From the NCBI GenBank assembly GCA_048884785.1, contig JBHLQM010000009.1, forward strand, positions 6,279 to 70,278: a DNA stretch of 64,000 nt. Reading direction: 5' to 3'. This document shows, piece after piece, positions 1 through 64,000 of the stretch. Position numbers and translations under genes: made by a program. Source of the stretch: Candidatus Thorarchaeota archaeon. GTDB taxonomy: Archaea > Asgardarchaeota > Thorarchaeia > Thorarchaeales > Thorarchaeaceae. Under the pieces are notes generated by a model. The model was given only the letters and a program-made list of their open reading frames with translations, was not told the origin of the DNA and did not search any database. How positions within the stretch are numbered: position 1 is the stretch's first letter; each line of letters begins with the position of its first letter.

Positions 1-137
1 GTGGAAATGCACAATAGATATAGTGAATCACGAAGCCAATAGCACCCTCCTATCCGATCTCTCTTGGTTCAACATCTCTTTCCAGTTTGAAGGAAACGGA
101 ACGGATGCCATCATTGTGTATTTCAACCAAAGCAGGG

Positions 138-171
138 GAGGTCGTGTGTTCGAATCCCAGCCGGTCCACCA
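138..171 (+). repeat. tRNA 3'-half-like fragment, copy A (variable-loop-like GAGGTCGTGTG, then TTCGAAT-CCCAG-CCGGTCC-A-CCA)
   Basis: 149-171 is identical (23/23 nt) to 970-992. It has a T-loop consensus TTCGAAT and an encoded CCA. The 5' T-stem strand does not pair and no matching acceptor 5' strand lies upstream. Confidence 0.5.
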
Positions 172-322
172 TCTCATTCTAAACTGAATACAAGACAATA
201 GCTGTGGTCATATCCGTGATTCTGTGGACTATCCCTTCTCACTATCTCCTCCTCCTGGCACTCAAGCACCATTTGCGGGGAAGATTTCCCTTTTATGGTG
301 ATTTCATCATCTGCTGTGCACT

Positions 323-808
323 ATGACAAACGTTGAGGCAGAGGAAAGAAAGAAGACAATTCAGACTTTCAAGAACTGCGAGATTCGTCACGCTCGGGAT
401 AAGGCAGCTATCCTAGGTGCACTAGAGAAGCGATTTGGCTCAGAGGTAAGAGAAATCTTCGCCGAGGAGAGATCAAAGATAATCTGTGAAGCCTGGAGAA
501 AGATTGCTGAAAAGTCTAAAGGTGAAACACCAGCCGATCTCATTAGGGTGATGTGGGAGCCTGTCAAGGACATATTTCCATACGAGATTGAAAGAGAGGA
601 AGAAGGGGAAATCCAGCTCAGGGTTTCAGGATGCATATACTACGACGTTGCAAAGGAAGTCGGCATCGAAGGCACTTGGGGTTACGACTTGTTTTGTGGG
701 GATGATCCATACATTGTGGCGGGATTCAATCCGAAGATGAAGTTCGAACGAACCAAGACGTTGATGGAAGGAGATGGCTATTGTGATCACTGCTACACTT
801 TGAAGTGA
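323..808 (+). CDS. ATC-hydrolase-like protein (L-2-amino-thiazoline-4-carboxylate hydrolase-like family), putative
   Basis: 161-aa ORF. The C-terminal LMEGDGYCDHCY motif and the size resemble this family. By-eye call only. Confidence 0.4.
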   Translation: MTNVEAEERKKTIQTFKNCEIRHARDKAAILGALEKRFGSEVREIFAEERSKIICEAWRKIAEKSKGETPADLIRVMWEPVKDIFPYEIEREEEGEIQLRVSGCIYYDVAKEVGIEGTWGYDLFCGDDPYIVAGFNPKMKFERTKTLMEGDGYCDHCYTLK

Positions 809-921
809 GCAGAGAAAGAATTGAGGATTGTAGGGGTTGGAAGACCCTTCGGATACTGTTATTCGCCAACAAACGGATCACTAATCGAGTCTTCTTTCAA
901 GGATTAACTTGACTTCCAAAA

Positions 922-992
922 TGGAAGAGGTCGCGTGACTCCGTGCAACTCGTTTTTGTGGGGTACGAATTCGAATCCCAGCCGGTCCACCA
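922..992 (+). repeat. tRNA 3'-half-like fragment, copy B, with a 32-nt insert before the T-loop
   Basis: TGGAAGAGGTCGCGTG (922-937) is identical to 5381-5396. TTCGAATCCCAGCCGGTCCACCA (970-992) is identical to 149-171. The 32 nt between them sit at the same position as the intron in tRNA-Val at 29810-29841. Confidence 0.5.
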
Positions 993-996
993 CCAA

Positions 997-1434
997 TTAA
1001 TACTCCTTTCTGAAGGCGGAATCCATTATTTTCCTCCCCTCTTTCAGACAGCAATTCCTGCAATTTGCCCGTTTCGCTGCAACAATCCCATATCCTACAT
1101 GTGCAGTTCCCTTCGAATCTTGGTTTATCGAAACCACTCTTCCGCATGAGGTGAGATACAGATCTCGTTCAATTCCCTTACTCCAACCTCTGGCAGAGTG
1201 TATTGGCTCATCTTCTTTAGTAAGAAAGACTTGGGTCAATCGAACCTCTAAACCAAGTCCAAACTTTAAACCAAGTCCAGCCAGAATGAATCCAAGTCCA
1301 ACCAGAAAGGGGATCGGAGATGGAATATAGAGGCTTCCGGTCAAAAGGATACGTGCAGAAACAGGAATGAGGAAAAACAGTACGCCTGCGAAAACAAGTA
1401 GTCCTCCAATTAGGCTATAGAAATTCTCATCCAT
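997..1434 (-). CDS. small membrane protein, paralog of 7189-7572 (2 TM helices plus a conserved Cys/His C-terminal domain)
   Basis: Hydrophobic N-terminus. C-terminal EPIHSA..W.KG...L..T.C.R.VSI....GTAHVGY.IV.A..A.C..C is shared with the ORF at 7189. Confidence 0.6.
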   Translation of the reverse strand: MDENFYSLIGGLLVFAGVLFFLIPVSARILLTGSLYIPSPIPFLVGLGFILAGLGLKFGLGLEVRLTQVFLTKEDEPIHSARGWSKGIERDLYLTSCGRVVSINQDSKGTAHVGYGIVAAKRANCRNCCLKEGRKIMDSAFRKEY

Positions 1435-1563
1435 TTATACTTCTCCCCGTCATAATATAGTATCCATCGCACTTCATCTTTTCGCCGTCTGGCATCAGCT
1501 TTTTCACAAAGTTGTTTATCCCGAATCTTCACATCAAGCCTATATACAGGCTCTGACATCATC
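1410..1563 (-). CDS. hypothetical small protein (about 50 aa, start at the MMSEPVYRL methionines)
   Basis: Distal part of the 128-aa ORF. The longer form would overlap the OYE-family gene on the other strand. It overlaps the downstream membrane-protein start by 25 nt. No recognisable family. Confidence 0.25.
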
Positions 1564-1647
1564 TTGTAAGCAACCCCCTCATACTCGGGAAAAAGAGCTG
1601 ACACGCTTAGTTTCGAGTAGTGGTGTAAAAGATAATGAGACGGTTTT

Positions 1648-2775
1648 ATGGTAGACTGGGAAACTTGGGAAGGCGTTGTGCTTCGGAAACTCGAATTGCC
1701 AAATGGAAAGGTAGCATCCAATCGGATCATGCGGGCCGCTACTTGGATGGGACAGGCTGATGCAAATGGGATTTGTGGAAACCAGATCATCGACACATAT
1801 GGAAAGATCAGAGCTGGTATCGTAGTGACTGACTTTCAGTATGTGATGTATGAGGGACAGTCCATTCGACGGATGATTTCAAACTCAAAGCCTGCTGATG
1901 TTGAGGGTCTTAAACGTCTAGCTGACATTATTCATTCTAAAGGTAATCTAGCAGCGGCTCAATTGGTTCATTGTGGGGCCAAGAGTTATCCAAAATATGC
2001 AGGCATTGATGTGGTATTTGGACCCAGTGATATGGAAGTCCCACACCCGCGGGGTGAGATTGTTCGTGTGCAGGCAATGACTGTGGAGCATATTGAGAGA
2101 GTTACCCAGGCCTATGCAGATGCAGCGAAACGTGCAGTTGAGGCAGGATTTGATATCATTGAGCTTCATGGAGCTCATCATTATGGGCTCTGGGAATTCT
2201 TTGACCCAACATACAATCAGCGTCCAGAAAGTGATCCTTACACTGGTACTACAATCGAAGGCCGCTGTAAGGCAATGGTTGATGCCGTAAGAGCAGTCAA
2301 AAATGCGGTCGACATTCCAATCCAAGTGAAGGTGGATTCAAGGTCTAAATCAGTCAGTCCTCAGGAAGTTGGTGAATTGACAAAGAAACTGGCTGAAGCA
2401 GGAGCATATTGTGTGATTTTCAGTGGACCCAACCCAAGCCAAGATCCAAAGGACGTAGGTGAGGCATACTTCCTGGACGATGCAATGGCTATCCGTTCCA
2501 TTGCACATGATACAGGTCTCATGTTTGGATTGGTGGGTGGTATCCGGTCTCCAGAAACTGTAGTCAAGCTACTATCAGGAGATGGAAATCCTGCAAATGC
2601 GTTCGATGTAATTCAGCTGAGCCGCCCATTAATTAGTGAGCCTGCACTTCTAGACCGGTGGAAGGAAGAGGCGAAAAAGAACAAACAAGAGCCTGCGCGA
2701 TGCATATCCTGCAATAATTGTCTTTGGAATGGCTTTATAGAGCATGTGAGATGCGTTCAGTTTGAAGACGATTAA
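1648..2775 (+). CDS. NADH:flavin oxidoreductase, Old Yellow Enzyme family (TIM barrel)
   Basis: N-terminal LELPNGKVASNRIMRAA, QLVHCGAKS, and IELHGAHHYGLWEFFDP..N.R motifs are typical of OYE/NADH oxidase family proteins. Confidence 0.7.
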   Translation: MVDWETWEGVVLRKLELPNGKVASNRIMRAATWMGQADANGICGNQIIDTYGKIRAGIVVTDFQYVMYEGQSIRRMISNSKPADVEGLKRLADIIHSKGNLAAAQLVHCGAKSYPKYAGIDVVFGPSDMEVPHPRGEIVRVQAMTVEHIERVTQAYADAAKRAVEAGFDIIELHGAHHYGLWEFFDPTYNQRPESDPYTGTTIEGRCKAMVDAVRAVKNAVDIPIQVKVDSRSKSVSPQEVGELTKKLAEAGAYCVIFSGPNPSQDPKDVGEAYFLDDAMAIRSIAHDTGLMFGLVGGIRSPETVVKLLSGDGNPANAFDVIQLSRPLISEPALLDRWKEEAKKNKQEPARCISCNNCLWNGFIEHVRCVQFEDD

Positions 2776-2926
2776 TGTTGAGGATTAATGACCTGACTCT
2801 TCGGTCCCTGCAGACCCGAGAAGCATTTTTCGGATCCCATTAATCCACACCATCCATTATGAAGAACTTGTTCTGGGAACGCAAAAGAGATTAACACTCA
2901 GAATAAAGTATAGTGGGGGATACGTT

Positions 2927-3964
2927 TTGGCAAATCATCTACCGCCAAAAATAGTGAAGAGAAGGATTGCCATGGCTGCCTTCTTGGTTGTAGTGATTAT
3001 CTCTTCAGGTATTGTAGTATTTGGCGTTCTCTCAACATTGTATAATGAATCTCATGAAGCTCCGCTTCCGGGAATTCCTATAGAGAATACGGTTTTTGCA
3101 GGGCTAGCGAATGCCGCTGGAGATCCCGCATTTTTGCCTGCAGGACCGCTGATATCAAACTATGATAGTGTTACAATGAATATAACCGAGGCAATCGACC
3201 AACCGATAATCTCTCAAGAGGAAGCAGAACAGATTGGGGCCAACAGCTTCTCCCAATTTCCATATATGTCAGGTGTTACCTTGGAGCCGGATCATTTCTG
3301 GAACGAGCTACGTGATAATCCCTACTACTCGCTTCGGTATTTCGTTGGGCAGTATGAGTTCTATGCAGGTGTAAACGCCTTGACTGGACGAGTAATCGTA
3401 GTTTCACCTCACTGGTCGGTTCTCATGCAATATAATACCAGTACTGAATCAGAAGTGTTGTCCGTAGAGGAGATCCAGGAGTGCGCATACGAGTTCTTGG
3501 AGTGGAATAACTACAGCCTTTCAAGCACTGCAAGAGTTGAAACTCCTGTCATAGAGAAGGATACAATACTTACCAACTTTCCTGCATATCACTTGAAATT
3601 CTACTGTTCAGTCAATGGATGTCTTATTCCTAGCAACTACCTATCCATGCTTCTCAGTATTAAAACAGGTGTCGTGATGAGATTCATATATCACTGGAGA
3701 AATATAACGCACATCCCAGTCGAAAATGTAGTTCCTGCTTTGAACGCAGAAAATGTGGCCCGGGCGCACCTGAGTCAGAATCTTCAAGCCAGTAATTTCA
3801 CTATCATCTCCAGTAGTCTTCAATTTCGTAAAGTCACTACATGGCCTATTCTGAAGTTGCAATTGTGCTGGCTGATAGATATTCGTCACGAATTATACGG
3901 TCCCATTGTAATCAATGCTCTCAACCTAGAAGTACTTCAAGTCGGTCAAAAGGTGAATTGGTGA
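2927..3964 (+). CDS. membrane-anchored extracellular protein, possibly with PepSY-like modules
   Basis: N-terminal TM helix (AAFLVVVIISSGIVVFGVL). YEFYAGVNALTGRVIVV resembles the PepSY signature. Starts at TTG, with an alternative ATG at 2972. Confidence 0.4.
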   Translation: MANHLPPKIVKRRIAMAAFLVVVIISSGIVVFGVLSTLYNESHEAPLPGIPIENTVFAGLANAAGDPAFLPAGPLISNYDSVTMNITEAIDQPIISQEEAEQIGANSFSQFPYMSGVTLEPDHFWNELRDNPYYSLRYFVGQYEFYAGVNALTGRVIVVSPHWSVLMQYNTSTESEVLSVEEIQECAYEFLEWNNYSLSSTARVETPVIEKDTILTNFPAYHLKFYCSVNGCLIPSNYLSMLLSIKTGVVMRFIYHWRNITHIPVENVVPALNAENVARAHLSQNLQASNFTIISSSLQFRKVTTWPILKLQLCWLIDIRHELYGPIVINALNLEVLQVGQKVNW

Positions 3965-4016
3965 ATTACTGGCAGCATCCTCACGAAACTCCCAAAAAAG
4001 CAAGTCACGATAATTC

Positions 4017-5306
4017 TTAGAGTAACTCAGTCACGTGTCCTCGATTTTTGCTTAGAATTGGGTCGTCTGCTTTTAGAAGCACAAAGAAGGCTACGATGAG
4101 GATAACAGAAGCCGCTATAAATGGGACCATCCCAATAAGGCCTGAATGGGAAGCCCCGGGTACAGGAGTGGCAGTCACATCAGCCAGATAACCAAGTAGT
4201 ATGGGTCCAACCACAAAACCCGCATCACTAATTGTGCGATAGAGTCCCATGGATATCTCGAGCTTGTCTTTTGGCGAAAGATCTGTTATGTATGCGGCAC
4301 TAGGACCGGATAGACCAATCACAGCGCCATAGATTGCCATTGTGATTCCCAATGTTGGCATATCTGACGAGAATGGGATTAGTAGAATAATAACGGCAGA
4401 TAGGACAAGGCACAAGGCAAGGGGAATCTTCCTTCCGATTCTGTCTGAAATGCTTCCCATAGGCACAATAGTAATTGCAGTTGTTATACCTGCAAATGTG
4501 AGAATCAACCCAACAGAACTCGGGCCAAGACCAAGGTTGTTGGTTGCAAATAGCGGTACCAGTGTAGTTCTCACACCTGTGCGCAAGAAGAATGTCGTGA
4601 AGATTGCGAATGTTGCAAGGAGAAATGAAGGGGCTATCAGAACCTGTTTCATATCATGGAAGATTTCCTTGGGTTTTAGGATGGAAGATGTGTTTCCAGA
4701 GTTTGATAGTTTTGGCAAAACCAGAGTAGGAATGACACCTAATCCAGTGATTATTGCGTACGCAAAGAACGGCGCACGTATATCATAGGCATCTGCAATC
4801 ACTCCTCCAAATGTGGGTCCAAAGATGGCTCCAAGAAGTAGCATGCCCATATACATGCTCATGTACTTTCCTCTCTTTTCCTCGCCGGAAATCTGAGCAA
4901 GAAAGACTGTAGCTGTGGTCACGTAAAGGGCTGAACCTGCACCTTCAATCATCCTGGCAATTATCAAGACGGGATAATTGGGAGCCGCCCCTGCGAGAAT
5001 AGAAGATGTCGAGATTAGAAGCAAGCCTGAAACCATTATTCTCTTCTTGTCTACTTTTCTGGAAAGAAGACCGGCTGGTATATCCAGAACCATTCTAGTT
5101 ACCGCAAATGATGAAACTACGAATCCAACAAGGGTGTATGAAACCTGAAAGCTTTCTGCGTATGTAGGTAGAATCGGAGCAACCATGCTCAAACCAAGCA
5201 GTACTAGGAAAGTCACTAGGGATAGGTTCAGTACTGTTGGAACGTTTCCCTCGTAATCCACATTTGATGGAGTATGACTATCCAGTTCGTGGCTCTCTTC
5301 AGACAA
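4017..5306 (-). CDS. MFS transporter (drug-efflux-type architecture)
   Basis: 429 aa with about 12 hydrophobic segments. Loop 2-3 motif DIPAGLLSRKVDKKRIM is typical of MFS. Confidence 0.75.
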   Translation of the reverse strand: MSEESHELDSHTPSNVDYEGNVPTVLNLSLVTFLVLLGLSMVAPILPTYAESFQVSYTLVGFVVSSFAVTRMVLDIPAGLLSRKVDKKRIMVSGLLLISTSSILAGAAPNYPVLIIARMIEGAGSALYVTTATVFLAQISGEEKRGKYMSMYMGMLLLGAIFGPTFGGVIADAYDIRAPFFAYAIITGLGVIPTLVLPKLSNSGNTSSILKPKEIFHDMKQVLIAPSFLLATFAIFTTFFLRTGVRTTLVPLFATNNLGLGPSSVGLILTFAGITTAITIVPMGSISDRIGRKIPLALCLVLSAVIILLIPFSSDMPTLGITMAIYGAVIGLSGPSAAYITDLSPKDKLEISMGLYRTISDAGFVVGPILLGYLADVTATPVPGASHSGLIGMVPFIAASVILIVAFFVLLKADDPILSKNRGHVTELL

Positions 5307-5380
5307 CTACTGACAACCTTCCAGAATGAAGAGCAATATCCTCCATTTAAATAACTTTGAGTTGCCTATTCCTACCGAAG

Positions 5381-5396
5381 TGGAAGAGGTCGCGTG
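5381..5396 (+). repeat. tRNA 3'-half-like fragment, copy C (TGGAAGAGGTCGCGTG followed by a degenerate T-arm TTTAAAC-CACGA)
   Basis: 16/16 nt identical to 922-937. Lies in the intergenic region between the MFS gene and the LVIVD gene. Confidence 0.4.
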
Positions 5397-5513
5397 TTTA
5401 AACCACGATCGTTTTACACCATTTCGTCGAATTGTGGCAAACTTATTTCGCGTGGTACCATCTCGAGAACCTATTGCGCCAAAGTTTTCACTTTTATTCC
5501 TCTGCAAGTCAAT

Positions 5514-6563
5514 ATGCTTTGTGATGATATGGTACTAAGTCGAAGGAATCGGATGTTTGCTGCAATTATACTGACATCTCTTGTGATAGGAATCACATTC
5601 ACCTTCGTTTATTTCTTGAACTTCGCAAACCCAGCAGAACTGGAGCCGCCAGGAGAGAATCCCCTTGTTTTAGATTTCAATTTGATCGCAGAAGTTGATA
5701 CGGGATCTTTTGCATTGAGTGTACATGTAGACGGAGATACTGCATTCGTTCTTGATACCGACGAAACTGGCACATTAGGGTTAGTCATTGTGGATATCAG
5801 TAATCCCTACCTGCCTGAAATCTTAGGAACATATCACAATGGAGGGCTTCCTTTCAATTTAGAGTCCAAGGGTGACATAGTATACATCGCAGACCAAGAA
5901 GAAGGACTTAGAATTATAGATATCTCAAACCCTGCCCAACCTGTAGAACTCGAGGGATACTCAGGCAGCGGAATGGCATTCGATGTGAAAATAGTTGGGA
6001 ATTATCTGTACTTTGCTGATTACGAATATGGAATGGTTGTGTTGGACATCAGTAATCCTAGCACGCCGGTTTATGTCACAAACTATGAGACTGGGTGTGT
6101 GCATTTAGAAATTGAGGATGATATTGCATATATTGCAGGTCATGGGAATCTGGTTTTACTCGATGTCAGTGATCCCACCCAGCCCACTTTCATAGGCGGA
6201 ACTCCAGAAAGTAGCACTACGCTTTGGGACCCCTCAGTATCTAATAATACAATCTACCTTGCCAATCACAGTGGAGATGATGGCGAGTTGATGATATTTG
6301 ATGCAAGTGACCCGTCTAATATTGAAATGACTGGTGAGTTTGATTCAGAAGGTACATTCCAATCATTCTACGTACAAGATTCTCTGCTGTATGCAGTTGA
6401 CTTTGTAGCTGGACTGTATCTATTGGATGTGCGCAATTCAGCCACTCCTGTTGAGATTACTAGATTCTCGGATGGACAACCTTGGGATGTTACACTAAGT
6501 GATGGTTTAGTTTATCTCGTTGGTTCGGAAGGCCTACAAATCCTTCAGATCGTTTCAGCCTGA
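5514..6563 (+). CDS. LVIVD-repeat beta-propeller protein with an N-terminal membrane anchor
   Basis: Six or more repeats of the G(L/M)x(I/V)(I/L)D(I/V)S(N/D)P..P type (GLVIVDISNPYLP, GLRIIDISNPAQP, GMVVLDISNPSTP, LVLLDVSDPTQP and others). TM helix near the N-terminus. Start chosen at an internal ATG of the 5394 ORF. Confidence 0.7.
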   Translation: MLCDDMVLSRRNRMFAAIILTSLVIGITFTFVYFLNFANPAELEPPGENPLVLDFNLIAEVDTGSFALSVHVDGDTAFVLDTDETGTLGLVIVDISNPYLPEILGTYHNGGLPFNLESKGDIVYIADQEEGLRIIDISNPAQPVELEGYSGSGMAFDVKIVGNYLYFADYEYGMVVLDISNPSTPVYVTNYETGCVHLEIEDDIAYIAGHGNLVLLDVSDPTQPTFIGGTPESSTTLWDPSVSNNTIYLANHSGDDGELMIFDASDPSNIEMTGEFDSEGTFQSFYVQDSLLYAVDFVAGLYLLDVRNSATPVEITRFSDGQPWDVTLSDGLVYLVGSEGLQILQIVSA

Positions 6564-6607
6564 TTCCTGGCTTTGAGCCTATGATTTGCTTTCTAGATTC
6601 ATCGTTT

Positions 6608-7090
6608 CTATTCAAAGACTAGCTCATACAACTCCATATCTAGGCCCCACAGATGCTTCCTGAGGTGTCCGCATTTCCTAAACCCATATTTCTTGTAGAG
6701 TGCTATTGCTTCTTTTAGAAATGGAACTGTATCTAGCCAGACTTTGGACGCATTCTTTAATCGAGCATTCTCAATTACTGCTTCAACAAGTGCTCGTCCG
6801 ATGCCGTGATTTCTCTGTTCTTTAGCAATAGCTAGATGAGTTAGACAACACGTGCCATGCCTGAAGCTGCATCCAACAACCCCAGTGATTCCATCTGCAA
6901 CCTCTGTAACAAAATACGTATCTTCTCTCATCCACTCAACAACCCCTTTCGTTGAAGGGGTCCTAGATTCGAGCAGTTCTGGAGGGAATCTGTCGGCATA
7001 ATCTTTCCACACACTTCTATACAGCTCGGAGATATCTGATGCATCCTTGGTATCCGCGATTCTAATGACAAAGCCTGACATCGGAAACAC
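6608..7090 (-). CDS. GNAT family N-acetyltransferase
   Basis: Acetyl-CoA binding motif AKEQRNHGIGRALVEAV and C-terminal YKKYGF. Confidence 0.75.
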   Translation of the reverse strand: MFPMSGFVIRIADTKDASDISELYRSVWKDYADRFPPELLESRTPSTKGVVEWMREDTYFVTEVADGITGVVGCSFRHGTCCLTHLAIAKEQRNHGIGRALVEAVIENARLKNASKVWLDTVPFLKEAIALYKKYGFRKCGHLRKHLWGLDMELYELVFE

Positions 7091-7188
7091 CTCGACGGGT
7101 CTGTCGACATCTTCGAATATTAAGAAGAGTATTCTTAGGACAGAATAAGGCTCCTACAAAACTCAAAATCCTCGCTCAGTTCTAATCC

Positions 7189-7572
7189 TTACACTTCTTC
7201 TGCGATCGCCTTTCTTTCTTTTTCTTTGCATTCATTACATGTGGCGTGCTCAGCTGTAACAATTCTATATCCGACATGTGCAGTGCCAATTGAGAGCGAA
7301 TCTATGGATACCAACCGTTCACATCTTGTGATGAACAATCCTGGTTCAGGTCCTTTTTTCCAAACGAATGCTGAGTGAATAGGCTCTCCTGCCTTGGTTA
7401 CAAATAGATGAGGCTCCCTGTGTCTTCTATAGTTGGCAATTCCTGCAATAGCCACAACGAATCCAAGAAATAGATTCCAATAAACCAGAGGGTAAAAGGG
7501 GGTAGCTAGTAGTAATAATATCCCGATTAAGACTAGTATTTTTCCGAGAGAACGAAGATCAAAATCATCCAT
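7189..7572 (-). CDS. small membrane protein, paralog of 997-1434
   Basis: Same architecture and about half of the C-terminal residues identical to 997-1434. Start placed at MDDFDL by analogy with MDENFY, which removes the overlap with the nitroreductase gene. Confidence 0.6.
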   Translation of the reverse strand: MDDFDLRSLGKILVLIGILLLLATPFYPLVYWNLFLGFVVAIAGIANYRRHREPHLFVTKAGEPIHSAFVWKKGPEPGLFITRCERLVSIDSLSIGTAHVGYRIVTAEHATCNECKEKERKAIAEEV

Positions 7573-7594
7573 GGATATTCTGTGAAATCTCAAT

Positions 7595-8242
7595 TTATCT
7601 CCAGTGCAATCCATAGACTTCAGAGAAAGCAATCTGCTGTATCATCTTCGTTGAACGAGGAGAAGGTATTTCATCTGCAACTCCAAGAGTGATTAATGCA
7701 ACTATATCCACGTTATCTGGTATTCTTAATGCCGCTTTGACATCAAGGATACTTTCTTTGTGCCGAGAATCAAGCATTGCAACCCAGCATGATCCGTATC
7801 CCAATGCGGTTGCTGCTAGAACTACATGCTCTGCTGCAATCATTGTATCCTGAACATACCACATCGATGCGTTTCCTGGGCAACATGATGCGCCACGATT
7901 AGCTAATGCCATGATGACTGCTTTTGCATCTGAAATGAATCGCTGTCGACCTGCAACTTCGCTGAGTAATTTGATTGTTTCAGGTTCTTTAATTACAAGG
8001 AACTGCCATGGCTGTGTGTTATTGGTCGAGGGAGCCAATTGTGCAGCTTCAATCATACGTGTGATATCCTCATCAGGGATTTCAATATCCTTGTATTTCC
8101 TGATACTCCTCCTTTTTTGAACAACTTCAAAGAAATCGGATGACTTGTTTTGCAAACTCTCTGAAATTTCTGGCACCGTGAATGTTCTCTCGCCCATAGA
8201 CACCACCAATATTATCTGACGCCCAATATATCTGACATCCAA
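7595..8242 (-). CDS. nitroreductase family protein
   Basis: RRSIRKY..ipdedi..ieaa.lAPS..N.QPW.F signature (VVQKRRSIRKYKDIEIPDEDITRMIEAAQLAPSTNNTQPWQFLVI). Confidence 0.75.
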   Translation of the reverse strand: MDVRYIGRQIILVVSMGERTFTVPEISESLQNKSSDFFEVVQKRRSIRKYKDIEIPDEDITRMIEAAQLAPSTNNTQPWQFLVIKEPETIKLLSEVAGRQRFISDAKAVIMALANRGASCCPGNASMWYVQDTMIAAEHVVLAATALGYGSCWVAMLDSRHKESILDVKAALRIPDNVDIVALITLGVADEIPSPRSTKMIQQIAFSEVYGLHWR

Positions 8243-8323
8243 TATATAAACGTAAAGAACACAGCAAGTCCAATACTTCCTACGCTGGAAAACTGAAAAA
8301 GGGGGTCCGATAATATTGAAGCT

Positions 8324-10057
8324 TTACAGTTTGTGAGTCTTTTTCCAAGAGCGAATTATATCATGAATTGCCATTTCATCAATGCGTCCATGTGGAGATA
8401 GTCTCTCAATCAGACGTCTTGGTGGTTCAAGTTCTTCGAGATCAAAGCCCTCTTGAATCTTGAAGCGCATTCGAAGATGAAATACATCTTCTCCAATTCG
8501 ATTGAGTTCTTCAGCAGTCCTTTCCTCTCCAAGTGCCTTGAGTGAGCTAAGCACTACATCCGGAGTGAACACTGGACGCGCAAACAAGCAGATGATTAGA
8601 GAATTAAGAACAGTGCGCCATGTGTCTTCTTTCGCGATTTCCTTTCCAATTTGCTCGTTTGTCATCGCTCCTGCAAAAGCCTTCTCATCGATACTGTATC
8701 CTGCATTATCCAGATGACTATGACGTATTCCAACCATCTGTCCCACAATATTGGCAGGACCTGTATGATATCCTGAAGCTTCATTGTTGGAAAAGTGAAC
8801 TGCAAATTCACTCCCGCCGTACCTAGAAGAGAGTGCACTCACTCCCATTCCAGCAAGTCGATAGAATTCGTTAGGTGGTACAGTAATCCTGTCTATCATC
8901 TTCAAATATGCTTCAACATTCCCCCAACGAGGCGAAAGGCCTGCAAGATCTTCTCCTGTTACTAGGCCTTTGTTGTATGCCTCAGTAATCCATCCTAGCA
9001 CAACGCCTGCACTCATTGCATCAAGACCACGAAGGTCAGCTCTTTCAATGAGCTGAAGCACATCTGAGGTGGAGCCAATACCAAGATTAGAGCCAAAGGC
9101 AAAGATCAGCTCATAATCATAGGGAACATACACAGTACCATAATCGCGATGTTCAGGATTAAACTGAACTCGTAGTTCTCCTATATGGATACAACCTATA
9201 GGACATGGAACACACGAGCTCTTGCCTACAAGAGTGTCGTCTGCAAATCTCTCGCCCGATATTCCTTCAGCTCCTTCAAATGAGAACGAACTGAAATTCC
9301 GAGTCGGAAGTGCCTGAATCTCGTTGAGATGGAGTACATTCTTTGATGTCCCGAGTATGTCATACTTGTCCATTCGCCCCGTTCGAAGAACCAAATCGTG
9401 CACCTTCTTGTACTCCTCACGGTATTCCTTGATCGATGGCACTTTGTAATTGTGTGTACCTGTAATTACCATCCCTTTCAGTTTCTTTGATCCCATCACA
9501 CAGCCTAGACCTAGCCTGCCGAAATGCCGTACTGTGTCAACTACAGCCATGGCATACCTCACTTGGTTTTCGCCAGCAACGCCTATTCTGAGAATAGAAC
9601 GTCTTCCTTCTCCTGGTGCCTTTTCCTTGAGTATACGGCCGGTCGCTCTAGTAGATAATCCCCACAGTGCATGGGCATTTCTAAACTCAACACTGTTATC
9701 CTGAATCAGCAGATAGTGCGGGCGGTCAAGCTTTCCAGTTATTAGGATGACATCATGTCCTGCCAATCTCATGGCTATGCTCATCTTGCCACCAGCATAG
9801 CTTTCACCCAGGTTGCCAGTTAGAGGTGACTTGAATAGTGCGACGGTCTTTGCGCAGCATGGGTAGAACATATTCAAAGGTCCAGTGGCAAAGATGATTG
9901 GAGCATCCTCATAGGGTGTGTCGGGAGGACAATTATCCAGTAGAAGTTGAGAAGCAACCCCAACGCCGCCAATATACTTCTCGAAGAGGTCTTTCCGTTC
10001 TATTGTTTCAGTGGTCTTTGCAGATAGATCAATGTGGAGAACCTGTCCTTGTATCAA
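8324..10057 (-). CDS. aor: aldehyde:ferredoxin oxidoreductase family (tungstopterin enzyme)
   Basis: N-terminal LHIDLS....E, GG.G.A..LL, ATGPL, SPLTG and ESYAGG motifs. Start assigned to a TTG preceded by GGAGGAGGTG that overlaps the ferredoxin stop (TTGA), rather than the ATG at 10126. Confidence 0.8.
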   Translation of the reverse strand: MIQGQVLHIDLSAKTTETIERKDLFEKYIGGVGVASQLLLDNCPPDTPYEDAPIIFATGPLNMFYPCCAKTVALFKSPLTGNLGESYAGGKMSIAMRLAGHDVILITGKLDRPHYLLIQDNSVEFRNAHALWGLSTRATGRILKEKAPGEGRRSILRIGVAGENQVRYAMAVVDTVRHFGRLGLGCVMGSKKLKGMVITGTHNYKVPSIKEYREEYKKVHDLVLRTGRMDKYDILGTSKNVLHLNEIQALPTRNFSSFSFEGAEGISGERFADDTLVGKSSCVPCPIGCIHIGELRVQFNPEHRDYGTVYVPYDYELIFAFGSNLGIGSTSDVLQLIERADLRGLDAMSAGVVLGWITEAYNKGLVTGEDLAGLSPRWGNVEAYLKMIDRITVPPNEFYRLAGMGVSALSSRYGGSEFAVHFSNNEASGYHTGPANIVGQMVGIRHSHLDNAGYSIDEKAFAGAMTNEQIGKEIAKEDTWRTVLNSLIICLFARPVFTPDVVLSSLKALGEERTAEELNRIGEDVFHLRMRFKIQEGFDLEELEPPRRLIERLSPHGRIDEMAIHDIIRSWKKTHKL

Positions 10058-10473
10058 ATCCCCACCTCCTCCTTGATCAAAATGTTGTGAGGACACCACT
10101 CTACACACTCCCCGCAATGAACACACACAACTGCTTTTTCACGGGCTGAATCAATGAAGATAGCAGTGAGAGGACAGGCTTCAGCACAATCACCACAGCC
10201 AATACATTTGGTCTGGCTGATTGTAATGCCGCCACCGCGCCTGTGTTTCATGGCATCATACTCGCATGCCTCAAGACATACAGGTTCTTCACATGCGCGG
10301 CACATAATAACAACGAAGTTGCCACCTGAGCCTCCTGCAGTGGGTGGAGGAGTTGACTTTATCCTGAGTGCTGCATGCCCTAGGTCAACGTGCCCCGTTC
10401 TTCGACTGCACGCAAAAACACAGGAAAAGCATGAGATACAGCGTTCCACATTCACAGGTTTCACAATGAACAT
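10054..10473 (-). CDS. 4Fe-4S ferredoxin-domain protein (AOR-associated)
   Basis: Four Cys clusters: CISCFSCVFAC, CRACEEPVCLEAC, CIGCGDCAEACP and CVHCGECVEWCP. Confidence 0.8.
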   Translation of the reverse strand: MFIVKPVNVERCISCFSCVFACSRRTGHVDLGHAALRIKSTPPPTAGGSGGNFVVIMCRACEEPVCLEACEYDAMKHRRGGGITISQTKCIGCGDCAEACPLTAIFIDSAREKAVVCVHCGECVEWCPHNILIKEEVGI

Positions 10474-10660
10474 CTTTGCAGTCCTCCCTTTCCATTAGTC
10501 AAATCATACCTATCAAAGTTATGTGAAAAAGTACAGCGCGAAGGTGAACTCACCAACAAGCCTTTGACAACTCTTATGTTCTACAAGTAGTCACAATTGA
10601 GGTCCCTAAAATGTGACTCCGAATTATAAGCTGTGGTCATCCCGAAAGCCCGAGTGAAAC

Positions 10661-11554
10661 ATGACTAGCGGGATTCGATTTGGAGTTATAGTACTGCAGG
10701 ATATGCCATGGAGCGAATTGCTACAACTCTGGCGGAAATTCGACGAGCTTGGTTTTGACAGTACTTGGGTTGCCGATCACTTTGTGAATTATGCTAATCC
10801 AACAAGTCCATGGTTTGAAGGTTGGACTGCATTGGCTGGTCTTGCAAGTGTAACATCAAATATCCGAATTGGCACTCTGGTGACATCAATTCCCCTACGG
10901 AATCCGGCGTTTCTGGCACGTCAGGCATTGACTGTCGATCACATTTCTGGTGGGCGTCTAGAGCTGGGTATTGGAGCAGGAGCTCCTGGCGAAATCGATC
11001 CCACCTATCGTATGACTGGCATCGATGATTGGCCACCGGATGAACGCATACGGCGTCTGCGCGAACAGGTTGAAATTATTGACAAACTTCTTACTACTAC
11101 CACTACAAGCTATAATGGAGAGTTCTACAGTCTGGAAGAGGCTATCATGAACCCTAGGCCTGTTCAAACGCCTCGACCACCTCTGGCTATCGCAGCCCAC
11201 GTAAAGGGTTCGTTGAGAATTGTGGCCGAATTCGCAGACACATGGGTTTCATATGGTGCTAACTTTGGTGCCCCTGTAGACATCGTACTTGAAAAGACCA
11301 TAAAACGGAGTGAACTACTAGAGAAGTACTCTGAGGATATAGGTCGCGATCCAGCATCCATACGGCGCTTGTTACTTATCTTTGGGCAAGAGGCCAACAC
11401 TGCCTTTGCATCTGAGAAACACTTTACCGAGATAGTTGAAAGATATACTGCCATTGGAATTACTGACTTGGTGTTTTTCTATCCGTTCTTTGCACCTGAA
11501 CAGATTCCTATATTTGAAAAAATAGCCAGAGATACTATACCATCTCTTAGGTAA
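10661..11554 (+). CDS. luciferase-like monooxygenase (LLM) family oxidoreductase
   Basis: FGV.......w.el...w...delGFDS.WvaDHF N-terminus, and GGRLELGIGAG. Confidence 0.65.
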   Translation: MTSGIRFGVIVLQDMPWSELLQLWRKFDELGFDSTWVADHFVNYANPTSPWFEGWTALAGLASVTSNIRIGTLVTSIPLRNPAFLARQALTVDHISGGRLELGIGAGAPGEIDPTYRMTGIDDWPPDERIRRLREQVEIIDKLLTTTTTSYNGEFYSLEEAIMNPRPVQTPRPPLAIAAHVKGSLRIVAEFADTWVSYGANFGAPVDIVLEKTIKRSELLEKYSEDIGRDPASIRRLLLIFGQEANTAFASEKHFTEIVERYTAIGITDLVFFYPFFAPEQIPIFEKIARDTIPSLR

Positions 11555-11610
11555 AAGTGATCAAATGCAAAAATCAGGTATAAATCACATCAAGCAGTGA
11601 TGCGCTTTCT

Positions 11611-11805
11611 CTATCCACGAACACGGATACCATGTACCTTTTTGTGTGCCCAAGCATACTGCCTAAGTTTGCTTGAAACCCCAAAACCGCATGCTGCGCA
11701 TCTCTTGTGTCTTACATGATATGACCTTCGGCCACAGCGTCTGCATCTAATGTGATGTGGATTGTTTTTCTTTCCTTTTGATGGAGTTCCTTTTCCCATT
11801 GGCAC
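11611..11805 (-). CDS. rpl37e: 50S ribosomal protein L37e
   Basis: [21 protein letters not shown]....CAACGF zinc ribbon. Located 6 nt downstream of the Sm gene, a conserved archaeal pairing. Confidence 0.9.
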
Positions 11806-11811
11806 ACACTC

Positions 11812-12084
11812 CTATTTCTTCTTGGAGGATTTCGGAGGAGGGCTGACAATGACAACATTATCGCCTCTAACTATTATTGTTGCAACAGACTCAACATGTT
11901 CCTCGTTCGTTTCAGGATCGACATAGATTTCGTCTGCATCTTCAATAATGAGATTCAGGTGCTGATCGAATCCTCGTAGTCTGCCCTTGATTTTTCTTCG
12001 CCCCTTCAGTTCAACGAGTATATGTCCTCCAATTGACTTCTGAAGGAGTTCCATGGGTCTACCTGCGTTCACTAACATCACCAA
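11812..12084 (-). CDS. Sm-like (LSm/SmAP) RNA-binding protein
   Basis: Sm1/Sm2 motifs: ILVELKGRRKIKGRLRGFDQHLNLIIEDA ... IIVRGDNVVIVSP. The true start may be the internal MELLQ. Confidence 0.85.
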   Translation of the reverse strand: MVMLVNAGRPMELLQKSIGGHILVELKGRRKIKGRLRGFDQHLNLIIEDADEIYVDPETNEEHVESVATIIVRGDNVVIVSPPPKSSKKK

Positions 12085-12221
12085 AGAATCTCGTCTAGGG
12101 CTCCGGAGCCCACGACATTCGCGCTAATTTTCGGCCTCCACTTAAAAAGATGACGATGAAACCTTAAATGAAAAACATCCTTTCGGAGCCTTCAAAAAGC
12201 TGAAGATTCATTATTCTATTA

Positions 12222-12728
12222 ATGCCAAAGATTGAGAAAATAAAGAAGCGTCACTTTCTGAAAAAGAAAGAACAGAAAGCGGAGATTATCCGTATTGAGA
12301 ATGAACTGGGAACATGCGTCAGCAAATTGGATGAAAAGGACCAATTCGAAACAGGCATTCTTGATGATGGCACTAAGGTTTTGATGCTCAAAAATGAAAT
12401 TCTATTTTTTGAAAAAGCTGGGAAACTGTTTCCATCACTACATGCACTTCTGAAGGAGATTGTCGCCATTCCTAGAATTTCGGTTGATATGGGTGCGATT
12501 CGGTTCGTAGTGAATGGTGCGGATATTATGCGGCCTGGAGTAGTCAGTATCGACGATGATATCTCAGCAGATTCAGTTGTTGCCATTGTCGATGAGCGTC
12601 ATGGGAAACCTTTAGCGGTAGGCCAAGCCCTGATGGATTCGGCTAGCATGAGAAACGCCGAAAAGGGAAAAATTGTGAAGTCAATTCATCATGTTAATGA
12701 CTACCTATGGGATTTTACTAAGAGTTGA
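12222..12728 (+). CDS. PUA-domain RNA-binding protein (MCT-1/Tma20-like)
   Basis: C-terminal PUA signature: VDMGAIRFVVNGADIMRPGV ... VVAIVDERHGKPLAVGQALM. Confidence 0.65.
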   Translation: MPKIEKIKKRHFLKKKEQKAEIIRIENELGTCVSKLDEKDQFETGILDDGTKVLMLKNEILFFEKAGKLFPSLHALLKEIVAIPRISVDMGAIRFVVNGADIMRPGVVSIDDDISADSVVAIVDERHGKPLAVGQALMDSASMRNAEKGKIVKSIHHVNDYLWDFTKS

Positions 12729-12733
12729 GAATG

Positions 12734-15427
12734 CTACTCAGGCTCTTCCAATCTCGCTCTTACATGTGCCAATGCTGCCTTGTAGACCTCCTTGGCGTAG
12801 CTCTGATCTAACCCTGAGTTGCGAGCAAACCTATCACGAACGAGCCCCTTCTTCTCCGGATCCCTATCCTTTCTTAATATGTCAGAGATTGATTTGTATC
12901 CCCGATCAAATAGCGCCCTAGCCATACCTCTTGATATTGGAATATATTCATTGTCTACTTGAGGTATCTTAAGTTCCAATAAGTCGGATTTGGCTAAATC
13001 GGCTCTAACCCCATAGAGAAGCTGCCTACTAAGAATGTCAAATCTATTCGCAATCGCTTTCTTCTTCAGTTGATTAAAGTACTGACTGAGATCTTCTGCC
13101 AGACCTCCACAAATCTTGATGAGGGAATCAAAATCGCCTTCATCCATATCCAACCCTCCAGCATTTCTTCCATCGATGATAATATTTCTTCCAACCTCAT
13201 TGGCTGCGACTATGACATCAGTCGCGTTCAATTCAGATATCCATTTGATAATTGCTTCTTTCTTCACACGATTGCGACCCTTAGTTAGTTCATCATACCA
13301 ATTACTTGGTTTTTCTAATCCAGCTGCAGCAAGCTCAATAGAAGTAGGATAAGATGTTCGAGGTCTGACTATCTGAGGTAGACCAAAAGAGAGTATGATG
13401 TCTACCAATTCATCATCACTGACATCAACCTGCAATCTATCAAGAACATGTTGAATCTCTAGATATCTGATGATATCCAATCCGGCTTTTGTTGCTGCTG
13501 AAACTTCCTTGGTCAGTTTGAAACCCTCATCAACTGGCTGAAGCGCTCTTTTCTGAACTAGCCACGCGAATAAAGTGGAAAACATCCTTCCAACAAAAAC
13601 CTGGTAATCATCATGCTGTATGGATCGGAAGCATTCCTTTGCAAATTGAAATATCGATGTTTCCAACTTCTCCCGTGTGAATTTTCTACCGGATACTATC
13701 TCTCTCGTCATTATATTCGCTAAAATCGATGGAAAAACGGGTCCAGGGCTGATGGGTTCAAGTGGTTTATGAAGGAGGGTTTCTTCAAGTGATACTGCAT
13801 CTTGAAATCTCCTTGATGGTTCTTCAAATACAAGATATACACTCCCTCCATGCTCAGCAAGATGATACTCGCCAATCCTACCCGCCACCTGAAGATACCG
13901 AGAGCGTGCTGCGAGGTAATCCATTATTCGGTCAAAGAGAATAACGACACTATCAAATGGGAAGCTAATTCCAGCTGTTATTCCAGTCGTCGATACTACT
14001 GTTCTGATTGCACCAATCTTTATTTTCTCCTCCAGGCGTCTTCTAACCTCTGGACTAAGACCTGCATGATGGAAAGCTATGCCCTGTTTTAACAATTGAT
14101 AGAGTCTGCTTGCAACCGGCAAATTTGCATCGGGTCCAACTATGAAATCAGAGAGACTTTCATCAACAGGTCTAGGCCAGTGACGTGAGATAACTCCTGC
14201 AAGCCATTCTGCCTGGTTTCTTGATGATGCAACAAAGAGTATTGATTTCTGATTGTAATTTCCTACATGTTCAATTATAGACTCAAGTAAGTACTCTCTC
14301 TTCATGAGCACGTTTTGTGTGCCGTCGCTGCTATAGATCCTGATTCCCTTTTCATCCTTAATAGCTATGAATTCATCCGGTGTCAGTCGAACGTTGGGTC
14401 TGAAGATTTTGGCATCAAGCCACAGTGCCACATCTTCAGTATCGCCAAACCTCGATGAGAGTGTAATGATTTGAGACCCCCTCTTCAGCAGAGTAACAAG
14501 ACAATCAAGTTTTGCACTTCTGTCAGTTCCCAGATTCCCTGCATCAATCTCCCCTATTGGAGAATCAAGTTCTGATAGTTCGTCTACTACAGTGAGTCCA
14601 ATCTTTTCAGTCCATGCATCACGCTGAAGGATGTCAGAGAGTACGGACTCATATACGCCTACAATAAGGTCAGCAGCTTCCAATGCATCTTGTTTCACGA
14701 TCTGTGATCCATCATGACGTTGAATAGAATAGCCCAGTTCTTCAAGGAGTTCTCCATATTCATTGATGACTTGGGTGATGATTGAGAGGTAGGGGCTTAG
14801 ATACAGACATTTGATACCTTTTTGGAGTTTCATAAGAACAGCAATCATGGCAAGGAAAGTCTTTCCGGAACCAGGGGGCATTTGTATCAGAATATTGCCA
14901 TCGAAGTCTCTAACCTCATTTAGAAACTTCTCTTGAGCGGGTAGTAGTCTTACAAAATTCTTGTGTCGTAGGAGGATCTTGGCTGTTCTGTAGGCCTCAG
15001 TGTCTCTGGAAGAAGGCCCCAACATGCTCCCCAGAGCTGACAATGCTAGCCTTCCTTCATGGGTTATCATGAATGTTCTCTGTTTCTTTCCCTTAGTTCC
15101 TAATGCTTGAACATATCCTGCTTTGACTAGCTTGTTCATACTTTCATACAATGTTCCGCCAGCAGCGAACTTTTTCTTTCGTTCCTCATATTTGACCAGA
15201 ACTCCCGATCTTATGCCATTAGGACTTGCATCTGGTTTAGGAAATCCCATCAGTTCGAGCAGACCTTCAACAATCTCATCCCATCCCACATTCTGAATGA
15301 TATCGCCCTTTTCCGGATTTAGTACTTGAAGAATCTCGATTGCATATCGATTCCCAAGCGACCGCAGTCGAGTACGCATCGCATCAAGTTCGCGATCTCT
15401 CTGGTCAATCTCTCCCATGAATTCCAC
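12734..15427 (-). CDS. Hel308/Ski2-like superfamily-2 helicase with an N-terminal winged-helix extension
   Basis: Walker A MPPGSGKT (14858-14881), motif II VVDELSEL, motif VI-like YLQVAGRIGE, FHHAGL. About 170-aa wHTH-like N-terminus and an HhH-like C-terminus. Confidence 0.7.
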   Translation of the reverse strand: MEFMGEIDQRDRELDAMRTRLRSLGNRYAIEILQVLNPEKGDIIQNVGWDEIVEGLLELMGFPKPDASPNGIRSGVLVKYEERKKKFAAGGTLYESMNKLVKAGYVQALGTKGKKQRTFMITHEGRLALSALGSMLGPSSRDTEAYRTAKILLRHKNFVRLLPAQEKFLNEVRDFDGNILIQMPPGSGKTFLAMIAVLMKLQKGIKCLYLSPYLSIITQVINEYGELLEELGYSIQRHDGSQIVKQDALEAADLIVGVYESVLSDILQRDAWTEKIGLTVVDELSELDSPIGEIDAGNLGTDRSAKLDCLVTLLKRGSQIITLSSRFGDTEDVALWLDAKIFRPNVRLTPDEFIAIKDEKGIRIYSSDGTQNVLMKREYLLESIIEHVGNYNQKSILFVASSRNQAEWLAGVISRHWPRPVDESLSDFIVGPDANLPVASRLYQLLKQGIAFHHAGLSPEVRRRLEEKIKIGAIRTVVSTTGITAGISFPFDSVVILFDRIMDYLAARSRYLQVAGRIGEYHLAEHGGSVYLVFEEPSRRFQDAVSLEETLLHKPLEPISPGPVFPSILANIMTREIVSGRKFTREKLETSIFQFAKECFRSIQHDDYQVFVGRMFSTLFAWLVQKRALQPVDEGFKLTKEVSAATKAGLDIIRYLEIQHVLDRLQVDVSDDELVDIILSFGLPQIVRPRTSYPTSIELAAAGLEKPSNWYDELTKGRNRVKKEAIIKWISELNATDVIVAANEVGRNIIIDGRNAGGLDMDEGDFDSLIKICGGLAEDLSQYFNQLKKKAIANRFDILSRQLLYGVRADLAKSDLLELKIPQVDNEYIPISRGMARALFDRGYKSISDILRKDRDPEKKGLVRDRFARNSGLDQSYAKEVYKAALAHVRARLEEPE

Positions 15428-15532
15428 TCACAATTACCGAGTAATAAGAGCTAAAATCTGTTTCGAGACGCCTTCAAGATAATACTCGCTCTTTTCTTCA
15501 AAGAAGTTGGCTACATAATCAATTAGAGGTGA

Positions 15533-15937
15533 ATGCCAGTGCGATTCCTGTTCAGACGTCGAGGCGAAGATGACAACAATCCTTTGAAGAATGCTTCAGG
15601 TCACTCAAGCCTAGGAATTTTCTCCCCCATGAGCGAACAGCAGGTACAACCAGATCCTCTTCATGAATGCAAACGGCTCGCTGAACTTGAAGAGATATTC
15701 GTCAGGTCTAAGAGTCTTGTTTCCCTTGATGATGTCCCATTTGTTGTAGATCAGATACGTAATGGCAATATAGTCCTGCTTGATATATCACGGCTAAATG
15801 ATGGACGTGAACAGACCCATCTTGAACTAAAGCGCATAATTGAGCGAATTCGAGGAGAAACTCGAGGGTACAGAGCGGACATTGCCCTTGTGAATGAAAG
15901 CTGCGTTATCGTCACTCCACAATTTGTCAGGTTTTAG
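15533..15937 (+). CDS. sepF: cell division protein SepF-like
   Basis: The C-terminal about 80 aa (SLDDVPFVVDQIRNGNIVLLDISRL ... RIRGETRGYRADIALVNESCVIVTPQFV) follow the SepF/DUF552 pattern. Confidence 0.55.
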   Translation: MPVRFLFRRRGEDDNNPLKNASGHSSLGIFSPMSEQQVQPDPLHECKRLAELEEIFVRSKSLVSLDDVPFVVDQIRNGNIVLLDISRLNDGREQTHLELKRIIERIRGETRGYRADIALVNESCVIVTPQFVRF

Positions 15938-15940
15938 GAT

Positions 15941-17851
15941 CTACTTGAGCTTAATTGATTCGGTCACATATAGCGCCTTTGTGTCTATGTTCATCGATTT
16001 ATGAATTGTTGATGCTAGATTTACACACTTTGATGCCTCTCCATGACATGTGAGAATCTTTTCAGGAATTGGACTGACTCGTTTGATGAAGTTGAGAATC
16101 TGTTTTCTATCTGAGTGTCCTGAGAACCCCTCAACAGTTTCCACTTGCAGATTTACTGGAACAACTTGGGTGTTTCCATCCTTGTTTCGCATCTGCACTT
16201 CTTTCCATCCTTTCTGAATTCTTCTACCGAGTGTGCCTTCGCCCTGGTATGAAACAAAAGCGACCATATTCTTCGCATCAGGAGCAAGGTATCTGAAATA
16301 CTCAACACTAGGACCACCGGCAAGCATACCTGAAGTTGCCATTATTATGCAGGGCTCACCTTCAACAATCTCCTCCCGCTGCTCATGACTATCAACCTGA
16401 ACGAAAATCTCATTGAGAAACGGGTTAATTCCTTGGTGAAATATCATCTCTCTAATCTTCTTGCTTAGGGCTTCGGGATGTGTTGTGTGAATTGCAGTTG
16501 CTTGAGCAATCATTCCTTCGAGATATACCGGTATTTTTGGTATTCGTCCCTTAGTAACTAGGTCTTCAATGACCAGCATTATCTCTTGAGCTCGTCCCAC
16601 TGCAAGAACCGGAATCAGTACTTTGCCACCTCTTTCTATGGTTTTTCGAATGATTGAAGCGAATTTTTTCTCAACATCTTGCCTGGGTGGCATCTTATCT
16701 GTGGGGTGACCATAGGTGCTCTCTACAACAAGTGTTTCTAATCGTGGGAAAGTGAATGTTGCAGGCTCTAGAAGCCTGGTCCTTCCAAACTTGAAATCGC
16801 CTGTGTAGGCGAGATTGTATTGCCCATCTCCTATGTGAAGATGTATTATCGCAGAACCCAGAATATGTCCTGCATTATGCAGAGTCAAACGAACATCGGG
16901 TGCAATATCAGTCACTTCACCGTAGTTCAGAGTTATAGTGTGCAAAATTGTCTCCTTTACATCTCTGTCTCTGTAAGGCCGCAGCTTGCCTTCACGCTCC
17001 GCGACATCAAGATAATCAAGTTGTAGCAATGTTGCTAGATTAAGAGTCGGGGCAGTCATATATACAGGGCCTCTATAGCCATACTTGTACAAGAAGGGAA
17101 CCATGCCGCAATGATCGAGATGGGCATGCGAAATAATGACTGCATCAAGTTCTTCGATGTTGAATTCAGGCATATCTAATCTGGGAAACGCCTTACTTGG
17201 AGTTCCTACATTTACACCACAATCAATGAGAATATTTGATTCAGGTGTTTGTATGAACATAGATTGTCTGCCAACTTCTCTAAACCCTCCCAAAGCAGTC
17301 AATCTGATCCAGCTAGTTTCACCCAGCGGTGCTCTATGAATTCTCTTACCAATCTCTCTAAATGCCTTATTTCTACGAGAGGCTTCAGATTGGATGATAT
17401 ACCGTATTTGTTTAATTAGCTTGCTTTCAATTGGAGGAGTTCGCATGACATTTGGTCGCCAGAAGGTTTGGCGAGTTATCTCCCTAAGTGTAGTGCCACT
17501 TCGCCCTATTACGAGGCCTGGTTTTTGTGCCTCAATAATTACCTCCCCTCTTGAATCATCAAAATCAACAGTGCTTATTTCTGCCTCTTCTGGAATGAGT
17601 TCACGCACAACTCTTTCTGCCTCTTCGGGTGGAAGCCGAACCTCTGGGGCTGACCTTACAACAATTCGTTTTCGCATTTTTCTTGCTAGTGCCTTGATTT
17701 TGTCTCCGTCATCCAGCAGTATCTTCGGTGCCTTAGAATAGATTGCTATCTCAGGGCCTTCATACTCCACTGTGCTTATCGCTGCTGAACGGGGCAAGGC
17801 TTTCTTCACTGCCTCGCGAATATCAATTATTTCATTCTCATCAGAAGTCAT
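15941..17851 (-). CDS. aCPSF1/FttA: KH-domain beta-CASP metallo-beta-lactamase ribonuclease
   Basis: 636 aa. N-terminal KH region (VIGRSGTTLREI), HAHLDHCG, beta-CASP and C-terminal H motifs. Confidence 0.9.
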   Translation of the reverse strand: MTSDENEIIDIREAVKKALPRSAAISTVEYEGPEIAIYSKAPKILLDDGDKIKALARKMRKRIVVRSAPEVRLPPEEAERVVRELIPEEAEISTVDFDDSRGEVIIEAQKPGLVIGRSGTTLREITRQTFWRPNVMRTPPIESKLIKQIRYIIQSEASRRNKAFREIGKRIHRAPLGETSWIRLTALGGFREVGRQSMFIQTPESNILIDCGVNVGTPSKAFPRLDMPEFNIEELDAVIISHAHLDHCGMVPFLYKYGYRGPVYMTAPTLNLATLLQLDYLDVAEREGKLRPYRDRDVKETILHTITLNYGEVTDIAPDVRLTLHNAGHILGSAIIHLHIGDGQYNLAYTGDFKFGRTRLLEPATFTFPRLETLVVESTYGHPTDKMPPRQDVEKKFASIIRKTIERGGKVLIPVLAVGRAQEIMLVIEDLVTKGRIPKIPVYLEGMIAQATAIHTTHPEALSKKIREMIFHQGINPFLNEIFVQVDSHEQREEIVEGEPCIIMATSGMLAGGPSVEYFRYLAPDAKNMVAFVSYQGEGTLGRRIQKGWKEVQMRNKDGNTQVVPVNLQVETVEGFSGHSDRKQILNFIKRVSPIPEKILTCHGEASKCVNLASTIHKSMNIDTKALYVTESIKLK

Positions 17852-17960
17852 GTATTGTCACTTCTCTTTTACAAACCTATAGCTACGACTAATAGCCCTC
17901 TGCCAGCATGAACCACCTCGGTTCAATCCGAATGAGGTCAAATGACTAACAAATCAGGAA

Positions 17961-18599
17961 TCAATTGCCCTTCCAGATCTTCATGATGGTTTCTTTGTCC
18001 ACTTCCTGGTAACCATCCTTGTCAATCACGCTAACAAGAATTGAGTTACCTGAGGCAGCATCTCTTTCAATTGCTGCGGCAACCGATCGCACAGCAAGTT
18101 CGATGGCTTTCTTCTTGGGAAGGTCGTCCTTATAGTCGGCCTCTAGAACACCCAACGCCACCGGAGATCCTGAACCTGTAGCAGTGAACTTGTCAGGCAG
18201 TACGGATCCGATGTAATCTGTGTAGAAAACTTGTGGACCCTCGTCATCAAAGCCTCCCACGAGACACTGTAGTAAATATCCTCCTCGAGCTTGGAACATT
18301 ATGTTGCTTAGAAGTCTTGTCAATGCCTTGACTCGCATCGGTCGCCCCCTCTGTATCTCAAAGAGCTTGGATTCTGCCCTAAGCAGTTCCATCATTGCCT
18401 GTGCATCAGCAACTGAACCAGCGATGGTTGCGCCAATTCTGTCGGTGATTTTGTATATTTTCTGAGCTGTCTTGTTGGCGATTAAAAAGCCCATAGTTGC
18501 TCTCTGATCGCTAGCTAGAACAACGCAGTCTTTGGCAACTAGTCCTACTGTTGTAGTTCCGGTCTTGAGTTCATCTGGAGCTTGTGTTGTATGTTCCAT
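17961..18599 (-). CDS. psmB: proteasome subunit beta
   Basis: Propeptide followed by the catalytic TTTVGL. Ntn-hydrolase pattern throughout. Confidence 0.9.
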   Translation of the reverse strand: MEHTTQAPDELKTGTTTVGLVAKDCVVLASDQRATMGFLIANKTAQKIYKITDRIGATIAGSVADAQAMMELLRAESKLFEIQRGRPMRVKALTRLLSNIMFQARGGYLLQCLVGGFDDEGPQVFYTDYIGSVLPDKFTATGSGSPVALGVLEADYKDDLPKKKAIELAVRSVAAAIERDAASGNSILVSVIDKDGYQEVDKETIMKIWKGN

Positions 18600-18724
18600 A
18601 TCGAGTAACTCCCATTAAAGAGATTGAGTCTCGGAGAACTAGTGACAGCGAGCTGTTTTTAGTGAATTGTATTAAAAGGTTTCCACATGGAACAATTCAG
18701 TCCCACGTAGAAACTTCCGCCGTT

Positions 18725-19579
18725 TTAGGTCTTGTTTTCCTTTGGTGCTTCAGGACGCGGCCAAGTTGTGACCAGCTTTACCTCTGTAGCCTTTTCTACA
18801 ACCTTGAGCGCATCCGCTGCAATTCCAATCTCTGCATATTGTATGTTTTCAATGTATCGTGTTTCTTTAGGGAGCTCAATTGTGATGGTTTTCCCACTAA
18901 TCGACGCACTAAATTGGTCTCTTTTGAGTCCTGGTACTCTTCTATTGACGACAGCTAGGAGCTTTTCTACTGGATCTGAAATTATCTCCTTAATTATCAC
19001 ATCAAAGACTAGGGTCTTTCCAGAAAGTGGAGGATTAAAATCCACTCTTACAGTACGGCCAAGAACTTGCGAGATTACACCCCGTTCCCTACCAAAATTG
19101 ACCTCTGTTCCCTTTATTGGTCTAACACCATGTTTGGCGAGTTTTGTTTTGGGAATGGTCTTCACCAGATTGGGATCTCTGAGACCAGCTCCCTTCTCTG
19201 GAGGCACCTCCACTACTCTCTTGTCACCCACCTTCATTCCTACAAGTTGTTCTTCAAGTGCCGCTAGCAGCCAATTCCATCCTATGGCAACAAGCATGGG
19301 CTCATATCGTTCATTTTCTTTGTACAGCTCTTTCTCCTTGGCCACTTCTTCTAGGGTAGTATCAAAGAGCAAACCATCTTCTTTTGTTGTGCCTGTATAG
19401 TCAATATAGACAAGGCTCTTCTCACCAACAACTGTTTCAGTTTTCCCTGGTGCAATTGCTTTCTTTTCTGGTGAAGTCTTGGTTGCTCTCTTGCCTTTGG
19501 TCTTTGTAGACTCTTCACCTGTTTCAGCTTTCTTAGCTGGTTGTTTCTTGGCTTTCTCGGCCGAATCTTTGGTGGACAT
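18725..19579 (-). CDS. FKBP-type peptidyl-prolyl cis-trans isomerase with a Lys/Thr/Glu-rich N-terminal tail
   Basis: VYIDYTGT..DG..FDTT core and an IF-insert-like segment. The first about 50 aa are low-complexity (KAKKQPAKKAETGEESTKTKGKRATKTSPEKK). Confidence 0.75.
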   Translation of the reverse strand: MSTKDSAEKAKKQPAKKAETGEESTKTKGKRATKTSPEKKAIAPGKTETVVGEKSLVYIDYTGTTKEDGLLFDTTLEEVAKEKELYKENERYEPMLVAIGWNWLLAALEEQLVGMKVGDKRVVEVPPEKGAGLRDPNLVKTIPKTKLAKHGVRPIKGTEVNFGRERGVISQVLGRTVRVDFNPPLSGKTLVFDVIIKEIISDPVEKLLAVVNRRVPGLKRDQFSASISGKTITIELPKETRYIENIQYAEIGIAADALKVVEKATEVKLVTTWPRPEAPKENKT

Positions 19580-19649
19580 ATCTAGCTCCCTCTGGAGAAT
19601 ATTAGCAGTTTCTTGCCGGTCTGCTCAGCGTTGTTATAAAACGGTTTCC

Positions 19650-20246
19650 TTACGTCCCATTCTGAAGAACACCTCGCAGCACCATCAGCTTTTCATAGAA
19701 GAGAATCTTCTCTGCAGCAATCTCACTCCTGAGATGCTTCTCTTTCATTGCTTCCATAATTACATTTGGATTCCCAAGGCTTGAAACCACCAAGTATATT
19801 CTTCCCCTTGGAAGAAGATGTTCCACTGCCTGATGGATGAATCTCAAAGTAATCTCAGCTCCACTCTCTCCTCCCACCAATGCTTGATCTAATGAAGTAT
19901 GATTCTCATCCGCTGGCAAGTAAGGCGGATTGAATATGATTATCGAAAACTTGCTCCTCGAATTGACCGCATCCAGCAAATCGGACTGAATGACATTGCA
20001 TCTCTTCAGAAGATCGTTTTTTCTTATGTTCTCCATAGTGTTTTCCACAGCTGAATATGAAACATCGATTCCAACATAGTGCTCGACTCTTCTGCACAAA
20101 TTAAGACCTATATACCCAGTCCCGCATCCAATCTCTAAGAGCGAATCATCCGATTTGGTCACGATTGCATCATGCAATAGATAGGTGTCTTCTGATGGAG
20201 GATACACATCAGGATTGGTTTCAATTCGAATTTCAAACCCTTTCAT
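19650..20246 (-). CDS. HemK/Mtq2-type N5-glutamine methyltransferase
   Basis: SAM motif LEIGCGTGYIG and catalytic NPPY (IIIFNPPYLP). Confidence 0.75.
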   Translation of the reverse strand: MKGFEIRIETNPDVYPPSEDTYLLHDAIVTKSDDSLLEIGCGTGYIGLNLCRRVEHYVGIDVSYSAVENTMENIRKNDLLKRCNVIQSDLLDAVNSRSKFSIIIFNPPYLPADENHTSLDQALVGGESGAEITLRFIHQAVEHLLPRGRIYLVVSSLGNPNVIMEAMKEKHLRSEIAAEKILFYEKLMVLRGVLQNGT

Positions 20247-20250
20247 TTTC

Positions 20251-21114
20251 CTACCTTCTAGGGTCCAAGAGTATCCCCTTCTCGATAAAATCGAGAAGCA
20301 GATCAGACAGAATTACGAGCTCTTCAAGAGACAAGTCTCTCAAACGAACTGATCCATCCACTGCCCTTTGTCCCTCCAGCAAAGTATCTGTGAGATGAGC
20401 TTGACCAATGTTCTTGAGCCAAATTCCAAGCGCCTTTCTTAGCTGTTTATTCGGATAGGAGAAGAGTCCGTGAATCATCCAAAAGAAGACTTCATCGCTC
20501 CTAGCAAAAGGACCTGTTTTTCTGTGGACCACTCGAAGAACAGATGAATTGACTTCAGGAGTAGGATAGAAATTCCGAGCATCAACATCCATGATGTGTT
20601 CTGCGTTGCCAAGGTATTGAAAATCAATTGATAATCGAGAATACTCAGAGCTACCCGGGGTTGCGAGTAACCGTTGAGCAAACTCCTTTTGATACATCAG
20701 AATGGCTTCTTCAAATGGTTCTTTTTGAAGTAGTCTGAATGTGATCGCTGATGCAGCACTGTACGGCAGATTCGAAACAATTTTGTCTGCTTTTGGCCAT
20801 GAAACTTGTAGAGCATCGCCCTCAATTATCTCAACGTTATCGTTTGATGCCAGAAGGTCTCTAAGAGCTTTTGCCAATCCTGGCTCAAGTTCGATTACAA
20901 ACACAATCTTCGCCTTTTGAGCAAGTAGTGATGTAAGAATCCCCAAACCACCGCCAATCTCTAAAACAGCTTCACCTGATTGGATATTTGCAGCATCGAC
21001 TATTGTCCGGGCAATAGCTTGGGATTTTAGAAAGCTCTGGCCTTTCTTCCTTTTTGGGTTCACTGAATACTTGCGCAACAGTTGCGGTATGTTGTTGTCG
21101 TACAGGAAGCTCAC
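20251..21114 (-). CDS. ksgA: 16S rRNA (adenine1518/1519-N6)-dimethyltransferase KsgA/Dim1
   Basis: GQSFL, LEIGGGLG and SNLPYS motifs, plus conserved synteny with DUF655 and RpoF. Confidence 0.85.
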   Translation of the reverse strand: MSFLYDNNIPQLLRKYSVNPKRKKGQSFLKSQAIARTIVDAANIQSGEAVLEIGGGLGILTSLLAQKAKIVFVIELEPGLAKALRDLLASNDNVEIIEGDALQVSWPKADKIVSNLPYSAASAITFRLLQKEPFEEAILMYQKEFAQRLLATPGSSEYSRLSIDFQYLGNAEHIMDVDARNFYPTPEVNSSVLRVVHRKTGPFARSDEVFFWMIHGLFSYPNKQLRKALGIWLKNIGQAHLTDTLLEGQRAVDGSVRLRDLSLEELVILSDLLLDFIEKGILLDPRR

Positions 21115-21129
21115 CTGTGACTTCTTGTT

Positions 21130-21735
21130 CTATCTTCGAGGTGGTTTCTCCTTCTCCTCTTCATCACGTTTCGGAGGTCTAACAAAAAGCCATCTCTTGA
21201 CATCTTCTTGTAGCTCATCAATTATTCTAGCAGTGATCACTTTTTTCGGATGCTGAAGTTTGGTTCTGGCTGCAATATCATCAAAACTTTTGAAAGGCTC
21301 TTTCTTTCTCTCTTCAAGAATAGCCCACATCAATGTTTGTCCAATGCCTGGAAGGAGCTGAAGAGAGTGCATTCGCGTTGTGAGCGGATTGGCTTCATTG
21401 AAGAATTGCACGAATTTATGTTCATATTTTGTAACAATAATTTCAATAACTAACGGCAGTTCCGCGGAACTCTCAGGTGCAAGATCCTCATAGAAAATGC
21501 GTCGCCTAACGTGATCTATCTTTCCTTGTGCATTTCTTTGTATTGACACCCTCTCTTGTGGATGCAATGTCACTCCAAGACGTGGTGTAAGCTCAAGGAG
21601 CGTAAAATTGGTTTCACCTATTGCCTGAACAACAGTTTCTCCCCTGGGTCGGTTATCGCGGAGAAAGACCTTCGGTGGTATGACTGCCAGGACATATGCA
21701 TGGGTCTCGAATGCTCTGTTTTGAGAACCTTCCAT
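21130..21735 (-). CDS. DUF655-family nucleic-acid-binding protein (OB fold plus HhH)
   Basis: Size, HhH-like LQLLPGIGQTLMWAILEER, and the canonical archaeal position between rpoF and ksgA. Confidence 0.6.
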   Translation of the reverse strand: MEGSQNRAFETHAYVLAVIPPKVFLRDNRPRGETVVQAIGETNFTLLELTPRLGVTLHPQERVSIQRNAQGKIDHVRRRIFYEDLAPESSAELPLVIEIIVTKYEHKFVQFFNEANPLTTRMHSLQLLPGIGQTLMWAILEERKKEPFKSFDDIAARTKLQHPKKVITARIIDELQEDVKRWLFVRPPKRDEEEKEKPPRR

Positions 21736-21856
21736 TTGATTTTGCTCCTGGTTGTTTCAGACCACATCAATGATGAAATGTATTGCTAGAGATAAAAGTC
21801 AATCGGGACAGGCATGTTGTTCGCGCTTTACTGAAATAATGCATACATGGCGAATT

Positions 21857-22192
21857 TTACGAGCGACTACTTTCAACAATTCCCACAATTTCGGCCAACT
21901 GTTCTTCGGTGAGATCTGCAGACCTCGCATCAATGATAGTCTTGAGTTCTTCAATACTTATTGGTGCGATATTCACAATTTGAACCGCATGGAATTTTGA
22001 TAGGTTATAGTTCTTCATCAGTCTATCAACAAGCTTTGCTGCAACTGCTGGTGCCATCTTGGCAAAGGTTGAAGCATGTTCAAGTGTTATTGACTGCTGA
22101 AAGGACAGTTCACTCTCCTTTGCCCGCTTTGTGAGCAACTTCTTAACTTCTGGGAGTGTGATTTCCTCCTCACCTACAATCTCTTTTGGCAT
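21857..22192 (-). CDS. rpoF: DNA-directed RNA polymerase subunit F (Rpo4)
   Basis: 111 aa with the helical HRDC-like pattern (EVKKLL ... AKLVDRLM ... AVQIVNI.P.S..ELK.I), directly downstream of rpl21e. Confidence 0.75.
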   Translation of the reverse strand: MPKEIVGEEEITLPEVKKLLTKRAKESELSFQQSITLEHASTFAKMAPAVAAKLVDRLMKNYNLSKFHAVQIVNIAPISIEELKTIIDARSADLTEEQLAEIVGIVESSRS

Positions 22193-22202
22193 CTAGCTCC
22201 CC

Positions 22203-22499
22203 TTACCTTCGACTTGGACGTAGATGCTCTGGTCTTACAATCAGGGATTTCATTGCTTTACCAAGACTGATATCAATGACGTATGCTCGGCCTCTTTTCG
22301 CTCGCACGACTCCAGTTCTGCCATGGTATCTCTTATGTGGCATTCCTCTATGCACACTTGGATTAATAACCACATTAACACGGTCACCTTCTTGATAATC
22401 GACAAGAACCGTACTAAGTGGGGTAATTCCTCGCTCTCGCACTCTTTTGCTCATCAGGGCTCTTGTGCGTGCACGGAATCCATGACTTTTCTTGACCAT
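22203..22499 (-). CDS. rpl21e: 50S ribosomal protein L21e
   Basis: KSHGFRARTR ... GDRV.V.I.PSVH.GMPH.RYHGRTG.V. Confidence 0.9.
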   Translation of the reverse strand: MVKKSHGFRARTRALMSKRVRERGITPLSTVLVDYQEGDRVNVVINPSVHRGMPHKRYHGRTGVVRAKRGRAYVIDISLGKAMKSLIVRPEHLRPSRR

Positions 22500-22590
22500 A
22501 GGGCATCAACTTGTTGTACATTACACCTCGTGCATCAGAAAAAAGACATACTGCATGCCCGAGGCTCAGCATCCCCTCCGGAGTATCAAC

Positions 22591-23991
22591 TTAAAGATTA
22601 TGGTCTGTTTGCAAACTATGGATTGCTGTTACATCCAACCTCATACACACACAAGCGATACCAAGAACTTCAGAGAGGGAGGGAGTTGTTCTTCCCTCAT
22701 CACCTGAAACCAGCTCCTTTACATAGGTCCCTCCCTGAACTTTGAAGAACCCCTCCAGAGTAGTTTTATCTACTTTTATCAATCGTACTTCCAGAACTCT
22801 TTTTTTTCTAATCAAATCGCTTCTTCGGTGGGCTACACGATTTGGTGTTCTTTGTTCGATGATTGTGTTACTGAGCGACTTCACCGCCTCTTCAAGTTCT
22901 GCATCCTCGGGCTCCCTTTCAACCTGAATAATCGCATGGTATTCCTTCTCGTTCTCAGAGGCTTCATTTTTGAGTACCTGAAAGTGTCTTCGCGTTGTAA
23001 TCCTCAGGTCTGAAACCTCCACCTTCCCTTCTGCGAACTGGTTAATAACTGAAGTCAGGTGTTCCAGGTCTGGATTCCGAGCATTTGGTCTGGATATCTC
23101 CACAACAAATGGCCTTCCGGTTCCCAGCATTAGTACATCGATATCTTCTCTTCCGGCGGCATGGACTTTGAATTTCGTGCCCTGCAATTCCTTTTGAGAG
23201 GGGGTTCCAATAAACTCTGAAACAGACTCCGGATATTTCCTCCCTGTCCCTCCACAGGCATCACATCCCTTTCCTTTACACTCCGAGCAATCCCACCTGC
23301 TCTGAGGGATTCCCCGAACCAGTTTTCTGTATCTGCCATAGATGAAGACTGGATTTATCCTAATTTGCACTTTGTCCTCAGCCATCTTGTAAAACACTAC
23401 GATGTCTGGGCGTTGGAAGTCAACTTCTTTTTTCAAAGCTTTTTCTATCTGCTTTCCAAGTTCTCTATTGAAATCCGACTTTAGTGCCTCGCCATCCGCT
23501 AGGCCCATCTGCCCTCGGAGTTCATCCTCTCTTTCTGCCAAAACTAGATCAGGTTCAGTGCCTACTAGGAAAGTAGCGAACTCAATATTTTGAGCCCTTT
23601 CCTGTACTCTCTGAACAATTGAGGGAATCTTGTCAAAGACACTCTCCTCTCCTATACCACATAAGTGACATGTTTCATCCTTCTGTACCTCTATACCATA
23701 TTTTTTACAGACTTTTTTGGCAGAATCCAACATCCCATTGGTGGCTAGAACCTGCAAGAGCTTAATGCCTTCCTCTTTGGAGCCATGTTTGATTTCTTCT
23801 TCAGCCATCATTGTTAGTACAAGCTTCAATGAGGCGCCTCGTTGTCTGTTTGTTGTATCAGTACTTAACCATGCAACCTGGCGGCCCAAACACTGGTCGC
23901 ATATGGGATGTTTCTCCAATAACCTCTGAGCGGTAGTTATTACTCTGGGCCGTTCCTCTTCCATTTTTGCCACCTCGTTTAGTCGAGTCAA
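22591..23991 (-). CDS. pus10: tRNA pseudouridine(54/55) synthase Pus10
   Basis: N-terminal CDQCLGRQ zinc-ribbon/THUMP region, CSECKGKGCDACGGTG, and catalytic-region AAGREDIDVLMLGTGRPFV. Confidence 0.8.
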   Translation of the reverse strand: MTRLNEVAKMEEERPRVITTAQRLLEKHPICDQCLGRQVAWLSTDTTNRQRGASLKLVLTMMAEEEIKHGSKEEGIKLLQVLATNGMLDSAKKVCKKYGIEVQKDETCHLCGIGEESVFDKIPSIVQRVQERAQNIEFATFLVGTEPDLVLAEREDELRGQMGLADGEALKSDFNRELGKQIEKALKKEVDFQRPDIVVFYKMAEDKVQIRINPVFIYGRYRKLVRGIPQSRWDCSECKGKGCDACGGTGRKYPESVSEFIGTPSQKELQGTKFKVHAAGREDIDVLMLGTGRPFVVEISRPNARNPDLEHLTSVINQFAEGKVEVSDLRITTRRHFQVLKNEASENEKEYHAIIQVEREPEDAELEEAVKSLSNTIIEQRTPNRVAHRRSDLIRKKRVLEVRLIKVDKTTLEGFFKVQGGTYVKELVSGDEGRTTPSLSEVLGIACVCMRLDVTAIHSLQTDHNL

Positions 23992-24022
23992 TGTTAGTAA
24001 TTGATAAAGATGTAGCTATAAC

Positions 24023-25246
24023 TCAAAGAAATGGATTCAGGAATCGGAGTATGCGAATGCCAAGTGTGACCATTCTTGGATTTGTCAGAATCGCTGAAAT
24101 GACACTACTCTGCATATCCATATCTCCTTCTTTTCTGATAATGTCTACCAGAGATCGCTCCTCAGCTTCTTTGATGAGTATATCTAGGCCCCGATCAGAG
24201 ATCATGGTAATGGCCTTTTGAGCAAGATACATCAACCTTAACTCTTTCATTAGATACGAGCGCCATTTATTCTCATAACTTCCTAGTTGAATTGGCGTGT
24301 TATCATCGATAAGGGCGCTGGATATGACATGGCCTGCTGCATTTGCTGAAATCCCTCCAAAGATGACCCCTCCCCCAGTAGTTGCTTTTACTATTCCTGC
24401 AGCATCTCCAACAATAAGAAAGCCATTGTTCACAGTCTTCCTAATTGGCATGCCTACCAAAACAACGCCCCCGAATCCCCTGTCAATATTGGCCCTATCA
24501 AGACGTTTCTTGACAATCGGATGGTGTTTCATTATATTTGCGAGTCTTTGCTTTGATCTATCCTTAGATGCAAGGCCCACACGTGCCCGTCTATCACCCA
24601 GTGGAATTATCCATGCAAAGAAACCGCTTGAGATATTTCGTCCATAGAACATCTCTACCAGATCTTCTTCCAGATCTACATTGGAAACCTCATACTGGTA
24701 TGCAGGAAGCTTACTGCTCCTTGGTACTCTCGGTAGCCCGACTTGGTCTGATATCTGACATCTCGAGCCTTCCGCATTGATTATTGCTTTAGTAGACCTC
24801 ACTTCTGATGGTCTATCAGAAGTGCGAAAATTGTAGACCCCTTCATCAGTTCTCGAAACATTGATGAATTTGCTCTTTACATCGAGTTTCGCACCAGAAT
24901 CAATTGCACGTCTAGCAAGCCATGAATCAAAGAGACGCCGATTCACAACATATGCCTCCCGTTTTCCTCTTTCTATCCGGAGTGCATATCCACTTGGGGA
25001 GTAGATCCTGGCACCGGTCACATTATTCTGAACCACCTCATGCGGCAATCTCAGACCAAGCCTCTCAAGCCCTGTGCTACTCAGAAGCCCGGCACAATGA
25101 TCCGGTTTACCGACCGATTCGTGTTCTTCTAGAACTAATACATCATATCCCTGCTTAGCAATTCTATGTGCCGCTATCAGCCCTGAAGGTCCTGCACCTA
25201 TGATGATAGCGTCATGGCTCAAAGAATTCACCACATTACTATCCAT
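24023..25246 (-). CDS. geranylgeranyl reductase family flavoprotein
   Basis: FAD motif DAIIIGAGPSGLIAA..IA..G..VLVLE. Size is typical of digeranylgeranylglycerophospholipid reductases. Confidence 0.7.
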   Translation of the reverse strand: MDSNVVNSLSHDAIIIGAGPSGLIAAHRIAKQGYDVLVLEEHESVGKPDHCAGLLSSTGLERLGLRLPHEVVQNNVTGARIYSPSGYALRIERGKREAYVVNRRLFDSWLARRAIDSGAKLDVKSKFINVSRTDEGVYNFRTSDRPSEVRSTKAIINAEGSRCQISDQVGLPRVPRSSKLPAYQYEVSNVDLEEDLVEMFYGRNISSGFFAWIIPLGDRRARVGLASKDRSKQRLANIMKHHPIVKKRLDRANIDRGFGGVVLVGMPIRKTVNNGFLIVGDAAGIVKATTGGGVIFGGISANAAGHVISSALIDDNTPIQLGSYENKWRSYLMKELRLMYLAQKAITMISDRGLDILIKEAEERSLVDIIRKEGDMDMQSSVISAILTNPRMVTLGIRILRFLNPFL

Positions 25247-25295
25247 AGAACATCCTTTTTATCTCTCCCCCAACAGAGATAGGTGAATCTCTGAG

Positions 25296-25676
25296 GTGGC
25301 CAAACTCATGTTTCAGAGGAACTTCACGTATAAACAGGTAATCGCAGTACGAACAGACCTAGGAATGAGTAAAGGAAAGACTGCAGTACAGGTTGCTCAT
25401 GGTTCTGTCAGTGCAGCAGAGAAGGCAAGGATTAGCCATCAAGAGATTTGGCGAGCTTGGCTGAAGGAGGGTCAAAAGAAAGTTGCAGTAAAAGTACAAT
25501 CAGAAGAAGAACTCCTGCAACTAATGCGCGAGGCTGTCATTCACAGATTACCATATTCATTGATACGTGATGCTGGTATGACTGAGCTTCCTCCAGGAAC
25601 CATGACTGTGATTGGAATCGGTCCCGGGAAGTCTGAAGAAGTCGACAAAATCACTGGTAATCTCAAACTGCTATAA
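25296..25676 (+). CDS. pth2: peptidyl-tRNA hydrolase, archaeal/eukaryotic type (Pth2)
   Basis: KQVIAVRTDLGMSKGKTAVQVAHGSV ... DAGMTELPPGT.TVIGIGP. Confidence 0.85.
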   Translation: MAKLMFQRNFTYKQVIAVRTDLGMSKGKTAVQVAHGSVSAAEKARISHQEIWRAWLKEGQKKVAVKVQSEEELLQLMREAVIHRLPYSLIRDAGMTELPPGTMTVIGIGPGKSEEVDKITGNLKLL

Positions 25677-25687
25677 GAGGGATATGT

Positions 25688-27037
25688 TTGGTAAATCCCC
25701 CTGCTTTAGAAATTGCATTGGGAATGGAACGATATAGCACATCATTTCAGGGGATAGGTGGACGACTCAAACGAAGATTCGAGGATTTTATTGTAGAAGA
25801 GATTGATTCCTCGGGATTAGTATCAAGCGTCAATCTGGATTTAGATAGTCCATTCATGCGCGAGAATCTAGAGGTTTCGGGAGATCGTCGAAAAGCGAGA
25901 TATCTTCATCTAACTATTCAGAAAATGGGTCTAACAACAATTGATGCTGCTAGTCTTATATCATCATCCCTGAAAATCTCAAGGCATATGGTTAACTATG
26001 CCGGACTTAAGGACAAAAGAGCTCTAACAGTTCAAAAGATGTCAATACCTGTGACTTCCTTGGAAGCTATTAGAAAAACCTACCTTTCCCGAATTTGGAT
26101 AAATTGCATGGAATACTCCCGAAGGCAGCTGCACATAGGTGATTTGTGGGGTAATCGCTTCTCAATAATTGTTCGAAACATAGACGCCTCGTGTGAAGAC
26201 GCACTCGAGAAAGTCAATGAATTGGGACAGAGTGTACTCCTGAACTATTTTGGTGTTCAGCGGTTTGGAATAACGCGACCCATTACCCATCTCATAGGAA
26301 GGGCACTCATAAAACGCGACTACCAGGAGGCTGTTCGGTTGATGCTATCAGAAACCGATTCATATGACTCGGATGATGTTCGAAATATGCGGCAATCATT
26401 GATGGATGGTCCTATTAATGAGTCAATACTGGACCAAATACCAGAGGGCTTGCGCTACGAGAGAATCGTTATCAAGAGCCTAATTAAGAACCCTGATAAT
26501 TATGAGCTTGCAGTTTCAAGAATTCCTCCCCGTATTCAGACACTTTTTGTTCATTCATATCAATCGTACCTGTTTAACCGTTTTATCAGCCTGCGGGCCA
26601 AAGAGGGTCTTGGTTTCTCCGAACCAGAAGTTGGAGATTTTATTATGAAGCTCGACATGGCACACACGGGACGAGATGAATGGCTTTTTGTAACAGAGCG
26701 AAATGTTGAGGAACGACGTGAACTCGTACAATCTGGTAAATATGGATTGGCCGGAGCCATCCCAGGATACGCAAGCAAATTACCGAGTACAAAGCAATCA
26801 GAGCAGCTACAGCAAATTCTGAAGGATGAAGGTATACAGCTTGCTGATTTTAGATTCGAGGGCAATCGCCACTTAGATTCAGCTGGCGGATTTCATCTCA
26901 TTTCAATCACTTTGCCCGATCTTGAAGCCAAATGCATAGAAGATGGTATATTGATGAATTTCTCCCTCAGAAAGGGGTCGTATGCAACTGTTGTTGTACG
27001 AGAACTCATGAAGAATGATCCTATAAATCGTGTTTAG
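25688..27037 (+). CDS. truD: tRNA pseudouridine(13) synthase TruD/Pus7
   Basis: RFEDFIVEEI, YAGLKDKRA and NYFGVQRFG motifs. Confidence 0.8.
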   Translation: MVNPPALEIALGMERYSTSFQGIGGRLKRRFEDFIVEEIDSSGLVSSVNLDLDSPFMRENLEVSGDRRKARYLHLTIQKMGLTTIDAASLISSSLKISRHMVNYAGLKDKRALTVQKMSIPVTSLEAIRKTYLSRIWINCMEYSRRQLHIGDLWGNRFSIIVRNIDASCEDALEKVNELGQSVLLNYFGVQRFGITRPITHLIGRALIKRDYQEAVRLMLSETDSYDSDDVRNMRQSLMDGPINESILDQIPEGLRYERIVIKSLIKNPDNYELAVSRIPPRIQTLFVHSYQSYLFNRFISLRAKEGLGFSEPEVGDFIMKLDMAHTGRDEWLFVTERNVEERRELVQSGKYGLAGAIPGYASKLPSTKQSEQLQQILKDEGIQLADFRFEGNRHLDSAGGFHLISITLPDLEAKCIEDGILMNFSLRKGSYATVVVRELMKNDPINRV

Positions 27038-27040
27038 CCT

Positions 27041-27679
27041 TCATCTTCTGCTCCCTGAAAACTCTCTTAATTTATCTCCGAAGTCATCTCCCTCAGTTTG
27101 GTCCTCTCTCGCAACTCTTTCGTCCTGATACTGAAACAGAATTGATTCATTTGCGACTGCAGATGCTATTGCTTTGAGTTGTTCTTTTGAATATTTTATT
27201 CTCTCTCTGTCCTGTGGTCTCAACATCACAATACTTTCCTTGAACCCATTAGGAAGGTAGAGTGTGTTAACACCTACCTCAATAGCAGGAGCAATTAATT
27301 CCCTGACAATCGTCCGCAATTTGGCAGGTCCCTCGACGATAAGTATCTCTCCATAGATCTCTCTGATTTTGGCCATCAGTTCGTCATCGTCAGTAAGAGC
27401 AGTCACGCTCTTTTTCTTCACCACGAGTACCAGGAGGTCTTTAAAGCGAAGCGCCCTAAGAAGGTCAATCCTATCCGCATGTACTGAATCCTTGCCATTT
27501 GCAAGAAGCCATTTGCTGAATTCAATATCGAATTCGGATAATTCACCGCTATCAAATCTATCTTGACAACTGGGGCATAGCATATCAGACTCTAAATCGA
27601 AGACACAAATAGGGAGTCGCATCAATAATTCCTCAAGATATGATATTTCGGTGTCTAACAGCCTCAGTATGAGGAGCAT
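27041..27679 (-). CDS. putative RNA-binding protein (N-terminal CxxC element, NusA-KH-like segment)
   Basis: CPSCQDRF near the N-terminus. LRTIVRELIAPAIEVGV resembles the NusA KH-region pattern. The start may be MRLPIC at 27622. Confidence 0.35.
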   Translation of the reverse strand: MLLILRLLDTEISYLEELLMRLPICVFDLESDMLCPSCQDRFDSGELSEFDIEFSKWLLANGKDSVHADRIDLLRALRFKDLLVLVVKKKSVTALTDDDELMAKIREIYGEILIVEGPAKLRTIVRELIAPAIEVGVNTLYLPNGFKESIVMLRPQDRERIKYSKEQLKAIASAVANESILFQYQDERVAREDQTEGDDFGDKLREFSGSRR

Positions 27680-27695
27680 ATGAGACTTCCGAAGC

Positions 27696-28022
27696 CTACC
27701 TTGATAGAGTAATATCTATAGTCGACACATTTAGATCGCTACCTTTGTCAGTCTGAACTGTGGTAGTGCCAATCTCGATGTGTTTGACAACAAGATCATT
27801 GAGGAATCTATGACGCGTGATTTCCGCTACATCCACGGCTCTGCTAATCAGTCTGCCCCTAGCTTTAATGACAACTTCTGATGATCCCTTGTTGAACAGA
27901 GTGACGCAGGCAAGAACATAGCTCATCACATTCTTAGAGCCAACTAATATAGTTGAATCTCCGCGAGAATTGCTTTCTTTGGTTTTGCCTTCCTTTTCCT
28001 CCGCCACGCGATATCTCTCCAA
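27696..28022 (-). CDS. albA: Alba (Sac10b family) DNA/RNA-binding protein with a charged N-terminal extension
   Basis: ILVGSKNVMSYVLA ... VVIKARGRLISRAVDVAEI.RHRF ... VSTIDITL. Confidence 0.85.
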   Translation of the reverse strand: MERYRVAEEKEGKTKESNSRGDSTILVGSKNVMSYVLACVTLFNKGSSEVVIKARGRLISRAVDVAEITRHRFLNDLVVKHIEIGTTTVQTDKGSDLNVSTIDITLSR

Positions 28023-28178
28023 TTACTAATTGAAACATCTCAGCTGAGAGCCATCATTGGTTTCCAACTGATATAGATTTCGTTTCAGATACTAGTGATG
28101 CCTGTATCTCAAAAAACGACTATAATAACACAATAGGCACATATCAAACTCCCTTTCACAAGGTTTTTCATCATGCAA

Positions 28179-28198
28179 ATCCGAGTTCGGACTCGGAT
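28179..28198 (+). promoter_or_regulatory. perfect 8-bp stem / 4-nt loop hairpin 10 nt upstream of the aCPSF2 ATG
   Basis: ATCCGAGT-TCGG-ACTCGGAT read directly from the sequence. Confidence 0.4.
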
Positions 28199-28208
28199 GT
28201 TTGAATAG

Positions 28209-29477
28209 ATGTCACAGCTAACTTTTCTGGGATCTTGTCGTGAAATTGGCCGCTCTGGATTCTATTTGGAGCAGAGTAACGAAAGTATGCTAATTGACTA
28301 TGGCACCAAATTCCTCAATCCACCTATATTTCCTGACATGGTACCGACAGATAATCTTCAAGGTCTTGCCATTACCCACGCACACCTAGACCACTCAGGT
28401 GGGATTCCCAGAGTTCTCTCTGAAGATGATCAGCTATCGCTGTTCTGTACTCCCGCAACTCGCGATTTGTGTGTGCCGCTGATTCGTGACATGTATAAAA
28501 TTTCAGGAGGCAGGTTGCCATTTGATAATAGGGATATTGTACGAATCAAAAGACAATGCCAAGAGGTCACATATGAAGAAACTACACCTCTTGGTAGGCA
28601 TTTTGAGATGACGCTTTTCAATGCAGGTCATATCCCGGGCAGTGCAATGGTGTCAGTACGATATAATGGGAAGCGAATTCTCTTCACTGGGGATTTCAAT
28701 TCAATAGAATCTCGTTTGAATGCGGGTGCTAGAAACAATCTGCCTAAACATGATATTGTTGTCACTGAAAGCACCTATGCACGTAGGATAAATCCCAACC
28801 GTGAAGAAATCGAAGAGGCTCTGGTTCAGACAGTCATAGAGACTGTTGAACGAGGTGGTATCGCTTTGATTCCAGCATTTGCAGTTGGACGAAGTCAGGA
28901 AGTCATGTGCATTCTAGAACAGCATGGTATACCTTCAAAATACCCCATCTATGTTGATGGGATGGCGAGACAGGTGAATGAGGTTGTAGTAAAACATCCA
29001 AACTACATAGCTTCTCCACAGTCGTTTGAGAGAGCAGTAAACCGAGCTCATAGCATCTATGATAGAAAAGACAGAATCAATGCCATGAAGAAGCCGGGTA
29101 TTATTATCTCTCCGGCCGGCATGCTAAAAGGTGGAGCCTCCCATCTCTATTTCAAATCTCTCCATGACGATAGCAGGAATAGTATCATTCTTGTTAGTTT
29201 TCAGATTCCTGGAACTCCAGGGGCGGAGCTTCTTTCAAAGAAGAGAGTAACAATTGGGACTGTGGAATACAATGTTCAAGCAGATGTTCGCTATCACCAT
29301 CTGAGCAGTCACTCAGATTCTCGTGGATTGATGGACATGCTTCAGAACATCCCCGGTGATCCGGAATTTTTCCTGGTTCATGGTGAGAGTGATTCGTGCG
29401 ATGCACTTGCTGCAAAGCTAGAGAAGAAAGGAAAAAAGGCTCGAATCCCAGAACTGAATGAATCTTTTGAGATATAG
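28209..29477 (+). CDS. aCPSF2-type beta-CASP metallo-beta-lactamase ribonuclease (no KH domains)
   Basis: HAHLDHSGG, ESTY, and beta-CASP motifs. 422 aa. Confidence 0.8.
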   Translation: MSQLTFLGSCREIGRSGFYLEQSNESMLIDYGTKFLNPPIFPDMVPTDNLQGLAITHAHLDHSGGIPRVLSEDDQLSLFCTPATRDLCVPLIRDMYKISGGRLPFDNRDIVRIKRQCQEVTYEETTPLGRHFEMTLFNAGHIPGSAMVSVRYNGKRILFTGDFNSIESRLNAGARNNLPKHDIVVTESTYARRINPNREEIEEALVQTVIETVERGGIALIPAFAVGRSQEVMCILEQHGIPSKYPIYVDGMARQVNEVVVKHPNYIASPQSFERAVNRAHSIYDRKDRINAMKKPGIIISPAGMLKGGASHLYFKSLHDDSRNSIILVSFQIPGTPGAELLSKKRVTIGTVEYNVQADVRYHHLSSHSDSRGLMDMLQNIPGDPEFFLVHGESDSCDALAAKLEKKGKKARIPELNESFEI

Positions 29478-29538
29478 ACAAGCTTCGTTCGCACTAATTA
29501 GATGCTAAGTGATTGTAGGGGGGAAAGAGAATCCACAC

Positions 29539-29754
29539 TTATTCAGCTTCAGTAGTTGGACGAGCTTCAACCTTCGGGCAAGTGACCTTGTTATAAACCT
29601 CTTCGCCCTTCTGCGGATCAAGAATAATAGTATAGAGATATTTCGCCGTGCGTAATTTGAGCTTGACATGATCTGGTCCTCTCTTGATACGGCACTCGAT
29701 AGCATCATTGCTCATCTCAAGGAATTTCTCCACATCATTAATCTGCTTCGGCAT
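29539..29754 (-). CDS. rpl38e: 50S ribosomal protein L38e
   Basis: MPKQINDVEKFL ... DHVKLKLRTAKYLYTIIL aligns along its length with eukaryotic RPL38 (MPRKIEEIKDFL ... DNVKFKVRCSRYLYTLVI). Confidence 0.75.
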   Translation of the reverse strand: MPKQINDVEKFLEMSNDAIECRIKRGPDHVKLKLRTAKYLYTIILDPQKGEEVYNKVTCPKVEARPTTEAE

Positions 29755-29786
29755 TTATTGAGCCCCTGTCTTCTTTTGGTTTTGAA

Positions 29787-29895
29787 TGGTGGGCCGGGGG
29801 AGACTTGAATTCGGGTTCTGTGTCAATTACGTCCACAGAATCTCCCGACCTTCGCCGTGTGAAGGCGACGTCATAGCCGACTAGACCACCGGCCC
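29787..29895 (-). tRNA. tRNA-Val (anticodon CAC) with a 32-nt intron in the T-arm (about 29810-29841) and encoded CCA
   Basis: Acceptor GGGCCGG/CCGGCCC. Anticodon arm TCGCC-TTCACAC-GGCGA. T-stem GGGAG/CTCCC is interrupted before the TTCAAGT loop. The intron has an internal 7-bp hairpin, TTCTGTG/CACAGAA. Confidence 0.85.
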
Positions 29896-29923
29896 CTAGC
29901 ACTCGCCTATAACACATAGTCGT

Positions 29924-30082
29924 TTAATTCTTCTTCCTTCTCTTCGGCCTAAGGTCCTTGGTTTTGCACCTTCTACACTTCTTCGCCTTTAGAGGGTTTG
30001 TTGCCCCGCAAGTTCGACATACTGACTTGTAAAGCAAGTAGTGCTGTGCGAGTCTACGTTTCTCAATGTCAGAAACTGGCAT
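29924..30082 (-). CDS. rpl40e: 50S ribosomal protein L40e (52 aa, below the ORF-track cutoff)
   Basis: Manual translation: MPVSDIEKRRLAQHYLLYKSVCRTCGATNPLKAKKCRRCKTKDLRPKRRKKN, with the C..C...C..C zinc ribbon typical of L40e. Confidence 0.8.
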   Translation of the reverse strand: MPVSDIEKRRLAQHYLLYKSVCRTCGATNPLKAKKCRRCKTKDLRPKRRKKN

Positions 30083-30220
30083 TTATAGGACCTCTTTCGT
30101 TTAGTATACGGACTCCATCCAGTCCGCTCAGGCCATCCGAGAGCCTATGAATATAAACCTGTTCCTGTGGCGGAAGAAAGTGAAAGCGCTGGAGAACCAC
30201 TCGGTTTCCAGCATCAGCAT

Positions 30221-31090
30221 CTATAGAAGCTCTTTGAGAATTCTTGCCACATCGCTGGGCTTCTCTGCAACCTGAATCCCTGCATTATTCAATGCCTTGA
30301 TCTTGGCATCCGCAGTTCCAGTACTTCCGCTAATAATTGCTCCTGCATGCCCCATTCTTTTACCTGTAGGAGCTGTTCTTCCAGCGATGAACCCTACAAC
30401 AGGACGATCGAATTCCTTCTCTATGTAGACTGCAGCTCTCTCCTCTGCATCCCCTCCTATTTCTCCCACCAGAACAAGAGCTTTTGTATCGTTATCTTGT
30501 TTGAATAGCTCAACTCCTTCAAGAGTAGTGAGTCCAACACAGGGATCTCCTCCAAGACCAATTGCAGTGGATATGCCTATACCAGCATTCGTCATACCTG
30601 CAGCTATTTCATAGGTCAATGTACCACTCCGTGACATAAGACCCACCTTGCCATCTGAGAAGACATGCCCAGGCATGATACCAAGCTTTTGCTTGGCTCC
30701 AGGAGTAATGATGCCTGGTGTATTTGGCCCGATAATTGTGATATTCTTCTGCTTGGCAGCATGAATTATTTTGATTTCATCTTGTACTGGGACATGTTCT
30801 GTTATTATTACCACTGGATTCAGATCATTTGCAATAGCTTCGTACGCCGCATCTGCGGCAAATGATGCAGGTATGAAAATGACGGACGCAGTAGCACCCT
30901 CAGCCTCTTTCGCTTCGCGCACACTATTGTAGACTGGAACGCCATGTACTCTCTCTCCTGCCTTTCCTGGCGAAGTACCTGCAACAACTTTAGTTCCATA
31001 CTTCAACATTGCTTCGGTGTGGAACGTTCCCTGAGAACCAGTGATCCCCTGCACTACTACTCGTGTGTCTTTGTTCACCAGCACTGCCAT
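30221..31090 (-). CDS. sucD: succinyl-CoA synthetase subunit alpha
   Basis: VVVQGITG.QG.FH, phosphohistidine region MGHAGAI, 289 aa. Abuts sucC. Confidence 0.9.
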   Translation of the reverse strand: MAVLVNKDTRVVVQGITGSQGTFHTEAMLKYGTKVVAGTSPGKAGERVHGVPVYNSVREAKEAEGATASVIFIPASFAADAAYEAIANDLNPVVIITEHVPVQDEIKIIHAAKQKNITIIGPNTPGIITPGAKQKLGIMPGHVFSDGKVGLMSRSGTLTYEIAAGMTNAGIGISTAIGLGGDPCVGLTTLEGVELFKQDNDTKALVLVGEIGGDAEERAAVYIEKEFDRPVVGFIAGRTAPTGKRMGHAGAIISGSTGTADAKIKALNNAGIQVAEKPSDVARILKELL

Positions 31091-32236
31091 CTAGCCTACC
31101 TCCTTAACCAACTCGACTACCCTTGATGCAGCTTCTTCCATTGTCTTGACGAATGGAATTCCCGCCTTTGTCAGGATTTCCTGCCCTTGCTTCTCGTTTG
31201 TGCCGACCATTCTGATAACCATCGGGACGTCAATCCCCTTTTCGTCCCTTACCGCCACGATGCCATTTGCCACATCATCACACCTAGTGATGCCTCCCAT
31301 GATATTGACCAATATCGCTTTCACTTTATCATACATCAGTGCGATTTCTATTCCTTTCTGAACGCGTTCTTTATCAGACCCTCCTCCAAGATCCAAGAAT
31401 GTACTGGCCTTTCCCCCATAAAGTGAAACTGCATCAAGTGTTGCCATTGTGAGACCTGCGCCATTGCAGATACATGCAATATCCCCATCTAGCTCAACAT
31501 AAGCCATCCCCTCTGAATTTGCCATCCTCTCGCGTTCGTTTTGATCTAGAGGTGCTCTTTGTATTTTGGCTATGATATCCTTGTGTCTGTATAAGGCGCT
31601 GTCATCAATATTCAGACGGGCATCAGCAGCCAAGAAGCGTCCATCCTTTGTCAAAATCAATGGATTAATTTCAGTGAGTTCAACATCGTACTTCTCCACA
31701 ATATTCCAGAGAGTCATAAAGAAACTGCCCAATTTACTGATGTCCTTCCCATTGAATCCCATAGCAATTGCCATCTCCCTGGATTCATAGGGTTGAAACC
31801 CTAATGCAGGATCAATATAGCGTTTGATAATCTTCTCTGGACTTGTTTCAGCCAATTCCTCAATTGACATTCCCCCAGCTGCACTTCCAATGATTACATA
31901 CTTCCGTTCGTTTCGATCCACGGTGATGCCGGCATAGATTTCTTGTGCAATGTCAAGCTTCTCCTCGACCAATACAGATTCAACCGGAAGTCCGTTTATT
32001 CTCATTGCAAGAATTTCTTTAGCGTGTGCTGCTGCATCCTTTGGTGTATCAGCGAATTTCACACCACCTGCTTTTCCTCGTTTCCCTGCAAGGACTTGTG
32101 CCTTTACTACAACTGGTTTTCCGACTTCCTCAGCACGCTTTCTTGCCTCTTCAGGAGTGTTAGCTACGCCTCCAGGAGGAGTCGGCATACCAAAGGCTCG
32201 GAATATCTCCTTAGCTTCATGCTCGAATAGCTTCAT
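31091..32236 (-). CDS. sucC: succinyl-CoA synthetase subunit beta (ATP-grasp)
   Basis: MKLFEHEAKEIF..fG.P.P, KAQVLAGKRGKAGGVKF, and C-terminal ligase-CoA domain. Confidence 0.9.
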   Translation of the reverse strand: MKLFEHEAKEIFRAFGMPTPPGGVANTPEEARKRAEEVGKPVVVKAQVLAGKRGKAGGVKFADTPKDAAAHAKEILAMRINGLPVESVLVEEKLDIAQEIYAGITVDRNERKYVIIGSAAGGMSIEELAETSPEKIIKRYIDPALGFQPYESREMAIAMGFNGKDISKLGSFFMTLWNIVEKYDVELTEINPLILTKDGRFLAADARLNIDDSALYRHKDIIAKIQRAPLDQNERERMANSEGMAYVELDGDIACICNGAGLTMATLDAVSLYGGKASTFLDLGGGSDKERVQKGIEIALMYDKVKAILVNIMGGITRCDDVANGIVAVRDEKGIDVPMVIRMVGTNEKQGQEILTKAGIPFVKTMEEAASRVVELVKEVG

Positions 32237-32317
32237 GGCTCATTCCCTCTGGTTGATGGGGAGTTGATGATATGACTCCCAAACTCGAAGCGTCACCACG
32301 GCACCCACATAAAAAGG

Positions 32318-34588
32318 TTAACTGAAGCCGCTAATTAAGAAATCAAGTCGCTGATTCATGTGTTTTATCTCACTAATGAGAGAATGCTGATCCTTTCCAA
32401 CAAGACCCGAGAGGATGGTGTTTAGGTATTGAATCTCCTCTAAACAGTTTTCTATCACTCCGGGGCTATCCACGGCACAGTACTCCATATTTTTCACCAA
32501 TCCTGGGGCCGTTTCGTCTATGACCCTTTTCCATACATCACTTGGAATATCCGTCCTTATTGTTACAAGCTCCAAGAGAATATCGCGAAGCTTTGAGTCT
32601 TTTTTCGAGAGTGCTTTCTTGACTCTCTTTGCATAACTTACAGGTATTCCCAACATTGCTACTGTTTTTCCGGATTCGGTGCAATCAATATCTCTGTTCT
32701 CTCTGAACACCAAACCTTCTCGCTCAAGGTCTTCCAAAATCTCCAAACCACGTAGAGATTGGTCAATTACTGCCACGGCATATTGCGCAATGCCTTCCTT
32801 TTGGATTGCAACATTAATGAATTTCACAAGATGTTTACATAATCTATGTCTGCGGATTCCCTGAAATTTCCATGATTCACAGGTGCAAGATACACCTTCC
32901 TTCGCCCGTAGAATCACATGGTGCCAGAGGTCCCTCGATGCGCTGTGAATGAGTCCCTCTACTTTCTGAGGAGTGACTGAAACCAATCTGACACTTGAGT
33001 CTTCAATCTCTGCTGCTCGAGCGATTACTGATTTAGTTGCTCGATTTGATATGTACAATCGAGTTGCCGCAATTGGGTCCTTAATGCTTTGGTTATTTGC
33101 CAAGCTCTCGTGGCTCTTAGTTGCTGCCCAATAAGTTCTACTTAGGATAGAAAATGAATCTTCGCCTTTGATATCCGAAACACACAACTGTCCTAGAACA
33201 AGGTCTTGAACAGCCTCTGAATCATCCATGTTGCTATCAACCTCCCCTAGGCGAGGTATGATACTGCCATCTTGTTCTCTGACAAAGTATTTTAAAATCA
33301 CTCTCTGTCGTTCGTCTTCATTTCCAACTACAACAATCCCAAATGCATCACTATCAATTCCACTTCTGCCAGCCGAGTGAAGCACATCACTGAGTTCCCA
33401 TTCAGAGAGCAAAGTAAGGTTCTCTTCTGAATCCTCCTCCTGTTTTTTATCTTCCATATACACACCCATCAGAAATACTGATGATGCCTTTAGTCCACTT
33501 GAAATTGCAAATCTTGTTGGCATAACAATAACTGGAAGTAATCCATCCTCCCATGCATGGGAGATCATTCTTCTTTGTGCCCTTGATACTCCCTCATGAA
33601 AGAAAGACACGCCTTTTGGTAGTACTTTGCCTAGGAGAATGCTTAGCTCACATGTTGGATATTTCATTCTCACCCGCTGTGAAAGTTCTCGAAGTTCATC
33701 CTGATGGCCAAGGGTCAGATTGAGGTTCAGCTTGGTTTTTCCCTCTACTTTAATTCCTGACAGTATCGACGCCAGTTTCTCAGACTCCTTTGCACTGGCG
33801 CACAGAATCATGACCTGTCCTCTCTTTCTATGAACATATTCTGTCAAATCTGAGAGTGATTCATTTACATCTTCAAATGCACGAACCCCATATATCCTTC
33901 TAACATCGGCTTTTCTATCTTCAATAATCTCTGATTTCAACCAAGTCGAGAGCTCTTTGATGTCAGCTACAGGGGGGCAAATCGAAATGTACTGGATATC
34001 ACTCGACAATCCTTTCAATGCAACAAGTATTGATTCCAGAGTTGCTCCAATATCTGGTTGTCCAATAAGATCTAGTCTGTCAATAAGGACGCACTGGAGG
34101 CCTTCCAGAATCTCTGGATGTGTTTGGAGAGATATGCCAAGAGCTCTAATTGTTGCTACAATAACGCGGCCAATTCTCAAGTCAGGATCAGTGGCGAATC
34201 GCCTACGGATAATGGAGGTTGTTTCAACTCCCAAGCGTGTGCCTCCTTGACTTATAGAATGAAATACCTTCTCTGCACGGTGTGGATTTGGACATAATAC
34301 TAGGACCCTTGCCCGAGAGTCCGAAGTCACCGTGTTAAGCACTGCAATCTCCGCGATATCGTATGCTTCCTCATAATCGTATGTCATGAGGATTTTACTC
34401 ATGCGCCTGAGTATCCCTTTATTCACCGCCTCAGCTTGAAACTTGCTCAGACTTGCAAAACCTTGTCTACGTAGAAGCTCAAGTAAACGCGGTGATGCCT
34501 GTGCTAGTTCCAGTTCTCTGAGGGTACCCATCCCTGTGTCGCTCCACTCCAGAATGCGCAATTTCACTTTTAGCGTATTGTATTTCAT
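32318..34588 (-). CDS. Hel308/Ski2-like helicase homolog with degenerate ATPase motifs and a SWIM zinc finger
   Basis: Q-motif-like SLSKFQAEAV is kept. Walker A position reads MTYDYEEAY (34355-34393), motif II reads LIDRLD, and motif III reads ICP. CTCESWKFQGIRRHRLCKH (32831-32887) fits the SWIM pattern CxCxnCxH. Confidence 0.6.
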   Translation of the reverse strand: MKYNTLKVKLRILEWSDTGMGTLRELELAQASPRLLELLRRQGFASLSKFQAEAVNKGILRRMSKILMTYDYEEAYDIAEIAVLNTVTSDSRARVLVLCPNPHRAEKVFHSISQGGTRLGVETTSIIRRRFATDPDLRIGRVIVATIRALGISLQTHPEILEGLQCVLIDRLDLIGQPDIGATLESILVALKGLSSDIQYISICPPVADIKELSTWLKSEIIEDRKADVRRIYGVRAFEDVNESLSDLTEYVHRKRGQVMILCASAKESEKLASILSGIKVEGKTKLNLNLTLGHQDELRELSQRVRMKYPTCELSILLGKVLPKGVSFFHEGVSRAQRRMISHAWEDGLLPVIVMPTRFAISSGLKASSVFLMGVYMEDKKQEEDSEENLTLLSEWELSDVLHSAGRSGIDSDAFGIVVVGNEDERQRVILKYFVREQDGSIIPRLGEVDSNMDDSEAVQDLVLGQLCVSDIKGEDSFSILSRTYWAATKSHESLANNQSIKDPIAATRLYISNRATKSVIARAAEIEDSSVRLVSVTPQKVEGLIHSASRDLWHHVILRAKEGVSCTCESWKFQGIRRHRLCKHLVKFINVAIQKEGIAQYAVAVIDQSLRGLEILEDLEREGLVFRENRDIDCTESGKTVAMLGIPVSYAKRVKKALSKKDSKLRDILLELVTIRTDIPSDVWKRVIDETAPGLVKNMEYCAVDSPGVIENCLEEIQYLNTILSGLVGKDQHSLISEIKHMNQRLDFLISGFS

Positions 34589-34843
34589 AATACTGGACTA
34601 TTTTTGGACAAGCTGATTGATAATTAATAGGGCTAGTAAATAAATAGACATGATTATTTGTCACATATAGTAAAGGTCAATTAGAGATAATTAGGCCAGC
34701 AAGATGAATCTTGGACGAATGCTATGCTTTTGAAATAGTACTCTCAGCATTATGTCCATGATACACTGGTACAAAAACGATGGAATGCATCCATCATATG
34801 TATAACAGACCTCGGCAGGCATCAATTCCCTGTCGCAAGAGGA

Positions 34844-35593
34844 TTGGAAGTAATGGCTTTCGTAGCAACAAAAGATAGCAGTTTCAAGGTAATTCTGAAA
34901 GATGGATTCAAGATTAAACCCGATTCAGTATTCATATGTGGCTTTCATGGACTGGGTGAGGTTGGCTTCCTCAGCACGGCTCATCTAACCAAGACACTTG
35001 AAGCAGAACGAGTTGGATTCATCAAGAGTGATATGCTCCCTCTCTTTGTGTCAATGGAGAATGAGCGCTTAATTCTGCCATTTGAGATATACTCATACAG
35101 TAAGAAGAATATGATTTTCTTCGTGCCCAGATTCCAGCCGCACCAGAGTGAACAATGGAGCTTCATTGAACGACTGGCTGCATGGATCAGTGAACAGAAG
35201 TTCGGCGAGATTCTTCTTCTTGGAGGGCTTGATGCGAGTTTCAAAGAGGACGAAGAAGAGATGCGCTGTGTCCCGACTAATGCATACAAAGACAAGCTCG
35301 AGAAATGGTCAGTAAAATTACTGGAGGAAGGTCTGTTCGTTGCAGGCCCATTGGCTCTACTTCTAGCTGAGCTTGAGATTCTCGAAGCACCAGGCATTGG
35401 TCTACTAACATACGCCACTAGAGGTCGACCTGACCCTCGCTCGGCGGCTACAATGCTTGAGAAAATCAACGAGGTGTATGGAGTCACAGCCAATGTTGAT
35501 CAATTGATTGAAGAAAGCAAAGAGATTGAGCGCCTTGAGAAGATGAGAAAATCAATTGAGGCTGATACAGATCCTTCTCAGATGTACCTCTAG
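34844..35593 (+). CDS. PAC2 (proteasome assembly chaperone 2) family protein
   Basis: CGFHGLGEVGFLSTAHL ... pattern and size. The likely ATG start is at 34853. Confidence 0.55.
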   Translation: MEVMAFVATKDSSFKVILKDGFKIKPDSVFICGFHGLGEVGFLSTAHLTKTLEAERVGFIKSDMLPLFVSMENERLILPFEIYSYSKKNMIFFVPRFQPHQSEQWSFIERLAAWISEQKFGEILLLGGLDASFKEDEEEMRCVPTNAYKDKLEKWSVKLLEEGLFVAGPLALLLAELEILEAPGIGLLTYATRGRPDPRSAATMLEKINEVYGVTANVDQLIEESKEIERLEKMRKSIEADTDPSQMYL

Positions 35594-35611
35594 AATTGTA
35601 TGATCTGGTTG

Positions 35612-36154
35612 TCATCCCATACGGCGGATATACCATCCAATGTCAATGAGGTTCTTGGCGACCAGCTTCTCTCTTCCTATTCGATTCTTCATGAATCCAT
35701 CAACAACTAGCATTGCTAATCCTATTACATTCCCGCGTTCATCCTGTACTATCACTCTCTGCCCTCTCTTAAGAGATGGTTTTAGACTAACAACTCCTTC
35801 TTTCAGGATGCTTCTGCCGTAAGTGAATAATTCAGCACCTTGCTTGCTGACAACTATGATGTTCTCTGTGACTCCCGCCAGTTTGCTGAGAATTGGAAGA
35901 CTTAGTCTAAGTTTTCCTTTCTTCAAAGTTCCTACCCACAGACCAACTAGTCGTATATCAAAGTCTTCAAGGTCTTCAGAGATTAATCCGGTCCATTGCG
36001 CAGGCATCAGGTAGAAAGATTTTCCCTCTTTATCCCCGATGGTAATAGGAACCAGATTATCCAGCAGAGATTTGGTTACGCCTGCTCCAAAGTCTCTATC
36101 TATATCTGCCTGAATTTCATTCCATACCATCGGGTCAACAAGTTCCGGCTTCAT
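35612..36154 (-). CDS. NIP7-like pre-rRNA processing protein (PUA domain)
   Basis: The C-terminal half (VVSKQGAELFTYGRSILKEGV ... RGQRVIVQDERGNVIGLAM ... NLIDIGWYIR) parallels eukaryotic NIP7 ([20 protein letters not shown] ... QADIGEYVR). Confidence 0.55.
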   Translation of the reverse strand: MKPELVDPMVWNEIQADIDRDFGAGVTKSLLDNLVPITIGDKEGKSFYLMPAQWTGLISEDLEDFDIRLVGLWVGTLKKGKLRLSLPILSKLAGVTENIIVVSKQGAELFTYGRSILKEGVVSLKPSLKRGQRVIVQDERGNVIGLAMLVVDGFMKNRIGREKLVAKNLIDIGWYIRRMG

Positions 36155-36200
36155 CGTTGCATACTACCAATAATCTTTGCTTATTAGATGTCCCATTCTT

Positions 36201-37844
36201 CTAGCCTTCTGACCTAGTGAGCCGTATTGATCCTATGAAGAGGACTACTGGTCCAATAATTAAGACGGGCAGAGCAGCTGTGAGACTTCCTAACAAAAAA
36301 CTTTCAATGAAGATTCCTGAACTGAACTCAATTATGAACCCAACTAGGATTGCAAACATAGAGATTAGCAGTGTTGCTATTGCATTCATATGGAATGCTG
36401 AGCTCTTTGTATCTTCATATGCTGGATTCAGGCATGTAATCCCGATGGCAACAAGTATTGTACTGCTCAGTACAAGATATGCGTGAATCATCATTATTCC
36501 TGCCTCAGCAATCTGGAATGAGAGAATCGTCGAGAGAATCACTACAGGGATTAGTACTATCGGGATGGCAAAGAAAAGGGCACTGATGACTCTGCCAGCC
36601 AAGAATTTCGATACGCCTCGATATGAGCTCTTAATAATCCATAGATGGTCCTTTGATTCTAAGAACCCAATGCCCCCAAATGTAAGTCCTCCTAACATCC
36701 CCAAAAACATACTGATAAAGAATGAAGTGAATACAACAAGATATAGTGCATCCTGAGTATTTCTAAGACTAGAATAGCTAATCATTAGGGGTACTATGAT
36801 CGATAACACGATTGCATAAACTACCTTTGATGTGTTCTGCGCCTTCCTCCCAAAGTCCTTCATCAGCATTACAATCAGAACACCTGCTGAACCAGGTGCA
36901 ACGCGTCTTATAGCACGAAGGAAAGCGTTCTCTCTCCCGGTCGTTGTAACTGTTTCTGTTCGAGCTCCAGATTCCAGACTAAAAATCCTGTCCGGCGTCA
37001 CAAATCCGAGAACCATGACCACTACGGCAAATATAGCAACAAGGGCAATATCTGACTCTATACCAAACTCTAGAATCTCCTCAAATATCGTGATGGCTTG
37101 AGAAGGAAGATCTATCCCATTAAAGTAAATGGTTATCCAAGTGACCAGGTCTGCTGCCCATGTCGATGGTAATAACAGAAAAACACTCAATCCTAATATC
37201 TGTGCGAATGTTTCAGCGAAATATATCAACCCATAAAGCGGCAGGAGGAATACAAGAACCACAACAAGACCCATAGCCTTTGCTATGTCATTTCCTCGAG
37301 CAGAGGTTCCGAGCTTTGCTTGAATTGCTGTACTAATCACTGTTGAAAGGAGAAGCGTAGCCAATACAAAGACTGCAATTACAACGTAGATAATCATTTG
37401 ACCTATAATTGAAACTTCATAGAGAATAAGAAATGGTGAAACTAAAAGTGGTGCCATGAAGAGGACCAGAAGGCTATAGGATGGTATTCTCCCTAAGAAC
37501 ATCCCCAATAGCATATCACGAGTACTAACATTGTTGCTGAGCATTACCTCCCATTGACCTATCTTTACTTCCTGCAGAGCATATGTTATCGGATAGACCA
37601 ACACCATTGTCCATAGAATGAGAATAAGTGACCTCATTACTCCCGGAAACGCCACTTGTAATAACTGTTGGACTTGTAGCGAAAACAAATCTAAAATCCC
37701 TATCATTATTGAAGGTGCCAGAAAGAATGCCCAAAATATCACAAAGAGAACCAGCAATAATGAAACATGATAGCGTCTTCTTCTGAACCTTGAGGTTGTG
37801 ACAAGAAGCTCTGCTTTTGCAATGGCCATCCATGCCCTTGGCAC
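36201..37844 (-). CDS. ABC transporter permease (polytopic, ABC-2-like)
   Basis: 547 aa and highly hydrophobic. The GTG start overlaps the stop of the ATPase gene by 1 nt. Confidence 0.55.
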   Translation of the reverse strand: MPRAWMAIAKAELLVTTSRFRRRRYHVSLLLVLFVIFWAFFLAPSIMIGILDLFSLQVQQLLQVAFPGVMRSLILILWTMVLVYPITYALQEVKIGQWEVMLSNNVSTRDMLLGMFLGRIPSYSLLVLFMAPLLVSPFLILYEVSIIGQMIIYVVIAVFVLATLLLSTVISTAIQAKLGTSARGNDIAKAMGLVVVLVFLLPLYGLIYFAETFAQILGLSVFLLLPSTWAADLVTWITIYFNGIDLPSQAITIFEEILEFGIESDIALVAIFAVVVMVLGFVTPDRIFSLESGARTETVTTTGRENAFLRAIRRVAPGSAGVLIVMLMKDFGRKAQNTSKVVYAIVLSIIVPLMISYSSLRNTQDALYLVVFTSFFISMFLGMLGGLTFGGIGFLESKDHLWIIKSSYRGVSKFLAGRVISALFFAIPIVLIPVVILSTILSFQIAEAGIMMIHAYLVLSSTILVAIGITCLNPAYEDTKSSAFHMNAIATLLISMFAILVGFIIEFSSGIFIESFLLGSLTAALPVLIIGPVVLFIGSIRLTRSEG

Positions 37845-38653
37845 TAATCCTCCCTCCAGCTCAAGAGGGTACTACGATCAACCTTACCACCAACTAGTTT
37901 CAGGTATGCGTCTTCTAAGTCTTTGGCATTGATTTTATTGACAATATCTTGGGGTGTGTCAAGTACAACCAACTTGCCTTCATTAAGGATTCCAATAATC
38001 TCGCAGACATCTTCTGCAAAGTCAATCATATGAGTACAGATGAAGAATGTAGTGTCCACTTCTTCAGCCATAGCTAAGATGAGTTCTTTTACAAGTGCAC
38101 TTGCGGCTGGATCGAGTCGAGAGGTTGGCTCATCGAGAAAGACCAGCCGTGGCTCATGGATAAGTGTGGATGCAACCAGTACCTTCTGTTTCATTCCAGA
38201 ACTGTAGCTCTCTAGAAGATCGTTTTGTCTTCCCTCGAGCCCCAAGAGTCCGAGGAGTTTGTCAATTCTATTATTCAGGATTTTGCCACTGAGGTCATTC
38301 AAAGCTCCGATGAATTCCAGGAACTCTACTGCAGATAATTTCGAGTAAAGACCTGGGGTTTCAGGAAGTAATCCTGTCGCAGCTTTGATATCCTCTCTAT
38401 TAGTATTGATATCATACCCACAGACTGTGGCGTGTCCAGATGTTTGTTTCAACAGGCCTGAGAGAATACGTACAGTTGTGGTCTTACCAGCACCATTGGG
38501 ACCTAGATATCCGAATATCGTTCCTGATGAAACATCAAGATTCAAATCAATTAGGGCATCAATTGATCCAAATCTCTTCGTTAGTCCTTTTGTCCTAATC
38601 ATTACATCATCTTTAGTCAATCCTATCCCCCTGGGTCGAACTATGTGAAACAC
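37844..38653 (-). CDS. ABC transporter ATP-binding protein
   Basis: Walker A GPNGAGKTT, signature SSGMKQK, Walker B LVFLDEPTS. Confidence 0.9.
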   Translation of the reverse strand: MFHIVRPRGIGLTKDDVMIRTKGLTKRFGSIDALIDLNLDVSSGTIFGYLGPNGAGKTTTVRILSGLLKQTSGHATVCGYDINTNREDIKAATGLLPETPGLYSKLSAVEFLEFIGALNDLSGKILNNRIDKLLGLLGLEGRQNDLLESYSSGMKQKVLVASTLIHEPRLVFLDEPTSRLDPAASALVKELILAMAEEVDTTFFICTHMIDFAEDVCEIIGILNEGKLVVLDTPQDIVNKINAKDLEDAYLKLVGGKVDRSTLLSWRED

Positions 38654-38680
38654 GCTATTCTCGAGTAATATGGTTGGTGG

Positions 38681-39652
38681 TTAATGTATCTTTGACAATT
38701 TGCAAATGAAGAATCCTTCAGTGCCATGTAGATGCGGAAGAAATCGTCTTGATAGAGTGAGTGAATCGTCCAATTCTACGCCATAGGGGGTTGCGTATCC
38801 TTCGCTTCCAAATTCCATTTCGATAGGTTCAATGACCATATTCGGATGTCTTTTCAAAATGCCATCTACAATGTATTCGTTTTCTTCTGGAGCAATTGAA
38901 CATGTAGAATACACCAGATGCCCCCCTGGGGAGAGCTTTCTGACTGCTGCATCAAGTAGTTCATCCTCCCTTGTTGCACAATAATGAATATCTGCCATCG
39001 ATTTGCTTGTTTTTCGAGTAGGATCAAGAGGAATTAGTCCTTCTCCAGAACACGGTGCATCTAGCAGAATTCTATCAGGATTGACACTGATGCTCTCAAT
39101 CTTTTTTGCATCTCCCCTCAGAACAACACAATTCGTGACTCCACACCTCAAGATATTACTCTGCAGACTCTCGATTCGAAGCCGATCCTGTTCAACTGAA
39201 ATAACCAGTCCTGTGTTCTCCATGAGCTGAGATATATGAGTGGTCTTTCCCCCGGGAGCCGAAGCCAAGTCTACTACAGTTTCGTTTCTCTTTGGACCCA
39301 GTACCTCAACTACAGTCATTGATGGAACCCCTTGAACGTAATAATATCCCATCATGTGTTCCAACAATGCTCCGGGAGAATAATCTTTGAAGTCTGCATA
39401 ATATCCAGTCTTCAGCCATGGTACTTTCTCTAGAGTAACACCTTTTTGTTCCAGAGATTTGATAGTATTAGCTGGCGGATTTCTCAATTCATTCATTCGA
39501 ATCGAGGTTCGGATAGGCTTTTCGCACGCCCTGATGAAATCGATGGTCTCCTTCTCTCCCCAAAGAGTGAGATACCGCTCAATCATATATTGAAGATAGC
39601 CATATTCAGCTGAAATCTCCTTGGCTTTCTGTTTCAAATCTCTTCGAGACAT
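38681..39652 (-). CDS. NOL1/NOP2/Sun family RNA cytosine-C5 methyltransferase
   Basis: DLASAPGGKTTHI, DAPCSGEG, and STCS motifs. Confidence 0.8.
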   Translation of the reverse strand: MSRRDLKQKAKEISAEYGYLQYMIERYLTLWGEKETIDFIRACEKPIRTSIRMNELRNPPANTIKSLEQKGVTLEKVPWLKTGYYADFKDYSPGALLEHMMGYYYVQGVPSMTVVEVLGPKRNETVVDLASAPGGKTTHISQLMENTGLVISVEQDRLRIESLQSNILRCGVTNCVVLRGDAKKIESISVNPDRILLDAPCSGEGLIPLDPTRKTSKSMADIHYCATREDELLDAAVRKLSPGGHLVYSTCSIAPEENEYIVDGILKRHPNMVIEPIEMEFGSEGYATPYGVELDDSLTLSRRFLPHLHGTEGFFICKLSKIH

Positions 39653-39673
39653 TGCATAACCTCTTTTATCCCA

Positions 39674-40126
39674 TCACTTACCAATGTCCTCATTCCATAG
39701 CTCAGGATGCTCCCTGATGAAGGCAGTCATTAGATTATTGCACTCCTCATTATCAAGGACACTGACATCTGTTCCTCGAACTCTAAGATAGTCCTCAGGC
39801 CCTTGAAAAGTCCTGTTCTCTCCTATAACCAGCTTCGGTATTCCATATAGGAGAATAGCTCCACTACACATATCGCAGGGCGAAAGGGTGGAATAGATTA
39901 CAGACCTCTTATACTGCTCAGCTGTAAGTCTTCCTGCATTTTCGATGCAATCCATTTCTGCGTGCAGAATCGCACTTCCTTCCTGCACTCTTTTGTTGTG
40001 CCCGCGCCCAATGATTTGCCCATCCAAAACCAGGACGGATCCAATAGGAATTCCTCCCTCTAGCAGACCCGCCCTTGCTTCTTCAATTGCTGCCTTCATA
40101 AAAGAATCATGTGAATCTCTACTCAC
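39674..40126 (-). CDS. CDA-fold zinc deaminase, FCY1-type cytosine deaminase-like
   Basis: HAEMDCIEN and SPCDMCSGAI zinc motifs. The C-terminus (GIPKLVIGEN..F.G.EDYL..RG..V.VLD.EEC..LM..FI.E.PELWNEDIG) closely parallels yeast Fcy1. Confidence 0.6.
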   Translation of the reverse strand: MSRDSHDSFMKAAIEEARAGLLEGGIPIGSVLVLDGQIIGRGHNKRVQEGSAILHAEMDCIENAGRLTAEQYKRSVIYSTLSPCDMCSGAILLYGIPKLVIGENRTFQGPEDYLRVRGTDVSVLDNEECNNLMTAFIREHPELWNEDIGK

Positions 40127-41396
40127 TCTCTGGATCCTCCTCTAACGCTGCAATGAGTTCACTGAGTATTGGCGATATGACTGAAACCTTGGATGTCAAA
40201 CGGTCTGGTGTTGCTAGGTCTTTGAACCCTGAACCAGTGATGGGCACGACCACATGGTCCGTTTTATCAATAATTCCCGCACCTAATAGCTCCTCTAGGC
40301 CTGCCATTGCTGCTACACCGCTTGGCTCTGCGAATACGCCCTCATGTTTTCCAAGAAGCATCAAGTGTTTCTCAATTGATTCATCCGAAACCGCCACAGC
40401 TTTTCCATTTGCAATATCCAAATACTTCAGAGCCGCATCACCATCCCATGGGAATGGATCTGCCAATCCCCCTGCGACTGTTTCATTGGATCCCCAAGGT
40501 ATAATTTCGAGTGGATTCTGTTTTTCATGGAATGCACGTACAATGGGTGCGCATCCCTCGGGCTGGACAACTACTGGTCGAGGTAGTTCATCAATCAATC
40601 CCATCTCCCTAAATTCCCACAGTCCTTTCATAGTTCCAGCCATGAGTCCGCCACTTCCAGTAGGAAAGAGTATCCAATCTGGAGGATTCCAACTCATTTG
40701 CTCTGCAAGTTCGTATCCCAACGACTTGGTCCCTTCAAACTGGAACCCATTGAATGGACCAAAGGATGGTGTTGGTGTCCATCCAAGCTCATCACATGCA
40801 AGATGAAGAATCGTTGTTGTCGGGTCAACGCCGGGTTCAAGTTTTTTCACACGGAAGACCTTTGCTCCCAGTGTTCTAAGATGGATTAATTTCCCAGCTG
40901 GAGCATTTTCAGGAACAAATACAACCGCTCTCAATCCCGCTCTCGCCGCATAAGTAGACATTGCAGCTGCAGCATTCCCTGATGAGGCTGCAGAAACCGT
41001 TGTTGCGCCATCTTCTTTTGCTCGGCTTACACCCACACATATTGGTCGGTCTTTGAAGGAACCTGAGGGATTTGCTGTTTCCAGTTTGAGAAAAAGATTT
41101 GAAACACCAATAATGGAAGCTAGACGCTGGCTCTTAACAAGGGCAGTATTTCCCTCTCCGAGAGTGATTATATTCCTACAATCTCTCAAAGGCATCAGTT
41201 CGAAATATTTCCAGATTCCGCCCCTTCGTTTCTCAAGTAGGTCCCTGGTCAGTATTTCTTTAATGGCTTCCAGATTGTGGATGATATCTATTCTGCCTCC
41301 GCATCCATCGTTTGGAGGCACATTGTCCTCATCGTATTCCTTTCCACATTTTGCGCATTTGTAGTGTCTCTGTTCCGACACGGTTTCACCAGCCAT
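40119..41396 (-). CDS. thrC: threonine synthase-like PLP enzyme with an N-terminal zinc ribbon
   Basis: PLP lysine motif NPSGSFKDRP, glycine-rich GSGG loop, and N-terminal YKCAKCGKEY. Overlaps the deaminase gene by 8 nt. Confidence 0.65.
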   Translation of the reverse strand: MAGETVSEQRHYKCAKCGKEYDEDNVPPNDGCGGRIDIIHNLEAIKEILTRDLLEKRRGGIWKYFELMPLRDCRNIITLGEGNTALVKSQRLASIIGVSNLFLKLETANPSGSFKDRPICVGVSRAKEDGATTVSAASSGNAAAAMSTYAARAGLRAVVFVPENAPAGKLIHLRTLGAKVFRVKKLEPGVDPTTTILHLACDELGWTPTPSFGPFNGFQFEGTKSLGYELAEQMSWNPPDWILFPTGSGGLMAGTMKGLWEFREMGLIDELPRPVVVQPEGCAPIVRAFHEKQNPLEIIPWGSNETVAGGLADPFPWDGDAALKYLDIANGKAVAVSDESIEKHLMLLGKHEGVFAEPSGVAAMAGLEELLGAGIIDKTDHVVVPITGSGFKDLATPDRLTSKVSVISPILSELIAALEEDPESE

Positions 41397-41503
41397 TTGA
41401 TAGAAACCCGGTCCAGTTATGTTCGTTGCGCTCGGACTTCAACACATGGAAACATCTAACACTACCTTGCTATTAGGAGATACAGATTTTATTGACATGA
41501 TTA

Positions 41504-42103
41504 GTGGATGTGATGAATATGGGAGGCTATGAAGTCGAGGTCAAAATCCCGCTGGTTAATGTCAAGAATATAGAAACAGCTCTTCTCAAATTAGGTGCAA
41601 CAAAAACCAATACAGAAACACATGTTGATGTGTACTTCAATCATCCATCAAGGAATTTTGGGGAAACTGACGAGGCCTTGAGGATTCGGAATAGGAGTAA
41701 TATTGTTGTATATACGGACTCTTCTTCAAACCTAGGTAGTATCTCGGAAATTACGTACAAGGGTCCAAAAGTTGACAAGACCACAAAAACAAGGATTGAG
41801 ATAGCTTTCGGAATAGACTCCTATGAATCCGCCTCTTCGCTTCTCACGTACTTAGGATTTCAGGAAGCGGCCACAGTCACTAAGAATCGTACTTTCTTTC
41901 AGTTTGGTAACATCACGCTTAGCATAGATGACGTTGAGAGTGTCGGTACGTTCTTGGAGCTTGAGCAGATAGTGACCTCAAAGGATTTGATACCTGCAGC
42001 ACGTGAAGCCATATTTGCCCTCCTCGAAGACCTTGGCCTTAGAAGAAAAGACTCTATTAGAGAATCATACCTGGAATTGATTCTGAGAAAGAAGCATCAT
42101 TGA
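41504..42103 (+). CDS. CYTH-domain protein (triphosphate tunnel metalloenzyme / CyaB-like)
   Basis: N-terminal YEVEVKIPL (ExExK) and later EALRIR, RIEIAF and LELEQ acidic/basic strands. Confidence 0.6.
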   Translation: MDVMNMGGYEVEVKIPLVNVKNIETALLKLGATKTNTETHVDVYFNHPSRNFGETDEALRIRNRSNIVVYTDSSSNLGSISEITYKGPKVDKTTKTRIEIAFGIDSYESASSLLTYLGFQEAATVTKNRTFFQFGNITLSIDDVESVGTFLELEQIVTSKDLIPAAREAIFALLEDLGLRRKDSIRESYLELILRKKHH

Positions 42104-42684
42104 ATCTCGTTGAATTCCTTCTTTAGTTTCTCAACATAATCTGCAAGCAGCGAATGTTTCTCCTCTGCCACCTCTCTCGCCTTTTTGGTATACAACATGT
42201 CCTTTAGTTTCAGTAATTTCTCATCTGCATGTGTCAAAAAACCAGCAATACCCCTTCCAGATACAGTTGCCTGCGCAATTGCCCGAAAAACACCTATTGC
42301 CCCTATTGCATCGATCTTATCTGCATCACTCAGGATTTTTCCTTCCAATGAATCAGGCTCCAATCCCTCACTGAACCTATGAGTTCTTATTGCCAATATG
42401 ACCTCCCTGACTTCCGATTCAGAATAGCCAATCTCTGACAGGAATTTCAGGCTCATTTTTCCTGAAAGTATTGAGTGTGATTCACCAGTCTTCTCTTCTT
42501 GAGGTCTTCCAATGTCATGTAGAAGTGCCGCTGCTCCAAGAACTCGCTGATTTGCGTTTTCCGCGTTTCCGATAGCTGTGGCAATAGCAAAGACGCGTCT
42601 TGTATGGTCATATGTATGAGCACCATTTCCCTCTTCCTCCAATGCTTTCCTCGCAAATGTATCAATTTCCTTCTCTGGGAACAA
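42097..42684 (-). CDS. HD-domain metal-dependent phosphohydrolase
   Basis: H...R...A, LLHDIGR and SDADKIDA motifs. Its 3' end overlaps the CYTH gene by 7 nt (convergent). Confidence 0.7.
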   Translation of the reverse strand: MFPEKEIDTFARKALEEEGNGAHTYDHTRRVFAIATAIGNAENANQRVLGAAALLHDIGRPQEEKTGESHSILSGKMSLKFLSEIGYSESEVREVILAIRTHRFSEGLEPDSLEGKILSDADKIDAIGAIGVFRAIAQATVSGRGIAGFLTHADEKLLKLKDMLYTKKAREVAEEKHSLLADYVEKLKKEFNEIQ

Positions 42685-42873
42685 AGCTGTCTACCTCCTT
42701 TCGCCTATGACGCTCACAAGTCATTGTCCATAAATCGTCAAGTCCATGCAAATATGTCTTGTACCTATGCTAGAAACGCTTTAAACACTACAACGCATTT
42801 TGTTTTTTGCTATCGAGTTGCACGCTCTATTTAACTTGATATGCGCCACAAATGGCAATAAGAGGAATAGCGT

Positions 42874-45800
42874 TTGAGTGCCACTCCAACACCAACAACA
42901 GCCAAACGTAAGATTGGTTTTATGACACTACTTAGTTCAGTCTTTATTATTGCCATGATCGTCTGGGGCACGTACACCATAATTTTGATACAGGCTGGAG
43001 AAGTCAGGCAGCAGACTCCTCACACAAATCTCGATGATGTCCCACCTTGGATTTATGATTTGAACTGGAATGGCGGAAGAAGCAATTGGTTTGATAACAT
43101 CAATTATACAGATCTTCCACTAGACCAGATGCTTCCGGAAGACCTACTTGCACAGATGAATAACACACTATTTGTGGTTGAACCCGCAGACCCTGCGCAA
43201 CTGTGGAGAAGTAGCGCATATGACTCGTATGATGGATCTGGGTGGAGTAAGACCCTAATTGGAAGTACTCCTCTAGCGGCCACACCCAGAGCTCAAGCGA
43301 TTAATGAGATATACACAATCAGCATGAATGTTACAGTCAGTCCAAATATTGAGCCAATCGAACTACCATCGCTCTTTCCCAATATTAGAGTCATAGAGAA
43401 TTCGTTCCGAACATTTCCTGCAGGGCGGCTTATTGACTATGAGCTTGAAACAGATCAATACGACACGTTACTCTTCAGTCCATTTCTCTCTGGCTCCCTT
43501 GATGAAACCATCCTGATTAGCTATGATATCACGTATGATACTCAGGATGTGAATCATATAGAAACGCATGCGCGCTCTGGGGACTTTGCCGATGCCGAGA
43601 TTCAACGAATCTATGGCGATGTCGGAGTGACGCTCTCGCAGACAGTCATTGATGAAATCACTCCCTTCGAAACAGTTGGTAATACTGCCTATGAAAAAGC
43701 AATGGCTGTTGATGTCTTTTTCAGGAATAACTATCAGCTTCTAATAGATAGCGAGAATATTACTCAGCGTCCGCAAGGCCAAGAGTTGACGGAATGGTTC
43801 ATTGAACGAGGTGGGGGCTTACCAATGGACTTCGCCACAGCATACTGCGTCTTCATGCGCTATCTGGGGATTCCTGCTCGTATGACTCTAGGATATGCTA
43901 TAGGTGAACCCGATCCTGACGGGGGCGATTTTCGTTTAGTTCAAGTAAAACACATGATGTTCTGGGCAGAGGTCTATATCCCTCAGGACGACGGGCCAGG
44001 GCAGTGGATTCAGGTGATTCCGCTACCGTTGCCTCCTGGTTTTGGTGGTGGCGCACTACCCGAAAACTTCGATGAGGCTGATGTGAGTCTCTTGGTGTTT
44101 ACTCAACCTTGGGTTGAGATAGGGACGGACTTCAACATCTATGCTATTCTCTACGTGAATGGGGTTCCTGTAAACACCCCGGAGAATATCCGATTCTACG
44201 ATTTGACCGAAGGTGTAGATATTGGAATAGCTACAATAGAGCCCGCTCTCATTCCATTCGCAAATATCACACACCAATTTCCACCAGGTTCGTCAGTGGG
44301 AGCACACAATATTTCCGCGATGTGGGTTTCATCAACATTTCTTATTGCCAACTATACGTCCATTATTGCTGTTGGTCAGTCGAATCCTTTTCAAGCCCCT
44401 CCTTCGCAAACTTCTACGAGTTTTATTCCAAGTGAGATTATTGACATAAACATCAGCCTTGCACTGGATACCTATGTTGCCCATTGGAATGATACTCTAC
44501 GGGTTCATGGTGTGATGCGCATTTCGGGCGTTCCAGCAAATGGAACTGAGCTTGGCTTACTAGGTAACAATCAGATGTGGATTATGTGGGATGGATTGTG
44601 GTATGGAAATGCTACCATTGGTGATGATGGATACTATGAATTAGACATCATTGTGGATGGAACAGACATCATACGAATGACCCTAGAGCAACATAATGTA
44701 TCTGCATTCTTTGCTGGAATATACGATAAGCAAACAGGTTTTCCTATTGTGTTTCCTGGCCAATCGGCTAATTCGGTAGTGACTCTTCGGGGGTCGCCTG
44801 GATTCTATTTGACGGTAGCCCCTATCAATACCTATGGGGGAGGTAGTATAACATACGAAGGCATTGCGTACCTTTTCAATGGGACTCCATTGGTCGGTGA
44901 AACAATTGGAATACTCTTCGATGGATCGATAATTGACACCGCTATAACAAATGCCACTGGTGGGTTCAACTATGTATACAATATTCCACTACTTCATCCA
45001 TCTGGTGTATTTGATGCCGCTGTTAACTGGACCTCGACATATCCCCAGATTGACGGTGCAACAAGCAGTCCAATAGCAATCACAATTCAAAGTGGAAGCA
45101 CAACACTGACCATTGACTCCACTCCAAAGGATCCCTATCCTGTCCATATCTATGAAACAATTACAATCTTTGGGACACTCACAGTGTCTTCAGACGGAAC
45201 CCCACTTATTGGAAGAACAATTGAAATCTGGTGGGATTGGAATAACGGAACGGTACAACTCATCGGTACAAATACAACAATTGCTGGCGGATTTTATGAG
45301 TTCTCCTATAATATTCCTGCGGGATCAGAAGGAACCTCGACATACTGGACCGAATGGGACGCATCTGCTGAACCTAATTATCAAGATGGAATCTCATCTA
45401 CAATGGATATCGTCGTCAAAAGGTATGATATTATAGTTATTATTGACACAATACAGAGTTCTGTGGTTGTGGGTGAAGAACTGGACATCCAAGGATTCGT
45501 CTATCTTCCTGAAATTCCGGCTGTACTGGGTGGTGCTCATCTAACTCTTTGGTGGCAAAATGGAACTGGAACTCACAATATCACTGGAGTGTATACCAGT
45601 GTTGCAACAGGCATATACACATTCAATTATACAGTCCCTGTAACACACGAACTGGCTGGCGTACAACTATGGGCTGAGTATATTTCCGAGTCCCCAATGC
45701 TTAGCAGCAACATATCACTCTCTCTTGGAGTTGTAGTACGAAACTATTACTCCTATATCTCAATTCTATCAAACACATCTATCGTGCACCTAAACGAGTC

Positions 45801-48800
45801 TGTTTTAATCTATGGGTTTCTTCAACATGAAAATGGAACGCCTCTTGCTGGACTTGACGTTGATATACAATGGAACAATGGAACATCCTATTGGTTCCAG
45901 GTTGTCACGAATAGCAGTGGCTGGTATGAATTCTTGTATAACTGTTCCCCATCAACTGATAGTGAAGGAATTGTTACAGTAAGTGCATATCATACTTCTA
46001 TAGATCCTAGCTATAGTAGTTCAAGTGCAAGTTTGAGTCCCGCTCTCACCCTACAACTCTATCAGTTGACATTGGATGCAGACGTTGTTTCTAACAATGT
46101 TCACTTAGATGAAGTGATACAATTCTCTGGAACACTGACACTTGATGTGACAGGCACACCCATTGCTGGCGCTACAATTGTTGTCTATTATCAAAACAGC
46201 ACTGGCACATACACATTTCCAAAAGTCACTGATTTTGCTGGAGGTTTCTTTTTCCAGTACAACTGCTCGCTGAATGATGCACTTGGTGCCGTTTATGTCT
46301 GGGCTCAATACACGAGTCTTAACCCTCTATGGGACAATGCAATCTCATTGAATCGGACTGTCAACCTAATTCTCTACTCTATGACGCTGACAACAAATAC
46401 TGATAGTGTATCCTATTTCATTGATGATACAGTATACATCTGGGGCCAATTGACCTATACACACAACTCAACGCCTCTTCCGGGGCAATTAATCCAAATA
46501 TACTGGTATAATGGGTCAATAATCCCTCTGGGTTCATTTTCTACAAATTCGAGTGGCTATTTCGAATATTTCTACACCCTGCAACCAGGAAAGGATTCAG
46601 AAGGTTTTGTTACAGTCTGGGCGACATTCGCAACGTCGGTACCCCTATGGGATGATGCCGATTCAACTCCCGGAACAACATTTTCAGTTAACAAGTATGC
46701 AGTGATTATTGACGTTACAGTTGTCCCGAATCTTCAGTATCTGAACCGAAGCATAACCATACAGGCTCATATTTACTTCAGTCACAACGCAACCAATATT
46801 GCTGGTGCATCATTATCTCTCTGGTGGCAGAATGCTAGCATATACCTGCTTTCAACTGGTTTTAGTGATGGTTCCGGTAATTACCAATTCATATACTCTG
46901 GAATGGATGATGACACGTTCTTGACAGGTATTCAGATTTTTGCCAACTACTCAGGGTCTGCATACCTCCAAAACGCACAGTCATCTCCACAGAGTCTTAC
47001 ACTTCAGCGGTGGCTGACTCTAATCACTGGATTTGATACAGGTGGTGTCACTACTTTTCTGCTTACTGACACTCTGGTTGTTACGGGAACCCTGTTCTAT
47101 GACCTCACAGGGCCAGATGTTCCATATGGTGGAGCCATTGTTCAAATCCTTGTAGATGGCTCTGTTGTTAATACAACGACCACCGCATCGGATGGTACCT
47201 TCATAGGATATTGGGAGATTCCTGACATAACGCCTGTAGGAAATTATGACATTTCAGTGCGCCACTTATCAAGTGTCAACTGGATTGCTGATTATACCTC
47301 CTCACCCATATCAATCTCCATTCAGGCAATTACTATCATATGGATTTTTGAAGCGAACCCTACTATCGTTTATAGAAGCGAATGGCTGAATATCTCGGGG
47401 ATTTTGAGTCTTAGTAATGGCAGTCCATATGCAGGAGCTTCGGTACAACTCTACTGGCTGAACACAATAACAGCAACTGGTCAAATTCTCCTTGACACTG
47501 TTTCAACTGATGCAGGTGGAAGATTTGAGTATTGGTATCTTCTTAGCGACACTGAAGATCTAGGACCTACGCAGATCTGGGCAGAGTGCTCATCTGGTGT
47601 TCCTATAATAGGTGCGGGAATGTCCTCAGTAGAGCTCATAGATGTCATGCAGATTCCTGTGAACCTGACTGGAGGTGGTAGCCATACTCTAATCTATCTG
47701 GGAGATACAATTACCTTTAGTGGTACACTAACATTTGGTAATGGAACTCCAATGGTTGGCTACGGTGTTGAAGTCATCTGGGATGGTATCACCTTGGTAA
47801 CCATTACTATCACAGACGGGATTTCAGGTTCGTTCTCATATGATTATTATTTGGACTATGATGAGCCCGTGCGAACACTCACATACTACATTCAATTTGC
47901 GAAACCTTCAGAAGCCTATTCGGATGCACAGACTGCAAGTCAAGACCTTGAGATTCGCGACCTTATAACAATCGCAATTGATTCTCAGACAGTATTCTCT
48001 ATTATTCGAGGTGATACACTTCAGGTCACTGGCTTAGTAGCAAATTCCGGTGGACCTGATGTTGGGGTTCCACTTGAGCTTTTGCTAAATGGTGGTCAAG
48101 CAGGCATCTATGCTATCAGCGATACATTTGGTGAGTTTTCTTTTAATTTCCAGATTCGAAGGACTTACTCTCCCGGAATATACAATATCAGTGTGGGAGT
48201 GAACTCCCTGAACTATGATGTTACTGGATCTTCGGGTTACTGGATTATTCAATTGAATATAACCTCAGAAATTAGTGTTACATTTCTCAATCCATCTGAC
48301 ATCATGCCTGGTGAAACCTTTACGATATCGTTTACGATTCTCGACGATGACGGGAACACACCAGTAGGAGAACAAGTATCCATCTATCTATTGGAAGAAA
48401 ATGCCGGAGGTCCCAGCCCCGTTCTAATTGCTATTGTTGATATTCTTCCTGCAGGGCAGAATATCCATACGCTGACAATCAGTCTTGGTTCTTGGACAGG
48501 GAATGGCCTTTATTTTGCAGAGGTCAGATATTCAGGAAGCCAATTTGTTGTTGGTTCCTCAGATTCTACTTCACAGAGTATTCATGTTTTTGCAGATGCT
48601 GGATTCGTCAACTTAGGGCCCGGCATTGCTGTTCCGGCTCAACCAATCACTCTGACTGGCAATCTACTGGATTTAGAAGGAATTCCAATAAAGAATAGAT
48701 CGATAACGCTTACATTGAATGATTCGAGTGTTGTTACGCTAACAACCGGAACGGATGGTTCATTTCGTTATGACCTACCAGTAACCTATAGCGGTGAAGC

Positions 48801-49056
48801 AACATACACATATCGATGCCTATTTCTAAAGGCCGATGGTTCACGCGTAGAGGCAACACATACATTTCCAATAACTTCTGGGTTTGGTCCAGGCTTCAGC
48901 ACAGCTTTGTTAATTACATGGGCTGTAATTATAGCAATTGAGGCAATGGCAGCAATGCTAATTGTTGCACGATTTAGATATGGAAAAGGGTTTGGACTAG
49001 GTAGACTAGGTTTCCGAGCTCGCGCAACAGAAATACATGATTCATTAGTAGGGTGA
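42874..49056 (+). CDS. 2060-aa membrane-anchored surface protein: N-terminal TM, transglutaminase-like core, about 14 CarboxypepD_reg-like beta-sandwich repeats, C-terminal TM
   Basis: WRSSAYDSYDGSGW and MDFATAYCVFMRYLGIPARMTLGY ... HMMFWAEVY (TGase-like core, about 43666-44028). Periodic G.L....G.P..G..I.I.W repeats. Hydrophobic segments at both ends. TTG start with GAGGA upstream. Confidence 0.8.
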   Translation: MSATPTPTTAKRKIGFMTLLSSVFIIAMIVWGTYTIILIQAGEVRQQTPHTNLDDVPPWIYDLNWNGGRSNWFDNINYTDLPLDQMLPEDLLAQMNNTLFVVEPADPAQLWRSSAYDSYDGSGWSKTLIGSTPLAATPRAQAINEIYTISMNVTVSPNIEPIELPSLFPNIRVIENSFRTFPAGRLIDYELETDQYDTLLFSPFLSGSLDETILISYDITYDTQDVNHIETHARSGDFADAEIQRIYGDVGVTLSQTVIDEITPFETVGNTAYEKAMAVDVFFRNNYQLLIDSENITQRPQGQELTEWFIERGGGLPMDFATAYCVFMRYLGIPARMTLGYAIGEPDPDGGDFRLVQVKHMMFWAEVYIPQDDGPGQWIQVIPLPLPPGFGGGALPENFDEADVSLLVFTQPWVEIGTDFNIYAILYVNGVPVNTPENIRFYDLTEGVDIGIATIEPALIPFANITHQFPPGSSVGAHNISAMWVSSTFLIANYTSIIAVGQSNPFQAPPSQTSTSFIPSEIIDINISLALDTYVAHWNDTLRVHGVMRISGVPANGTELGLLGNNQMWIMWDGLWYGNATIGDDGYYELDIIVDGTDIIRMTLEQHNVSAFFAGIYDKQTGFPIVFPGQSANSVVTLRGSPGFYLTVAPINTYGGGSITYEGIAYLFNGTPLVGETIGILFDGSIIDTAITNATGGFNYVYNIPLLHPSGVFDAAVNWTSTYPQIDGATSSPIAITIQSGSTTLTIDSTPKDPYPVHIYETITIFGTLTVSSDGTPLIGRTIEIWWDWNNGTVQLIGTNTTIAGGFYEFSYNIPAGSEGTSTYWTEWDASAEPNYQDGISSTMDIVVKRYDIIVIIDTIQSSVVVGEELDIQGFVYLPEIPAVLGGAHLTLWWQNGTGTHNITGVYTSVATGIYTFNYTVPVTHELAGVQLWAEYISESPMLSSNISLSLGVVVRNYYSYISILSNTSIVHLNESVLIYGFLQHENGTPLAGLDVDIQWNNGTSYWFQVVTNSSGWYEFLYNCSPSTDSEGIVTVSAYHTSIDPSYSSSSASLSPALTLQLYQLTLDADVVSNNVHLDEVIQFSGTLTLDVTGTPIAGATIVVYYQNSTGTYTFPKVTDFAGGFFFQYNCSLNDALGAVYVWAQYTSLNPLWDNAISLNRTVNLILYSMTLTTNTDSVSYFIDDTVYIWGQLTYTHNSTPLPGQLIQIYWYNGSIIPLGSFSTNSSGYFEYFYTLQPGKDSEGFVTVWATFATSVPLWDDADSTPGTTFSVNKYAVIIDVTVVPNLQYLNRSITIQAHIYFSHNATNIAGASLSLWWQNASIYLLSTGFSDGSGNYQFIYSGMDDDTFLTGIQIFANYSGSAYLQNAQSSPQSLTLQRWLTLITGFDTGGVTTFLLTDTLVVTGTLFYDLTGPDVPYGGAIVQILVDGSVVNTTTTASDGTFIGYWEIPDITPVGNYDISVRHLSSVNWIADYTSSPISISIQAITIIWIFEANPTIVYRSEWLNISGILSLSNGSPYAGASVQLYWLNTITATGQILLDTVSTDAGGRFEYWYLLSDTEDLGPTQIWAECSSGVPIIGAGMSSVELIDVMQIPVNLTGGGSHTLIYLGDTITFSGTLTFGNGTPMVGYGVEVIWDGITLVTITITDGISGSFSYDYYLDYDEPVRTLTYYIQFAKPSEAYSDAQTASQDLEIRDLITIAIDSQTVFSIIRGDTLQVTGLVANSGGPDVGVPLELLLNGGQAGIYAISDTFGEFSFNFQIRRTYSPGIYNISVGVNSLNYDVTGSSGYWIIQLNITSEISVTFLNPSDIMPGETFTISFTILDDDGNTPVGEQVSIYLLEENAGGPSPVLIAIVDILPAGQNIHTLTISLGSWTGNGLYFAEVRYSGSQFVVGSSDSTSQSIHVFADAGFVNLGPGIAVPAQPITLTGNLLDLEGIPIKNRSITLTLNDSSVVTLTTGTDGSFRYDLPVTYSGEATYTYRCLFLKADGSRVEATHTFPITSGFGPGFSTALLITWAVIIAIEAMAAMLIVARFRYGKGFGLGRLGFRARATEIHDSLVG
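44400..48850 (+). repeat. protein-level tandem repeats (about 14 modules of about 95-110 aa) inside the giant ORF
   Basis: Recurring module, e.g. ITIFGTLTVSSDGTPLIGRTIEIWWDWNNGT...GGFYEFSYNIP, VLIYGFLQHENGTPLAGLDVDIQWNNGTS...SGWYEFLYNCS, and IQFSGTLTLDVTGTPIAGATIVVYYQNSTGT...GGFFFQYNCS. Boundaries are approximate. Confidence 0.75.
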
Positions 49057-49520
49057 TAAGAATGCAGATTGACATCAACATCATAATGCCAATTGTTGCA
49101 CTCTCAGGTGCTGTGATTGTGGTACTCCTATACCTCTACTTTGTCAAAGGCATGTTTAAGGGTACAATCAGGACTGTTGCATCTGTAGACATCCCTGGCA
49201 AGCTAAGAAACATCAAGAAGCTTGCAGATGCAGGTAAATATGATGCGGCAATAACATTGGCTTTCCGCACCTTTGAGCAGATGTGCGGGATGAAAATTGG
49301 GTCGGAAAGAATGTCCTCTGAAACAGCAAGGGAGTACATAGAGAGAGTTCTCAAAGTAATACCTCTTGATGCAGAATCAGTTGAAGAATTCGTCAGAGCC
49401 TATGAAGAAGCCAGATTCTCAGGTCATGATATCTCTCGAGATCGATACGAGCTGGCCATCAAGGTCTTCACTGACATTTATCCGCGCATAGAAGGTGCAA
49501 CACCAATAAGGGCTGAGTGA
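49053..49520 (+). CDS. DUF4129-like membrane-anchored protein
   Basis: N-terminal TM. The C-terminal TAREYIERV ... FVRAYEEARFSGHDISRDRYE pattern is typical of DUF4129. The GTG start overlaps the upstream stop (GTGA). Confidence 0.55.
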   Translation: MIRMQIDINIIMPIVALSGAVIVVLLYLYFVKGMFKGTIRTVASVDIPGKLRNIKKLADAGKYDAAITLAFRTFEQMCGMKIGSERMSSETAREYIERVLKVIPLDAESVEEFVRAYEEARFSGHDISRDRYELAIKVFTDIYPRIEGATPIRAE

Positions 49521-50941
49521 AGAAGGGATACCGAGGAGCGATATCAATGGGATGGAAGGAAGCCTTGCAGATTGGGATTTTTGTTTTAGCATGGCTCCCA
49601 ATTGGTTTCTTAGCCGGAGTTACAGTCTTTGGCAATCCTCCCAATCTCTATGACAATATGGATTTTTCAATCTATAATACCAACTGGAACGGATGCAGTA
49701 ATTTCAGGATTCAGATCGAGCAAGATGGATTCAGTACATTATCTATTCAATCAACTATGAGTGTTATCACCCGATACAATGGGAGTGCAGTTCTCTTTAT
49801 TATGGGCCCTGTAAAAGACTTCACTTTTGATATACTTACGATTTTCCAGCATCTCATCGCTGGGGGTACAGTTGTAATAGCAGATGACTTTGGAACTGCA
49901 AATAGCTCGCTGTATTTGCTTAATTCCTACTTATTTAATCAGACAGGAGCAGCAAGTTTTCTAAGTGCCTTAGGAGTAACTGGATTTCTCTCATTCACAA
50001 AGGGTGTGGTCATGGATCTTGATTCCTACTACCTAAGCCCAAGGTTGCCAATAATACGTGATTTCCACCCTTATCATCCAATCACTTCTGGCGTTTCTGA
50101 GTTGTATCTAAACAATGCATCTGCGATTACCCCAACATGTGCACTTGGAGCTGCAGGAATAGCTTGGACAACAAATAGGGCGTGGAGTGAAACTGATGTA
50201 GATAATGCCACGCCAAGTCCAGACCTAAACGAATGGGCTGGAACCTTGCCAATAATAGGAGCTCTCGACTTATCGCTTATTTGGGCTGGCGCAGGAAAGC
50301 TAGTGGCAATTTCAGATCCTAGCATATTCATAAACGATATGTGGGATGAGTTTGATGGCAATCGACGCCTGGGTAGGAATTTAGTCAACTGGATAACTGA
50401 TGGAAATCCTGAGATTCCGATTATCTTTAGTGAGGAAACACTTGCAACGCCTATTATTTCTGGAGAGTTCTTCTTTGGAAGTTTTATGGGACGAATGCTC
50501 TGGGCAAGCACGAATGTCTTCCTAGCCCCAATTTATCCCCTAATGACAGCAGTGGGATTGAAGAAATACCTCCCAGATATGAAGAAGCCTGAGATGAAGA
50601 GTGTTTCAGAGGTCTTCATGAGAAGAGGACAGACCTACTTTAGCGAACGAATGACTTACTATAGAACTGAAGGAAACTATGCACGAGTTGTAAAGATGCT
50701 ATATCGAAAACTACGTCGATCACTCACCAAAAAATACCAGTGGAGTGAGTACAATAAGAAGAAGGTCTGGGACCTAATTCAGTATAGAGATCCTTCAATA
50801 AAAGAGGGGGCTTTCTTCAAGACAATAGATAGGATTGAAGAAATCTCCTCGAGACAGAATGTTAGAATAAGAGAGAGCGAAATGATGAAGCTCTTCTTTT
50901 GGATGAGGAACATCCAAGATAAACTAATTGAAGCGAAATGA
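49517..50941 (+). CDS. DUF4350-like membrane protein (TM, extracytoplasmic domain, TM, cytoplasmic tail)
   Basis: Topology and operon position. VLFIMGP ... LIAGGTVVIADDFG resembles DUF4350. The GTG start overlaps the upstream stop. Confidence 0.4.
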   Translation: MKKGYRGAISMGWKEALQIGIFVLAWLPIGFLAGVTVFGNPPNLYDNMDFSIYNTNWNGCSNFRIQIEQDGFSTLSIQSTMSVITRYNGSAVLFIMGPVKDFTFDILTIFQHLIAGGTVVIADDFGTANSSLYLLNSYLFNQTGAASFLSALGVTGFLSFTKGVVMDLDSYYLSPRLPIIRDFHPYHPITSGVSELYLNNASAITPTCALGAAGIAWTTNRAWSETDVDNATPSPDLNEWAGTLPIIGALDLSLIWAGAGKLVAISDPSIFINDMWDEFDGNRRLGRNLVNWITDGNPEIPIIFSEETLATPIISGEFFFGSFMGRMLWASTNVFLAPIYPLMTAVGLKKYLPDMKKPEMKSVSEVFMRRGQTYFSERMTYYRTEGNYARVVKMLYRKLRRSLTKKYQWSEYNKKKVWDLIQYRDPSIKEGAFFKTIDRIEEISSRQNVRIRESEMMKLFFWMRNIQDKLIEAK

Positions 50942-50956
50942 GGTGGAACAGAATAA

Positions 50957-51940
50957 ATGACAGAAGCAACCGGCCCCAATGAAGAAATCCTTGGTCCACC
51001 CATGACCATTTCGGAGGTGCATGATCTCACATCTGAGATTCTTCGCGAGTGTGGAAGAATAATTGTCGGCAAAATAGACATAATGCGCGACACGCTAATT
51101 GCTTTCCTCTCCAATGGTCATGTGGTTCTTGAGGGTGTGCCAGGTCTTGCGAAGACGTACATGGCTCGTACATTCGCGGCAGTCCTTGGATGCGCTTTCA
51201 AGAGGATTCAGCTAACGGTGGACACTCTACCTGCTGATCTTTTGGGGAGCAACGTATTCAATCAGAAGACTGGCGAGTTCTGGTTTCGAAAAGGACCTGT
51301 GTTTTCCAATCTGGTTTTAGCCGATGAGATTAACAGATGTCCTCCAAAATCTCAAAGTGCACTGCTCGAAGTTATGGAGGAGCGCCAAGTATCAACCGAA
51401 GGTGTGACGCGAAAGCTACCTGAGCCTTTCCTAATCATCGCAACCCAGAACCCTGTTGAACAAGAGGGCACATATCCTCTACCAGAAGCACAGCTTGATA
51501 GATTCATGTTCAGATTGATATTGGACTATCCAACTGGCTCCGAAGAGGCGGAGGTTGTTCGCAGAAAACATCAAGGTGAAGCCAGTGACCTGCGTGTACT
51601 TGCAGATCCTGGAACAATGATGCGGATGCAAAATACGTGTAGGACTGTATTTGTGGACGAAGATATAATCAACTATATCCGTGATATAATTGTGAAGACT
51701 AGAAATGACCCTCAGATACTGCTAGGCGGCTCGCCCAGAGCATCACTTGTCCTAATGGGCGCTGCAAAGGCGAGAGCGGCAATGCATGGACGGGATTATG
51801 TAGTACCGGAAGATGTCCGAAGACTTGCCGTGCAAGCTTTGAATCACCGTTTGATACTCAAACCAGAAGCAGAACTCGAAGGCCTTACTGTCGATCGAAT
51901 TGTCAGTAAGGTTATGGGAGAGGTAGACTGTCCTCGATAG
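50957..51940 (+). CDS. moxR: MoxR-family AAA+ ATPase
   Basis: Walker A-like LEGVPGLAKT, Walker B LLADEINR, PK.QSALLE.M.E.QV, and ATQNP.E.EGTYPLPEAQLDRF. Confidence 0.9.
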   Translation: MTEATGPNEEILGPPMTISEVHDLTSEILRECGRIIVGKIDIMRDTLIAFLSNGHVVLEGVPGLAKTYMARTFAAVLGCAFKRIQLTVDTLPADLLGSNVFNQKTGEFWFRKGPVFSNLVLADEINRCPPKSQSALLEVMEERQVSTEGVTRKLPEPFLIIATQNPVEQEGTYPLPEAQLDRFMFRLILDYPTGSEEAEVVRRKHQGEASDLRVLADPGTMMRMQNTCRTVFVDEDIINYIRDIIVKTRNDPQILLGGSPRASLVLMGAAKARAAMHGRDYVVPEDVRRLAVQALNHRLILKPEAELEGLTVDRIVSKVMGEVDCPR

Positions 51941-51968
51941 AAGGCGTTCGGCACTGGAGAAGAGCTAG

Positions 51969-53291
51969 ATGATTACGCAGAGAGGGTTTGTGGTTCTGTT
52001 TGCTGGAGTCGTCCTACTGACAAGTGGATTCGCCTTCAACAACTTCTACCTAACTCTGATTGGCGTTTACCTTTGTGTAGGACTTGTTGTAACACTTCCT
52101 CTCTTTGCGATGACGGCTAACATTTCCGGCATTCTTGTGGAACGCTATATTGACAAAGTAAAGGTATTCTCTGGCGATTTTCTAAGGGTAAAAGTCACAA
52201 TTCGAAACACCTCACGGAGGCATTTTGATTTCATTGAAGTCCATGATCAATATCCTGAGCTCTGGATTCTTGCTATTGGAGCTAACTTCATTGCATCGCG
52301 AATTCAACCTGGAGGGAGCATCACCTTCTCTTACATCCTCCAAGTGAGAATGCGGGGGAGGTATTATTTGGGCCCAACAGAGGTAATCATGCGAGATAGA
52401 CTAGGTCTACATTATTACAAGCGCACACTAAAGGAACAGACCGAAGTCTTGGTCTATCCAACATGGAAGGATGTTAGGAGACTTGAAGCCCTCGGGAAGC
52501 AAAGACATCTTGGACGTATGTTTGGAGCACATAGAACCAAAGTCATAGGAATGGGCACTGATTTCGCAGGGTTTAGAGAATATGTCCCAGGGGATTCTTT
52601 TAGGAATATTGACTGGAAAATAAGCGCGAAACGCGGGGATATGATTGTCAGGCAATATGAGATGGAGAAGAATATTCAGGTTGTTTGTATGGTCGACACA
52701 AGTGGATCTATGGGAAATGGATACCCTGAGAACACGAAACTTGAGTATGCTATCAGGGCTGCAGTCCTTCTTTCTCATATGGGCTTGGAACGAAAGGACC
52801 TTGTAGGAACATGTGTATTCAGCGATGTGGTTCACTCTTATGTTCCACCTTCCACTAATCCAAATCACATGTACAATGTCCTTGAATCGCTTGCATTGGC
52901 AGAACCAAAAGGTTGGAGTGACTATGAAACAGCTATATCATATGTCACTCAACAGACCAAGAAACGATCATTCATTATCTGGCTCACAGACTTGGAGGAA
53001 TCTCCAGCACCACTCCTAAATGCTATGAAGTCGGTCATCGCTAATGGACATAAGGCCATGGTCATCAGTCCTTTTGGCCCATGGTTTGAAGCTCCGGTTG
53101 GACAGTTTGGCCCTGTCGAGAAAGTGCTTTCTGAAGCCGTCTCTGAGGAGCTATGGGAGCGCCGGCAAAAAATTACTCGGGCTCTAGCAAGATTCGGAAT
53201 CAATGTTGTTAACGTCGGTCCAGAAGATTTCTTGCCGACTATTATCAAGCAGTATGAAACTGCAAAACAGAAGGGGGTTGCGATGTTTTGA
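51969..53291 (+). CDS. DUF58 protein (vWA-like domain), partner of MoxR
   Basis: Signature FREYVPGDSFRNIDWKISAKRGDMIVRQYEME, followed by the vWA-like VVCMVDTSGSM. Confidence 0.85.
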   Translation: MITQRGFVVLFAGVVLLTSGFAFNNFYLTLIGVYLCVGLVVTLPLFAMTANISGILVERYIDKVKVFSGDFLRVKVTIRNTSRRHFDFIEVHDQYPELWILAIGANFIASRIQPGGSITFSYILQVRMRGRYYLGPTEVIMRDRLGLHYYKRTLKEQTEVLVYPTWKDVRRLEALGKQRHLGRMFGAHRTKVIGMGTDFAGFREYVPGDSFRNIDWKISAKRGDMIVRQYEMEKNIQVVCMVDTSGSMGNGYPENTKLEYAIRAAVLLSHMGLERKDLVGTCVFSDVVHSYVPPSTNPNHMYNVLESLALAEPKGWSDYETAISYVTQQTKKRSFIIWLTDLEESPAPLLNAMKSVIANGHKAMVISPFGPWFEAPVGQFGPVEKVLSEAVSEELWERRQKITRALARFGINVVNVGPEDFLPTIIKQYETAKQKGVAMF

Positions 53292-54670
53292 GAGCTATCA
53301 CTTGGGTTTTGCGAATACTTTCTACTGCTGCCTTCATTGGGATGTGTCTCCTAGTCTACGATGCAATGAGAGGATACTGGGATTGGGACGCTCCATACAT
53401 ATTCATTGTGACAGTTTTCCGTTTGATATCCATGGTTCTTTTCTTTGTTGGATCACTTGTCATGGTTGGCCTTGTTGCGCCTTTCACAGGAGGAACTCCT
53501 AGTGATGCGCTTGTCGGCCTGTATAACACGCAACTTCTTAGGATGTGGTACATGCAGCCTTATGGCGTTACTGGACCTTTTACATCAGTGAATCAAGTCT
53601 TCAACAGCTTCATTTCTAATATTGGAGGGATCTGGAGGATTCTTTCTGAGTACTCATTCACATTTCTGTATTTTTTGGGTGCTGCACTCGGTATCGCCTT
53701 CTTTCTCCAATCACTTGTACGAATGGAACACAAGTTTGTTGGCGGAGCTTTTCTTGGGATTCAATCTGTTTTGATTGTTGCCGCTTACCGTTTGATAACA
53801 ATTCCGAATTTTGAGGGCGGCTTCCCGGCTGATTTCTTCAGTTTTCTATCAAGCGGAGTTCAAATTCTGGCTCTAGTTTCTTTTGCCTATATTGAGATAA
53901 GCTATCAGATGATTTATAGTGATTCTGTTGGAAAACCTGTTGAAGAGCGTGAAAACACACTCAAGAAACAACTGCTGGCCCTGCGTCAAACGACAAGAAA
54001 GCAAGAATCAATAGAACGTGGTGAAAAGGTTAGTACAACGGCTATGAGTCGGACTTCAGGAGCTACAGCATTCTCCTTCCTAAGAGAAGCAATAGAACGA
54101 AGGGTGTTTGGTGGCAAAGAAGTAGTTGAAAGCCTTGACGCAATTGCAGACGTGCGGCGACTTCAGATTTTTGTGGATGAGCTATTTTCGGCTGATCCAG
54201 ATGCACGGGATGAGCTCACAGCAAAAGCTGCTGCTCCATCTTCTGGCTATGTAATATCCTCAACTATCATTGGATCTGCTGTTCGGTTTGTAGGAGTAAT
54301 AACAATCTCATTTGTTTTTATGAACCCCGCGTTTTTCACAGTGTTGTTCAATCTTCCACCAGGTGTTGAGAATAGTGTTGAAATACTTCAACCCGAGCTA
54401 GTCGTCTTTTTCATGGTTCCTATTCTTTTTCTCTTTGTACTGATAGCAATGGTAATCAGCTGGAATACAGCTCGTGAAGTTCCTGAGAAGGCGAAACTGC
54501 CTTCAGAAGAAAAGGAGAAGCAAAAACAGAGAAAGAAAGAGATTGCGATCAAAAGAAAGGCTGCAAGGGAGTCCCGGAAGGAGCGCGAAAGGGCAAGAAG
54601 GAAGCGAAAGGAGTCCGGTGAAGGAAAAGATGAATGGGATAGAGCCCTTGAAGATACATTCAAGAGATGA
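53288..54670 (+). CDS. polytopic membrane protein with a Lys/Arg/Glu-rich C-terminal tail
   Basis: Multiple hydrophobic segments. Tail: EKAKLPSEEKEKQKQRKKEIAIKRKAARESRKERERARRKRKESGEGK. The TTG start overlaps the DUF58 stop (TTGA). Confidence 0.55.
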   Translation: MRAITWVLRILSTAAFIGMCLLVYDAMRGYWDWDAPYIFIVTVFRLISMVLFFVGSLVMVGLVAPFTGGTPSDALVGLYNTQLLRMWYMQPYGVTGPFTSVNQVFNSFISNIGGIWRILSEYSFTFLYFLGAALGIAFFLQSLVRMEHKFVGGAFLGIQSVLIVAAYRLITIPNFEGGFPADFFSFLSSGVQILALVSFAYIEISYQMIYSDSVGKPVEERENTLKKQLLALRQTTRKQESIERGEKVSTTAMSRTSGATAFSFLREAIERRVFGGKEVVESLDAIADVRRLQIFVDELFSADPDARDELTAKAAAPSSGYVISSTIIGSAVRFVGVITISFVFMNPAFFTVLFNLPPGVENSVEILQPELVVFFMVPILFLFVLIAMVISWNTAREVPEKAKLPSEEKEKQKQRKKEIAIKRKAARESRKERERARRKRKESGEGKDEWDRALEDTFKR

Positions 54671-54692
54671 ATCTCTCTAAGGGTGCATAATT

Positions 54693-55664
54693 ATGAAATC
54701 TATCGTTCTATCTCATGGAGATGCTGATGGAATCACTTCGGGTGCCATATCGATGCTCGCATTTCCAGGGTCCACATTCTACTTTTCCAAACCATCTCAG
54801 ATTCACAGTGATCTCTATAGAATCTCAAAAGACCGCCCGGATTCTGTTTGTATCAGTGATATCGCTGTGAACGAGATGCACATGGATCACATTTTGCGTG
54901 CCTTGGACAGATTTCCCGACTCATCAAAGATTATTTGGATAGACCATCATCCCATTGGAAAGAAGAATCTCAAGGAACTGGAAGATCGTGGTGAGATAAT
55001 CCATGAAATTGGTTGCGCCGCTTCAGAATTGGCGTATAGAAGATTCCAAAACGAAGTCCCTGAATATGCTCTCCGTCTTGCGCTCTATGGTGCTATTGGG
55101 GATTATTGTGATGGGACTCCTTTTGCCCAGCTTCATTTTGAGGACTATGATAAGAGAACACTATACCTGGAAGCCGGCCTTCTAGTGCAAGCATTGCAGG
55201 AAATTGACTATAAGAAAGAATCCAAAGATCTCCTCCATGAACTAACACTGGGTGTTGCACCAAGTGCTATGAACAACATAGTAGAACTAGCAATGAAAGC
55301 AACACGAATCGAGCATGAAGTCTTTCGGTATGTGAAGGCTAATGCACGAAAACTCGGTCGAGTTGGATATATTTTAGACATGCCAATTCAAGGCTATCGC
55401 GGCAAATCAGCAAAGTTCGCAGCATATGTTACTGACTCAAATATCGGTATTAGTGCAAAGTCAACGGAAGACGAGGTAGATATGAGTATCAGAAGGCGTG
55501 CCCTAGAAGTGGATTTGAATCAGGCTCTCAATAAGATACTTCCAGAACTCATTGATGCTCACGGAGGTGGGCACCCCGCTGCTGCAGGCGCCACCATGAA
55601 CAGAAATGAGTTTCCGATGTTTGTTCAACGACTGGCTGAATATGTTGAGCAAAATATCAGCTGA
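54693..55664 (+). CDS. DHH/DHHA1 family phosphoesterase (NrnA/RecJ-like)
   Basis: HGDADGITS, WIDHHP, and GGGHPAAAGA motifs. Confidence 0.7.
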   Translation: MKSIVLSHGDADGITSGAISMLAFPGSTFYFSKPSQIHSDLYRISKDRPDSVCISDIAVNEMHMDHILRALDRFPDSSKIIWIDHHPIGKKNLKELEDRGEIIHEIGCAASELAYRRFQNEVPEYALRLALYGAIGDYCDGTPFAQLHFEDYDKRTLYLEAGLLVQALQEIDYKKESKDLLHELTLGVAPSAMNNIVELAMKATRIEHEVFRYVKANARKLGRVGYILDMPIQGYRGKSAKFAAYVTDSNIGISAKSTEDEVDMSIRRRALEVDLNQALNKILPELIDAHGGGHPAAAGATMNRNEFPMFVQRLAEYVEQNIS

Positions 55665-57813
55665 AGAACAGAATTGCGCTATAGAGCACCCAAATGACTG
55701 TAATTATTGCTTCTCCAGCAATAATGCCGCTAAGCAATTTCATTACTTTTCGGTATTTCGGCGTTTCAGTTGGATCTTCACCCGATTGAAGCGAATGCTG
55801 CTTCTTTAGGCGATAGTCTATGTACCCACCGAATAGCATGGCGATAGTTGTCGCTGGTGGTATCAAAAGGCCTACCGCAAGACTCATGGGACTTAGTCCA
55901 CGTTTAGTCAATTCACGTCCGGCGAGGAATCCTACCACGGCAAATAGTACCAAGTATAAGAAGGCAAGAATAGGATGGACTCCTGTAAATCGATCCAATC
56001 CTGGGAGCTGAAAATTACTGAGCCCTGTTAGACTTACTACTAGAAAGCCGAATAATTGTGCTGCTGGAGCAGGAAATTCGCTACCACCAAAACCGTATGT
56101 AATGTATAGCATATAGGTAATAAGAGACCCAACAAACGTACCAAGAAGCGCCCCCACAAAGACGGATTTCATCACATCACGCCCCCGGACACCTGTCAAT
56201 GAGCCAAGTTTTAGGTGCACCAGCAAAGCAATCGCAGCATCTTGAAGAGCACCAAGCATTGACATGAATGTTGTAATTGCCTGGAATGTCGTCCTGAATA
56301 GTAGTATTGCTGGTATTGCAACCATATCTGATATGTAGCCTGCCAGCATCCCAGTTTCACTAATCGCTCTAGCTGTGAAATATGCTGATAGAAGAGCTAC
56401 AGGAGCACCAAAGACAAAGAGGATCCAAGAAATATCCAAGTTGGCAAATGGCCTGATTATCGAGAATACAATAATCCCAGTAATCATAAAGAGAAGCATT
56501 GATACCACTGCCACCCAGGGAGGAACCTGCCCTTTTCTTGCTGCGAGATATTCCCTAGGATCTGCAATCATCTCCCGGATTTCTTCCTTTACCACCTCAA
56601 TCGTGAAGAGTTCTTGCTTGACCCGCATTAATCGCGCAATGATTGCATCCTGTGACGAAGTTCTCTCAGTTTTTTCTTCAGCTTCTGTTGAAGTTGCCTT
56701 TGCAGGATTCTCACCTTTCTTACTTGAAAAAACATCTCCGACAATGACAGTCACAAAAATCCCAATTGCCAAGTACAGAATCTCCGGTCGGGTAAGGTGA
56801 TCACCATAGAGAATAGGTGCAGCGCCCTCTAATACAATCCAAATGAATAATGATGCCAAACTTCCAGCAAGCATTATGAGTACCCTCTTCCATCCCACGA
56901 AGAACCCAATTGCTCCAATAAGTGGGGAGTTACTCACTCCAATCCAATCTGGAACCATTGGTGCAATGGCATGTGGAAACGATGAGAGGGTAAGACCCTC
57001 GTTCATAACCTCTGCAACTTTGGTGGTACCAACCCACGCAGCAGATACTGATAATCCTGTAAGAACAGTCACTTTAGATGCCTTATCGGCACCCAAGGAC
57101 TTGATTGTTTCCGCTTGAGGTTTCACTTGAGGCCAAGATTCATGCTCGAACCTGTCCCGAAATGGTGCCATGAGCAGAAGTCCAAAAACAGCACTGATTC
57201 CGGTCACAAATGCAATGAACTGATATGTAATTAGACTTGCAGAAATCTCAGCTGGCGCGAATATAGCTATGGCTGGAAAGGTGATAAGCACTCCAATTGA
57301 AACCATGGATGCACTATTAGCTATGGAAACTACGACTACATTTTCTTGTGGTGTATATTTTCCATTCATACTTAAGAGCAAGAAACCTAATAGCTCAGCC
57401 CCGACAAAATAAACGACGCCCAATTTGAGAGCAAGATAGATCCCCAGAAATGTCATTATTACTCCAACAACTATTCCTGTACCTATCGCCCGCTTAGTAA
57501 GCGGAAATTTCGGTTCACTCATTAGGGCTGCATAAATCGCAAGACCACCTGTTGCCATTACAACTATCTCGGAGAAGGATGTGAGGAGCACTGAAAAAGC
57601 AATGTAGAGGACTGCGGCTACACAAATAAGCCCAAGTCCCTTTTTATCCAGAGGTTTTTGAGTAATTGACCCAATGAGAAGAATAGCCTCAAGTAGGACT
57701 GCAACGAATATCCCATAATCCATTCTCCCCTCCGCAACAACAAGAAGTGCATAGAAAAGGCCTGCTCCAAATAAACCGGCGAGAAGGGCTCTTGTTGACT
57801 CAAGTCGTTTCAT
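55657..57813 (-). CDS. OPT-family oligopeptide transporter-like membrane protein
   Basis: 718 aa with many TM segments. LTKRAIGTGIVVGVIMTFLGIYLALKLG and EFPAPAAQLF resemble OPT signatures. Confidence 0.5.
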   Translation of the reverse strand: MKRLESTRALLAGLFGAGLFYALLVVAEGRMDYGIFVAVLLEAILLIGSITQKPLDKKGLGLICVAAVLYIAFSVLLTSFSEIVVMATGGLAIYAALMSEPKFPLTKRAIGTGIVVGVIMTFLGIYLALKLGVVYFVGAELLGFLLLSMNGKYTPQENVVVVSIANSASMVSIGVLITFPAIAIFAPAEISASLITYQFIAFVTGISAVFGLLLMAPFRDRFEHESWPQVKPQAETIKSLGADKASKVTVLTGLSVSAAWVGTTKVAEVMNEGLTLSSFPHAIAPMVPDWIGVSNSPLIGAIGFFVGWKRVLIMLAGSLASLFIWIVLEGAAPILYGDHLTRPEILYLAIGIFVTVIVGDVFSSKKGENPAKATSTEAEEKTERTSSQDAIIARLMRVKQELFTIEVVKEEIREMIADPREYLAARKGQVPPWVAVVSMLLFMITGIIVFSIIRPFANLDISWILFVFGAPVALLSAYFTARAISETGMLAGYISDMVAIPAILLFRTTFQAITTFMSMLGALQDAAIALLVHLKLGSLTGVRGRDVMKSVFVGALLGTFVGSLITYMLYITYGFGGSEFPAPAAQLFGFLVVSLTGLSNFQLPGLDRFTGVHPILAFLYLVLFAVVGFLAGRELTKRGLSPMSLAVGLLIPPATTIAMLFGGYIDYRLKKQHSLQSGEDPTETPKYRKVMKLLSGIIAGEAIITVIWVLYSAILFFS

Positions 57814-57904
57814 TCATCAGGCCTCGAGGTAATCGTTTTTCAGAACAATGAGATTAGATATGCTACCTAATTGAAGGAATACGCCGCTGAAGTGATACAG
57901 ATAT

Positions 57905-58252
57905 TTAGCGTTTGTGCAGCATCGAAATCATTTGAAAAAGACTGGCGGCATCAATACCCCATATCCGAAGTATTTTTTCCCTAGATTTTAGGCCGGAAAT
58001 GATTGCTATATTACTAGTCGAAGTATTGAGTGCTTTTGCCAATCTCTTTACAAGCTCTGTATTCGCCCTACCTTCTCTTGCAGGTCCTTTCAAATTCACC
58101 ACTAGTAGTGACTCAGAAAACTCTGCTATCAGATCACGGTCTGTGGCATTTGGCTTAACCTGAACTCTAAGGAATGTGCCTTTCTCATTCTCCCAGACTA
58201 CATTTTCGTCCATTTTGCATGACACCTGAGCTTTGTCATATAATAGTTCCAA
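57905..58252 (-). CDS. DUF167 (YggU-like) protein
   Basis: VQVKPNA ... LVVNLKGPAREGRANTELVKRLAKAL ... IISGLKSREKILRI. Confidence 0.7.
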   Translation of the reverse strand: MELLYDKAQVSCKMDENVVWENEKGTFLRVQVKPNATDRDLIAEFSESLLVVNLKGPAREGRANTELVKRLAKALNTSTSNIAIISGLKSREKILRIWGIDAASLFQMISMLHKR

Positions 58253-58329
58253 TCACGATTTCTTTTTATGGAGTGCTTGCAGCTATCTCGTGAATAACCG
58301 TGTGATAAACCCACGGGGTGAAAATAATA

Positions 58330-58710
58330 ATGTCTGATCCTGTAATGGACGCATATACACAAGCATACAATTCCTCTGGACAAATGATACAGGCGTTTGG
58401 AGTGATTCGGTCTGATGGTGCAGTATTATGGCAGAGTAATAATTGGTCACTTGAAGCAGATGCAAGGAGCCTTGTTGCTGCCGTTACGAGTCGAGCTGCC
58501 AGTGTGACTCAAAATCAGGTCAAATATAGCACAATGCGAACGAGTCCCGAAAGCCTAGTGGCTCGAAGTGTTCAGGGCAATGGTATTCTGGTCCTCGCGA
58601 AGATTGACAATGACAAGTGGGTAGTTGCCTGGGCATCACCTGATGCTGCGCCAGATGGTGTTTATGTTGATGTTGATCGGGCCGCGAAGGCCTTAAAGGG
58701 AAGAATTTAG
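58330..58710 (+). CDS. profilin-like protein 1
   Basis: 126 aa. AFGVIRSDGAVLWQS.NW.L ... VKYSTMR ... LVAR...GNGILVLAKIDNDKWVVAW ... VDRAAKALK follows the profilin fold pattern. GGGGTGA lies 8 nt upstream of the ATG. Confidence 0.65.
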   Translation: MSDPVMDAYTQAYNSSGQMIQAFGVIRSDGAVLWQSNNWSLEADARSLVAAVTSRAASVTQNQVKYSTMRTSPESLVARSVQGNGILVLAKIDNDKWVVAWASPDAAPDGVYVDVDRAAKALKGRI

Positions 58711-58815
58711 AACAAAAAGATAGACTGGGGGAAGACTGCAAGAGTTTCCCCCCTTCTACTGCATCAAACGAAAGGGGAGTTTCCAAACCGCAAGATAGTT
58801 AGGTGATATTCAACC

Positions 58816-59181
58816 GTGTCAATCTCTGAAATCTGGGCAAACCTTTACTCCCACAATCCGAAGATACAGGCTTTTGCGGTTTCACAGGATGGGGAAATAG
58901 TCTGGCAAACTGACAATTGGAATCTTGTTGACACTGTAGGGGAATTGTTTGCAGCCTATGATAGAGGCGCTTCAGAAGTAAGAATTGCAAAAGTATCCTA
59001 CACCATAATGAGTGCTACTGATGAGTCGCTTGTGGCATCATCCAAAGACAAGAAGGGCCATTTTCTTATGACCAAGGCAGACAAAACAGTATGGTTTCTG
59101 GCTTGGATAACGCACGATTCTGTTCCTGAGCTTACATTAGTAGATTTGAAATATGCAGCAACTCAGCTTGCACACATATAG
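58816..59181 (+). CDS. profilin-like protein 2 (tandem paralog)
   Basis: 121 aa. EIWANLY N-terminus, AFAVSQDGEIVWQTDNWNL ... VSYTIMS ... LVASSKDKKGHFLMTKADKTVWFLAW ... YAATQLAHI. GTG start with AGGTGA upstream. Confidence 0.6.
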   Translation: MSISEIWANLYSHNPKIQAFAVSQDGEIVWQTDNWNLVDTVGELFAAYDRGASEVRIAKVSYTIMSATDESLVASSKDKKGHFLMTKADKTVWFLAWITHDSVPELTLVDLKYAATQLAHI

Positions 59182-59207
59182 GAGGCAAACTCAGACTTTG
59201 CCCCAGA

Positions 59208-59222
59208 TTTTTCCGGTTTTTT
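59208..59222 (+). terminator. oligo-T tract (T5 ... T6) downstream of profilin 2
   Basis: TTTTTCCGGTTTTTT lies 27 nt after the stop. Archaeal terminators are oligo-T runs. Confidence 0.35.
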
Positions 59223-59307
59223 GATTTGATATCGCAGAAGAAAGCCCTCTCGTAAAGAATAAGAGTGACCATGCCCCTCAACAATAGTACAGGAGAGGCA
59301 TTCAATC

Positions 59308-59541
59308 GTGAGTATTCTTGCTTTCATTCTACTGAACGTGGAAATGGCATTTCAACGAGAAACTCTTGAAAAAGTCAGGGCTCTTGATGAAGTGATAGAG
59401 GCCCACCTAATCTTTGGAACTTACGATATTATAGTAAAGGCAGAATTCCCCACAAACCAAGAACTAAGCCTATTCGTGGTTGACAGGCTTAAGACGCTGC
59501 CAGGAGTTGGGGAAACACAGACGAATATCTGCTCGGATTAG
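59308..59541 (+). CDS. stand-alone Lrp/AsnC-type ligand-binding (RAM) domain protein
   Basis: 77 aa. AFILLNVE ... V.AL.EVIEAHLIFGTYDIIVKAEF ... L..FV...L..LPGV..TQT.I. Confidence 0.65.
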   Translation: MSILAFILLNVEMAFQRETLEKVRALDEVIEAHLIFGTYDIIVKAEFPTNQELSLFVVDRLKTLPGVGETQTNICSD

Positions 59542-59606
59542 TATCCATTTCGTTTCTTGTTTCTAATAGAAGATGTGCTTTCTTTCAGAGAGTCAGATAG
59601 AAACTG

Positions 59607-60407
59607 CTACTTGCTTTTGAAGAGCAAATCTCTCATTCGTTTGTGAAGATCTATATACTCTGGTGAGGCCATAGCATGCATTGTCACAAGAAACTCGAAC
59701 ATATCCAGAACTTCTTTATCTGCAACATCGCTACGAATCATCTTTGCGACTTCTCCACGACCAGTAACTTCTTTCTTATAGGCCTCCACGCGGAGTTTGA
59801 CTATCTCATCTTTCTCTTTCTCCGTCAATTGAATATCAAAAGTCTTCATGAGCTTGTCGAGGTAATCAGTGCTCTTCTTGAATAGCATCTTCTCATCTGC
59901 GCCCAACATGCTAGTTACGAGGACAAAACCTTTGGCTGTTCTTCTATAATAGTGGGTTTCTCGCTTTCCTGTAATCACCTTTCCAAGTTCAATAATGTAC
60001 CCTGCTTCCATAAGTTTCGGTAGATGGTGATATACTTGATTTTTGGTGATTTCCTCTACGTCCTTATGCTCCTTTGACATCTTTACAATTTCAACAACAG
60101 AGAGAGCATTTCGCTTGACTTCACGTTGGCGAATAATAGTGTCACCGGTTTCCTTATCCTTGGTCTTCGTGGTCTTAGTGTCTTCAACACCTCTTCGTAG
60201 AATCTGAAGGATCGTCAGTCTTGCTGTGTCGTCGAGTTCTTTGGCTCGCTGCTCATCAGACACGAATTCGAATTCCACAACTGGTTTCTTTGCTTCTGGA
60301 GTCAGTATGATGCCGTCCAGAGTATCTGTGATTTCGTCAGTCATTGTATCACCCTTGTATTCAGAATATACCCATGATTGCTCTGTGCAAATCTTCCTTA
60401 ACGCCAA
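59607..60407 (-). CDS. winged-helix (ArsR-like) transcriptional regulator with an acidic N-terminus and a helical C-terminal domain
   Basis: RLTILQILR ... LSVVEIVKMS ... ITKNQVYHHLPKLMEAGYI wHTH pattern. Divergent from the micro-ORF operon. Confidence 0.55.
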   Translation of the reverse strand: MALRKICTEQSWVYSEYKGDTMTDEITDTLDGIILTPEAKKPVVEFEFVSDEQRAKELDDTARLTILQILRRGVEDTKTTKTKDKETGDTIIRQREVKRNALSVVEIVKMSKEHKDVEEITKNQVYHHLPKLMEAGYIIELGKVITGKRETHYYRRTAKGFVLVTSMLGADEKMLFKKSTDYLDKLMKTFDIQLTEKEKDEIVKLRVEAYKKEVTGRGEVAKMIRSDVADKEVLDMFEFLVTMHAMASPEYIDLHKRMRDLLFKSK

Positions 60408-60506
60408 TATAAGGTTTTTTGTGCAACCTATTTATAGACATATGGACTAATCATAATTATATTGGAATAAAAACAATTGCCATACAAATGGTTTAATTAC
60501 CAAACC

Positions 60507-60513
60507 TTTATAT
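60507..60513 (+). promoter_or_regulatory. TATA-box-like element (TTTATAT) about 35 nt upstream of micro-ORF 1
   Basis: AT-rich consensus-like box in the divergent intergenic region. The spacing fits a very short 5' UTR. Confidence 0.3.
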
Positions 60514-60546
60514 GCAAATAAGTTTACTACAAACACGTGAATAATC

Positions 60547-60654
60547 ATGGCGATAGAACACAACTCACGAACAGCAAATGAGATGAAGAACAAGAAGACA
60601 GTCCGTGGTGTTTCCACCGAGGCTATCCGATTCGCGTACACTTACTGGAGGTAA
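60547..60654 (+). CDS. micro-ORF 1 (35 aa): MAIEHNSRTANEMKNKKTVRGVSTEAIRFAYTYWR
   Basis: Manual translation. Shares RTANE with micro-ORF 3 and NKK...ST.AI....Y.R with micro-ORF 2, in both cases through synonymous codons. Confidence 0.45.
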   Translation: MAIEHNSRTANEMKNKKTVRGVSTEAIRFAYTYWR

Positions 60655-60659
60655 CCGTT

Positions 60660-60746
60660 GTGGCGCTTGCAAAAAAGAACCAGAACAAGAAGCCAACCAA
60701 ACGGATTTCAACAAGGGCTATTCAGCATTCATTTCTCTACAGGTAG
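60660..60746 (+). CDS. micro-ORF 2 (28 aa, GTG start): (M)ALAKKNQNKKPTKRISTRAIQHSFLYR
   Basis: GGAGGT lies 6 nt upstream, inside the end of micro-ORF 1. C-terminal motif is shared with micro-ORF 1. Confidence 0.4.
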   Translation: MALAKKNQNKKPTKRISTRAIQHSFLYR

Positions 60747-60752
60747 ATCGAT

Positions 60753-60866
60753 ATGAACCCCGATAGAACGGCTAATGAATCAAGAAGCCCATACGACTCA
60801 ACCTCGAAGGTGTCTAGAGGTCCTGAAATTTCAGTTGAAGAGGTGCTTATGTTAGAGGCGACATAA
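60753..60866 (+). CDS. micro-ORF 3 (37 aa): MNPDRTANESRSPYDSTSKVSRGPEISVEEVLMLEAT
   Basis: In frame with micro-ORF 2 and separated from it by TAG plus 2 codons. Followed by an oligo-T tract. Confidence 0.4.
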   Translation: MNPDRTANESRSPYDSTSKVSRGPEISVEEVLMLEAT

Positions 60867-60880
60867 GCCCCTCTTTTTTG
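60867..60880 (+). terminator. oligo-T tract (GCCCCTCTTTTTTG) directly after micro-ORF 3
   Basis: T6 run at 60874-60879, immediately downstream of the stop codon. Confidence 0.35.
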
Positions 60881-60907
60881 TTGGCATGAGTTCTGTATAT
60901 TCCATTT

Positions 60908-61717
60908 CTATTTTCTGAAGACAATCTGATAGAATGTGTCATTCATTATGTGTGTTACTTCAACATCAACAGCCTTCTCTGGGATATGTTCCAAGGGTGG
61001 TTTGGCTGCAAACAAGCTATTTGCTTCCATTATGGCTTTTCCCTCATCAGTTTCTCGTTTTCTTAGAGAAAGCCCTTCATCAATCACTATGACGAACCCT
61101 CCCTTGCGAACGATTCGAAGTATCTCATTGAACGCCCTCGGGATATCTGAGAATGTGTTGATTCCACCGCTGTGAATGGCAATGTCAAAGACATCATCGC
61201 AGTATGGAATGTTGAATACACTTCCATGAACTAGGTTTAGGTCAAGTTTCCGTTCCTTTGCTTTCCTTTGGGAAACCATGAGCATTCCCCTAGACAAATC
61301 GAGACCGTGTAAATCGAATCTGCCCATTTTGCCATCGAATACGTTTGAGATTGCCATGAAATTGGCGGCTGTTCCAACACTCACATCGATGATCTTTGCT
61401 GGGCCCTCTATAGGAATGAATTGAGCAAGCCTTTCACGTTCTTTCATTGCGTTTATCCTTAGCCAGTCATCATATTGCTTCACCAATTCATCATAGTTCT
61501 CAGCCATTTCGTCATACTCCGCAATCCACTTTCGATCCTCATCGGTGATTTCCGGATGTACTAGTGACACAATGCCATCATTGATTTTCCACGAATGCCC
61601 CTTTTCGCAGGTCAGCATTCCCTCTTCAATTTCGGCCTTTTGTGAAAAGACCTCTGATATTCGAAGAGACTTAAAGCACCGTGGGCATCTTATTGATTTT
61701 AAGAGAGGTTCCTGCAA
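60908..61717 (-). CDS. class I SAM-dependent methyltransferase with an N-terminal Trm112-like zinc ribbon
   Basis: CPRCFKSL ... LTCEKGHSWKINDGIVSLV, then a DVSVGTA SAM motif and the Methyltransf_11-like FDIAIHSGG. Confidence 0.65.
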   Translation of the reverse strand: MQEPLLKSIRCPRCFKSLRISEVFSQKAEIEEGMLTCEKGHSWKINDGIVSLVHPEITDEDRKWIAEYDEMAENYDELVKQYDDWLRINAMKERERLAQFIPIEGPAKIIDVSVGTAANFMAISNVFDGKMGRFDLHGLDLSRGMLMVSQRKAKERKLDLNLVHGSVFNIPYCDDVFDIAIHSGGINTFSDIPRAFNEILRIVRKGGFVIVIDEGLSLRKRETDEGKAIMEANSLFAAKPPLEHIPEKAVDVEVTHIMNDTFYQIVFRK

Positions 61718-61889
61718 TTAATCACGCTCTTCGATATCATAACCATGGACAATATGAATGAATCGCCACGCCCTAGGATAACATATCCTACTAGACCTAC
61801 ATCCCCGGCATGTCTTGAATTGGTGCTCTAATAGTATAAAACACAGTCTTAATGATTTGCCATTGAATCATCATGGGGGTATTCATCGC

Positions 61890-62786
61890 CTACCCTTTTG
61901 CGGGCGATCCGATTGCGTACTGCATATCCGAGAATTTGGGTGTTGCTGATTGAAACCGGACCATACGCACGGAGTGTGATGTCTGCTCAAATCCGAGCTG
62001 CTGTAGCATTTTCACAGCAGGTCTGTTACTCTCCAAAACACCTAGCATCAATGGAGAGTCTTTTCTGCTTGCAGCAATTGCACCCAGTAGACTCTCTGAG
62101 TGTTCATTGGGATTTGACACAATCCAAGGTGCAACTCTGATACCATTTGGTCGATCACTTGCCATAATAAAACCCTGAATCTCATCCTTCTCTACTTGGA
62201 CATAACAGAGGTCGATGCATTCGCTAAGGCGGTATGCCAAAAAATGAGACCGATTTGCTCCAAAGGCTTTCCTGTCGAGATTTAGCACCTCCTTCAAATC
62301 GCCATTCTGTATAACTCGAGTATTGCTATTTTCTACATGACGCGGAGTTCCTCTCATCCGAAGAGAGTTACAGACTGGGTGAAATCCCAGGCTTTTGTAC
62401 ATGGGCACAGCCTCTACAACTGCATCAAGCATTATCTGATGTACGCCGAGTATATCTAAATACTCAATTGCATGCTTCAGCAGGGTGCCTCCAAAACCTC
62501 TCCTACGATATTCTTCTAGGACTATAAGGCTACCAATGAAACCCATTTTTTCGTAAGCAACAGAGCTGACCATTCCTACTCTCTTACCTTCGTCCTCCAG
62601 CACAAACGCAGCTGGCGGCGAATATGAAATCAACATCTTGAAATCACTGGGAATATCAGTCCAGCCTTCCTTTGAAGTTAGTTTGAGAGCAAAGTCAATA
62701 TCATTTTGCTGCATTGAACGAATGCGCATAAGTGTGCACCTTGGGGTGACTAAACCCATCAGCGATTCCCTTTTCACTTTACACAT
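61890..62786 (-). CDS. GNAT family N-acetyltransferase (two-domain)
   Basis: LIVLEEYRRRGFGGTLLKHAIEYL and YKSLGF. The start overlaps the upstream wHTH gene by 8 nt. Confidence 0.7.
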   Translation of the reverse strand: MCKVKRESLMGLVTPRCTLMRIRSMQQNDIDFALKLTSKEGWTDIPSDFKMLISYSPPAAFVLEDEGKRVGMVSSVAYEKMGFIGSLIVLEEYRRRGFGGTLLKHAIEYLDILGVHQIMLDAVVEAVPMYKSLGFHPVCNSLRMRGTPRHVENSNTRVIQNGDLKEVLNLDRKAFGANRSHFLAYRLSECIDLCYVQVEKDEIQGFIMASDRPNGIRVAPWIVSNPNEHSESLLGAIAASRKDSPLMLGVLESNRPAVKMLQQLGFEQTSHSVRMVRFQSATPKFSDMQYAIGSPAKG

Positions 62787-63081
62787 CTGGGTAAGACCCT
62801 AGGTGCCGTTTCAGTATGTCGTCAATATCGTATAGCCTGTCTGCAATAGCTTGCCCAACTTCAGTGAGTGAGAGGTAAGGGCTTCCTTGATCTCCTTTGA
62901 GTCGATATGCAAGTCCCAACGTCACCAATCTCTCAACGATATGTGCGAGAGTAGTCTCAGGGTCTTCTACTAGATCTCTGATAGAATCTATTAGGTCACG
63001 CTCAAACTTGTCGCCCCATTTTAAGCTAAATAGCACTCTTCTAACTGGGGGTGAGGTAAGGTATTCTATGTTCATCGCCAC
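62779..63081 (-). CDS. small winged-helix-like DNA-binding protein (putative)
   Basis: 100 aa. LAHIVERLVTLGLAYRLKGDQGSPYLSLTEVG resembles a wHTH recognition helix plus wing. Confidence 0.35.
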   Translation of the reverse strand: MAMNIEYLTSPPVRRVLFSLKWGDKFERDLIDSIRDLVEDPETTLAHIVERLVTLGLAYRLKGDQGSPYLSLTEVGQAIADRLYDIDDILKRHLGSYPDV

Positions 63082-63195
63082 TGAATTACGAAGTTCATGT
63101 ACATATGAATTAGTCGAAGCTTTCCAGACATCCTATTATACTGGTTTTGATTTTAGTTATGAGACCATTTTGTAATAAAAGAAGGAGTGAGAGAA

Positions 63196-64000
63196 ATGGC
63201 CGTGGATGATGAATTCAAAGATACAACACAACCTACGAATCAAGATGGAGACACAGAGCCTATGCGATGGCTATATGTCTTCGTGATTGGTTTGGGATTC
63301 TTCACAACAGGAGTAAGCTGGAGCGTATATAATTCATATTTACCCGCTGACTTCCTGCCTACTTTCATTGGAGGGTCACTTCAGAATACCATCATAGGAC
63401 TAATCATGGTTCTAGACAATATCGTCGCTCTATTCCTGCAACCCTACATTGGGGCTAGGTCGGATGCCAAGAGGTCGCGATTTGGTCGACGAATGCCATA
63501 CATCTTGATTGGGACGCCTACTGCAGCAGTATTCTTCGCATTGATTGCAATAGGCTGGGCTGCTTTCAACTTCTGGCTAATGTTCCTCTTTCTGACAATA
63601 TTCAATGTTGCAATGGCCTATTATCGCGCCCCTGTAGTTGCACTAATGCCAGATGTTGTGCCTTCTAAGCTTAGAAGCAAGGCCAATGGAGTGATCAATC
63701 TCATGGGCGGCGTTGGAGCAATCTATGCATTTGCCATAGCCTCACAGATCTACAAGATTCAGGATCCTGGTCTTGCTGCAATGTTTGGAATCACACCCAC
63801 CCAAGTTGGGCCAATTCTAGCATTTCTCACAACAAGTGTAATCATGGTTGTAGCAACAATAATTCTCTATTTAGTCGTTAAAGAACCTGAAGTTCCGCCT
63901 GTTGATCCTGACAAACCAAAAGAGATCGGAATTGTTCAGGCTATTCGACAGGTATCCTTTTCGACAGATAGGTCTGCCATAGGATTATTATTTGCTATCC
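63196..64000 (+). CDS. MFS/GPH-family transporter (N-terminal part; continues past the window end)
   Basis: AAGGAGTGA upstream of the ATG. TM-rich, with the loop motif GARSDAKRSRFGRRMPYILIG typical of GPH/SLC45-type carriers. Open to the end of the window. Confidence 0.65.
   Translation, partial: MAVDDEFKDTTQPTNQDGDTEPMRWLYVFVIGLGFFTTGVSWSVYNSYLPADFLPTFIGGSLQNTIIGLIMVLDNIVALFLQPYIGARSDAKRSRFGRRMPYILIGTPTAAVFFALIAIGWAAFNFWLMFLFLTIFNVAMAYYRAPVVALMPDVVPSKLRSKANGVINLMGGVGAIYAFAIASQIYKIQDPGLAAMFGITPTQVGPILAFLTTSVIMVVATIILYLVVKEPEVPPVDPDKPKEIGIVQAIRQVSFSTDRSAIGLLFAI

Follow-up and report, generated by a model that had tools for sequence, protein, structure and literature searches.

Which task in the cell is served by six tightly spaced genes of a Thorarchaeote that encode a giant surface protein, a MoxR-type AAA+ ATPase, a DUF58 protein and three further products? 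The locus was analysed within a window of 64,000 nucleotides (the whole stretch of contig JBHLQM010000009.1 studied here), and its features are listed in Table 1. Six open reading frames (g1 to g6) were found on the + strand between positions 42874 and 54670, and the coordinates and junction motifs given in a preliminary description of this DNA were reproduced exactly: GTGA at 49053/49056 (g1/g2) and at 49517/49520 (g2/g3), gaps of 15 nt between g3 and g4 (moxR) and of 28 nt between g4 and g5 (DUF58), and TTGA at 53288/53291 (g5/g6). Both GTGA motifs follow from longest-ORF starts. The g2 protein likely begins at ATG 49062 rather than at GTG 49053; this start agrees with a close orthologue and is preceded by a GGTGA Shine-Dalgarno sequence. 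Likewise, ATG 49547 is the likely start of g3 instead of GTG 49517, as it has an upstream GAGGAG Shine-Dalgarno sequence and yields 464 residues, the length of a public entry identical to the window protein (orthologues have 437–480 residues, mostly 450–472, and cover 92–100% of this form). With these two starts the GTGA overlaps turn into gaps of 5 and 26 nt, and two of the three overlaps claimed earlier are thus probably longest-ORF artefacts. The stop-start overlap of g5 and g6, at zero distance in 68 of 74 loci, is the only one conserved among orthologues. Translational coupling by overlap, proposed for the cluster as a whole, thus has support at g5/g6 only. Across the module the gaps between genes are 0–28 nt.

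Table 1. Features of the six-gene module and its borders (positions in the window).
Feature	Position	Strand	Size and predicted type	Basis
Putative archaeal promoter and ribosome-binding region	42828..42865	+		Read from the sequence; tentative
g1	42874..49056	+	2060 aa, giant surface protein	Pfam, repeat HMM, hydropathy, sequon counts, orthologue alignments
g1, transglutaminase-like core	43681..44016	+	aa 270-381	Pfam Transglut_core, E 1.6e-12
g1, repeat array	44467..48864	+	CarboxypepD_reg / Big_1 / MG2-like beta-sandwich	HMM built from its own units
g2	49062..49520	+	152 aa, TM helix and cytoplasmic DUF4129	Pfam DUF4129, E 2.6e-12
g3	49547..50941	+	464 aa, DUF4350 protein	Pfam DUF4350, E 9.3e-9; ABC_transp_aux
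g4	50957..51940	+	327 aa, MoxR-type AAA+ ATPase, no TM helix	AAA_3, E 9.1e-62; AAA_lid_2, E 6.2e-24
g5	51969..53291	+	440 aa, DUF58 protein	Pfam DUF58, E 1.3e-32; VWA_2, E 1.1e-12
g6	53288..54670	+	460 aa, membrane protein, 7 predicted TM helices	
g7 (neighbour, outside the module)	54693..55664	+	DHH/DHHA1 phosphoesterase	Pfam DHHA1, E 2e-6

The g1 protein is predicted to consist of a membrane anchor with its N-terminus inside, a TgpA-like N-terminal region, a long repeat array and a lineage-specific C-terminal TM helix. Hydropathy places hydrophobic helices at residues 14-32 and 2004-2031, which agrees with the TM helices reported for both ends. A Pfam match to CarboxypepD_reg was obtained (E 1.3e-13), and an HMM built from the protein's own units detected 14 near-full repeats of about 105 residues each (residues 532-1997) plus a partial one at 464-500, the number given in the preliminary description. 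The repeats are Ig-like/prealbumin-like, diverged (mean identity between units 23%) and collinear with the 13 units of an orthologue (L003). Sequons of the N-X-S/T type are enriched, with 46 in the protein compared to 18.8 expected from composition, and 38 compared to 15.3 in the repeats alone, in line with the suggested glycosylation. The statement that the transglutaminase component has grown into a giant is true for Thorarchaeota; the versions from Odin, Baldr and Heimdall-like genomes have only about 1,100-1,200 residues and 3-6 detectable repeats.

The transglutaminase-like core is the best-conserved segment (identity 0.74-0.77) of an N-terminal region that is 44-77% identical across Thorarchaeota. 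While the Pfam match supports the family assignment, the catalytic residues that this assignment would imply are lost: alignments to TgpA (6g49) and 3isr, in which the spacing is identical (nucleophile +12 to Arg and +15 to GIPAR), put Pro317 (nt 43822-43824) at the position of the Cys, Met362 at that of the His and Ile382 at that of the Asp. The same Pro/Met/Ile state was present in all 36 Thorarchaeota orthologues compared. Judged from these replacements, g1 is a predicted catalytically dead pseudoenzyme, and cross-linking or proteolysis by it is not expected. The heads from Odin and Baldr have Ser-His-Asp and that of L006 has Asp-His-Glu; a Cys nucleophile was found in no Asgard version examined. 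Since Odin and Baldr keep Ser-His-Asp, the ancestral head may have been a hydrolase, and a role in binding only could hold for Thorarchaeota alone.

The g2 protein does match DUF4129, as described earlier, but alignments of fused and split forms do not support an independent component. Its counterpart in fused giant-protein orthologues is their C-terminal TM helix and tail, and in these orthologues exactly one TM helix lies between the last repeat and DUF4129, which places DUF4129 in the cytoplasm. The domain is thus the giant protein's cytoplasmic tail: many relatives have it fused, whereas in this lineage it was split off and acquired a new TM helix. The DUF4350 assignment of g3 was upheld by Pfam (Table 1). 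This protein is predicted to comprise an N-terminal TM helix, an ectodomain, a second hydrophobic segment and a cytoplasmic tail of about 128 residues that is basic and conserved. Its AlphaFold2 model (mean pLDDT 70) gave the IFT52 GIFT domains 5fmr and 5fms as top PDB matches (E 2.5e-5 and 3.9e-5, probability 1.0; target-normalised TM-score 0.70), and the ectodomain is therefore modelled as a GIFT fold. The tail is better conserved than the ectodomain (0.67 versus 0.53).

The strong Pfam matches of g4 and g5 confirmed them as a MoxR AAA+ protein and a DUF58, vWA-like protein. The Walker motifs of g4 are intact (Walker A GVPGLAKT and Walker B VLADE, read from the translation); the best PDB match was MoxR of Cytophaga hutchinsonii (2r44, E 2.3e-77), followed by midasin (E 6e-19), and a match to the bpMoxR model (E 7.5e-10) was far below that to AAA_3. 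The g5 protein is predicted to carry a membrane hairpin of two helices at its N-terminus, then an Ig-like domain and a vWA domain whose MIDAS motif (DTSGS, residues 243-247) is intact. Its composition and sequon density are like those of the cytoplasmic g4 and unlike those of the ectodomains. Identities across Thorarchaeota are 80-92% for g4 and 73-93% for g5.

As stated in the preliminary description, g6 is a predicted polytopic membrane protein with a charged tail, a K/R/E-rich C-terminal helix; in addition, a cytoplasmic helical hairpin of about 110 residues (residues ~190-302) is conserved. No Pfam or NCBIfam match was obtained for g6, and no meaningful one among 42 family members. The AlphaFold2 model has a mean pLDDT of 80.5, and a Foldseek search gave no PDB fold match (best E 0.32). 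The family forms 79 representative clusters among 1.84 billion proteins, and all named members are Asgard. Among the homologues at 56-80% identity, those that have a name are Thorarchaeota apart from one labelled Sifarchaeia, which is in line with the Asgard-like host proposed earlier; the organism is a Thorarchaeote. In every locus examined, g6 lies directly downstream of DUF58.

Gene order was counted in species-representative loci with enough flank, out of 76 Thorarchaeota-type species genomes. Upstream of g6 we found g5 in 70/70, g4 in 65/65, g3 in 59/60 and g2 in 56/57 eligible loci, the single exception being a scaffold gap, and this conservation is far above chance. The same order was present in contigs of Odin, Baldr, Heimdall-like and further Asgard archaea, and the flanking genes differ completely between the diverged classes that keep it. 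The upstream surface protein varies between lineages; the DUF4350-MoxR-DUF58-g6 core is constant. The two computable checks among those suggested for the cluster, HMM matches (obtained for Transglut_core, CarboxypepD_reg, DUF4129, DUF4350, AAA_3 and DUF58) and comparison of neighbourhoods, thus came out in its favour. Taken together, the sequences point to an operon that is conserved across Asgard as a vertically inherited envelope module. Mean identities were 0.82 for MoxR, 0.78-0.87 for DUF58, 0.77 for the g6 hairpin, 0.67 for the g3 tail and 0.64 for DUF4129, compared to 0.44-0.56 for the ectodomain and TM parts; such a gradient would fit a cytoplasmic machine that is conserved while its exterior evolves faster.

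Gene modules of this kind are widespread and known from predictions, and the present one is an Asgard variant. The view that such neighbourhoods are known mainly from bacteria does not hold, since archaeal versions have been published, as predictions only, in 2012 (a MoxR-vWA-TGase-like operon of archaea and bacteria; Zhang & Aravind, PMC3495828) and in 2015 (an archaeal DUF4350 (arCOG01314)-MoxR (COG0714)-Ig/vWA neighbourhood; Makarova, Galperin & Koonin, PMC5898192). The arCOG01314 neighbourhood resembles ours in its DUF4350 protein, whose flavodoxin-like/GldG-like ectodomain lies between a signal or TM helix at the N-terminus and a TM helix at the C-terminus. In both, MoxR is encoded next to it, a further protein joins an Ig-like to a vWA (DUF58-type) domain, and surface proteins with Ig repeats occur nearby, as do small membrane proteins of polytopic type. 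Its description, mainly from Euryarchaeota and TACK genomes, names no transglutaminase-like protein and no DUF4129, and the 2–5 TM helices given for its membrane partners set these apart, by description, from g6 with seven helices and a long cytoplasmic hairpin. In the bacterial MoxR-DUF58-TgpA genes (P. aeruginosa PA2875-PA2874-PA2873, PMC3507681) and the YebA-like operon (PMC3495828), the same three families share one transcription unit, and the chain runs from a transglutaminase-like domain outside the membrane through a TM helix into a DUF4129-type tail. The N-terminal region of g1 aligns with the periplasmic domain of TgpA (6g49), and the WR..YD.YDG..W motif and GIPAR helix are part of this match. 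TgpA, however, keeps Cys-His-Asp, is active in vitro and has a multi-TM N-terminal domain without Ig repeats, whereas in g1 the triad is replaced by Pro/Met/Ile, the N-terminal part has only one TM helix, 14 beta-sandwich repeats have been inserted and, in this lineage, the tail is encoded by a separate gene; DUF4350 and g6 are additions of the Asgard module.

Three further systems are related. The bifidobacterial PFNA cluster (pkb2-fn3-aaa-atp-duf58-tgm; PMC8430577) has an FN3 beta-sandwich-repeat surface glycoprotein beside an MRP-type MoxR, DUF58 and a membrane transglutaminase-like protein, but it includes a Ser/Thr kinase (and a phosphatase and FHA protein in some species), lacks DUF4350 and g6, and encodes the surface and transglutaminase-like proteins as separate polypeptides. 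The Esr and MoxR-vWA-beta-propeller ternary systems (10.64898/2026.09.08.750141; Kaur et al. 2020, PMC7159879) also combine a MoxR and vWA pair with a transglutaminase-family protein and a surface protein of about 14 Ig-like repeats. Their beta-propeller sensor head, kinase/phosphatase/FHA relay and effectors are absent from the Asgard module, whose MoxR is of the AAA_3 (MRP) type and which forms a stable chromosomal core rather than a variable conflict locus. NorQ/NorD and other MoxR/vWA pairs (PMC9976466, PMC13036017), with a MoxR hexamer and a vWA partner with intact MIDAS, offer a mechanistic template for ATP-driven remodelling of membrane-protein clients; the NorQ/NorD client is a respiratory enzyme that needs metal insertion, while the Asgard module has envelope proteins as partners and lacks a metalloenzyme in its vicinity.

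We give about an even chance to a model in which an ATP-driven MoxR-vWA remodeller, docked on a membrane platform, assembles or controls a non-catalytic surface protein. The module would consist of a constant core of DUF4350 (GIFT fold), MoxR, DUF58 (vWA) and g6, always preceded by at least one large Ig-repeat surface protein anchored to a cytoplasmic DUF4129 domain. At the cytoplasmic face, g4 would act as a MoxR hexamer together with g5, a DUF58 adaptor tethered to the membrane and with its MIDAS intact. The vWA domain would plug the AAA+ ring and its MIDAS would grip a carboxylate of the client, as in other MoxR/vWA pairs; in NorQ/NorD a vWA finger lies in the AAA+ pore and client carboxylates are required (PMC9976466, PMC13036017). 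The clients would be the conserved cytoplasmic parts, that is DUF4129 (g2), the tail of g3 and the helical hairpin of g6. ATP hydrolysis would remodel the platform and thereby drive assembly, insertion or a conformational switch of the heavily glycosylated g1 ectodomain, inside-out, with the transglutaminase-like head serving as a conserved non-catalytic binding module. We infer complex formation, the cytoplasmic position of the DUF58 vWA, the identity of the clients and the direction of signalling; topologies were derived from hydropathy, the positive-inside rule, composition and conservation, and the contrast in sequons and composition assigns g1 and the ectodomain of g3 to the outside of the cell, g4 and g5 to the inside. 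Makarova et al. (2015) modelled the Ig-vWA protein as secreted (PMC5898192), and a DUF58 vWA outside the cell could not contact MoxR directly. In P. aeruginosa the homologues are co-transcribed and the transglutaminase-like domain is periplasmic (PMC3507681). The original proposal, in which an AAA+ chaperone works on a surface or envelope protein, is still the most plausible one and agrees with what others have predicted for related neighbourhoods.

A dedicated secretion or assembly apparatus, with g6 and g3 as membrane conduit and MoxR-DUF58 powering export or anchoring of Ig-repeat or S-layer-like proteins such as g1, appears rather unlikely to us. A secretion or membrane-remodelling complex was predicted for the arCOG01314-MoxR-vWA-Ig-like neighbourhood, and DUF4350 was tied to GldG of the gliding/type IX machinery (PMC5898192); the GIFT/GldG-type fold modelled for the g3 ectodomain, the conserved and polytopic g6 with its well-predicted novel fold, and a varying surface protein next to a constant core, as in a machine with changing cargo, are all consistent with it. 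However, g1 and g3 carry ordinary N-terminal signal-anchor helices, for which Sec insertion would be enough, MoxR ATPases are known for remodelling rather than translocation, and g6 has no likeness to a known channel in the Foldseek search. Moreover, in many genomes the presumed cargo is fused to the cytoplasmic DUF4129 tail, which suggests a permanent subunit, not a released substrate. An outside-in surface sensor, in which a long Ig-repeat filament with a binding head detects a partner, prey, virus or epibiont and MoxR-vWA transduces the signal across the membrane, is improbable. It would resemble the actinobacterial Esr pathway and the MoxR-vWA-beta-propeller systems, and a 2026 preprint (10.64898/2026.09.08.750141) describes a 14-Ig-repeat surface protein, a transglutaminase-family protein and MoxR plus vWA that signal the presence of epibionts; the bpMoxR match of g4 and the faster evolution of the exterior parts point the same way. 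Yet the AAA_3 score of g4 is far higher, no kinase, phosphatase, FHA protein, beta-propeller or effector was seen in the window and related loci, a PADLOC search found nothing, and the module has stable chromosomal synteny among housekeeping genes and was recovered from 76 Thorarchaeota-type species genomes, both unlike a defence island. The head of g1, furthermore, is membrane-proximal at the N-terminal end of a protein anchored at both ends, and not a free distal tip.

For the common MoxR-vWA-TGase-like operon, Zhang & Aravind (PMC3495828) proposed that MoxR unfolds substrates recruited by vWA, which the transglutaminase-like domain then cleaves or cross-links. Such a membrane-proximal, ATP-dependent protease or cross-linker is very improbable here, even though the periplasmic domain of TgpA has transglutaminase activity in vitro (PMC3507681) and the Odin and Baldr orthologues with Ser-His-Asp could be hydrolases: all three catalytic residues are lost in g1 and the 36 Thorarchaeota orthologues, and the Cys nucleophile is missing from the examined Asgard versions. 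In addition, topology and sequons place the head outside and MoxR in the cytoplasm, which makes direct coupling of unfolding and cleavage impossible. That the six genes are functionally unrelated and their adjacency merely conserved synteny is hardly credible. The downstream DHH and OPT genes are likewise syntenic without an evident relation to the module, but the order of the six genes persists across deeply diverged Asgard classes with wholly different flanks, the genes are separated by so few nucleotides, and the same domain families co-occur in bacteria and other archaea (PMC3495828, PMC5898192, PMC3507681).

Downstream of the module, g7 begins 22 nt after g6. It had no match in about one third of the Thorarchaeota loci, some of them truncated at a contig end, and is missing from the Heimdall-like, Odin and Baldr loci. 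The DHH and OPT genes in this position are syntenic in many Thorarchaeota genomes, with no obvious functional link. A sigma-70/terminator scan, which is unsuited to archaea, gave counts near the shuffled expectation. Upstream of the TTG start of g1 at 42874, a TATA-like TATTTAA (42828-42834) and a GAGG (42862-42865) may represent the promoter and ribosome-binding site of the module.

All six plus-strand ORFs assigned to the operon in the preliminary description were recovered in the ORF listing at exactly the coordinates proposed there (see table), and the junction sequences reported between them match the window. A Pfam search of the products returned every family that had been named beforehand. 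The longest forms of g2 (DUF4129) and g3 (DUF4350) most likely overstate the coding sequences at their 5' ends. For g2 the probable start is ATG 49062, as the same start is found in a relative of 80% identity and GGTGA lies upstream. For g3 it is ATG 49547, since the resulting product of 464 aa has the length of a public entry identical to the window protein; GAGGAG sits ahead of this codon, and the g3 orthologues, 437–480 aa long (mostly 450–472), span 92–100% of the 464-aa form. With these starts both GTGA overlaps turn into gaps, of 5 and 26 nt. The overlap proposed between g5 (DUF58/vWA) and g6 (a membrane protein) stands, with zero distance in 68 of 74 loci, and the two GTGA overlaps probably do not, the later ATG starts being likelier. 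A promoter and terminator scan gave counts close to the shuffled expectation and, its models being bacterial, was uninformative for an archaeon.

Coordinates, strand and source of the genes of the operon (g1–g6) and of three neighbouring genes.
Feature	Coordinates	Strand	Source
Operon, g1–g6	42874-54670	+	
g1, giant transglutaminase-like repeat protein	42874-49056	+	ORF listing
g2, DUF4129	49053-49520	+	ORF listing (longest form)
g3, DUF4350	49517-50941	+	ORF listing (longest form)
g4, MoxR	50957-51940	+	ORF listing
g5, DUF58/vWA	51969-53291	+	ORF listing
g6, seven-helix membrane protein family	53288-54670	+	ORF listing
g7, DHH/DHHA1 phosphoesterase	54693-55664	+	
OPT oligopeptide transporter	55657-57813	-	
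130-aa ORF, Profilin-like	58318-58710	+	

The conservation of the operon was assessed with a g6 alignment run against one genome per GTDB species, which yielded 76 loci, all labelled Thorarchaeota or other Asgard; the g6 homologues of 56–80% identity belong to Candidatus Thorarchaeota where named, with one labelled Sifarchaeia. Gene order was read by tblastn with the window proteins, as far as the contigs extend. Directly upstream of g6, g5 was found in 70/70 eligible loci, and further upstream the order was kept for g4 (65/65), g3 (59/60) and g2 (56/57); the N-terminal region of g1 was present in 35 of the 37 loci having at least 9.9 kb upstream. Gene order in related genomes had been named as a check on the cluster, and it held wherever the contig allows. 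The sole irregular locus falls on a 100-N scaffold gap, and so does the seeming truncation of g1 in a "complete" genome. A g1 of 1,137 aa that lacks the transglutaminase region in a complete Thorarchaeota genome, and the absence of g1–g3 from another genome, were accordingly set aside as artefacts of such gaps. The two "complete" Thorarchaeota chromosomes CP070761 and CP070658 carry the gaps inside the module (2722-2821 in loci L001/L056; 4112-4211 and 8215-8314 in L038), deleting the head of g1 in one and g1–g3 plus part of g4 in the other. The repeat array is evidently a point at which assemblies break, and it can give a false picture of lost genes.

A Heimdall-like contig has the order Ig-repeat protein, DUF4129, DUF4350, 56-aa ORF, MoxR, DUF58 and g6, and a matching order occurs in a deeper Thorarchaeota-related lineage, in Odinarchaeia, in Baldrarchaeia and on further contigs; one further contig retains DUF58–g6 only. 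In the Odinarchaeia contig JBQSBV010000010.1 (locus L083, 5334-8582) the module's MoxR is encoded by an ORF of 1,082 aa with two intein-like insertions, one after ...LLADEINRAPPK, just past Walker B, and the other after ...ATQNPLEQEG in the sensor-1 region. This 3.3-kb stretch was left unannotated by the gene caller.

The description of g1 as a transglutaminase-like giant holds for the fold; the catalytic triad is lost. Transglut_core was matched at residues 270–381 (E 1.6e-12; 48.1 bits, cutoff 23; Pfam), and the first 400 aa can be aligned to the TgpA periplasmic domain of P. aeruginosa (6g49; phmmer) and to 3isr, a putative cysteine protease. The catalytic Cys of 6g49 and 3isr (GFC/GVC) falls on Pro317 of g1, within GGGLPMDFATAYCVFMRYLGIPAR; in both alignments its position lies 12 residues ahead of a conserved Arg and 15 ahead of GIPAR. 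The canonical His (HxW) corresponds to Met362 and the Asp (W..fDPT) to Ile382. This Pro/Met/Ile state is common to all 36 Thorarchaeota orthologues that cover the core; elsewhere the positions read Asp/His/Glu (the deeper lineage L006) or Ser/His/Asp (Odin and Baldr), and a Cys nucleophile is absent from every Asgard version examined. Even so, identity within the N-terminal region is highest in the segment that once held the active site (0.74–0.77 versus 0.27–0.70 elsewhere). Loss of the triad together with high conservation is the pattern expected of a binding pseudoenzyme; with all three residues gone from a head that is still the most conserved part of the ectodomain, the task of the module, in Thorarchaeota at the least, would be one of binding or structure and not of catalysis. 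The multi-TM N-terminal domain TgpA_N was not found in g1, which has a single N-terminal TM helix; the TgpA_N match obtained (E 0.0021; 17.5 bits, cutoff 30) falls on the soluble part, aa 92–157.

Behind the head, an HMM seeded from g1's own units detected 14 near-complete repeats of ~105 aa at residues 532–1997 and a partial one at 464–500, in agreement with the roughly 14 beta-sandwich repeats first described. The Pfam matches of g1 include CarboxypepD_reg (E 1.3e-13) as well as several further models of Ig-like or prealbumin-like type. The repeats share a mean identity of 23% and are collinear with the 13 units of an orthologue of 49% identity; they are old. Thorarchaeota proteins have 12–14 units, and 6, 5 and 3 were detectable in the Odin, Heimdall-like and Baldr proteins, respectively, which are ~1,100–1,200 aa long; the enlargement is therefore specific to Thorarchaeota. 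The TM helices proposed for both ends correspond to hydrophobic helices at residues 14–32 and 2004–2031, the latter followed by a tail of ~28 aa. The protein is strongly acidic (198 D+E versus 60 K+R) and contains 46 N-X-S/T sequons, against 18.8 expected from its composition. Its C-terminus (aa 1990–2060, nt ~48841-49053) comprises GPGF, a hydrophobic helix and a basic stretch, a lineage-specific extra anchor, and related split forms keep the motif G.PPG[FL].TALLI.W...E..VA..IV.RYR. A PGF-CTERM sorting signal was considered for g1 and rejected: three C-terminal tails, searched alone, gave no NCBIfam match even at E 10.

The family assignment of g2 was sound (DUF4129, E 2.6e-12; Pfam), and its listing as a separate component was not, g2 being the tail of the giant protein. 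In many Thorarchaeota loci one ORF of ~2,040–2,100 aa comprises the transglutaminase-like head, the repeats, a single TM helix and DUF4129, and alignment identifies this helix with the N-terminal helix of g2. In the lineage of the window an insertion of ~65 aa supplies another TM helix along with a basic loop and a stop codon; the split form is shared with twelve further loci, with the new anchor conserved. The resulting layout of ectodomain, TM helix and DUF4129 is that of TgpA, present in one chain in the fused orthologues and distributed over g1 and g2 in the window. DUF4129 must be cytoplasmic, because K/R residues precede the N-terminal anchor and the ectodomain is rich in sequons. One Thorarchaeota clade (L029, L030, L032, L042, L045, L049, L052 and L065) keeps the fused tail and has a separate, second DUF4129 gene of 130 aa after the giant, ~5.8 kb into each full-length locus; this is a duplication and not a fission.

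The g3 product was matched by DUF4350 (E 9.3e-9) and ABC_transp_aux (E 4.8e-5) in Pfam. Its N-terminal TM helix is clear; after the ectodomain come a second hydrophobic segment, which stays under the KD threshold of 1.6, and a basic tail of 128 aa. An AF2 model (mean pLDDT 70, ectodomain mostly >70) has as its best PDB folds in Foldseek the N-terminal GIFT domains of IFT52, 5fmr_A (E 2.5e-5) and 5fms_B (E 3.9e-5; probability 1.0, target-normalised TM-score 0.70). One Thorarchaeota orthologue has a precomputed match to PF23355; g3 of the window does not reach the IFT52_GIFT Pfam model, and a PDB sequence search with it found no solved relative. The GldG similarity reported for arCOG01314 agrees with the IFT52-type fold of the model (PMC5898192). 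A second DUF4129 in the g3 tail was rejected, as BLASTP of g2 against this tail gave no alignment. Two genes downstream of the module in the Heimdall-like ZHAO22-1 scaffold_11 (L005 12355-13380) lies a gene for a soluble protein of 341 aa, free of TM helix and signal peptide, with a match to IFT52_GIFT (E 1e-18; 67.8 bits, cutoff 27.2; Pfam), weak OST48_N and DUF4350 matches and a weak BLASTP alignment to g3 of the window (E 0.002). It is a putative cytosolic GIFT-domain protein in an Asgard archaeon.

The ATPase g4 matches the full AAA_3 profile (1–131 of 131; E 9.1e-62) and AAA_lid_2 (E 6.2e-24) in Pfam, and its best PDB relative is the MoxR protein 2r44 (E 2.3e-77), followed by midasin. Walker A (GVPGLAKT) and Walker B (VLADE, read from the translation) are both intact; by these features g4 is a typical MRP-type MoxR. 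The start of g5 lies 28 nt downstream of g4, and the pairing is kept in 65/65 eligible loci. With DUF58 at E 1.3e-32 and VWA_2 at E 1.1e-12 (Pfam), g5 begins with a two-helix hairpin and contains an Ig-like domain as well as a vWA domain that bears the MIDAS DxSxS motif (DTSGS, aa 243–247); a PDB sequence search with it found no solved relative. No Pfam or NCBIfam match was obtained for g6, and no meaningful Pfam family for 42 members of its own family. The AF2 model of g6 (mean pLDDT 80.5) is all-helical, with seven membrane helices, a long helical hairpin at residues ~190–302 and a K/R/E-rich terminal helix. Foldseek against the PDB gave no fold match (best E 0.32, TM-score at most 0.14), and an ABC-exporter, SpoIIM, TgpA_N or other fold was not assignable; the predicted fold is new. 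In an exhaustive HMMER search of 1.84 billion representative proteins the family came to only 79 clusters, and wherever a member is named it is Asgard (Thor, Heimdall, Odin, Ran or Baldr).

Composition and conservation divide the products into two groups. The ectodomains of g1 and g3 have 5–7% Asn and 17–21% Ser+Thr, with sequon enrichment in g1. Values are lower, at 1–4% Asn and 10–16% Ser+Thr, and sequons are not in excess, in g4, g5, DUF4129, the g3 tail and the g6 hairpin. Mean identity to the window protein across Thorarchaeota orthologues was 0.82 for MoxR, 0.78–0.87 for the DUF58 domains of g5, 0.77 for the g6 hairpin, 0.67 for the cytoplasmic tail of g3 and 0.64 for DUF4129; it was 0.53 for the g3 ectodomain, 0.55–0.56 for the TM blocks of g6 and 0.44–0.77 for the N-terminal region of g1. 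From composition, sequons and conservation, we infer that the soluble part of DUF58 is cytoplasmic, on the side of MoxR; the Ig-vWA protein was drawn as secreted by Makarova et al. (PMC5898192).

A precedent for the pairing of g4 and g5 is NorQ/NorD, in which a vWA finger plugs the MoxR ring, the client must offer carboxylates, and the adaptor, twisted or stretched as ATP is hydrolysed, remodels a membrane client (PMC9976466, PMC13036017). By analogy, MoxR and DUF58 would act on the cytoplasmic elements DUF4129, g3 tail and g6 hairpin. In this way the two ectodomains outside the cell, the giant glycosylated one and the one of GIFT fold, would be assembled, inserted or controlled in their conformation. 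We give an even chance to this reading, a MoxR-DUF58 remodeller of a membrane platform that controls surface ectodomains. A dedicated secretion apparatus, as predicted in 2015 (PMC5898192), is on balance unlikely.

Another rival is an outside-in sensor akin to the actinobacterial Esr pathway, which likewise joins a surface protein of 14 Ig repeats, a transglutaminase-family protein, MoxR and vWA (10.64898/2026.09.08.750141). Neither the window flanks nor the related loci contain a kinase, FHA protein, beta-propeller or effector, and PADLOC returned no matches for the seven proteins g1–g7, a result that speaks against a known defence system. We consider a sensor decidedly improbable. Membrane-proximal degradation or cross-linking, on the model of Zhang & Aravind and of TgpA, has very little probability for Thorarchaeota, where the triad is dead and the membrane separates the head from the ATPase. 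That the genes are merely syntenic, with no shared function, is hardly credible: the flanking genes differ between Asgard classes, so that the conserved order is not simple synteny.

To our knowledge, neighbourhoods of MoxR, DUF58 and transglutaminase-like genes, and those of DUF4350, are among the most widespread prokaryotic modules of no known function, and we know of no established mechanism for the arCOG01314, MoxR-vWA-TGase-like or PFNA systems; TgpA is essential in P. aeruginosa, with a role still unexplained. The arCOG01314 neighbourhood (PMC5898192) is the constant core of the Asgard module. Its DUF4350 protein has a GldG/flavodoxin-like ectodomain between two TM helices, a description that g3 fits. 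The membrane partners listed for it have 2–5 TM helices, and seven are predicted for g6. The MoxR-vWA-TGase-like operon, common in bacteria and archaea (PMC3495828), is the counterpart of the Asgard head, tail, MoxR and DUF58. Like proteins of the TgpA/YebA type, g1 is encoded in an operon with MoxR and a vWA/DUF58 gene; in P. aeruginosa, MoxR, DUF58 and tgpA are transcribed together (PMC3507681). The PFNA cluster of bifidobacteria is also related (PMC8430577). A literature search found no paper joining Asgard or Thorarchaeota with DUF4350, DUF4129 or DUF58. New here are the union of the two modules in a single operon that is kept throughout the Asgard archaea examined; the lack of a Cys nucleophile in any Asgard version examined, with loss of the full triad in Thorarchaeota; the Thorarchaeota-specific growth of the repeat array to 12–14 units; a DUF4129 tail that has repeatedly been split off or duplicated; and the g6 family, always adjoining DUF58 and, where its members are named, Asgard.

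For Asgard biology, the operon nominates a conserved, probably glycosylated surface protein of ~2,000 aa with dedicated ATPase machinery, candidates for the surface densities and cell–cell contacts of syntrophy and eukaryogenesis models. DUF4129, the g3 tail and the g6 hairpin form a compact set of cytoplasmic candidate clients of MoxR-vWA. Four families that have counterparts in eukaryotes share the locus and are kept from one Asgard class to another: MoxR is the closest prokaryotic relative of the AAA+ modules of midasin and dynein, midasin also bears a MIDAS vWA domain, CC2D2A and CEP76 have non-catalytic transglutaminase-like domains, and IFT52 has the GIFT fold. The operon could be a surviving Asgard version of a prokaryotic ensemble that supplied parts of the ciliary and large-AAA+ machinery of eukaryotes, in which case it would work as a device anchored in the membrane and driven by ATP, used to position or remodel a long structure on the cell surface. 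We hold this to be very doubtful: GIFT and MoxR are widespread in prokaryotes, which counts against it, and with g3 below the IFT52_GIFT Pfam model the evidence is weak.

The DHH/DHHA1 gene g7, RecJ-like and far below the NCBIfam cutoffs, begins 22 nt after g6; it recurs in only part of the Thorarchaeota loci and does not belong to the module. Its 3' end overlaps the convergent OPT gene by 8 nt, and the pair is syntenic in many Thorarchaeota genomes and absent from other Asgard classes. The other neighbours in the window are of housekeeping type (HD, CYTH, PALP, deaminase, RsmB and the OPT transporter). Profilin is a known eukaryotic-signature protein of Asgard archaea, and the 130-aa ORF has a sub-threshold Profilin match (E 2.1e-4, 21.8 bits against a cutoff of 25) and is syntenic with profilin-like genes in related Thorarchaeota and Heimdall-like loci.

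Follow-up and report, generated by a model that had tools for sequence, protein, structure and literature searches.

A conserved tandem pair of profilin genes in Thorarchaeota: a thorProfilin ortholog and a divergent second copy

Introduction

Do two adjacent, divergent genes on a Thorarchaeota contig both encode profilins and, if so, what might the second one be retained for? Asgard profilins, which count among the most thoroughly studied 'eukaryotic signature proteins', figure in the argument that actin dynamics were already regulated before eukaryotes arose. All studies published on Thorarchaeota profilin have dealt with one type of gene alone, here termed ORF1. In a 64-kb stretch of DNA (hereafter, the window), whose nearest relatives are Thorarchaeota MAGs, an initial annotation had read both ORF1 and its downstream neighbor, ORF2, as profilins, and here we follow up that reading by homology searches, structure prediction and comparison of loci across the class.

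Results

Both proteins are predicted to adopt the profilin fold

The two reading frames lie next to each other on the forward strand, with the lengths originally given for them: ORF1 extends from an ATG at 58330 to a TAG at 58710 (126 aa) and ORF2 from a GTG at 58816 to a TAG at 59181 (121 aa). Their kinship, likewise proposed at the outset, is borne out by BLASTP (37% identity over 108 aa, E = 3e-21) and by hhalign comparison of the two family alignments (probability 99.8%, E = 1.6e-28, 130 columns). The motifs quoted in support of a profilin pattern are present (QAF, WQ(S/T)xNW, K/S-Y-S/T-x-M, LVA(R/S) and WxxAW), whereas the quoted spacing of the 'DG' element was off by one residue, the actual pattern being A-x-x-V-x-x-x-DG-x-x-L-W in ORF1 and A-x-x-V-x-x-DG-x-x-V-W in ORF2.

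Among proteins of solved structure, ORF1 matched 7pbh_A over its full length (E = 3e-61, about 75–80% identity), followed by 5zza_P (2.8e-9) and 6yrr_A (3.8e-6), as well as 5yed_A and 5zzb_A. Its AF2 model (pLDDT 88.3) retrieved 7PBH as the best Foldseek match, at 75% identity, and the members of its family are 68–90% identical and almost always 126 aa long. Judged by sequence, ORF1 is the ortholog of the published thorProfilin and hence not new. ORF2 matched the same set of proteins more distantly (7pbh_A, 6.3e-15; 5zzb_A, 1.8e-5; 5zza_P, 7.2e-5; 5yed_A, 2.3e-4), and its model (pLDDT 92.8, pTM 0.86) had Asgard profilins as its best class of structural match, e.g. Odin profilin 5zza_P (E = 3e-11, TM 0.89, rmsd 1.5 Å). 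Homologs of ORF2 fall into 35 clusters with at most 53% identity to the window copy, and the database label of the protein is 'hypothetical'. As no description of ORF2 was found in the literature searched, and the supplements of PMC8410842 yielded no match to the accession neighboring thorProfilin, we provisionally regard it as undescribed; profilin duplication among Asgard archaea as such is already documented.

Family models gave a fainter signal. Pfam Profilin (PF00235) scored 22.0 bits for ORF1 (E = 1.9e-4) and 16.2 bits for ORF2 (E = 0.012), below a gathering threshold of 25 bits that is an operational cut-off and not a biological criterion. At E ≤ 0.01, the model recognized 47 of 51 ORF1-family members and five of 35 ORF2-family members. 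Profilin was the sole Pfam family reported for either protein; the Roadblock/LC7 model returned nothing for either ORF at E ≤ 10, and NCBIfam yielded no match for ORF1 or ORF2. Alignment of each family to the single human profilin-1 sequence (PDB-verified) by hhalign was empty (probability <1%), so the link to eukaryotic profilins consists of structural similarity and sub-threshold Pfam matches.

Profilin, Roadblock and longin domains are built on one core fold, whose central region mediates dimerization in Roadblock proteins and is replaced in profilins by a three-strand actin-binding motif (PMC10933270). A Roadblock/LC7 fold had been named initially as the outcome that would speak against profilins, and a Foldseek search with the AlphaFold models disposes of it, since both models match Asgard and then eukaryotic profilins, with Roadblock/LC7/MglB clearly lower. 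Asgard profilins aligned to the two models, which are predictions (a solved structure exists only for the ORF1 ortholog, 7PBH), with TM scores of 0.8–0.9 and rmsd of 1.5–2.7 Å, compared with 0.5–0.7 and 4–8 Å for Roadblock/MglB structures; for ORF2, Roadblock proteins came in at TM 0.6–0.7 and rmsd 4–5 Å. Both models have the element order H-E-E-H-E-E-E-E-E-H, with a short central helix of 9–10 residues followed by the three strands that define profilins. The identification of both proteins as profilins thus stands, on sequence matches to 7PBH and to the Odin and Loki profilins as well as on predicted folds that rank Asgard profilins first.

The pair is near-universal in Thorarchaeota

ORF2 lies directly downstream of ORF1 at 74 of the 75 informative Thorarchaeota species loci. 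The 76 species-representative loci include 71 with a full-length ORF2 and three in which a contig end or an N-gap cuts it short; an intact ORF2 is missing at one locus (L031). An apparent loss at L073 was rejected, as the assembly has a stretch of N there. In contrast, outgroup loci from three other Asgard lineages (L084, L085, L086 and L088) contain a single profilin gene. A DUF167/YggU-family gene (57905–58252, minus strand; PF02594, E = 4e-18) is the divergently oriented, conserved neighbor of the profilin locus in the window and in other Thorarchaeota, and the same divergent neighbor is found at L084, L085 and L088, i.e. at all three outgroup loci with a readable upstream flank; outgroups with this arrangement include a Heimdall/Hod MAG and the lineage of protein P0163. 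ORF1 retains this ancestral position beside DUF167. Because the pair occurs at 74 of 75 Thorarchaeota loci and outgroups have a single gene, ORF2 is, as far as these genomes tell, a Thorarchaeota-specific paralog that arose by tandem duplication in that lineage.

Some evidence bears on a deeper origin. When the ORF2 profile was searched exhaustively with HMMER, the Asgard protein P0163 (103 bits) scored above the ORF1 representative P0059 (89 bits), which in turn exceeded all other full-length profilins; because P0163 outscores ORF1, the duplication may be somewhat older and have been followed by loss elsewhere. In a neighbor-joining tree, the one phylogenetic method applied, ORF1 and ORF2 group together at a moderate bootstrap value of 62%. 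The early view of an old duplication with subsequent divergence is right insofar as the pair was in place before Thorarchaeota radiated.

Downstream of ORF2 follows a stand-alone AsnC/Lrp ligand-binding (RAM) domain of 77 aa (59308–59541, plus strand; PF01037, E = 5e-15), with conserved synteny at loci L001–L006. A Pfam survey of the about 50 ORFs of the window detected neither an actin nor a gelsolin gene, and linkage of the profilin pair to either was rejected on this ground.

Sequence signals suggest a bicistronic operon

A BRE/TATA block (CAATCACGATTTCTTTTTATGG; 58250–58271, plus strand) located 60–80 nt upstream of the ORF1 ATG resembles a promoter and may act as one. Across Thorarchaeota, a TATA-like hexamer was present between –85 and –40 of ORF1 at 56 of 68 loci, peaking sharply between –70 and –60 and surrounded by a conserved ATCAAGGATTTGTTTATTTGG block, versus 7 of 69 ORF1–ORF2 spacers. 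With promoter-like signals upstream of ORF1 and not of ORF2, the arrangement suggests a bicistronic operon. Each gene has its own Shine-Dalgarno-like box: ACGGGGTGAA for ORF1 (58313–58322, plus strand), conserved 6–9 nt upstream of the gene at essentially all 69 loci, and AGGTGAT for ORF2 (58801–58807, plus strand), 9 nt upstream of the GTG at 58816, in whose place other loci have GGTGG, GGAGG or GGTGA.

The 105-nt spacer contains a predicted stem-loop (58714–58764, plus strand) with a GGGGGA...UCCCCC core (58727–58753), which folds at –18.8 kcal/mol (z = –3.06) and was equaled by none of 200 shuffled sequences. A G4...C4 hairpin motif recurs in 23 of 69 spacers, where shuffled sequences would lead one to expect 0.8, and in none of 69 regions downstream of ORF2. 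Folding z-scores of whole spacers are weak (median –1.2), with significance confined to the hairpin itself and to the count of the motif across loci. Scans of the locus with Rfam and of the window with ARAGORN were both empty, so the hairpin does not belong to a known RNA family. ORF2 starts with ATG in 48% of cases, compared with 88% for ORF1, and frequently uses TTG or GTG; together with the spacer stem-loop, these start codons suggest that ORF2 is made at a lower level than ORF1.

Both genes are under purifying selection

Median dN/dS values of 0.043 for ORF1 and 0.099 for ORF2 place both genes under purifying selection, with ORF2 the less conserved of the two in 99.9% of 2346 genome pairs (dN ratio 2.3). 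Sites compared between the families comprise 16 that are identical, 8 that are conserved but different, 21 conserved in ORF1 only and 2 conserved in ORF2 only. The eight conserved-but-different sites cluster in the N-terminal helix and β1, and the ORF1-only class includes K65 and R70 in β4, G83, and Y112 and D116 in the C-terminal helix. When sites are placed by their register in helices and strands against human profilin-1 (and not by superposition), ORF2 appears relaxed at ORF1-conserved sites on the presumed actin-binding face. ORF2 retains P104, L106 and D110 where the C-terminal helix begins, as well as the GxGH motif (G81-H82), which Odin and Loki profilins have in common with many others from Asgard archaea and which ORF1 has lost.

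The initial annotation had seen no poly-proline-binding aromatic cluster at both termini. This holds for the C-terminal aromatic, which is absent, but not for the N-terminal helix, whose aromatic (Y9 in ORF1, W7 in ORF2) is conserved in both families, as is a β2 tryptophan (W34 and W30, respectively). Residues equivalent to poly-proline-binding positions are V5, Y9, T10, W34, K120, L122 and I126 in ORF1 and I3, W7, A8, W30, T116, L118 and I121 in ORF2, and in the latter W7, Y11 and W30 could form an aromatic groove at the sites through which other profilins bind poly-proline. Other Asgard profilins are reported to bind PIP2 (PMC8410842; bioRxiv 10.1101/2021.08.06.455371).

The N-terminus of thorProfilin

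The published thorProfilin comes from Thorarchaeota TEKIR_14 (TFG12995.1 / A0A524EIQ6; NMR structure 7PBH), a source genome represented among our loci (L016) and likewise carrying a copy of ORF2. Counted from a conserved MSDP start, it has the same length as ORF1, and the genomic context of the two is alike. The published protein differs in having 18 additional N-terminal residues (MCGYNLGTEWISLRSKLE), an extension that is impossible in the window because an in-frame TAA lies 24 nt 5′ of the ORF1 ATG, leaving room for at most four added residues (from a GTG at 58318). As the extension is not encodable in most other species either, the comparative data suggest that the 'extended N-terminus' is a start-codon annotation artifact, which would bear on the interpretation of structural and binding results obtained with thorProfilin.

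[quoted passage not shown] Its binding to a VASP poly-proline peptide is weak (KD 250–500 µM; PMC8410842). We observe that both this protein concentration, 100 µM, and a heterologous (rabbit) actin were needed for the published effects on actin.

Discussion

Taken as a whole, we read the locus as a two-gene Thorarchaeota profilin operon, in which ORF1 is the main profilin and ORF2 a retained, specialized isoform, and assign this reading a probability of roughly 0.72. ORF1 would be the main, very slowly evolving profilin, occupying the position of the single profilin of other Asgard lineages, and would most likely bind actin monomers via β4–β6 and the start of the C-terminal helix, thereby controlling their addition to filaments. 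ORF2 would go back to a tandem duplication in the common ancestor of the Thorarchaeota and have been retained from then on, with the profilin fold and core complete; it is probably transcribed together with ORF1 from the promoter of the latter. More than a redundant duplicate, it may represent a second isoform with altered affinity or with a different actin-family or poly-proline partner.

How far such specialization goes is where the explanations part. ORF2 might lack canonical binding to actin monomers altogether and serve another partner (an actin-related protein, a proline-rich protein or a membrane lipid), as the relaxation of 21 ORF1-invariant sites, including K65/R70 in β4 and Y112/D116 in the C-terminal helix, its ~2.3 times faster evolution and the clustering of eight conserved-but-different sites in the N-terminal helix and β1 would have it. 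We consider a complete switch unlikely, given that ORF2 retains G81-H82 of the GxGH motif along with P104, L106 and D110, and that its model overlays actin-bound Odin profilin with an rmsd of 1.5 Å. A small but real chance goes to the more elaborate version, in which ORF2 forms a repurposed, Thorarchaeota-wide subfamily that keeps the profilin scaffold and an N-terminal aromatic groove but has given up canonical actin-monomer binding for another partner (an actin-related protein, a proline-rich factor or a membrane), with a dosage relative to ORF1 set by the bicistronic operon, the stem-loop and a weak start codon; if true, this would be a case of profilin isoform specialization in prokaryotes, independent of that in eukaryotes. 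The near-universal co-occurrence of the two genes, their tight adjacency and probable co-transcription could also mean that ORF1 and ORF2 form an obligate heterodimer, like paired Roadblock/LAMTOR proteins, with the operon ensuring joint production, and the core fold is indeed common to Roadblock, whose central region dimerizes (PMC10933270). Yet both models carry the three-strand actin-binding motif in place of the dimer region (PMC10933270), the ORF1 ortholog is folded (with its rigid NMR core) and active on its own, and the very different rates of the two genes argue against a tightly co-evolving interface, which makes a heterodimer improbable.

Two further explanations carry far less weight. 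That both proteins regulate small GTPases, as members of the Roadblock/LC7/MglB type and not as profilins, is hinted at by some JGI entries of the ORF1 family labeled 'predicted regulator of Ras-like GTPase activity (Roadblock/LC7/MglB family)', by the appearance of such structures among the Foldseek matches and by related profilin-like domains fused to Ras-family GTPase domains in metagenomic proteins; but the gap in TM score and rmsd (0.5–0.7 and 4–8 Å, against 0.8–0.9 and 1.5–2.7 Å for Asgard profilins), the extra strands after a short central helix, the Pfam assignment to Profilin only and the solved profilin structure of the ORF1 ortholog render this highly improbable. Scarcely credible is the notion of ORF2 as a decaying duplicate without function: its faster evolution, frequent non-ATG starts and lack of an intact copy at L031 would fit, but the selection analysis contradicts decay (median dN/dS 0.099), ORF2 is intact and full-length at 71 of 76 species loci across the whole class with at least 16 invariant positions, and its model is confidently folded.

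Essentially every Thorarchaeota genome, the source of the published protein among them, encodes, directly downstream of ORF1, a second, selectively maintained profilin that annotation pipelines have missed. Because ORF2 is near-universal and maintained, accounts of Thorarchaeota actin regulation built on ORF1 alone miss a component. Since profilin duplication in Asgard archaea was already documented, the finding refines existing knowledge and leaves the overall picture unchanged.

Among known systems, thorProfilin stands to ORF2 as a paralog (7PBH; Foldseek TM 0.80, rmsd 2.2 Å, 26% identity); the invariant K65, R70, Y112 and D116 of ORF1 are absent from ORF2, whose His82 takes the place of an Ile or Leu in ORF1. 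Odin profilin and Loki profilin-1 and -2 (5ZZA, 5YED/5YEE and 5ZZB, solved with rabbit actin) have the fold common to both ORFs and are the best structural matches of ORF2 (TM 0.88–0.91, rmsd 1.5–2.3 Å; TM 0.79–0.88 for ORF1), at a sequence identity to the window proteins of only 19–26%. They share the G-x-G-H strand motif with ORF2 and, in the Loki profilins, possess an extended 'Loki loop' (bioRxiv 10.1101/2021.08.06.455371) that is absent from ORF1 and ORF2. Asgard Roadblock/LC7/MglB and longin domains (e.g. 7F8M, 9JUE) have, as in profilin, a core of a five-stranded β-sheet flanked by helices (PMC10933270); they differ in lacking the profilin three-strand insertion and in forming homodimers via the central helix, and are the weaker Foldseek matches. 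Eukaryotic profilins (PF00235; e.g. human PFN1, Acanthamoeba profilin I and yeast profilin) share the overall fold with the two ORFs (TM 0.7–0.8, rmsd 2.2–3.5 Å) at marginal sequence likeness, and the aromatic cluster of the human PFN1 C-terminal helix (H133, Y139) is absent from both. Among eukaryotic profilins, isoform pairs with differing ligand affinities are common.

Two adjacent genes with a profilin fold

ORF1 runs on the + strand from 58330 (ATG) to 58710 (TAG) and encodes 126 amino acids (aa); ORF2 follows after a spacer of 105 nt, from 58816 (GTG) to 59181 (TAG) on the same strand, and encodes 121 aa, both lying where the initial annotation had placed them. Each start is preceded by a Shine-Dalgarno (SD)-like box, namely ACGGGGTGAA at 58313–58322 (+), just before the ATG, and AGGTGAT at 58801–58807 (+), before the GTG, and a TAA 24 nt before the ATG closes the ORF1 frame upstream. 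The two proteins are 37% identical over 108 residues (BLASTP, E = 3e-21), and alignments of their families match over 130 columns with a probability of 99.8% (hhalign, E = 1.6e-28). The profilin-type motifs initially described are present in both, with the spacing around 'DG' having been off by one residue.

PF00235 (Profilin) was the sole Pfam family reported for either protein, at 22.0 bits (ORF1) and 16.2 bits (ORF2) and thus below the gathering score of 25; NCBIfam gave no match for the two. Among PDB sequences, ORF1 matched 7pbh_A ('Profilin') over its full length (E = 3e-61) and further the Asgard profilins 5ZZA, 6YRR, 5YED and 5ZZB, and ORF2 matched 7pbh_A (6e-15), 5ZZB, 5ZZA and 5YED. 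AlphaFold2 predicted both structures with confidence (pLDDT 88.3 and pTM 0.79 for ORF1; 92.8 and 0.86 for ORF2), in the element order helix, two strands, short helix, five strands, helix. The three-strand motif that takes the place of half the central helix in the profilin fold (PMC10933270) is visible in both models.

The top PDB match of the ORF2 model in Foldseek was Odin profilin (E = 3e-11, TM 0.89/0.90, rmsd 1.5 Å), followed by Loki profilins 1 and 2 and 7PBH, and then by eukaryotic profilins (TM 0.7–0.8, rmsd 2.2–2.5 Å). The ORF1 model gave the same pattern, with 7PBH as the best match (75% identity). With profilins ranking first and Roadblock/MglB/LAMTOR structures reaching only TM 0.5–0.7 at rmsd 4–8 Å against the ORF2 model, the Roadblock/LC7 assignment, named beforehand as the one that would speak against profilins, can be rejected; the matches to 7PBH and other Asgard profilins and the top-ranked profilin structures instead confirm the identity proposed for both ORFs.

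Spread of the pair and origin of ORF2

ORF1 belongs to a type that is already characterized. Its family is 68–90% identical across Thorarchaeota and nearly always 126 aa long, and 7PBH is the NMR structure of one member, TFG12995.1 from isolate TEKIR_14 (PMC8410842; bioRxiv 10.1101/2021.08.06.455371). This thorProfilin has weak affinity for a poly-proline peptide of VASP (KD 250–500 µM) and, at 100 µM, slows the elongation of rabbit actin (PMC8410842); it also co-localizes with F-actin in HeLa cells (bioRxiv 10.1101/2021.08.06.455371). The locus from which it was published (L016) carries the ORF1–ORF2 pair as well, and the available text of these two papers mentions neither a paralogue nor a tandem arrangement. 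Asgard profilins and their repeated duplication are documented, with lineage-specific expansions cited in PMC10933270; in the literature accessible to us, we found no description of ORF2 as a tandem partner, of its Thor-wide spread or of the asymmetric divergence.

When the ORF1 family was searched for in one genome per GTDB species, 76 loci emerged, 71 of which harbor a full-length ORF2 directly 3′ of ORF1. Three others hold a partial ORF2, truncated where the contig ends (L010, L070) or at an assembly gap (L073), and in L013 the contig stops short of the ORF2 position. Only L031 lacks an intact ORF2: here ORF1 is followed by ~650 nt of additional sequence (L031:4382–5300), including a 55-aa ORF (4453–4620) that appears recombinase-like by eye, and thereafter only by a faint ORF2-like remnant at ~5039–5239 (E 0.17–0.28). 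This arrangement may reflect a mobile-element insertion or a misassembly.

All named relatives of the two proteins stem from MAGs labelled Thorarchaeota, or generically Promethearchaeota or Asgard, and an identical ORF1 protein is encoded on GCA_048883445.1, on a contig with the gene order of the window. The 35 clusters of ORF2 homologues, none of which exceeds 53% identity to the window copy, are all annotated as 'hypothetical protein' without a precomputed Pfam domain; at E ≤ 0.01, 5 of 35 ORF2-family members matched Pfam Profilin, compared to 47 of 51 ORF1-family members.

Searched exhaustively with the ORF2 profile in HMMER, 1.84 billion representative proteins yielded only 90 matches. Outside the ORF2 family, the Asgard sequence P0163 scored highest among full-length matches (103 bits), ahead of a representative of the ORF1 family (89 bits); next came, at 86.5 bits, a Jord/Freyarchaeia 'profilin family protein', and then other Asgard profilins (≤69 bits). 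In a bootstrapped neighbor-joining tree, the ORF1 clade received 100%, the ORF2 clade 74% and their union 62%. Synteny is more telling as to the history of the duplication. The P0163 lineage, a Heimdall/Hod MAG and a Jord/Frey-type contig each possess a single profilin gene, with no second copy found in these three outgroup lineages by sensitive tblastn, and wherever its upstream flank is visible, this gene divergently adjoins the same DUF167 gene as does ORF1. This makes ORF1 the orthologue, by position, of the ancestral Asgard profilin, and ORF2 a tandem duplicate whose origin we place, with moderate confidence as to timing, in the Thorarchaeota stem lineage.

The ORF2 profile also recovered multidomain proteins with a profilin-like domain from metagenomic sequences outside the window. 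The domain is fused to a Ras-family GTPase (P0192, P0206), a TrmB-type winged-helix (P0178, P0216) or an MIT domain (P0181); another group carries, past a low-complexity linker, a conserved '...GLAAYIDYY...QIFNF' module at the C-terminus, and P0168 and P0182 were also listed among these multidomain proteins and their relatives.

Genomic neighborhood

The conserved gene order comprises DHHA1, an OPT transporter, DUF167 (opposite strand), ORF1, ORF2 and a stand-alone AsnC/RAM-domain gene. The DUF167/YggU-family gene (57905–58252, −) is divergently paired with ORF1 (+), and this gene pair is conserved across classes, being present in Thorarchaeota, the Heimdall/Hod MAG and the P0163 lineage (outgroup loci L084:3566–4378, L085:176–988, L088:2513–3357). 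The AsnC/Lrp ligand-binding (RAM) domain gene (59308–59541, +) encodes 77 aa without a DNA-binding domain; in each of the six loci whose gene content was inspected (L001–L006), it follows directly 3′ of ORF2 and shares its strand. Beyond it, the 266-aa ORF at 59607–60407 (−), winged-helix-like as judged by eye, is a conserved neighbor of the profilin locus.

Neither actin nor gelsolin was found in the 64-kb window, whose other genes are ordinary archaeal housekeeping genes (among them FttA, proteasome beta, Rpo4, Pus10, KsgA, DUF655, PAC2, SepF). The stretch 42874–54670 encodes a protein of 2060 aa that combines a transglutaminase core with numerous Ig-like or carboxypeptidase-regulatory-like repeats, and 3′ of it, on the same strand, five genes for DUF4129, DUF4350, a MoxR-type AAA+ ATPase, DUF58/VWA and a 460-aa protein; the four from DUF4350 onwards also lie upstream of the profilin locus in L004 and L005 (identical ORF1 protein). 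At E ≤ 0.001, no Pfam match was obtained for the ORFs at 2927–3964 (+, 345 aa), 32318–34588 (−, 756 aa), 36201–37844 (−, 547 aa), 53288–54670 (+, 460 aa) and 59607–60407.

Putative expression signals

The ORF1 leader (58250–58322 in the window; −90 to −1 in 68 loci) shows unusual DNA-level conservation throughout the class. Its first element is a TATA-like, promoter-like block (58250–58271, +; conserved form ATCAAGGATTTGTTTATTTGG, CAATCACGATTTCTTTTTATGG in the window) with the core positioned between −70 and −60 in 56 of 68 loci; a conserved AGACCGT-like motif (~−25 to −35) and the SD box follow. The ORF1–ORF2 spacer contains a TATA-like hexamer in 7 and a run of at least five T in 6 of 69 loci. 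Given the TATA-like signal upstream of ORF1 and the rarity of such hexamers and of T-runs in the spacer, ORF2 is most likely co-transcribed with ORF1.

Shortly past the ORF1 stop, 23 of 69 spacers have a G-run/C-run stem-loop vs. 0.8 expected from shuffles (maximum 4); none was found in the 69 regions downstream of ORF2. The loops are clade-specific in sequence (spacers of L008–L083), and no T-tract follows the stems. The window copy (58714–58764, +; −18.8 kcal/mol, z = −3.06) matched no Rfam family; any function, be it in mRNA processing, stability or attenuation, is a guess. The ORF2 start codon is TTG or GTG in 52% of species, and that of ORF1 is ATG in 88%. Together, the promoter-like block, the spacer stem-loop and the weaker ORF2 starts would fit a bicistronic mRNA from which less ORF2 than ORF1 is produced.

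In L016 (3944–4000), the 'extended N-terminus' of thorProfilin goes back to an in-frame ATG located 18 codons upstream of the conserved MSDP start. The extension encodes MCGYNLGTEWISLRSKLE, in agreement with the 'cysteine at position 2' given in PMC8410842. Its coding stretch (window equivalent 58306–58329) starts ~5 nt past the TATA-like element and overlaps the conserved SD box; an in-frame stop lies ≤19 codons upstream of the MSDP start in 51 of 69 species (≤5 codons in 39), and where the frame is open, the peptide is not conserved among the 69 species compared. Owing to this overlap, the mostly closed frame and the unconserved peptide, the 18 residues are probably a start-codon miscall and not part of the native protein.

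Asymmetric divergence and likely functions

Complete copies of both genes are available from 69 species, and across the resulting 2346 pairs ORF1 averages 0.75 identity and ORF2 0.47. In 99.9% of pairs ORF2 is less well conserved than ORF1, and its dN is 2.3-fold higher. This difference and the retention of the pair across Thorarchaeota loci agree with the old, well-diverged duplication envisaged at the outset. Median dN/dS was 0.043 for ORF1 and 0.099 for ORF2 (83 pairs with unsaturated dS). Both genes are clearly under purifying selection, ruling out ORF2 as a decaying copy.

Column classification identified 16 alignment positions conserved and identical in both families (ORF1/ORF2: the A-F-x-V strand, W-Q, N-W-x-L, Y66/Y62, G85/G81, A-W-A, P108/P104, D114/D110, A119/A115, L122/L118). 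Eight are conserved in both but differ (V5/I3, Y9/W7, A12/L10, G17/N14, M19/K16, G24/A21, S36/T32, G110/L106), most of them in the N-terminal helix and β1. Conservation is restricted to ORF1 at 21 positions, including the MSDP N-terminus, K65 and R70 (β4), G83, and Y112 and D116 (C-terminal helix), and to ORF2 at two.

We assign a probability of about 0.9 to the description of the locus as an operon of two paralogues with a profilin fold. ORF1 would most likely serve as the principal actin-monomer-binding profilin of the lineage. ORF2 would represent a specialized isoform: it keeps the complete fold and an aromatic groove at the N-terminus (W7, Y11, W30), and its presumed actin face has changed and is less tightly constrained. 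Its partner may be actin, bound with another affinity, an actin-related protein of the kind encoded in Asgard genomes (PMC7444086), or a different ligand. For ORF2 as a specialized second actin regulator, we consider the odds roughly even. Loss of canonical actin binding seems unlikely, and a heterodimer of the two co-encoded proteins less probable still.

The spacing of K65-x-S67-x-x-R70 in ORF1 equals that of K69-x-S71-x-x-R74 in human profilin-1, and Y112, D116 and R117 correspond to human N124, Y128 and E129 by helical register. These six human residues are actin contacts, and the ORF1 residues named here would accordingly map to such contacts, as judged from register rather than superposition. 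ORF2, in turn, keeps G81-H82, with His present in 96% of copies. These residues belong to the GxGH motif shared by Odin and Loki profilins and by many further Asgard ones; ORF1 has replaced it. Each paralogue thus retains a different part of the ancestral profilin surface, with a strongly asymmetric loss of constraint.

Follow-up and report, generated by a model that had tools for sequence, protein, structure and literature searches.

Between the gene for a winged helix-turn-helix (wHTH) regulator and a methyltransferase gene of a Candidatus Thorarchaeota archaeon lies a short region in which three tandem micro-ORFs had been noticed from the sequence alone. Are these ORFs genes, how would they be expressed and what could their products do? 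The stretch analysed, hereafter the window, has 64,000 nucleotides (GenBank assembly GCA_048884785.1, contig JBHLQM010000009.1, positions 6,279 to 70,278). The sequence-only reading had proposed an operon of three related peptides, P1, P2 and P3, with amino acid motifs kept through synonymous codons.

The array and its neighbours

Re-deriving the ORFs from the window gave P1, P2 and P3 with the ends and translations proposed for them, including the GTG start of P2. The features of the region are:

59607 to 60344, minus strand: wHTH transcription regulator; a start at ATG 60344 gives 245 aa (the mechanical ORF runs to TTG 60407)
60406 to 60428, minus strand: second palindrome-TATA copy, facing the wHTH gene
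60490 to 60513, plus strand: promoter module of the micro-ORFs, a palindrome fused to a TATA box
60537 to 60540, plus strand: Shine-Dalgarno (SD)-like GTGA for P1, 6 nt 5′ of its start codon
60547 to 60654, plus strand: P1, A1-type microprotein, 35 aa, pI 10.2
60647 to 60652, plus strand: GGAGGT, SD for P2, made of the last Arg codon of P1 and the first base of its stop
60660 to 60746, plus strand: P2, A2-type microprotein and P1 paralogue, 28 aa, GTG start, pI 11.8
60741 to 60744, plus strand: AGGT, SD core for P3, overlapping the last Arg codon and stop of P2, 8 nt 5′ of the ATG
60753 to 60866, plus strand: P3, C-type microprotein, 37 aa, pI 4.5
60838 to 60879, plus strand: terminator-like hairpin (arms 60838 to 60852 and 60861 to 60875) with a T6 tract at 60874 to 60879
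60908 to 61717, minus strand: class-I SAM methyltransferase with a Trm112-like zinc-ribbon N-terminus, convergent with the array

The signals named earlier were all present: the TATA-like box (TTTATAT, 60507 to 60513) 34 nt 5′ of the P1 ATG, the GGAGGT 7 nt 5′ of the P2 GTG, and the T6 tract after P3, which lies beyond a hairpin with 15-nt arms. The two flanking genes, wHTH on the divergent side and the methyltransferase with its Trm112-like N-terminus on the convergent side, were likewise recovered. The wHTH gene had been drawn as 59607 to 60407; its start is most likely ATG 60344, giving the 245 aa seen in homologues, and not TTG 60407. In the window, P2 and P3 lie in one frame, separated by a single TAG.

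Conservation across Thorarchaeota

Related loci were located by an alignment-based genome scan with wHTH homologues. In about 60 of the 70 Thorarchaeota loci anchored in this way, the array and the orthologous wHTH gene were divergently oriented. Thirty-eight of these had the canonical order A1-A2-C and, together with the window, formed a set of 39 arrays. In most of the non-canonical loci, the ORF missed by the automatic pattern was recovered on manual reading. The modal lengths of A1, A2 and C were 35, 29 and 38 aa, and the gaps between ORFs measured 0–7 nt. A peptide-anchored search, with a narrow alignment, added eight further loci, and the wHTH gene was adjacent in all seven whose contig reached far enough.

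The number of A-type ORFs per array ranged from one to three; such variable copy number is typical of trans-acting peptide genes. ORF-to-ORF frame relations also varied among genomes, which argues against a single ancestral frame and rules out a single frameshifted or read-through gene, a candidate considered for the shared frame of P2 and P3.

The claim that the ORFs are more than chance held up: about 60 other genomes carry the array as well, and its substitutions follow a coding-type pattern. The relatedness of the peptides was borne out in part. P1 and P2 are true homologues (hhalign of orthologue profiles, probability 97.6%, E 3e-12), and P3 represents a separate family. The RTANE stretch of P1 and P3 exists with the codons described (chance of such a 5-mer match ~9e-4) and is lineage-specific. 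Any 5-mer common to the first and last ORF was found in only 1 of the 39 arrays, and the sharing of RTANE was not found in the nearest relatives (L085–L087), ruling it out as a conserved P1–P3 motif.

Substitution patterns

At conserved residues, the entropy of codon positions 1, 2 and 3 was about 0.35, 0.33 and 0.95 (for A1 0.34, 0.32 and 0.92), so that the third position was about three times more variable. Conserved Ala, Gly, Ser, Thr and Leu were encoded by many synonymous codons. The overall pN/pS was 0.56, 0.42 and 0.66 for the P1, P2 and P3 families, falling to 0.2–0.37 in the conserved cores, where pS was normal. In A1 and C, alternative frames were open in just 0–2 of 38 arrays. The related genomes preserve the frame, show more synonymous than non-synonymous change and carry a ribosome-binding site. 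More than 50 genomes keep the frames and, the 3′ hairpin excepted, no structured ncRNA takes their place; the opposite outcomes were those named in the sequence-only reading as speaking against it. These comparative data support the three micro-ORFs as a real protein-coding operon conserved across Thorarchaeota (Asgard archaea).

The constraint is uneven along the peptides. The N-terminal halves of A1 and C are near-neutral (pN/pS 0.75–0.82), and selection acts mainly on the C-terminal halves of the three peptides. Near-neutral N-termini would also fit ORFs whose translation counts more than their product.

Translation signals and 3′ hairpin

GTGA(T) or GGTGA was found 5–6 nt ahead of the first ORF in 39/39 arrays, GGAGGT 7–8 nt ahead of the second in 38/39, and AGGT 8 nt ahead of the third in 36/39. 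Counting all SD motifs, the totals for ORF1, ORF2 and ORF3 were 39/39, 39/39 and 38/39 arrays, against a background of 24%. The last Arg codon of A1 was AGG in 32/33, and the Arg codon before it was AGG or CGG only. The terminal Tyr-Arg codons of A2 were TAC AGG without exception, hence pS = 0 there. The C-terminal R or RR codons (NGG AGG T) serve, by all appearances, as the SD of the next ORF, and their conservation is to be read at the nucleotide level.

The P3 stop codon (60864 to 60866) lies inside the 3′ arm of the hairpin. Across 55 loci, 78% of the cells of this hairpin were paired, compared with 30–47% in slid controls; 28 cells had changed on both sides, and none of 500 shuffles reached the observed covariation. 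In one such change, Leu CTC became CTT together with stop TGA becoming TAA. The P3 C-terminus thus overlaps a conserved terminator-like hairpin, and part of its conservation is RNA-level. For the proposal that amino acid conservation reflects selection on the peptides, the excess of synonymous over non-synonymous change stands, with the correction that the terminal Arg codons and the P3 C-terminus are partly conserved at the nucleotide level.

Properties of the peptides

The C-terminal half of P1 follows the conserved pattern K-x-A-x-V-x-(S/T)T-x-A(I/L)-x-(Y/F)-A-Y-x-Y-R-R, and codons 17–33 of A1 had a pN/pS of 0.37. The A1 orthologues were 35 aa long in 33/39 arrays. An AF2 model of P1 consisted of one long helix, residues 2–34, with a pLDDT of 72 (moderate confidence, from a shallow alignment). 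P2 runs from MALAK over a K-rich stretch to ISTxAIxHSYxYR; its orthologues had 26–33 aa, with a pN/pS of 0.22 in codons 2–5 and 0.34 in codons 17–27.

P3 has a hydrophilic, variable N-terminal part and the conserved C-terminus (D/E)(V/I)L-x-(L/W)-E-A-T. The C-type ORF had 34–42 aa in 38 arrays (the chance of 37 codons staying open is 0.12), with a pN/pS of 0.75 in codons 2–25 and 0.21 in codons 32–38. Its peptide motif was retained in lineages whose hairpin uses other codons. The net charge was +4 to +8 for P1/P2 and −3.5 for P3, the GRAVY about −1, and the sequence composition of P1–P3 contained no hydrophobic stretch.

Promoter palindrome and divergent regulator

The promoter module consists of the palindrome GGTTTaattaccAAACC fused to the TATA box TTTATAT. 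The palindrome has 17 bp, with half-sites GGTTK/MAACC and a 7-nt spacer (GGTTK-N7-MAACC). The module was the only such site on the plus strand of the 64-kb window. Among 71 related loci, 62 had it facing the array, and it had no match in 434 kb of control sequence. Its uniqueness in the window and the empty control rule out a generic promoter consensus. In locus L086 the module moves together with the array.

The second copy, GGTTGCACAAAAAACC plus TTATATT with a 6-nt spacer, faces the wHTH gene and matches the strict pattern (0.07 expected per window). Since a wHTH-facing copy was present in just 12/71 loci, autoregulation may be proposed for this lineage only, and co-regulation is not general.

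In the wHTH protein, a beta/alpha part at the N-terminus is followed by a winged helix and, at the C-terminus, a helical domain. Its homologues have about 245 aa and are nearly all from Thorarchaeota. The profile search against the PDB gave 1ULY (PH1932, E 8e-8), and the Pfam matches, to PadR and HTH families, all fell below the cutoff. The AF2 model (pLDDT 87) had 1ULY/2CWE as top Foldseek match (E 1e-9), followed by PadR (5X11, E 7e-4), LmrR and Phr. Modelled winged helix, C-terminal helical domain and the similarity in sequence and fold point to a PH1932/PadR-like regulator. PH1932, PadR, LmrR and Phr act as dimers on palindromic operators. We take the palindrome to be, most likely, the operator of the wHTH regulator; it overlaps the BRE, and promoter strength could account for some of its conservation.

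Divergent wHTH copies (39% identity) in four loci (L068, L070, L072 and L074) had other neighbours and the same promoter module. Each carried a micro-ORF pair, MALAKK...YRVSFRR and then ...KMLMLNSA, with SD site, hairpin and embedded stop. The linkage of regulator and peptide genes therefore appears to be kept in wHTH paralogues outside the synteny block.

Flanking genes

The conserved flanks, taken from ~3 kb of flanking sequence per locus, include profilins, an AsnC-like protein, the wHTH gene, the methyltransferase and an acetyltransferase-like ORF. Because profilin genes were near, WH2/thymosin-like actin-binding peptides were considered and rejected on a misfit in motif order. The methyltransferase matched Ubie_methyltran/Methyltransf_11 in Pfam and, below the cutoff, Trm112_arch over residues 1–56 in NCBIfam. 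It adjoins the array in 49/75 loci; the divergent wHTH/micro-ORF loci lack it, and so do several loci of the main type. As to the co-occurrence check suggested for the two neighbours, the wHTH link is kept in the divergent copies and the methyltransferase link is lost there, leaving a functional link of the latter unsupported. From its conserved synteny, the methyltransferase is a neighbour, and a candidate member of the module at most.

Database, RNA and literature searches

The A-type peptide was searched with an alignment headed by a 51-aa variant. For the P1 family, 5.8e9 proteins yielded six matches, of which four carried the name “hypothetical protein” and two had none; among 1.84e9 representatives there were 16 clusters, all unnamed. 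Neither set contained a longer homologue of the ORFs. That no known family could be recognized was upheld, with no Pfam, NCBIfam, PADLOC or PDB match for P1–P3. In Pfam, the three peptides and the consensus peptides gave nothing at E ≤ 1 apart from P2 with Motilin_ghrelin (E 0.088, 13.2 bits, below the cutoff of 23.2), which we took as noise. NCBIfam and PADLOC gave no meaningful match to P1–P3 or the consensus peptides, and the PDB profile search with the peptides returned only noise (E 9).

The best Rfam hits reached 18.9 and 17.5 bits, where the gathering scores are 81.9 and 45, and no tRNA or tmRNA was found. In the metatranscriptomes, one contig (157 nt, depth 3.7, unstranded, from a library that may contain DNA) fell inside the array of locus L080 and was the sole match over 6 kb. 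Among RNA runs, none was found to cover the genome of the window, and four metatranscriptomes from the studies behind locus L016 had nothing on the array. Full-text literature searching found no description of P1–P3 peptides, and no micro-ORF partner reported for PH1932, PadR-family regulators or Phr.

Proposed mode of action and alternatives

Our best guess is that the peptides are trans-acting helical microproteins working with the regulator. We think it reasonably probable that the locus is a self-contained module of a regulated promoter, three translated micro-ORFs and a hairpin end, whose peptides act as intracellular partners in trans. The TATA box fused to the palindrome would give a transcript of ~340 nt with three tightly packed micro-ORFs, each probably translated from its own SD site. 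As ORF2 and ORF3 have their SDs within the last Arg codon and stop of the ORF before them, we infer coupled, roughly equimolar translation. The transcript would end at the conserved hairpin and T-run that contain the last stop codon. The products would be two paralogous basic peptides, probably single helices, with the invariant core (S/T)T-x-A(I/L)-x3-Y-x-Y, and a third peptide with the conserved tail (D/E)VL-x-(L/W)EAT. The divergently encoded dimeric PH1932/PadR-like wHTH protein most likely binds the palindrome, with repression or activation as the result, and the peptides may act in trans by forming a small helical complex, by binding the regulator in a feedback loop, or both. In a bolder form, P1–P3 and the regulator would constitute a Thorarchaeota-wide peptide-based circuit, the peptides attaching, singly or as a small helical hetero-complex, to the regulator or to its operator DNA and exerting feedback on the promoter that drives them; this form we hold to be unlikely.

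Of the candidate roles suggested in the sequence-only reading, which were RNA- or ribosome-associated peptides, regulatory leader peptides and precursor peptides, the latter two are the less likely. As cis-acting leader or arrest-type ORFs, the array would matter through the act of translation and not through the released peptides: a ribosome at the P3 stop could melt the terminator hairpin and so tune 3′-end formation or mRNA stability, or else set read-through antisense to the convergent methyltransferase gene. The position of the last stop inside a conserved hairpin in both array types would suit this, as would the convergent gene that follows, at a distance of up to ~40 nt, both in the window and in the divergent loci. 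Conservation is also concentrated in the C-terminal 10–19 residues, the part that sits in the ribosomal exit tunnel at termination, while the N-terminal parts are nearly neutral and their frames nonetheless open. Against it, no co-directional downstream gene is there to be regulated, the next gene being convergent in the window and the related loci. The ORFs have no regulatory codon runs, with Tyr occurring as Y-x-Y only, and a non-exhaustive look revealed one conserved hairpin and no antiterminator pairing. One to three tandem paralogous copies are unusual among leader ORFs, the A2 N-terminus is conserved too, and normal synonymous rates in the conserved A cores indicate no RNA-level constraint there. 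Moreover, archaeal intrinsic termination relies on T-runs rather than on hairpins. Overall, we judge the cis-acting role rather improbable.

Precursor peptides, of a RiPP or a peptide-derived cofactor in the manner of PqqA/MftA, would have their Tyr-rich core modified, possibly by the neighbouring methyltransferase. In favour, the A-type ORFs are very small, have mostly escaped annotation, occur as tandem duplicates and keep Tyr, Ser and Thr invariant near the C-terminus, and the convergent gene conserved next to the array in 49/75 loci encodes a SAM methyltransferase. However, no radical-SAM, YcaO, LanB/C, peptidase, transporter or RRE-type gene was found in the ~3 kb of flank per locus, the methyltransferase is not constant, and the strongly hydrophilic peptides have no recognisable division into leader and core, making this role quite improbable. 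Far weaker still is the case for a structured ncRNA, or the decayed remnant of a longer gene, with incidental ORFs. It could draw on the covarying 3′ hairpin and on the frame shared by P2 and P3, but the third-position variation, SD motifs, ORF lengths and closed alternative frames are those of coding sequence, frame relations differ among genomes, and the protein sets contained no longer homologue. With nothing above noise in Rfam and substitutions of the coding type, a structured ncRNA is ruled out, only the 3′ hairpin being RNA-level; the explanation as a whole is largely refuted and has very little probability left.

Comparison with known systems

In the Rgg/SHP and other RRNPP pairs of Firmicutes, as here, very short and usually unannotated ORFs lie divergent from an HTH regulator, the C-terminal end is the conserved part, and the peptide promoter has a specific palindrome. 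Regulator and peptide gene also appear to stay linked, as do the divergent wHTH copies and their micro-ORF pairs. In contrast, the Thorarchaeota peptides are hydrophilic and basic and lack a signal or a hydrophobic segment, neither an exporter nor a processing protease lies near the array, the regulator is PH1932/PadR-like and not TPR-HTH, and there are three coupled ORFs instead of one, in an archaeal host. The staphylococcal psm-alpha operon resembles the array in its tandem, related ORFs of 20–35 codons on one short transcript, missed by annotation, with products predicted as single helices and under a DNA-binding regulator (putative in our case). PSMs are hydrophobic, amphipathic, secreted cytolysins, whereas the peptides described here are charged, with GRAVY ~−1, and have no sequence similarity to them.

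The trpL, hisL and tnaC leaders share with the array a short, SD-preceded ORF that ends at or in a hairpin with a T-run, and a C-terminus conserved up to the stop. They differ in that the array has no structural gene downstream in the same orientation, no regulatory codon run and no antiterminator that we could see, and in that it comprises three ORFs with paralogy under archaeal transcription machinery. Among regulators, PH1932 (1ULY/2CWE) is alike in profile and fold, and two-domain PadR-family regulators and Phr, the Pyrococcus heat-shock regulator, follow in fold; the identity is just ~20%, the TM-scores are 0.46–0.58, and the wHTH protein has an extra N-terminal segment. To our knowledge, PH1932 has no known ligand or target. 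The sP26 and sP36 of Methanosarcina mazei are also archaeal microproteins (<50–60 aa) missed by gene callers, and microproteins of this type act by binding larger proteins. Unlike the array, they are single ORFs without a coupled trio, dedicated operator or linked regulator, and there is no sequence relationship.

Significance

Asgard genomes have been heavily mined for clues to the origin of eukaryotes, and genes below ~40 codons are nearly invisible in them. With this operon come two new families of microproteins, kept throughout an entire Asgard lineage, together with a dedicated cis-element and a candidate cognate regulator. It also puts overlapping constraints on show, an SD within C-terminal Arg codons and a stop codon within a terminator hairpin, and such overlaps can mislead readings of conservation at the peptide level. 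Should the feedback circuit prove real, bacterial regulator-peptide pairs would have an intracellular counterpart in archaea, and it would be the first time that a conserved regulatory module of microproteins is described in Asgard archaea.

We know of no cultured representative of Thorarchaeota. The module is compact, with a regulator, an operator and three synthesisable peptides, and in vitro work is feasible. The tryptic peptides of the trio include (K)VYTTDAIGYAYIYR, QISTDAITHSYTYR and DVTVEEVLMWEAT; those of this genome are GVSTEAIR and ISTR/AIQHSFLYR.

Micro-ORFs and their signals

The window carries three tandem micro-ORFs, P1, P2 and P3, at exactly the positions proposed by the sequence-only reading, and the TATA-like box, GGAGGT and T6 tract listed there were all found.

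60507–60513: TATA-like TTTATAT
60547–60654, + strand: P1, 35 aa
60647–60652: GGAGGT
60660–60746, + strand: P2, GTG start, 28 aa
60753–60866, + strand: P3, 37 aa
60838–60852 / 60861–60875: hairpin with 15-nt arms
60874–60879: T6 tract

Rfam and ARAGORN gave no match over the micro-ORF region. With a GRAVY of about −1, the peptides are hydrophilic; P1 and P2 are basic (pI 10.2 and 11.8) and P3 is acidic (pI 4.5). AF2 modelled P1 as a single long helix (pLDDT 72).

Conservation of the array

Using a profile of the divergent winged-helix (wHTH) regulator, we collected 75 loci from species-representative genomes; almost all of these carry a Thorarchaeota label. Homology searches in related genomes had been suggested as a check on the ORFs; among the 70 loci with enough upstream sequence, tblastn and ORF listing located the array in about 60, upstream of the wHTH gene and in divergent orientation to it. 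A peptide-anchored search, independent of the regulator, added eight metagenomic loci, each with the trio (in L082 the contig stops short of the third ORF). The wHTH gene adjoined the trio wherever the contig was long enough. The trio was also present in all the nearest relatives (L085–L087, wHTH 76–79% identical). Two syntenic loci, L001 and L052, lacked the array beside the wHTH gene after rearrangements. L001 had a 114-aa ORF in its place and retained a wHTH-facing palindrome.

P1, P2 and P3 belong to the ORF types A1 (modal 35 aa, C-terminus ...AIGYAYxYRR), A2 (modal 29 aa; MALAK, a K-rich stretch and ISTDAITHSYxYR) and C (modal 38 aa, C-terminus ...EEVLMWEAT). The gaps between ORFs measured 0–7 nt, and the variants A-C, A-A, A alone and A-A-A-C were seen. 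The three ORFs stand in different frames relative to one another from genome to genome, so the array cannot derive from one broken gene. L084 had an extra 34-codon ORF (MTDTEQRLSSKRKDMNRKLMTNETLYMEFEGGSG) ahead of the array, at about 425–530 (250–354 of the segment), ending in an SD-like GGAGG, and its A1-type ORF ended in ...AFMHKQV, not YRR.

Coding evidence and peptide relationships

At conserved residues, the nucleotide entropy was about 0.35, 0.33 and 0.95 for codon positions 1, 2 and 3, with many synonymous codons used for conserved Ala, Gly, Ser, Thr and Leu. The pN/pS was 0.56 for A1, 0.42 for A2 and 0.66 for C, reaching 0.2–0.37 in the conserved cores at normal synonymous rates, in agreement with the peptide-level selection claimed from the sequence; in the N-terminal halves of A1 and C it was 0.75–0.82. 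The reading frames were kept in related genomes, and the alternative frames of A1 and C were open in just 0–2 of 38–39 loci (probability of a random 37-codon frame remaining open, 0.12).

Each ORF was preceded, at the proper distance, by a Shine-Dalgarno (SD) motif: A1 by GTGA(T) in 39/39 arrays, A2 by GGAGGT in 38/39, or 39/39 if a 4-nt core is counted, and C by AGGT in 36/39, rising to 38/39 when any 4-nt core is accepted. The background frequency was 24%. The profiles of A1 and A2 aligned with 97.6% probability, so P1 and P2, noted as related from the sequence, are paralogues; P3 is not related to either. P1 and P3 do share the noted RTANE 5-mer (chance probability about 9e-4), but it is unique to this lineage: among 39 arrays only one has it, and the closest relatives lack it.

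Overlapping nucleotide-level constraints

The last Arg codon of A1 was AGG in 32 of 33 cases, the preceding one AGG or CGG only, and A2 always ended in TAC AGG, where pS was 0. The SD of each following ORF is made up of these terminal Arg codons plus the stop codon's T, and the conservation of “RR-stop” therefore largely reflects a ribosome-binding site.

A conserved hairpin spans the end of the last ORF: the C-terminal codons make up its 5′ arm, and the stop codon lies in its 3′ arm. Across 55 loci, pairing was found in 78% of cells versus 30–47% with a slid partner, two-sided changes occurred in 28 cells (e.g., Leu CTC to CTT with stop TGA to TAA), and none of 500 shuffles reached the observed covariation. 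L002, L004, L059 and L085–L087 build the hairpin from different codons (GAGGCGA / TCGCCTC) and retain the C tail (D/E)(V/I)L-x-L-E-A-T with varied codons, so selection acts on the peptide too.

Promoter palindrome and regulator

The micro-ORF promoter consists of a palindrome, GGTTK-N7-MAACC, joined directly to the TATA box. With one substitution allowed, 62 of 71 loci had this module facing the array, and 434 kb of control sequence taken from these loci contained none. Its only site within the 64-kb window is 60490–60513, apart from one variant copy:

60406–60428: module with 6-nt spacer, facing the wHTH gene (0.07 such sites expected per window)

Copies facing the wHTH gene are not a general feature, being limited to 12 of 71 loci. 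Where an extra gene lies between regulator and array, in L086, the module remains with the array; the inserted 129-aa ORF (1958–2347) had no Pfam match.

The regulator matched PH1932 (1ULY) by profile (E 8e-8), and its AF2 model (pLDDT 87) was closest to PH1932, then PadR, LmrR and Phr, all dimeric proteins binding palindromic operators. The palindrome is a candidate binding site of the wHTH regulator. The mechanical wHTH ORF (59607–60407, − strand) begins at TTG 60407, a start that would bring the gene to a few bases from its putative operator/TATA module; homologues indicate a start at ATG 60344 (about 245 aa, MTDEITD...).

Flanking genes and linkage beyond synteny

As described from the sequence, the array is flanked by the divergent wHTH gene and a convergent SAM methyltransferase gene, whose product has a Trm112-like N-terminus. 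The window is assigned to the Asgard lineage Thorarchaeota on the basis of two profilin genes further upstream and of the taxa in which the wHTH homologues occur. In this lineage the entire neighbourhood is syntenic (transporter, DUF gene, two profilins, AsnC-like gene, wHTH gene, array, methyltransferase), making adjacency alone weak evidence for a functional link.

The tandem profilin-like genes (58318–58710 and 58816–59181, + strand) gave weak Pfam Profilin matches (E 2e-4 and 0.012). Their order was kept in about 60 Thorarchaeota loci, one copy being far better conserved (70–89% identity vs 35–50%). Between them and the wHTH gene, a stand-alone 77-aa protein (59308–59541, + strand; 33 of 75 loci) comprises only the AsnC/Lrp ligand-binding (RAM) domain, without HTH. 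In the close relative L087, an IS605 OrfB / Cas12f-like TnpB gene (2519–3418) was inserted beside the profilin genes.

In four loci (L068, L070, L072 and L074) the syntenic neighbours are all missing and the wHTH copy shares just 39% identity. These loci retained the palindrome-TATA module, an SD site and, about 200–480 nt upstream of the wHTH gene on the opposite strand, a two-ORF array: a 36-aa ORF (MALAKK...YRVSFRR) and a 44-aa Trp/Tyr-rich ORF ending in KMLMLNSA, with a hairpin likewise embedding the stop codon. Their convergent neighbour resembles, by eye, a TRASH/YHS-type metal-binding protein (YYFC..C motif). Since these divergent loci keep the module and micro-ORFs of their own, the link between regulator and micro-ORFs exceeds block synteny; that of the methyltransferase, whose co-occurrence had also been proposed as a check, does not. 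A third wHTH group (L063, L065, L075) kept the module (ATGGTGTC-N-CAAACCTTTTATC) about 120–700 nt upstream of the wHTH match, where it drives a PAS-domain protein gene, not micro-ORFs, suggesting a family-wide operator.

Proposed function

Together, these results show a conserved, protein-coding tricistronic micro-operon, each ORF with its SD, with a dedicated palindromic promoter element, a hairpin/T-run end and linkage to a PH1932/PadR-like regulator. The core of the sequence-only interpretation holds, with corrections; an ncRNA or a pseudogene is essentially excluded as an explanation. The three ORFs would be translated in a coupled fashion, the regulator would bind the palindrome, and the products would most likely act in trans as small helical partners, possibly with the regulator.

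Action in trans is favoured by the presence of tandem paralogues in varying copy number, by peptide-level selection at normal synonymous rates and by the micro-ORF pair accompanying every divergent regulator copy. The main alternative, that translation acts in cis at the hairpin, fits the stop codon within the stem and the nearly neutral N-terminal parts; we regard it as unlikely. Less likely still are precursor peptides, as no maturation enzyme is encoded nearby. The module exemplifies the overlap of coding, SD and hairpin constraints, and offers a testable entry point into Asgard small-protein regulation.

Database and metatranscriptome matches

The module is new and lineage-wide. Its microproteins match no known family, as the sequence-only reading had it, with no match in Pfam, NCBIfam, PADLOC or PDB, and a full-text literature search found no description of these peptides. 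The A-type profile had only six matches among 5.8 billion proteins, all of 35 aa (four named “hypothetical protein”, two nameless), and 16 unnamed clusters among 1.84 billion representatives. No RNA sequencing run was found to contain this genome. In the related locus L080, one sediment metatranscriptome covered the 6,063 nt with just one contig of 157 nt (at least 99% identity, depth 3.7), which maps at 3070–3213, inside the array. This evidence for transcription of the array is suggestive but thin.
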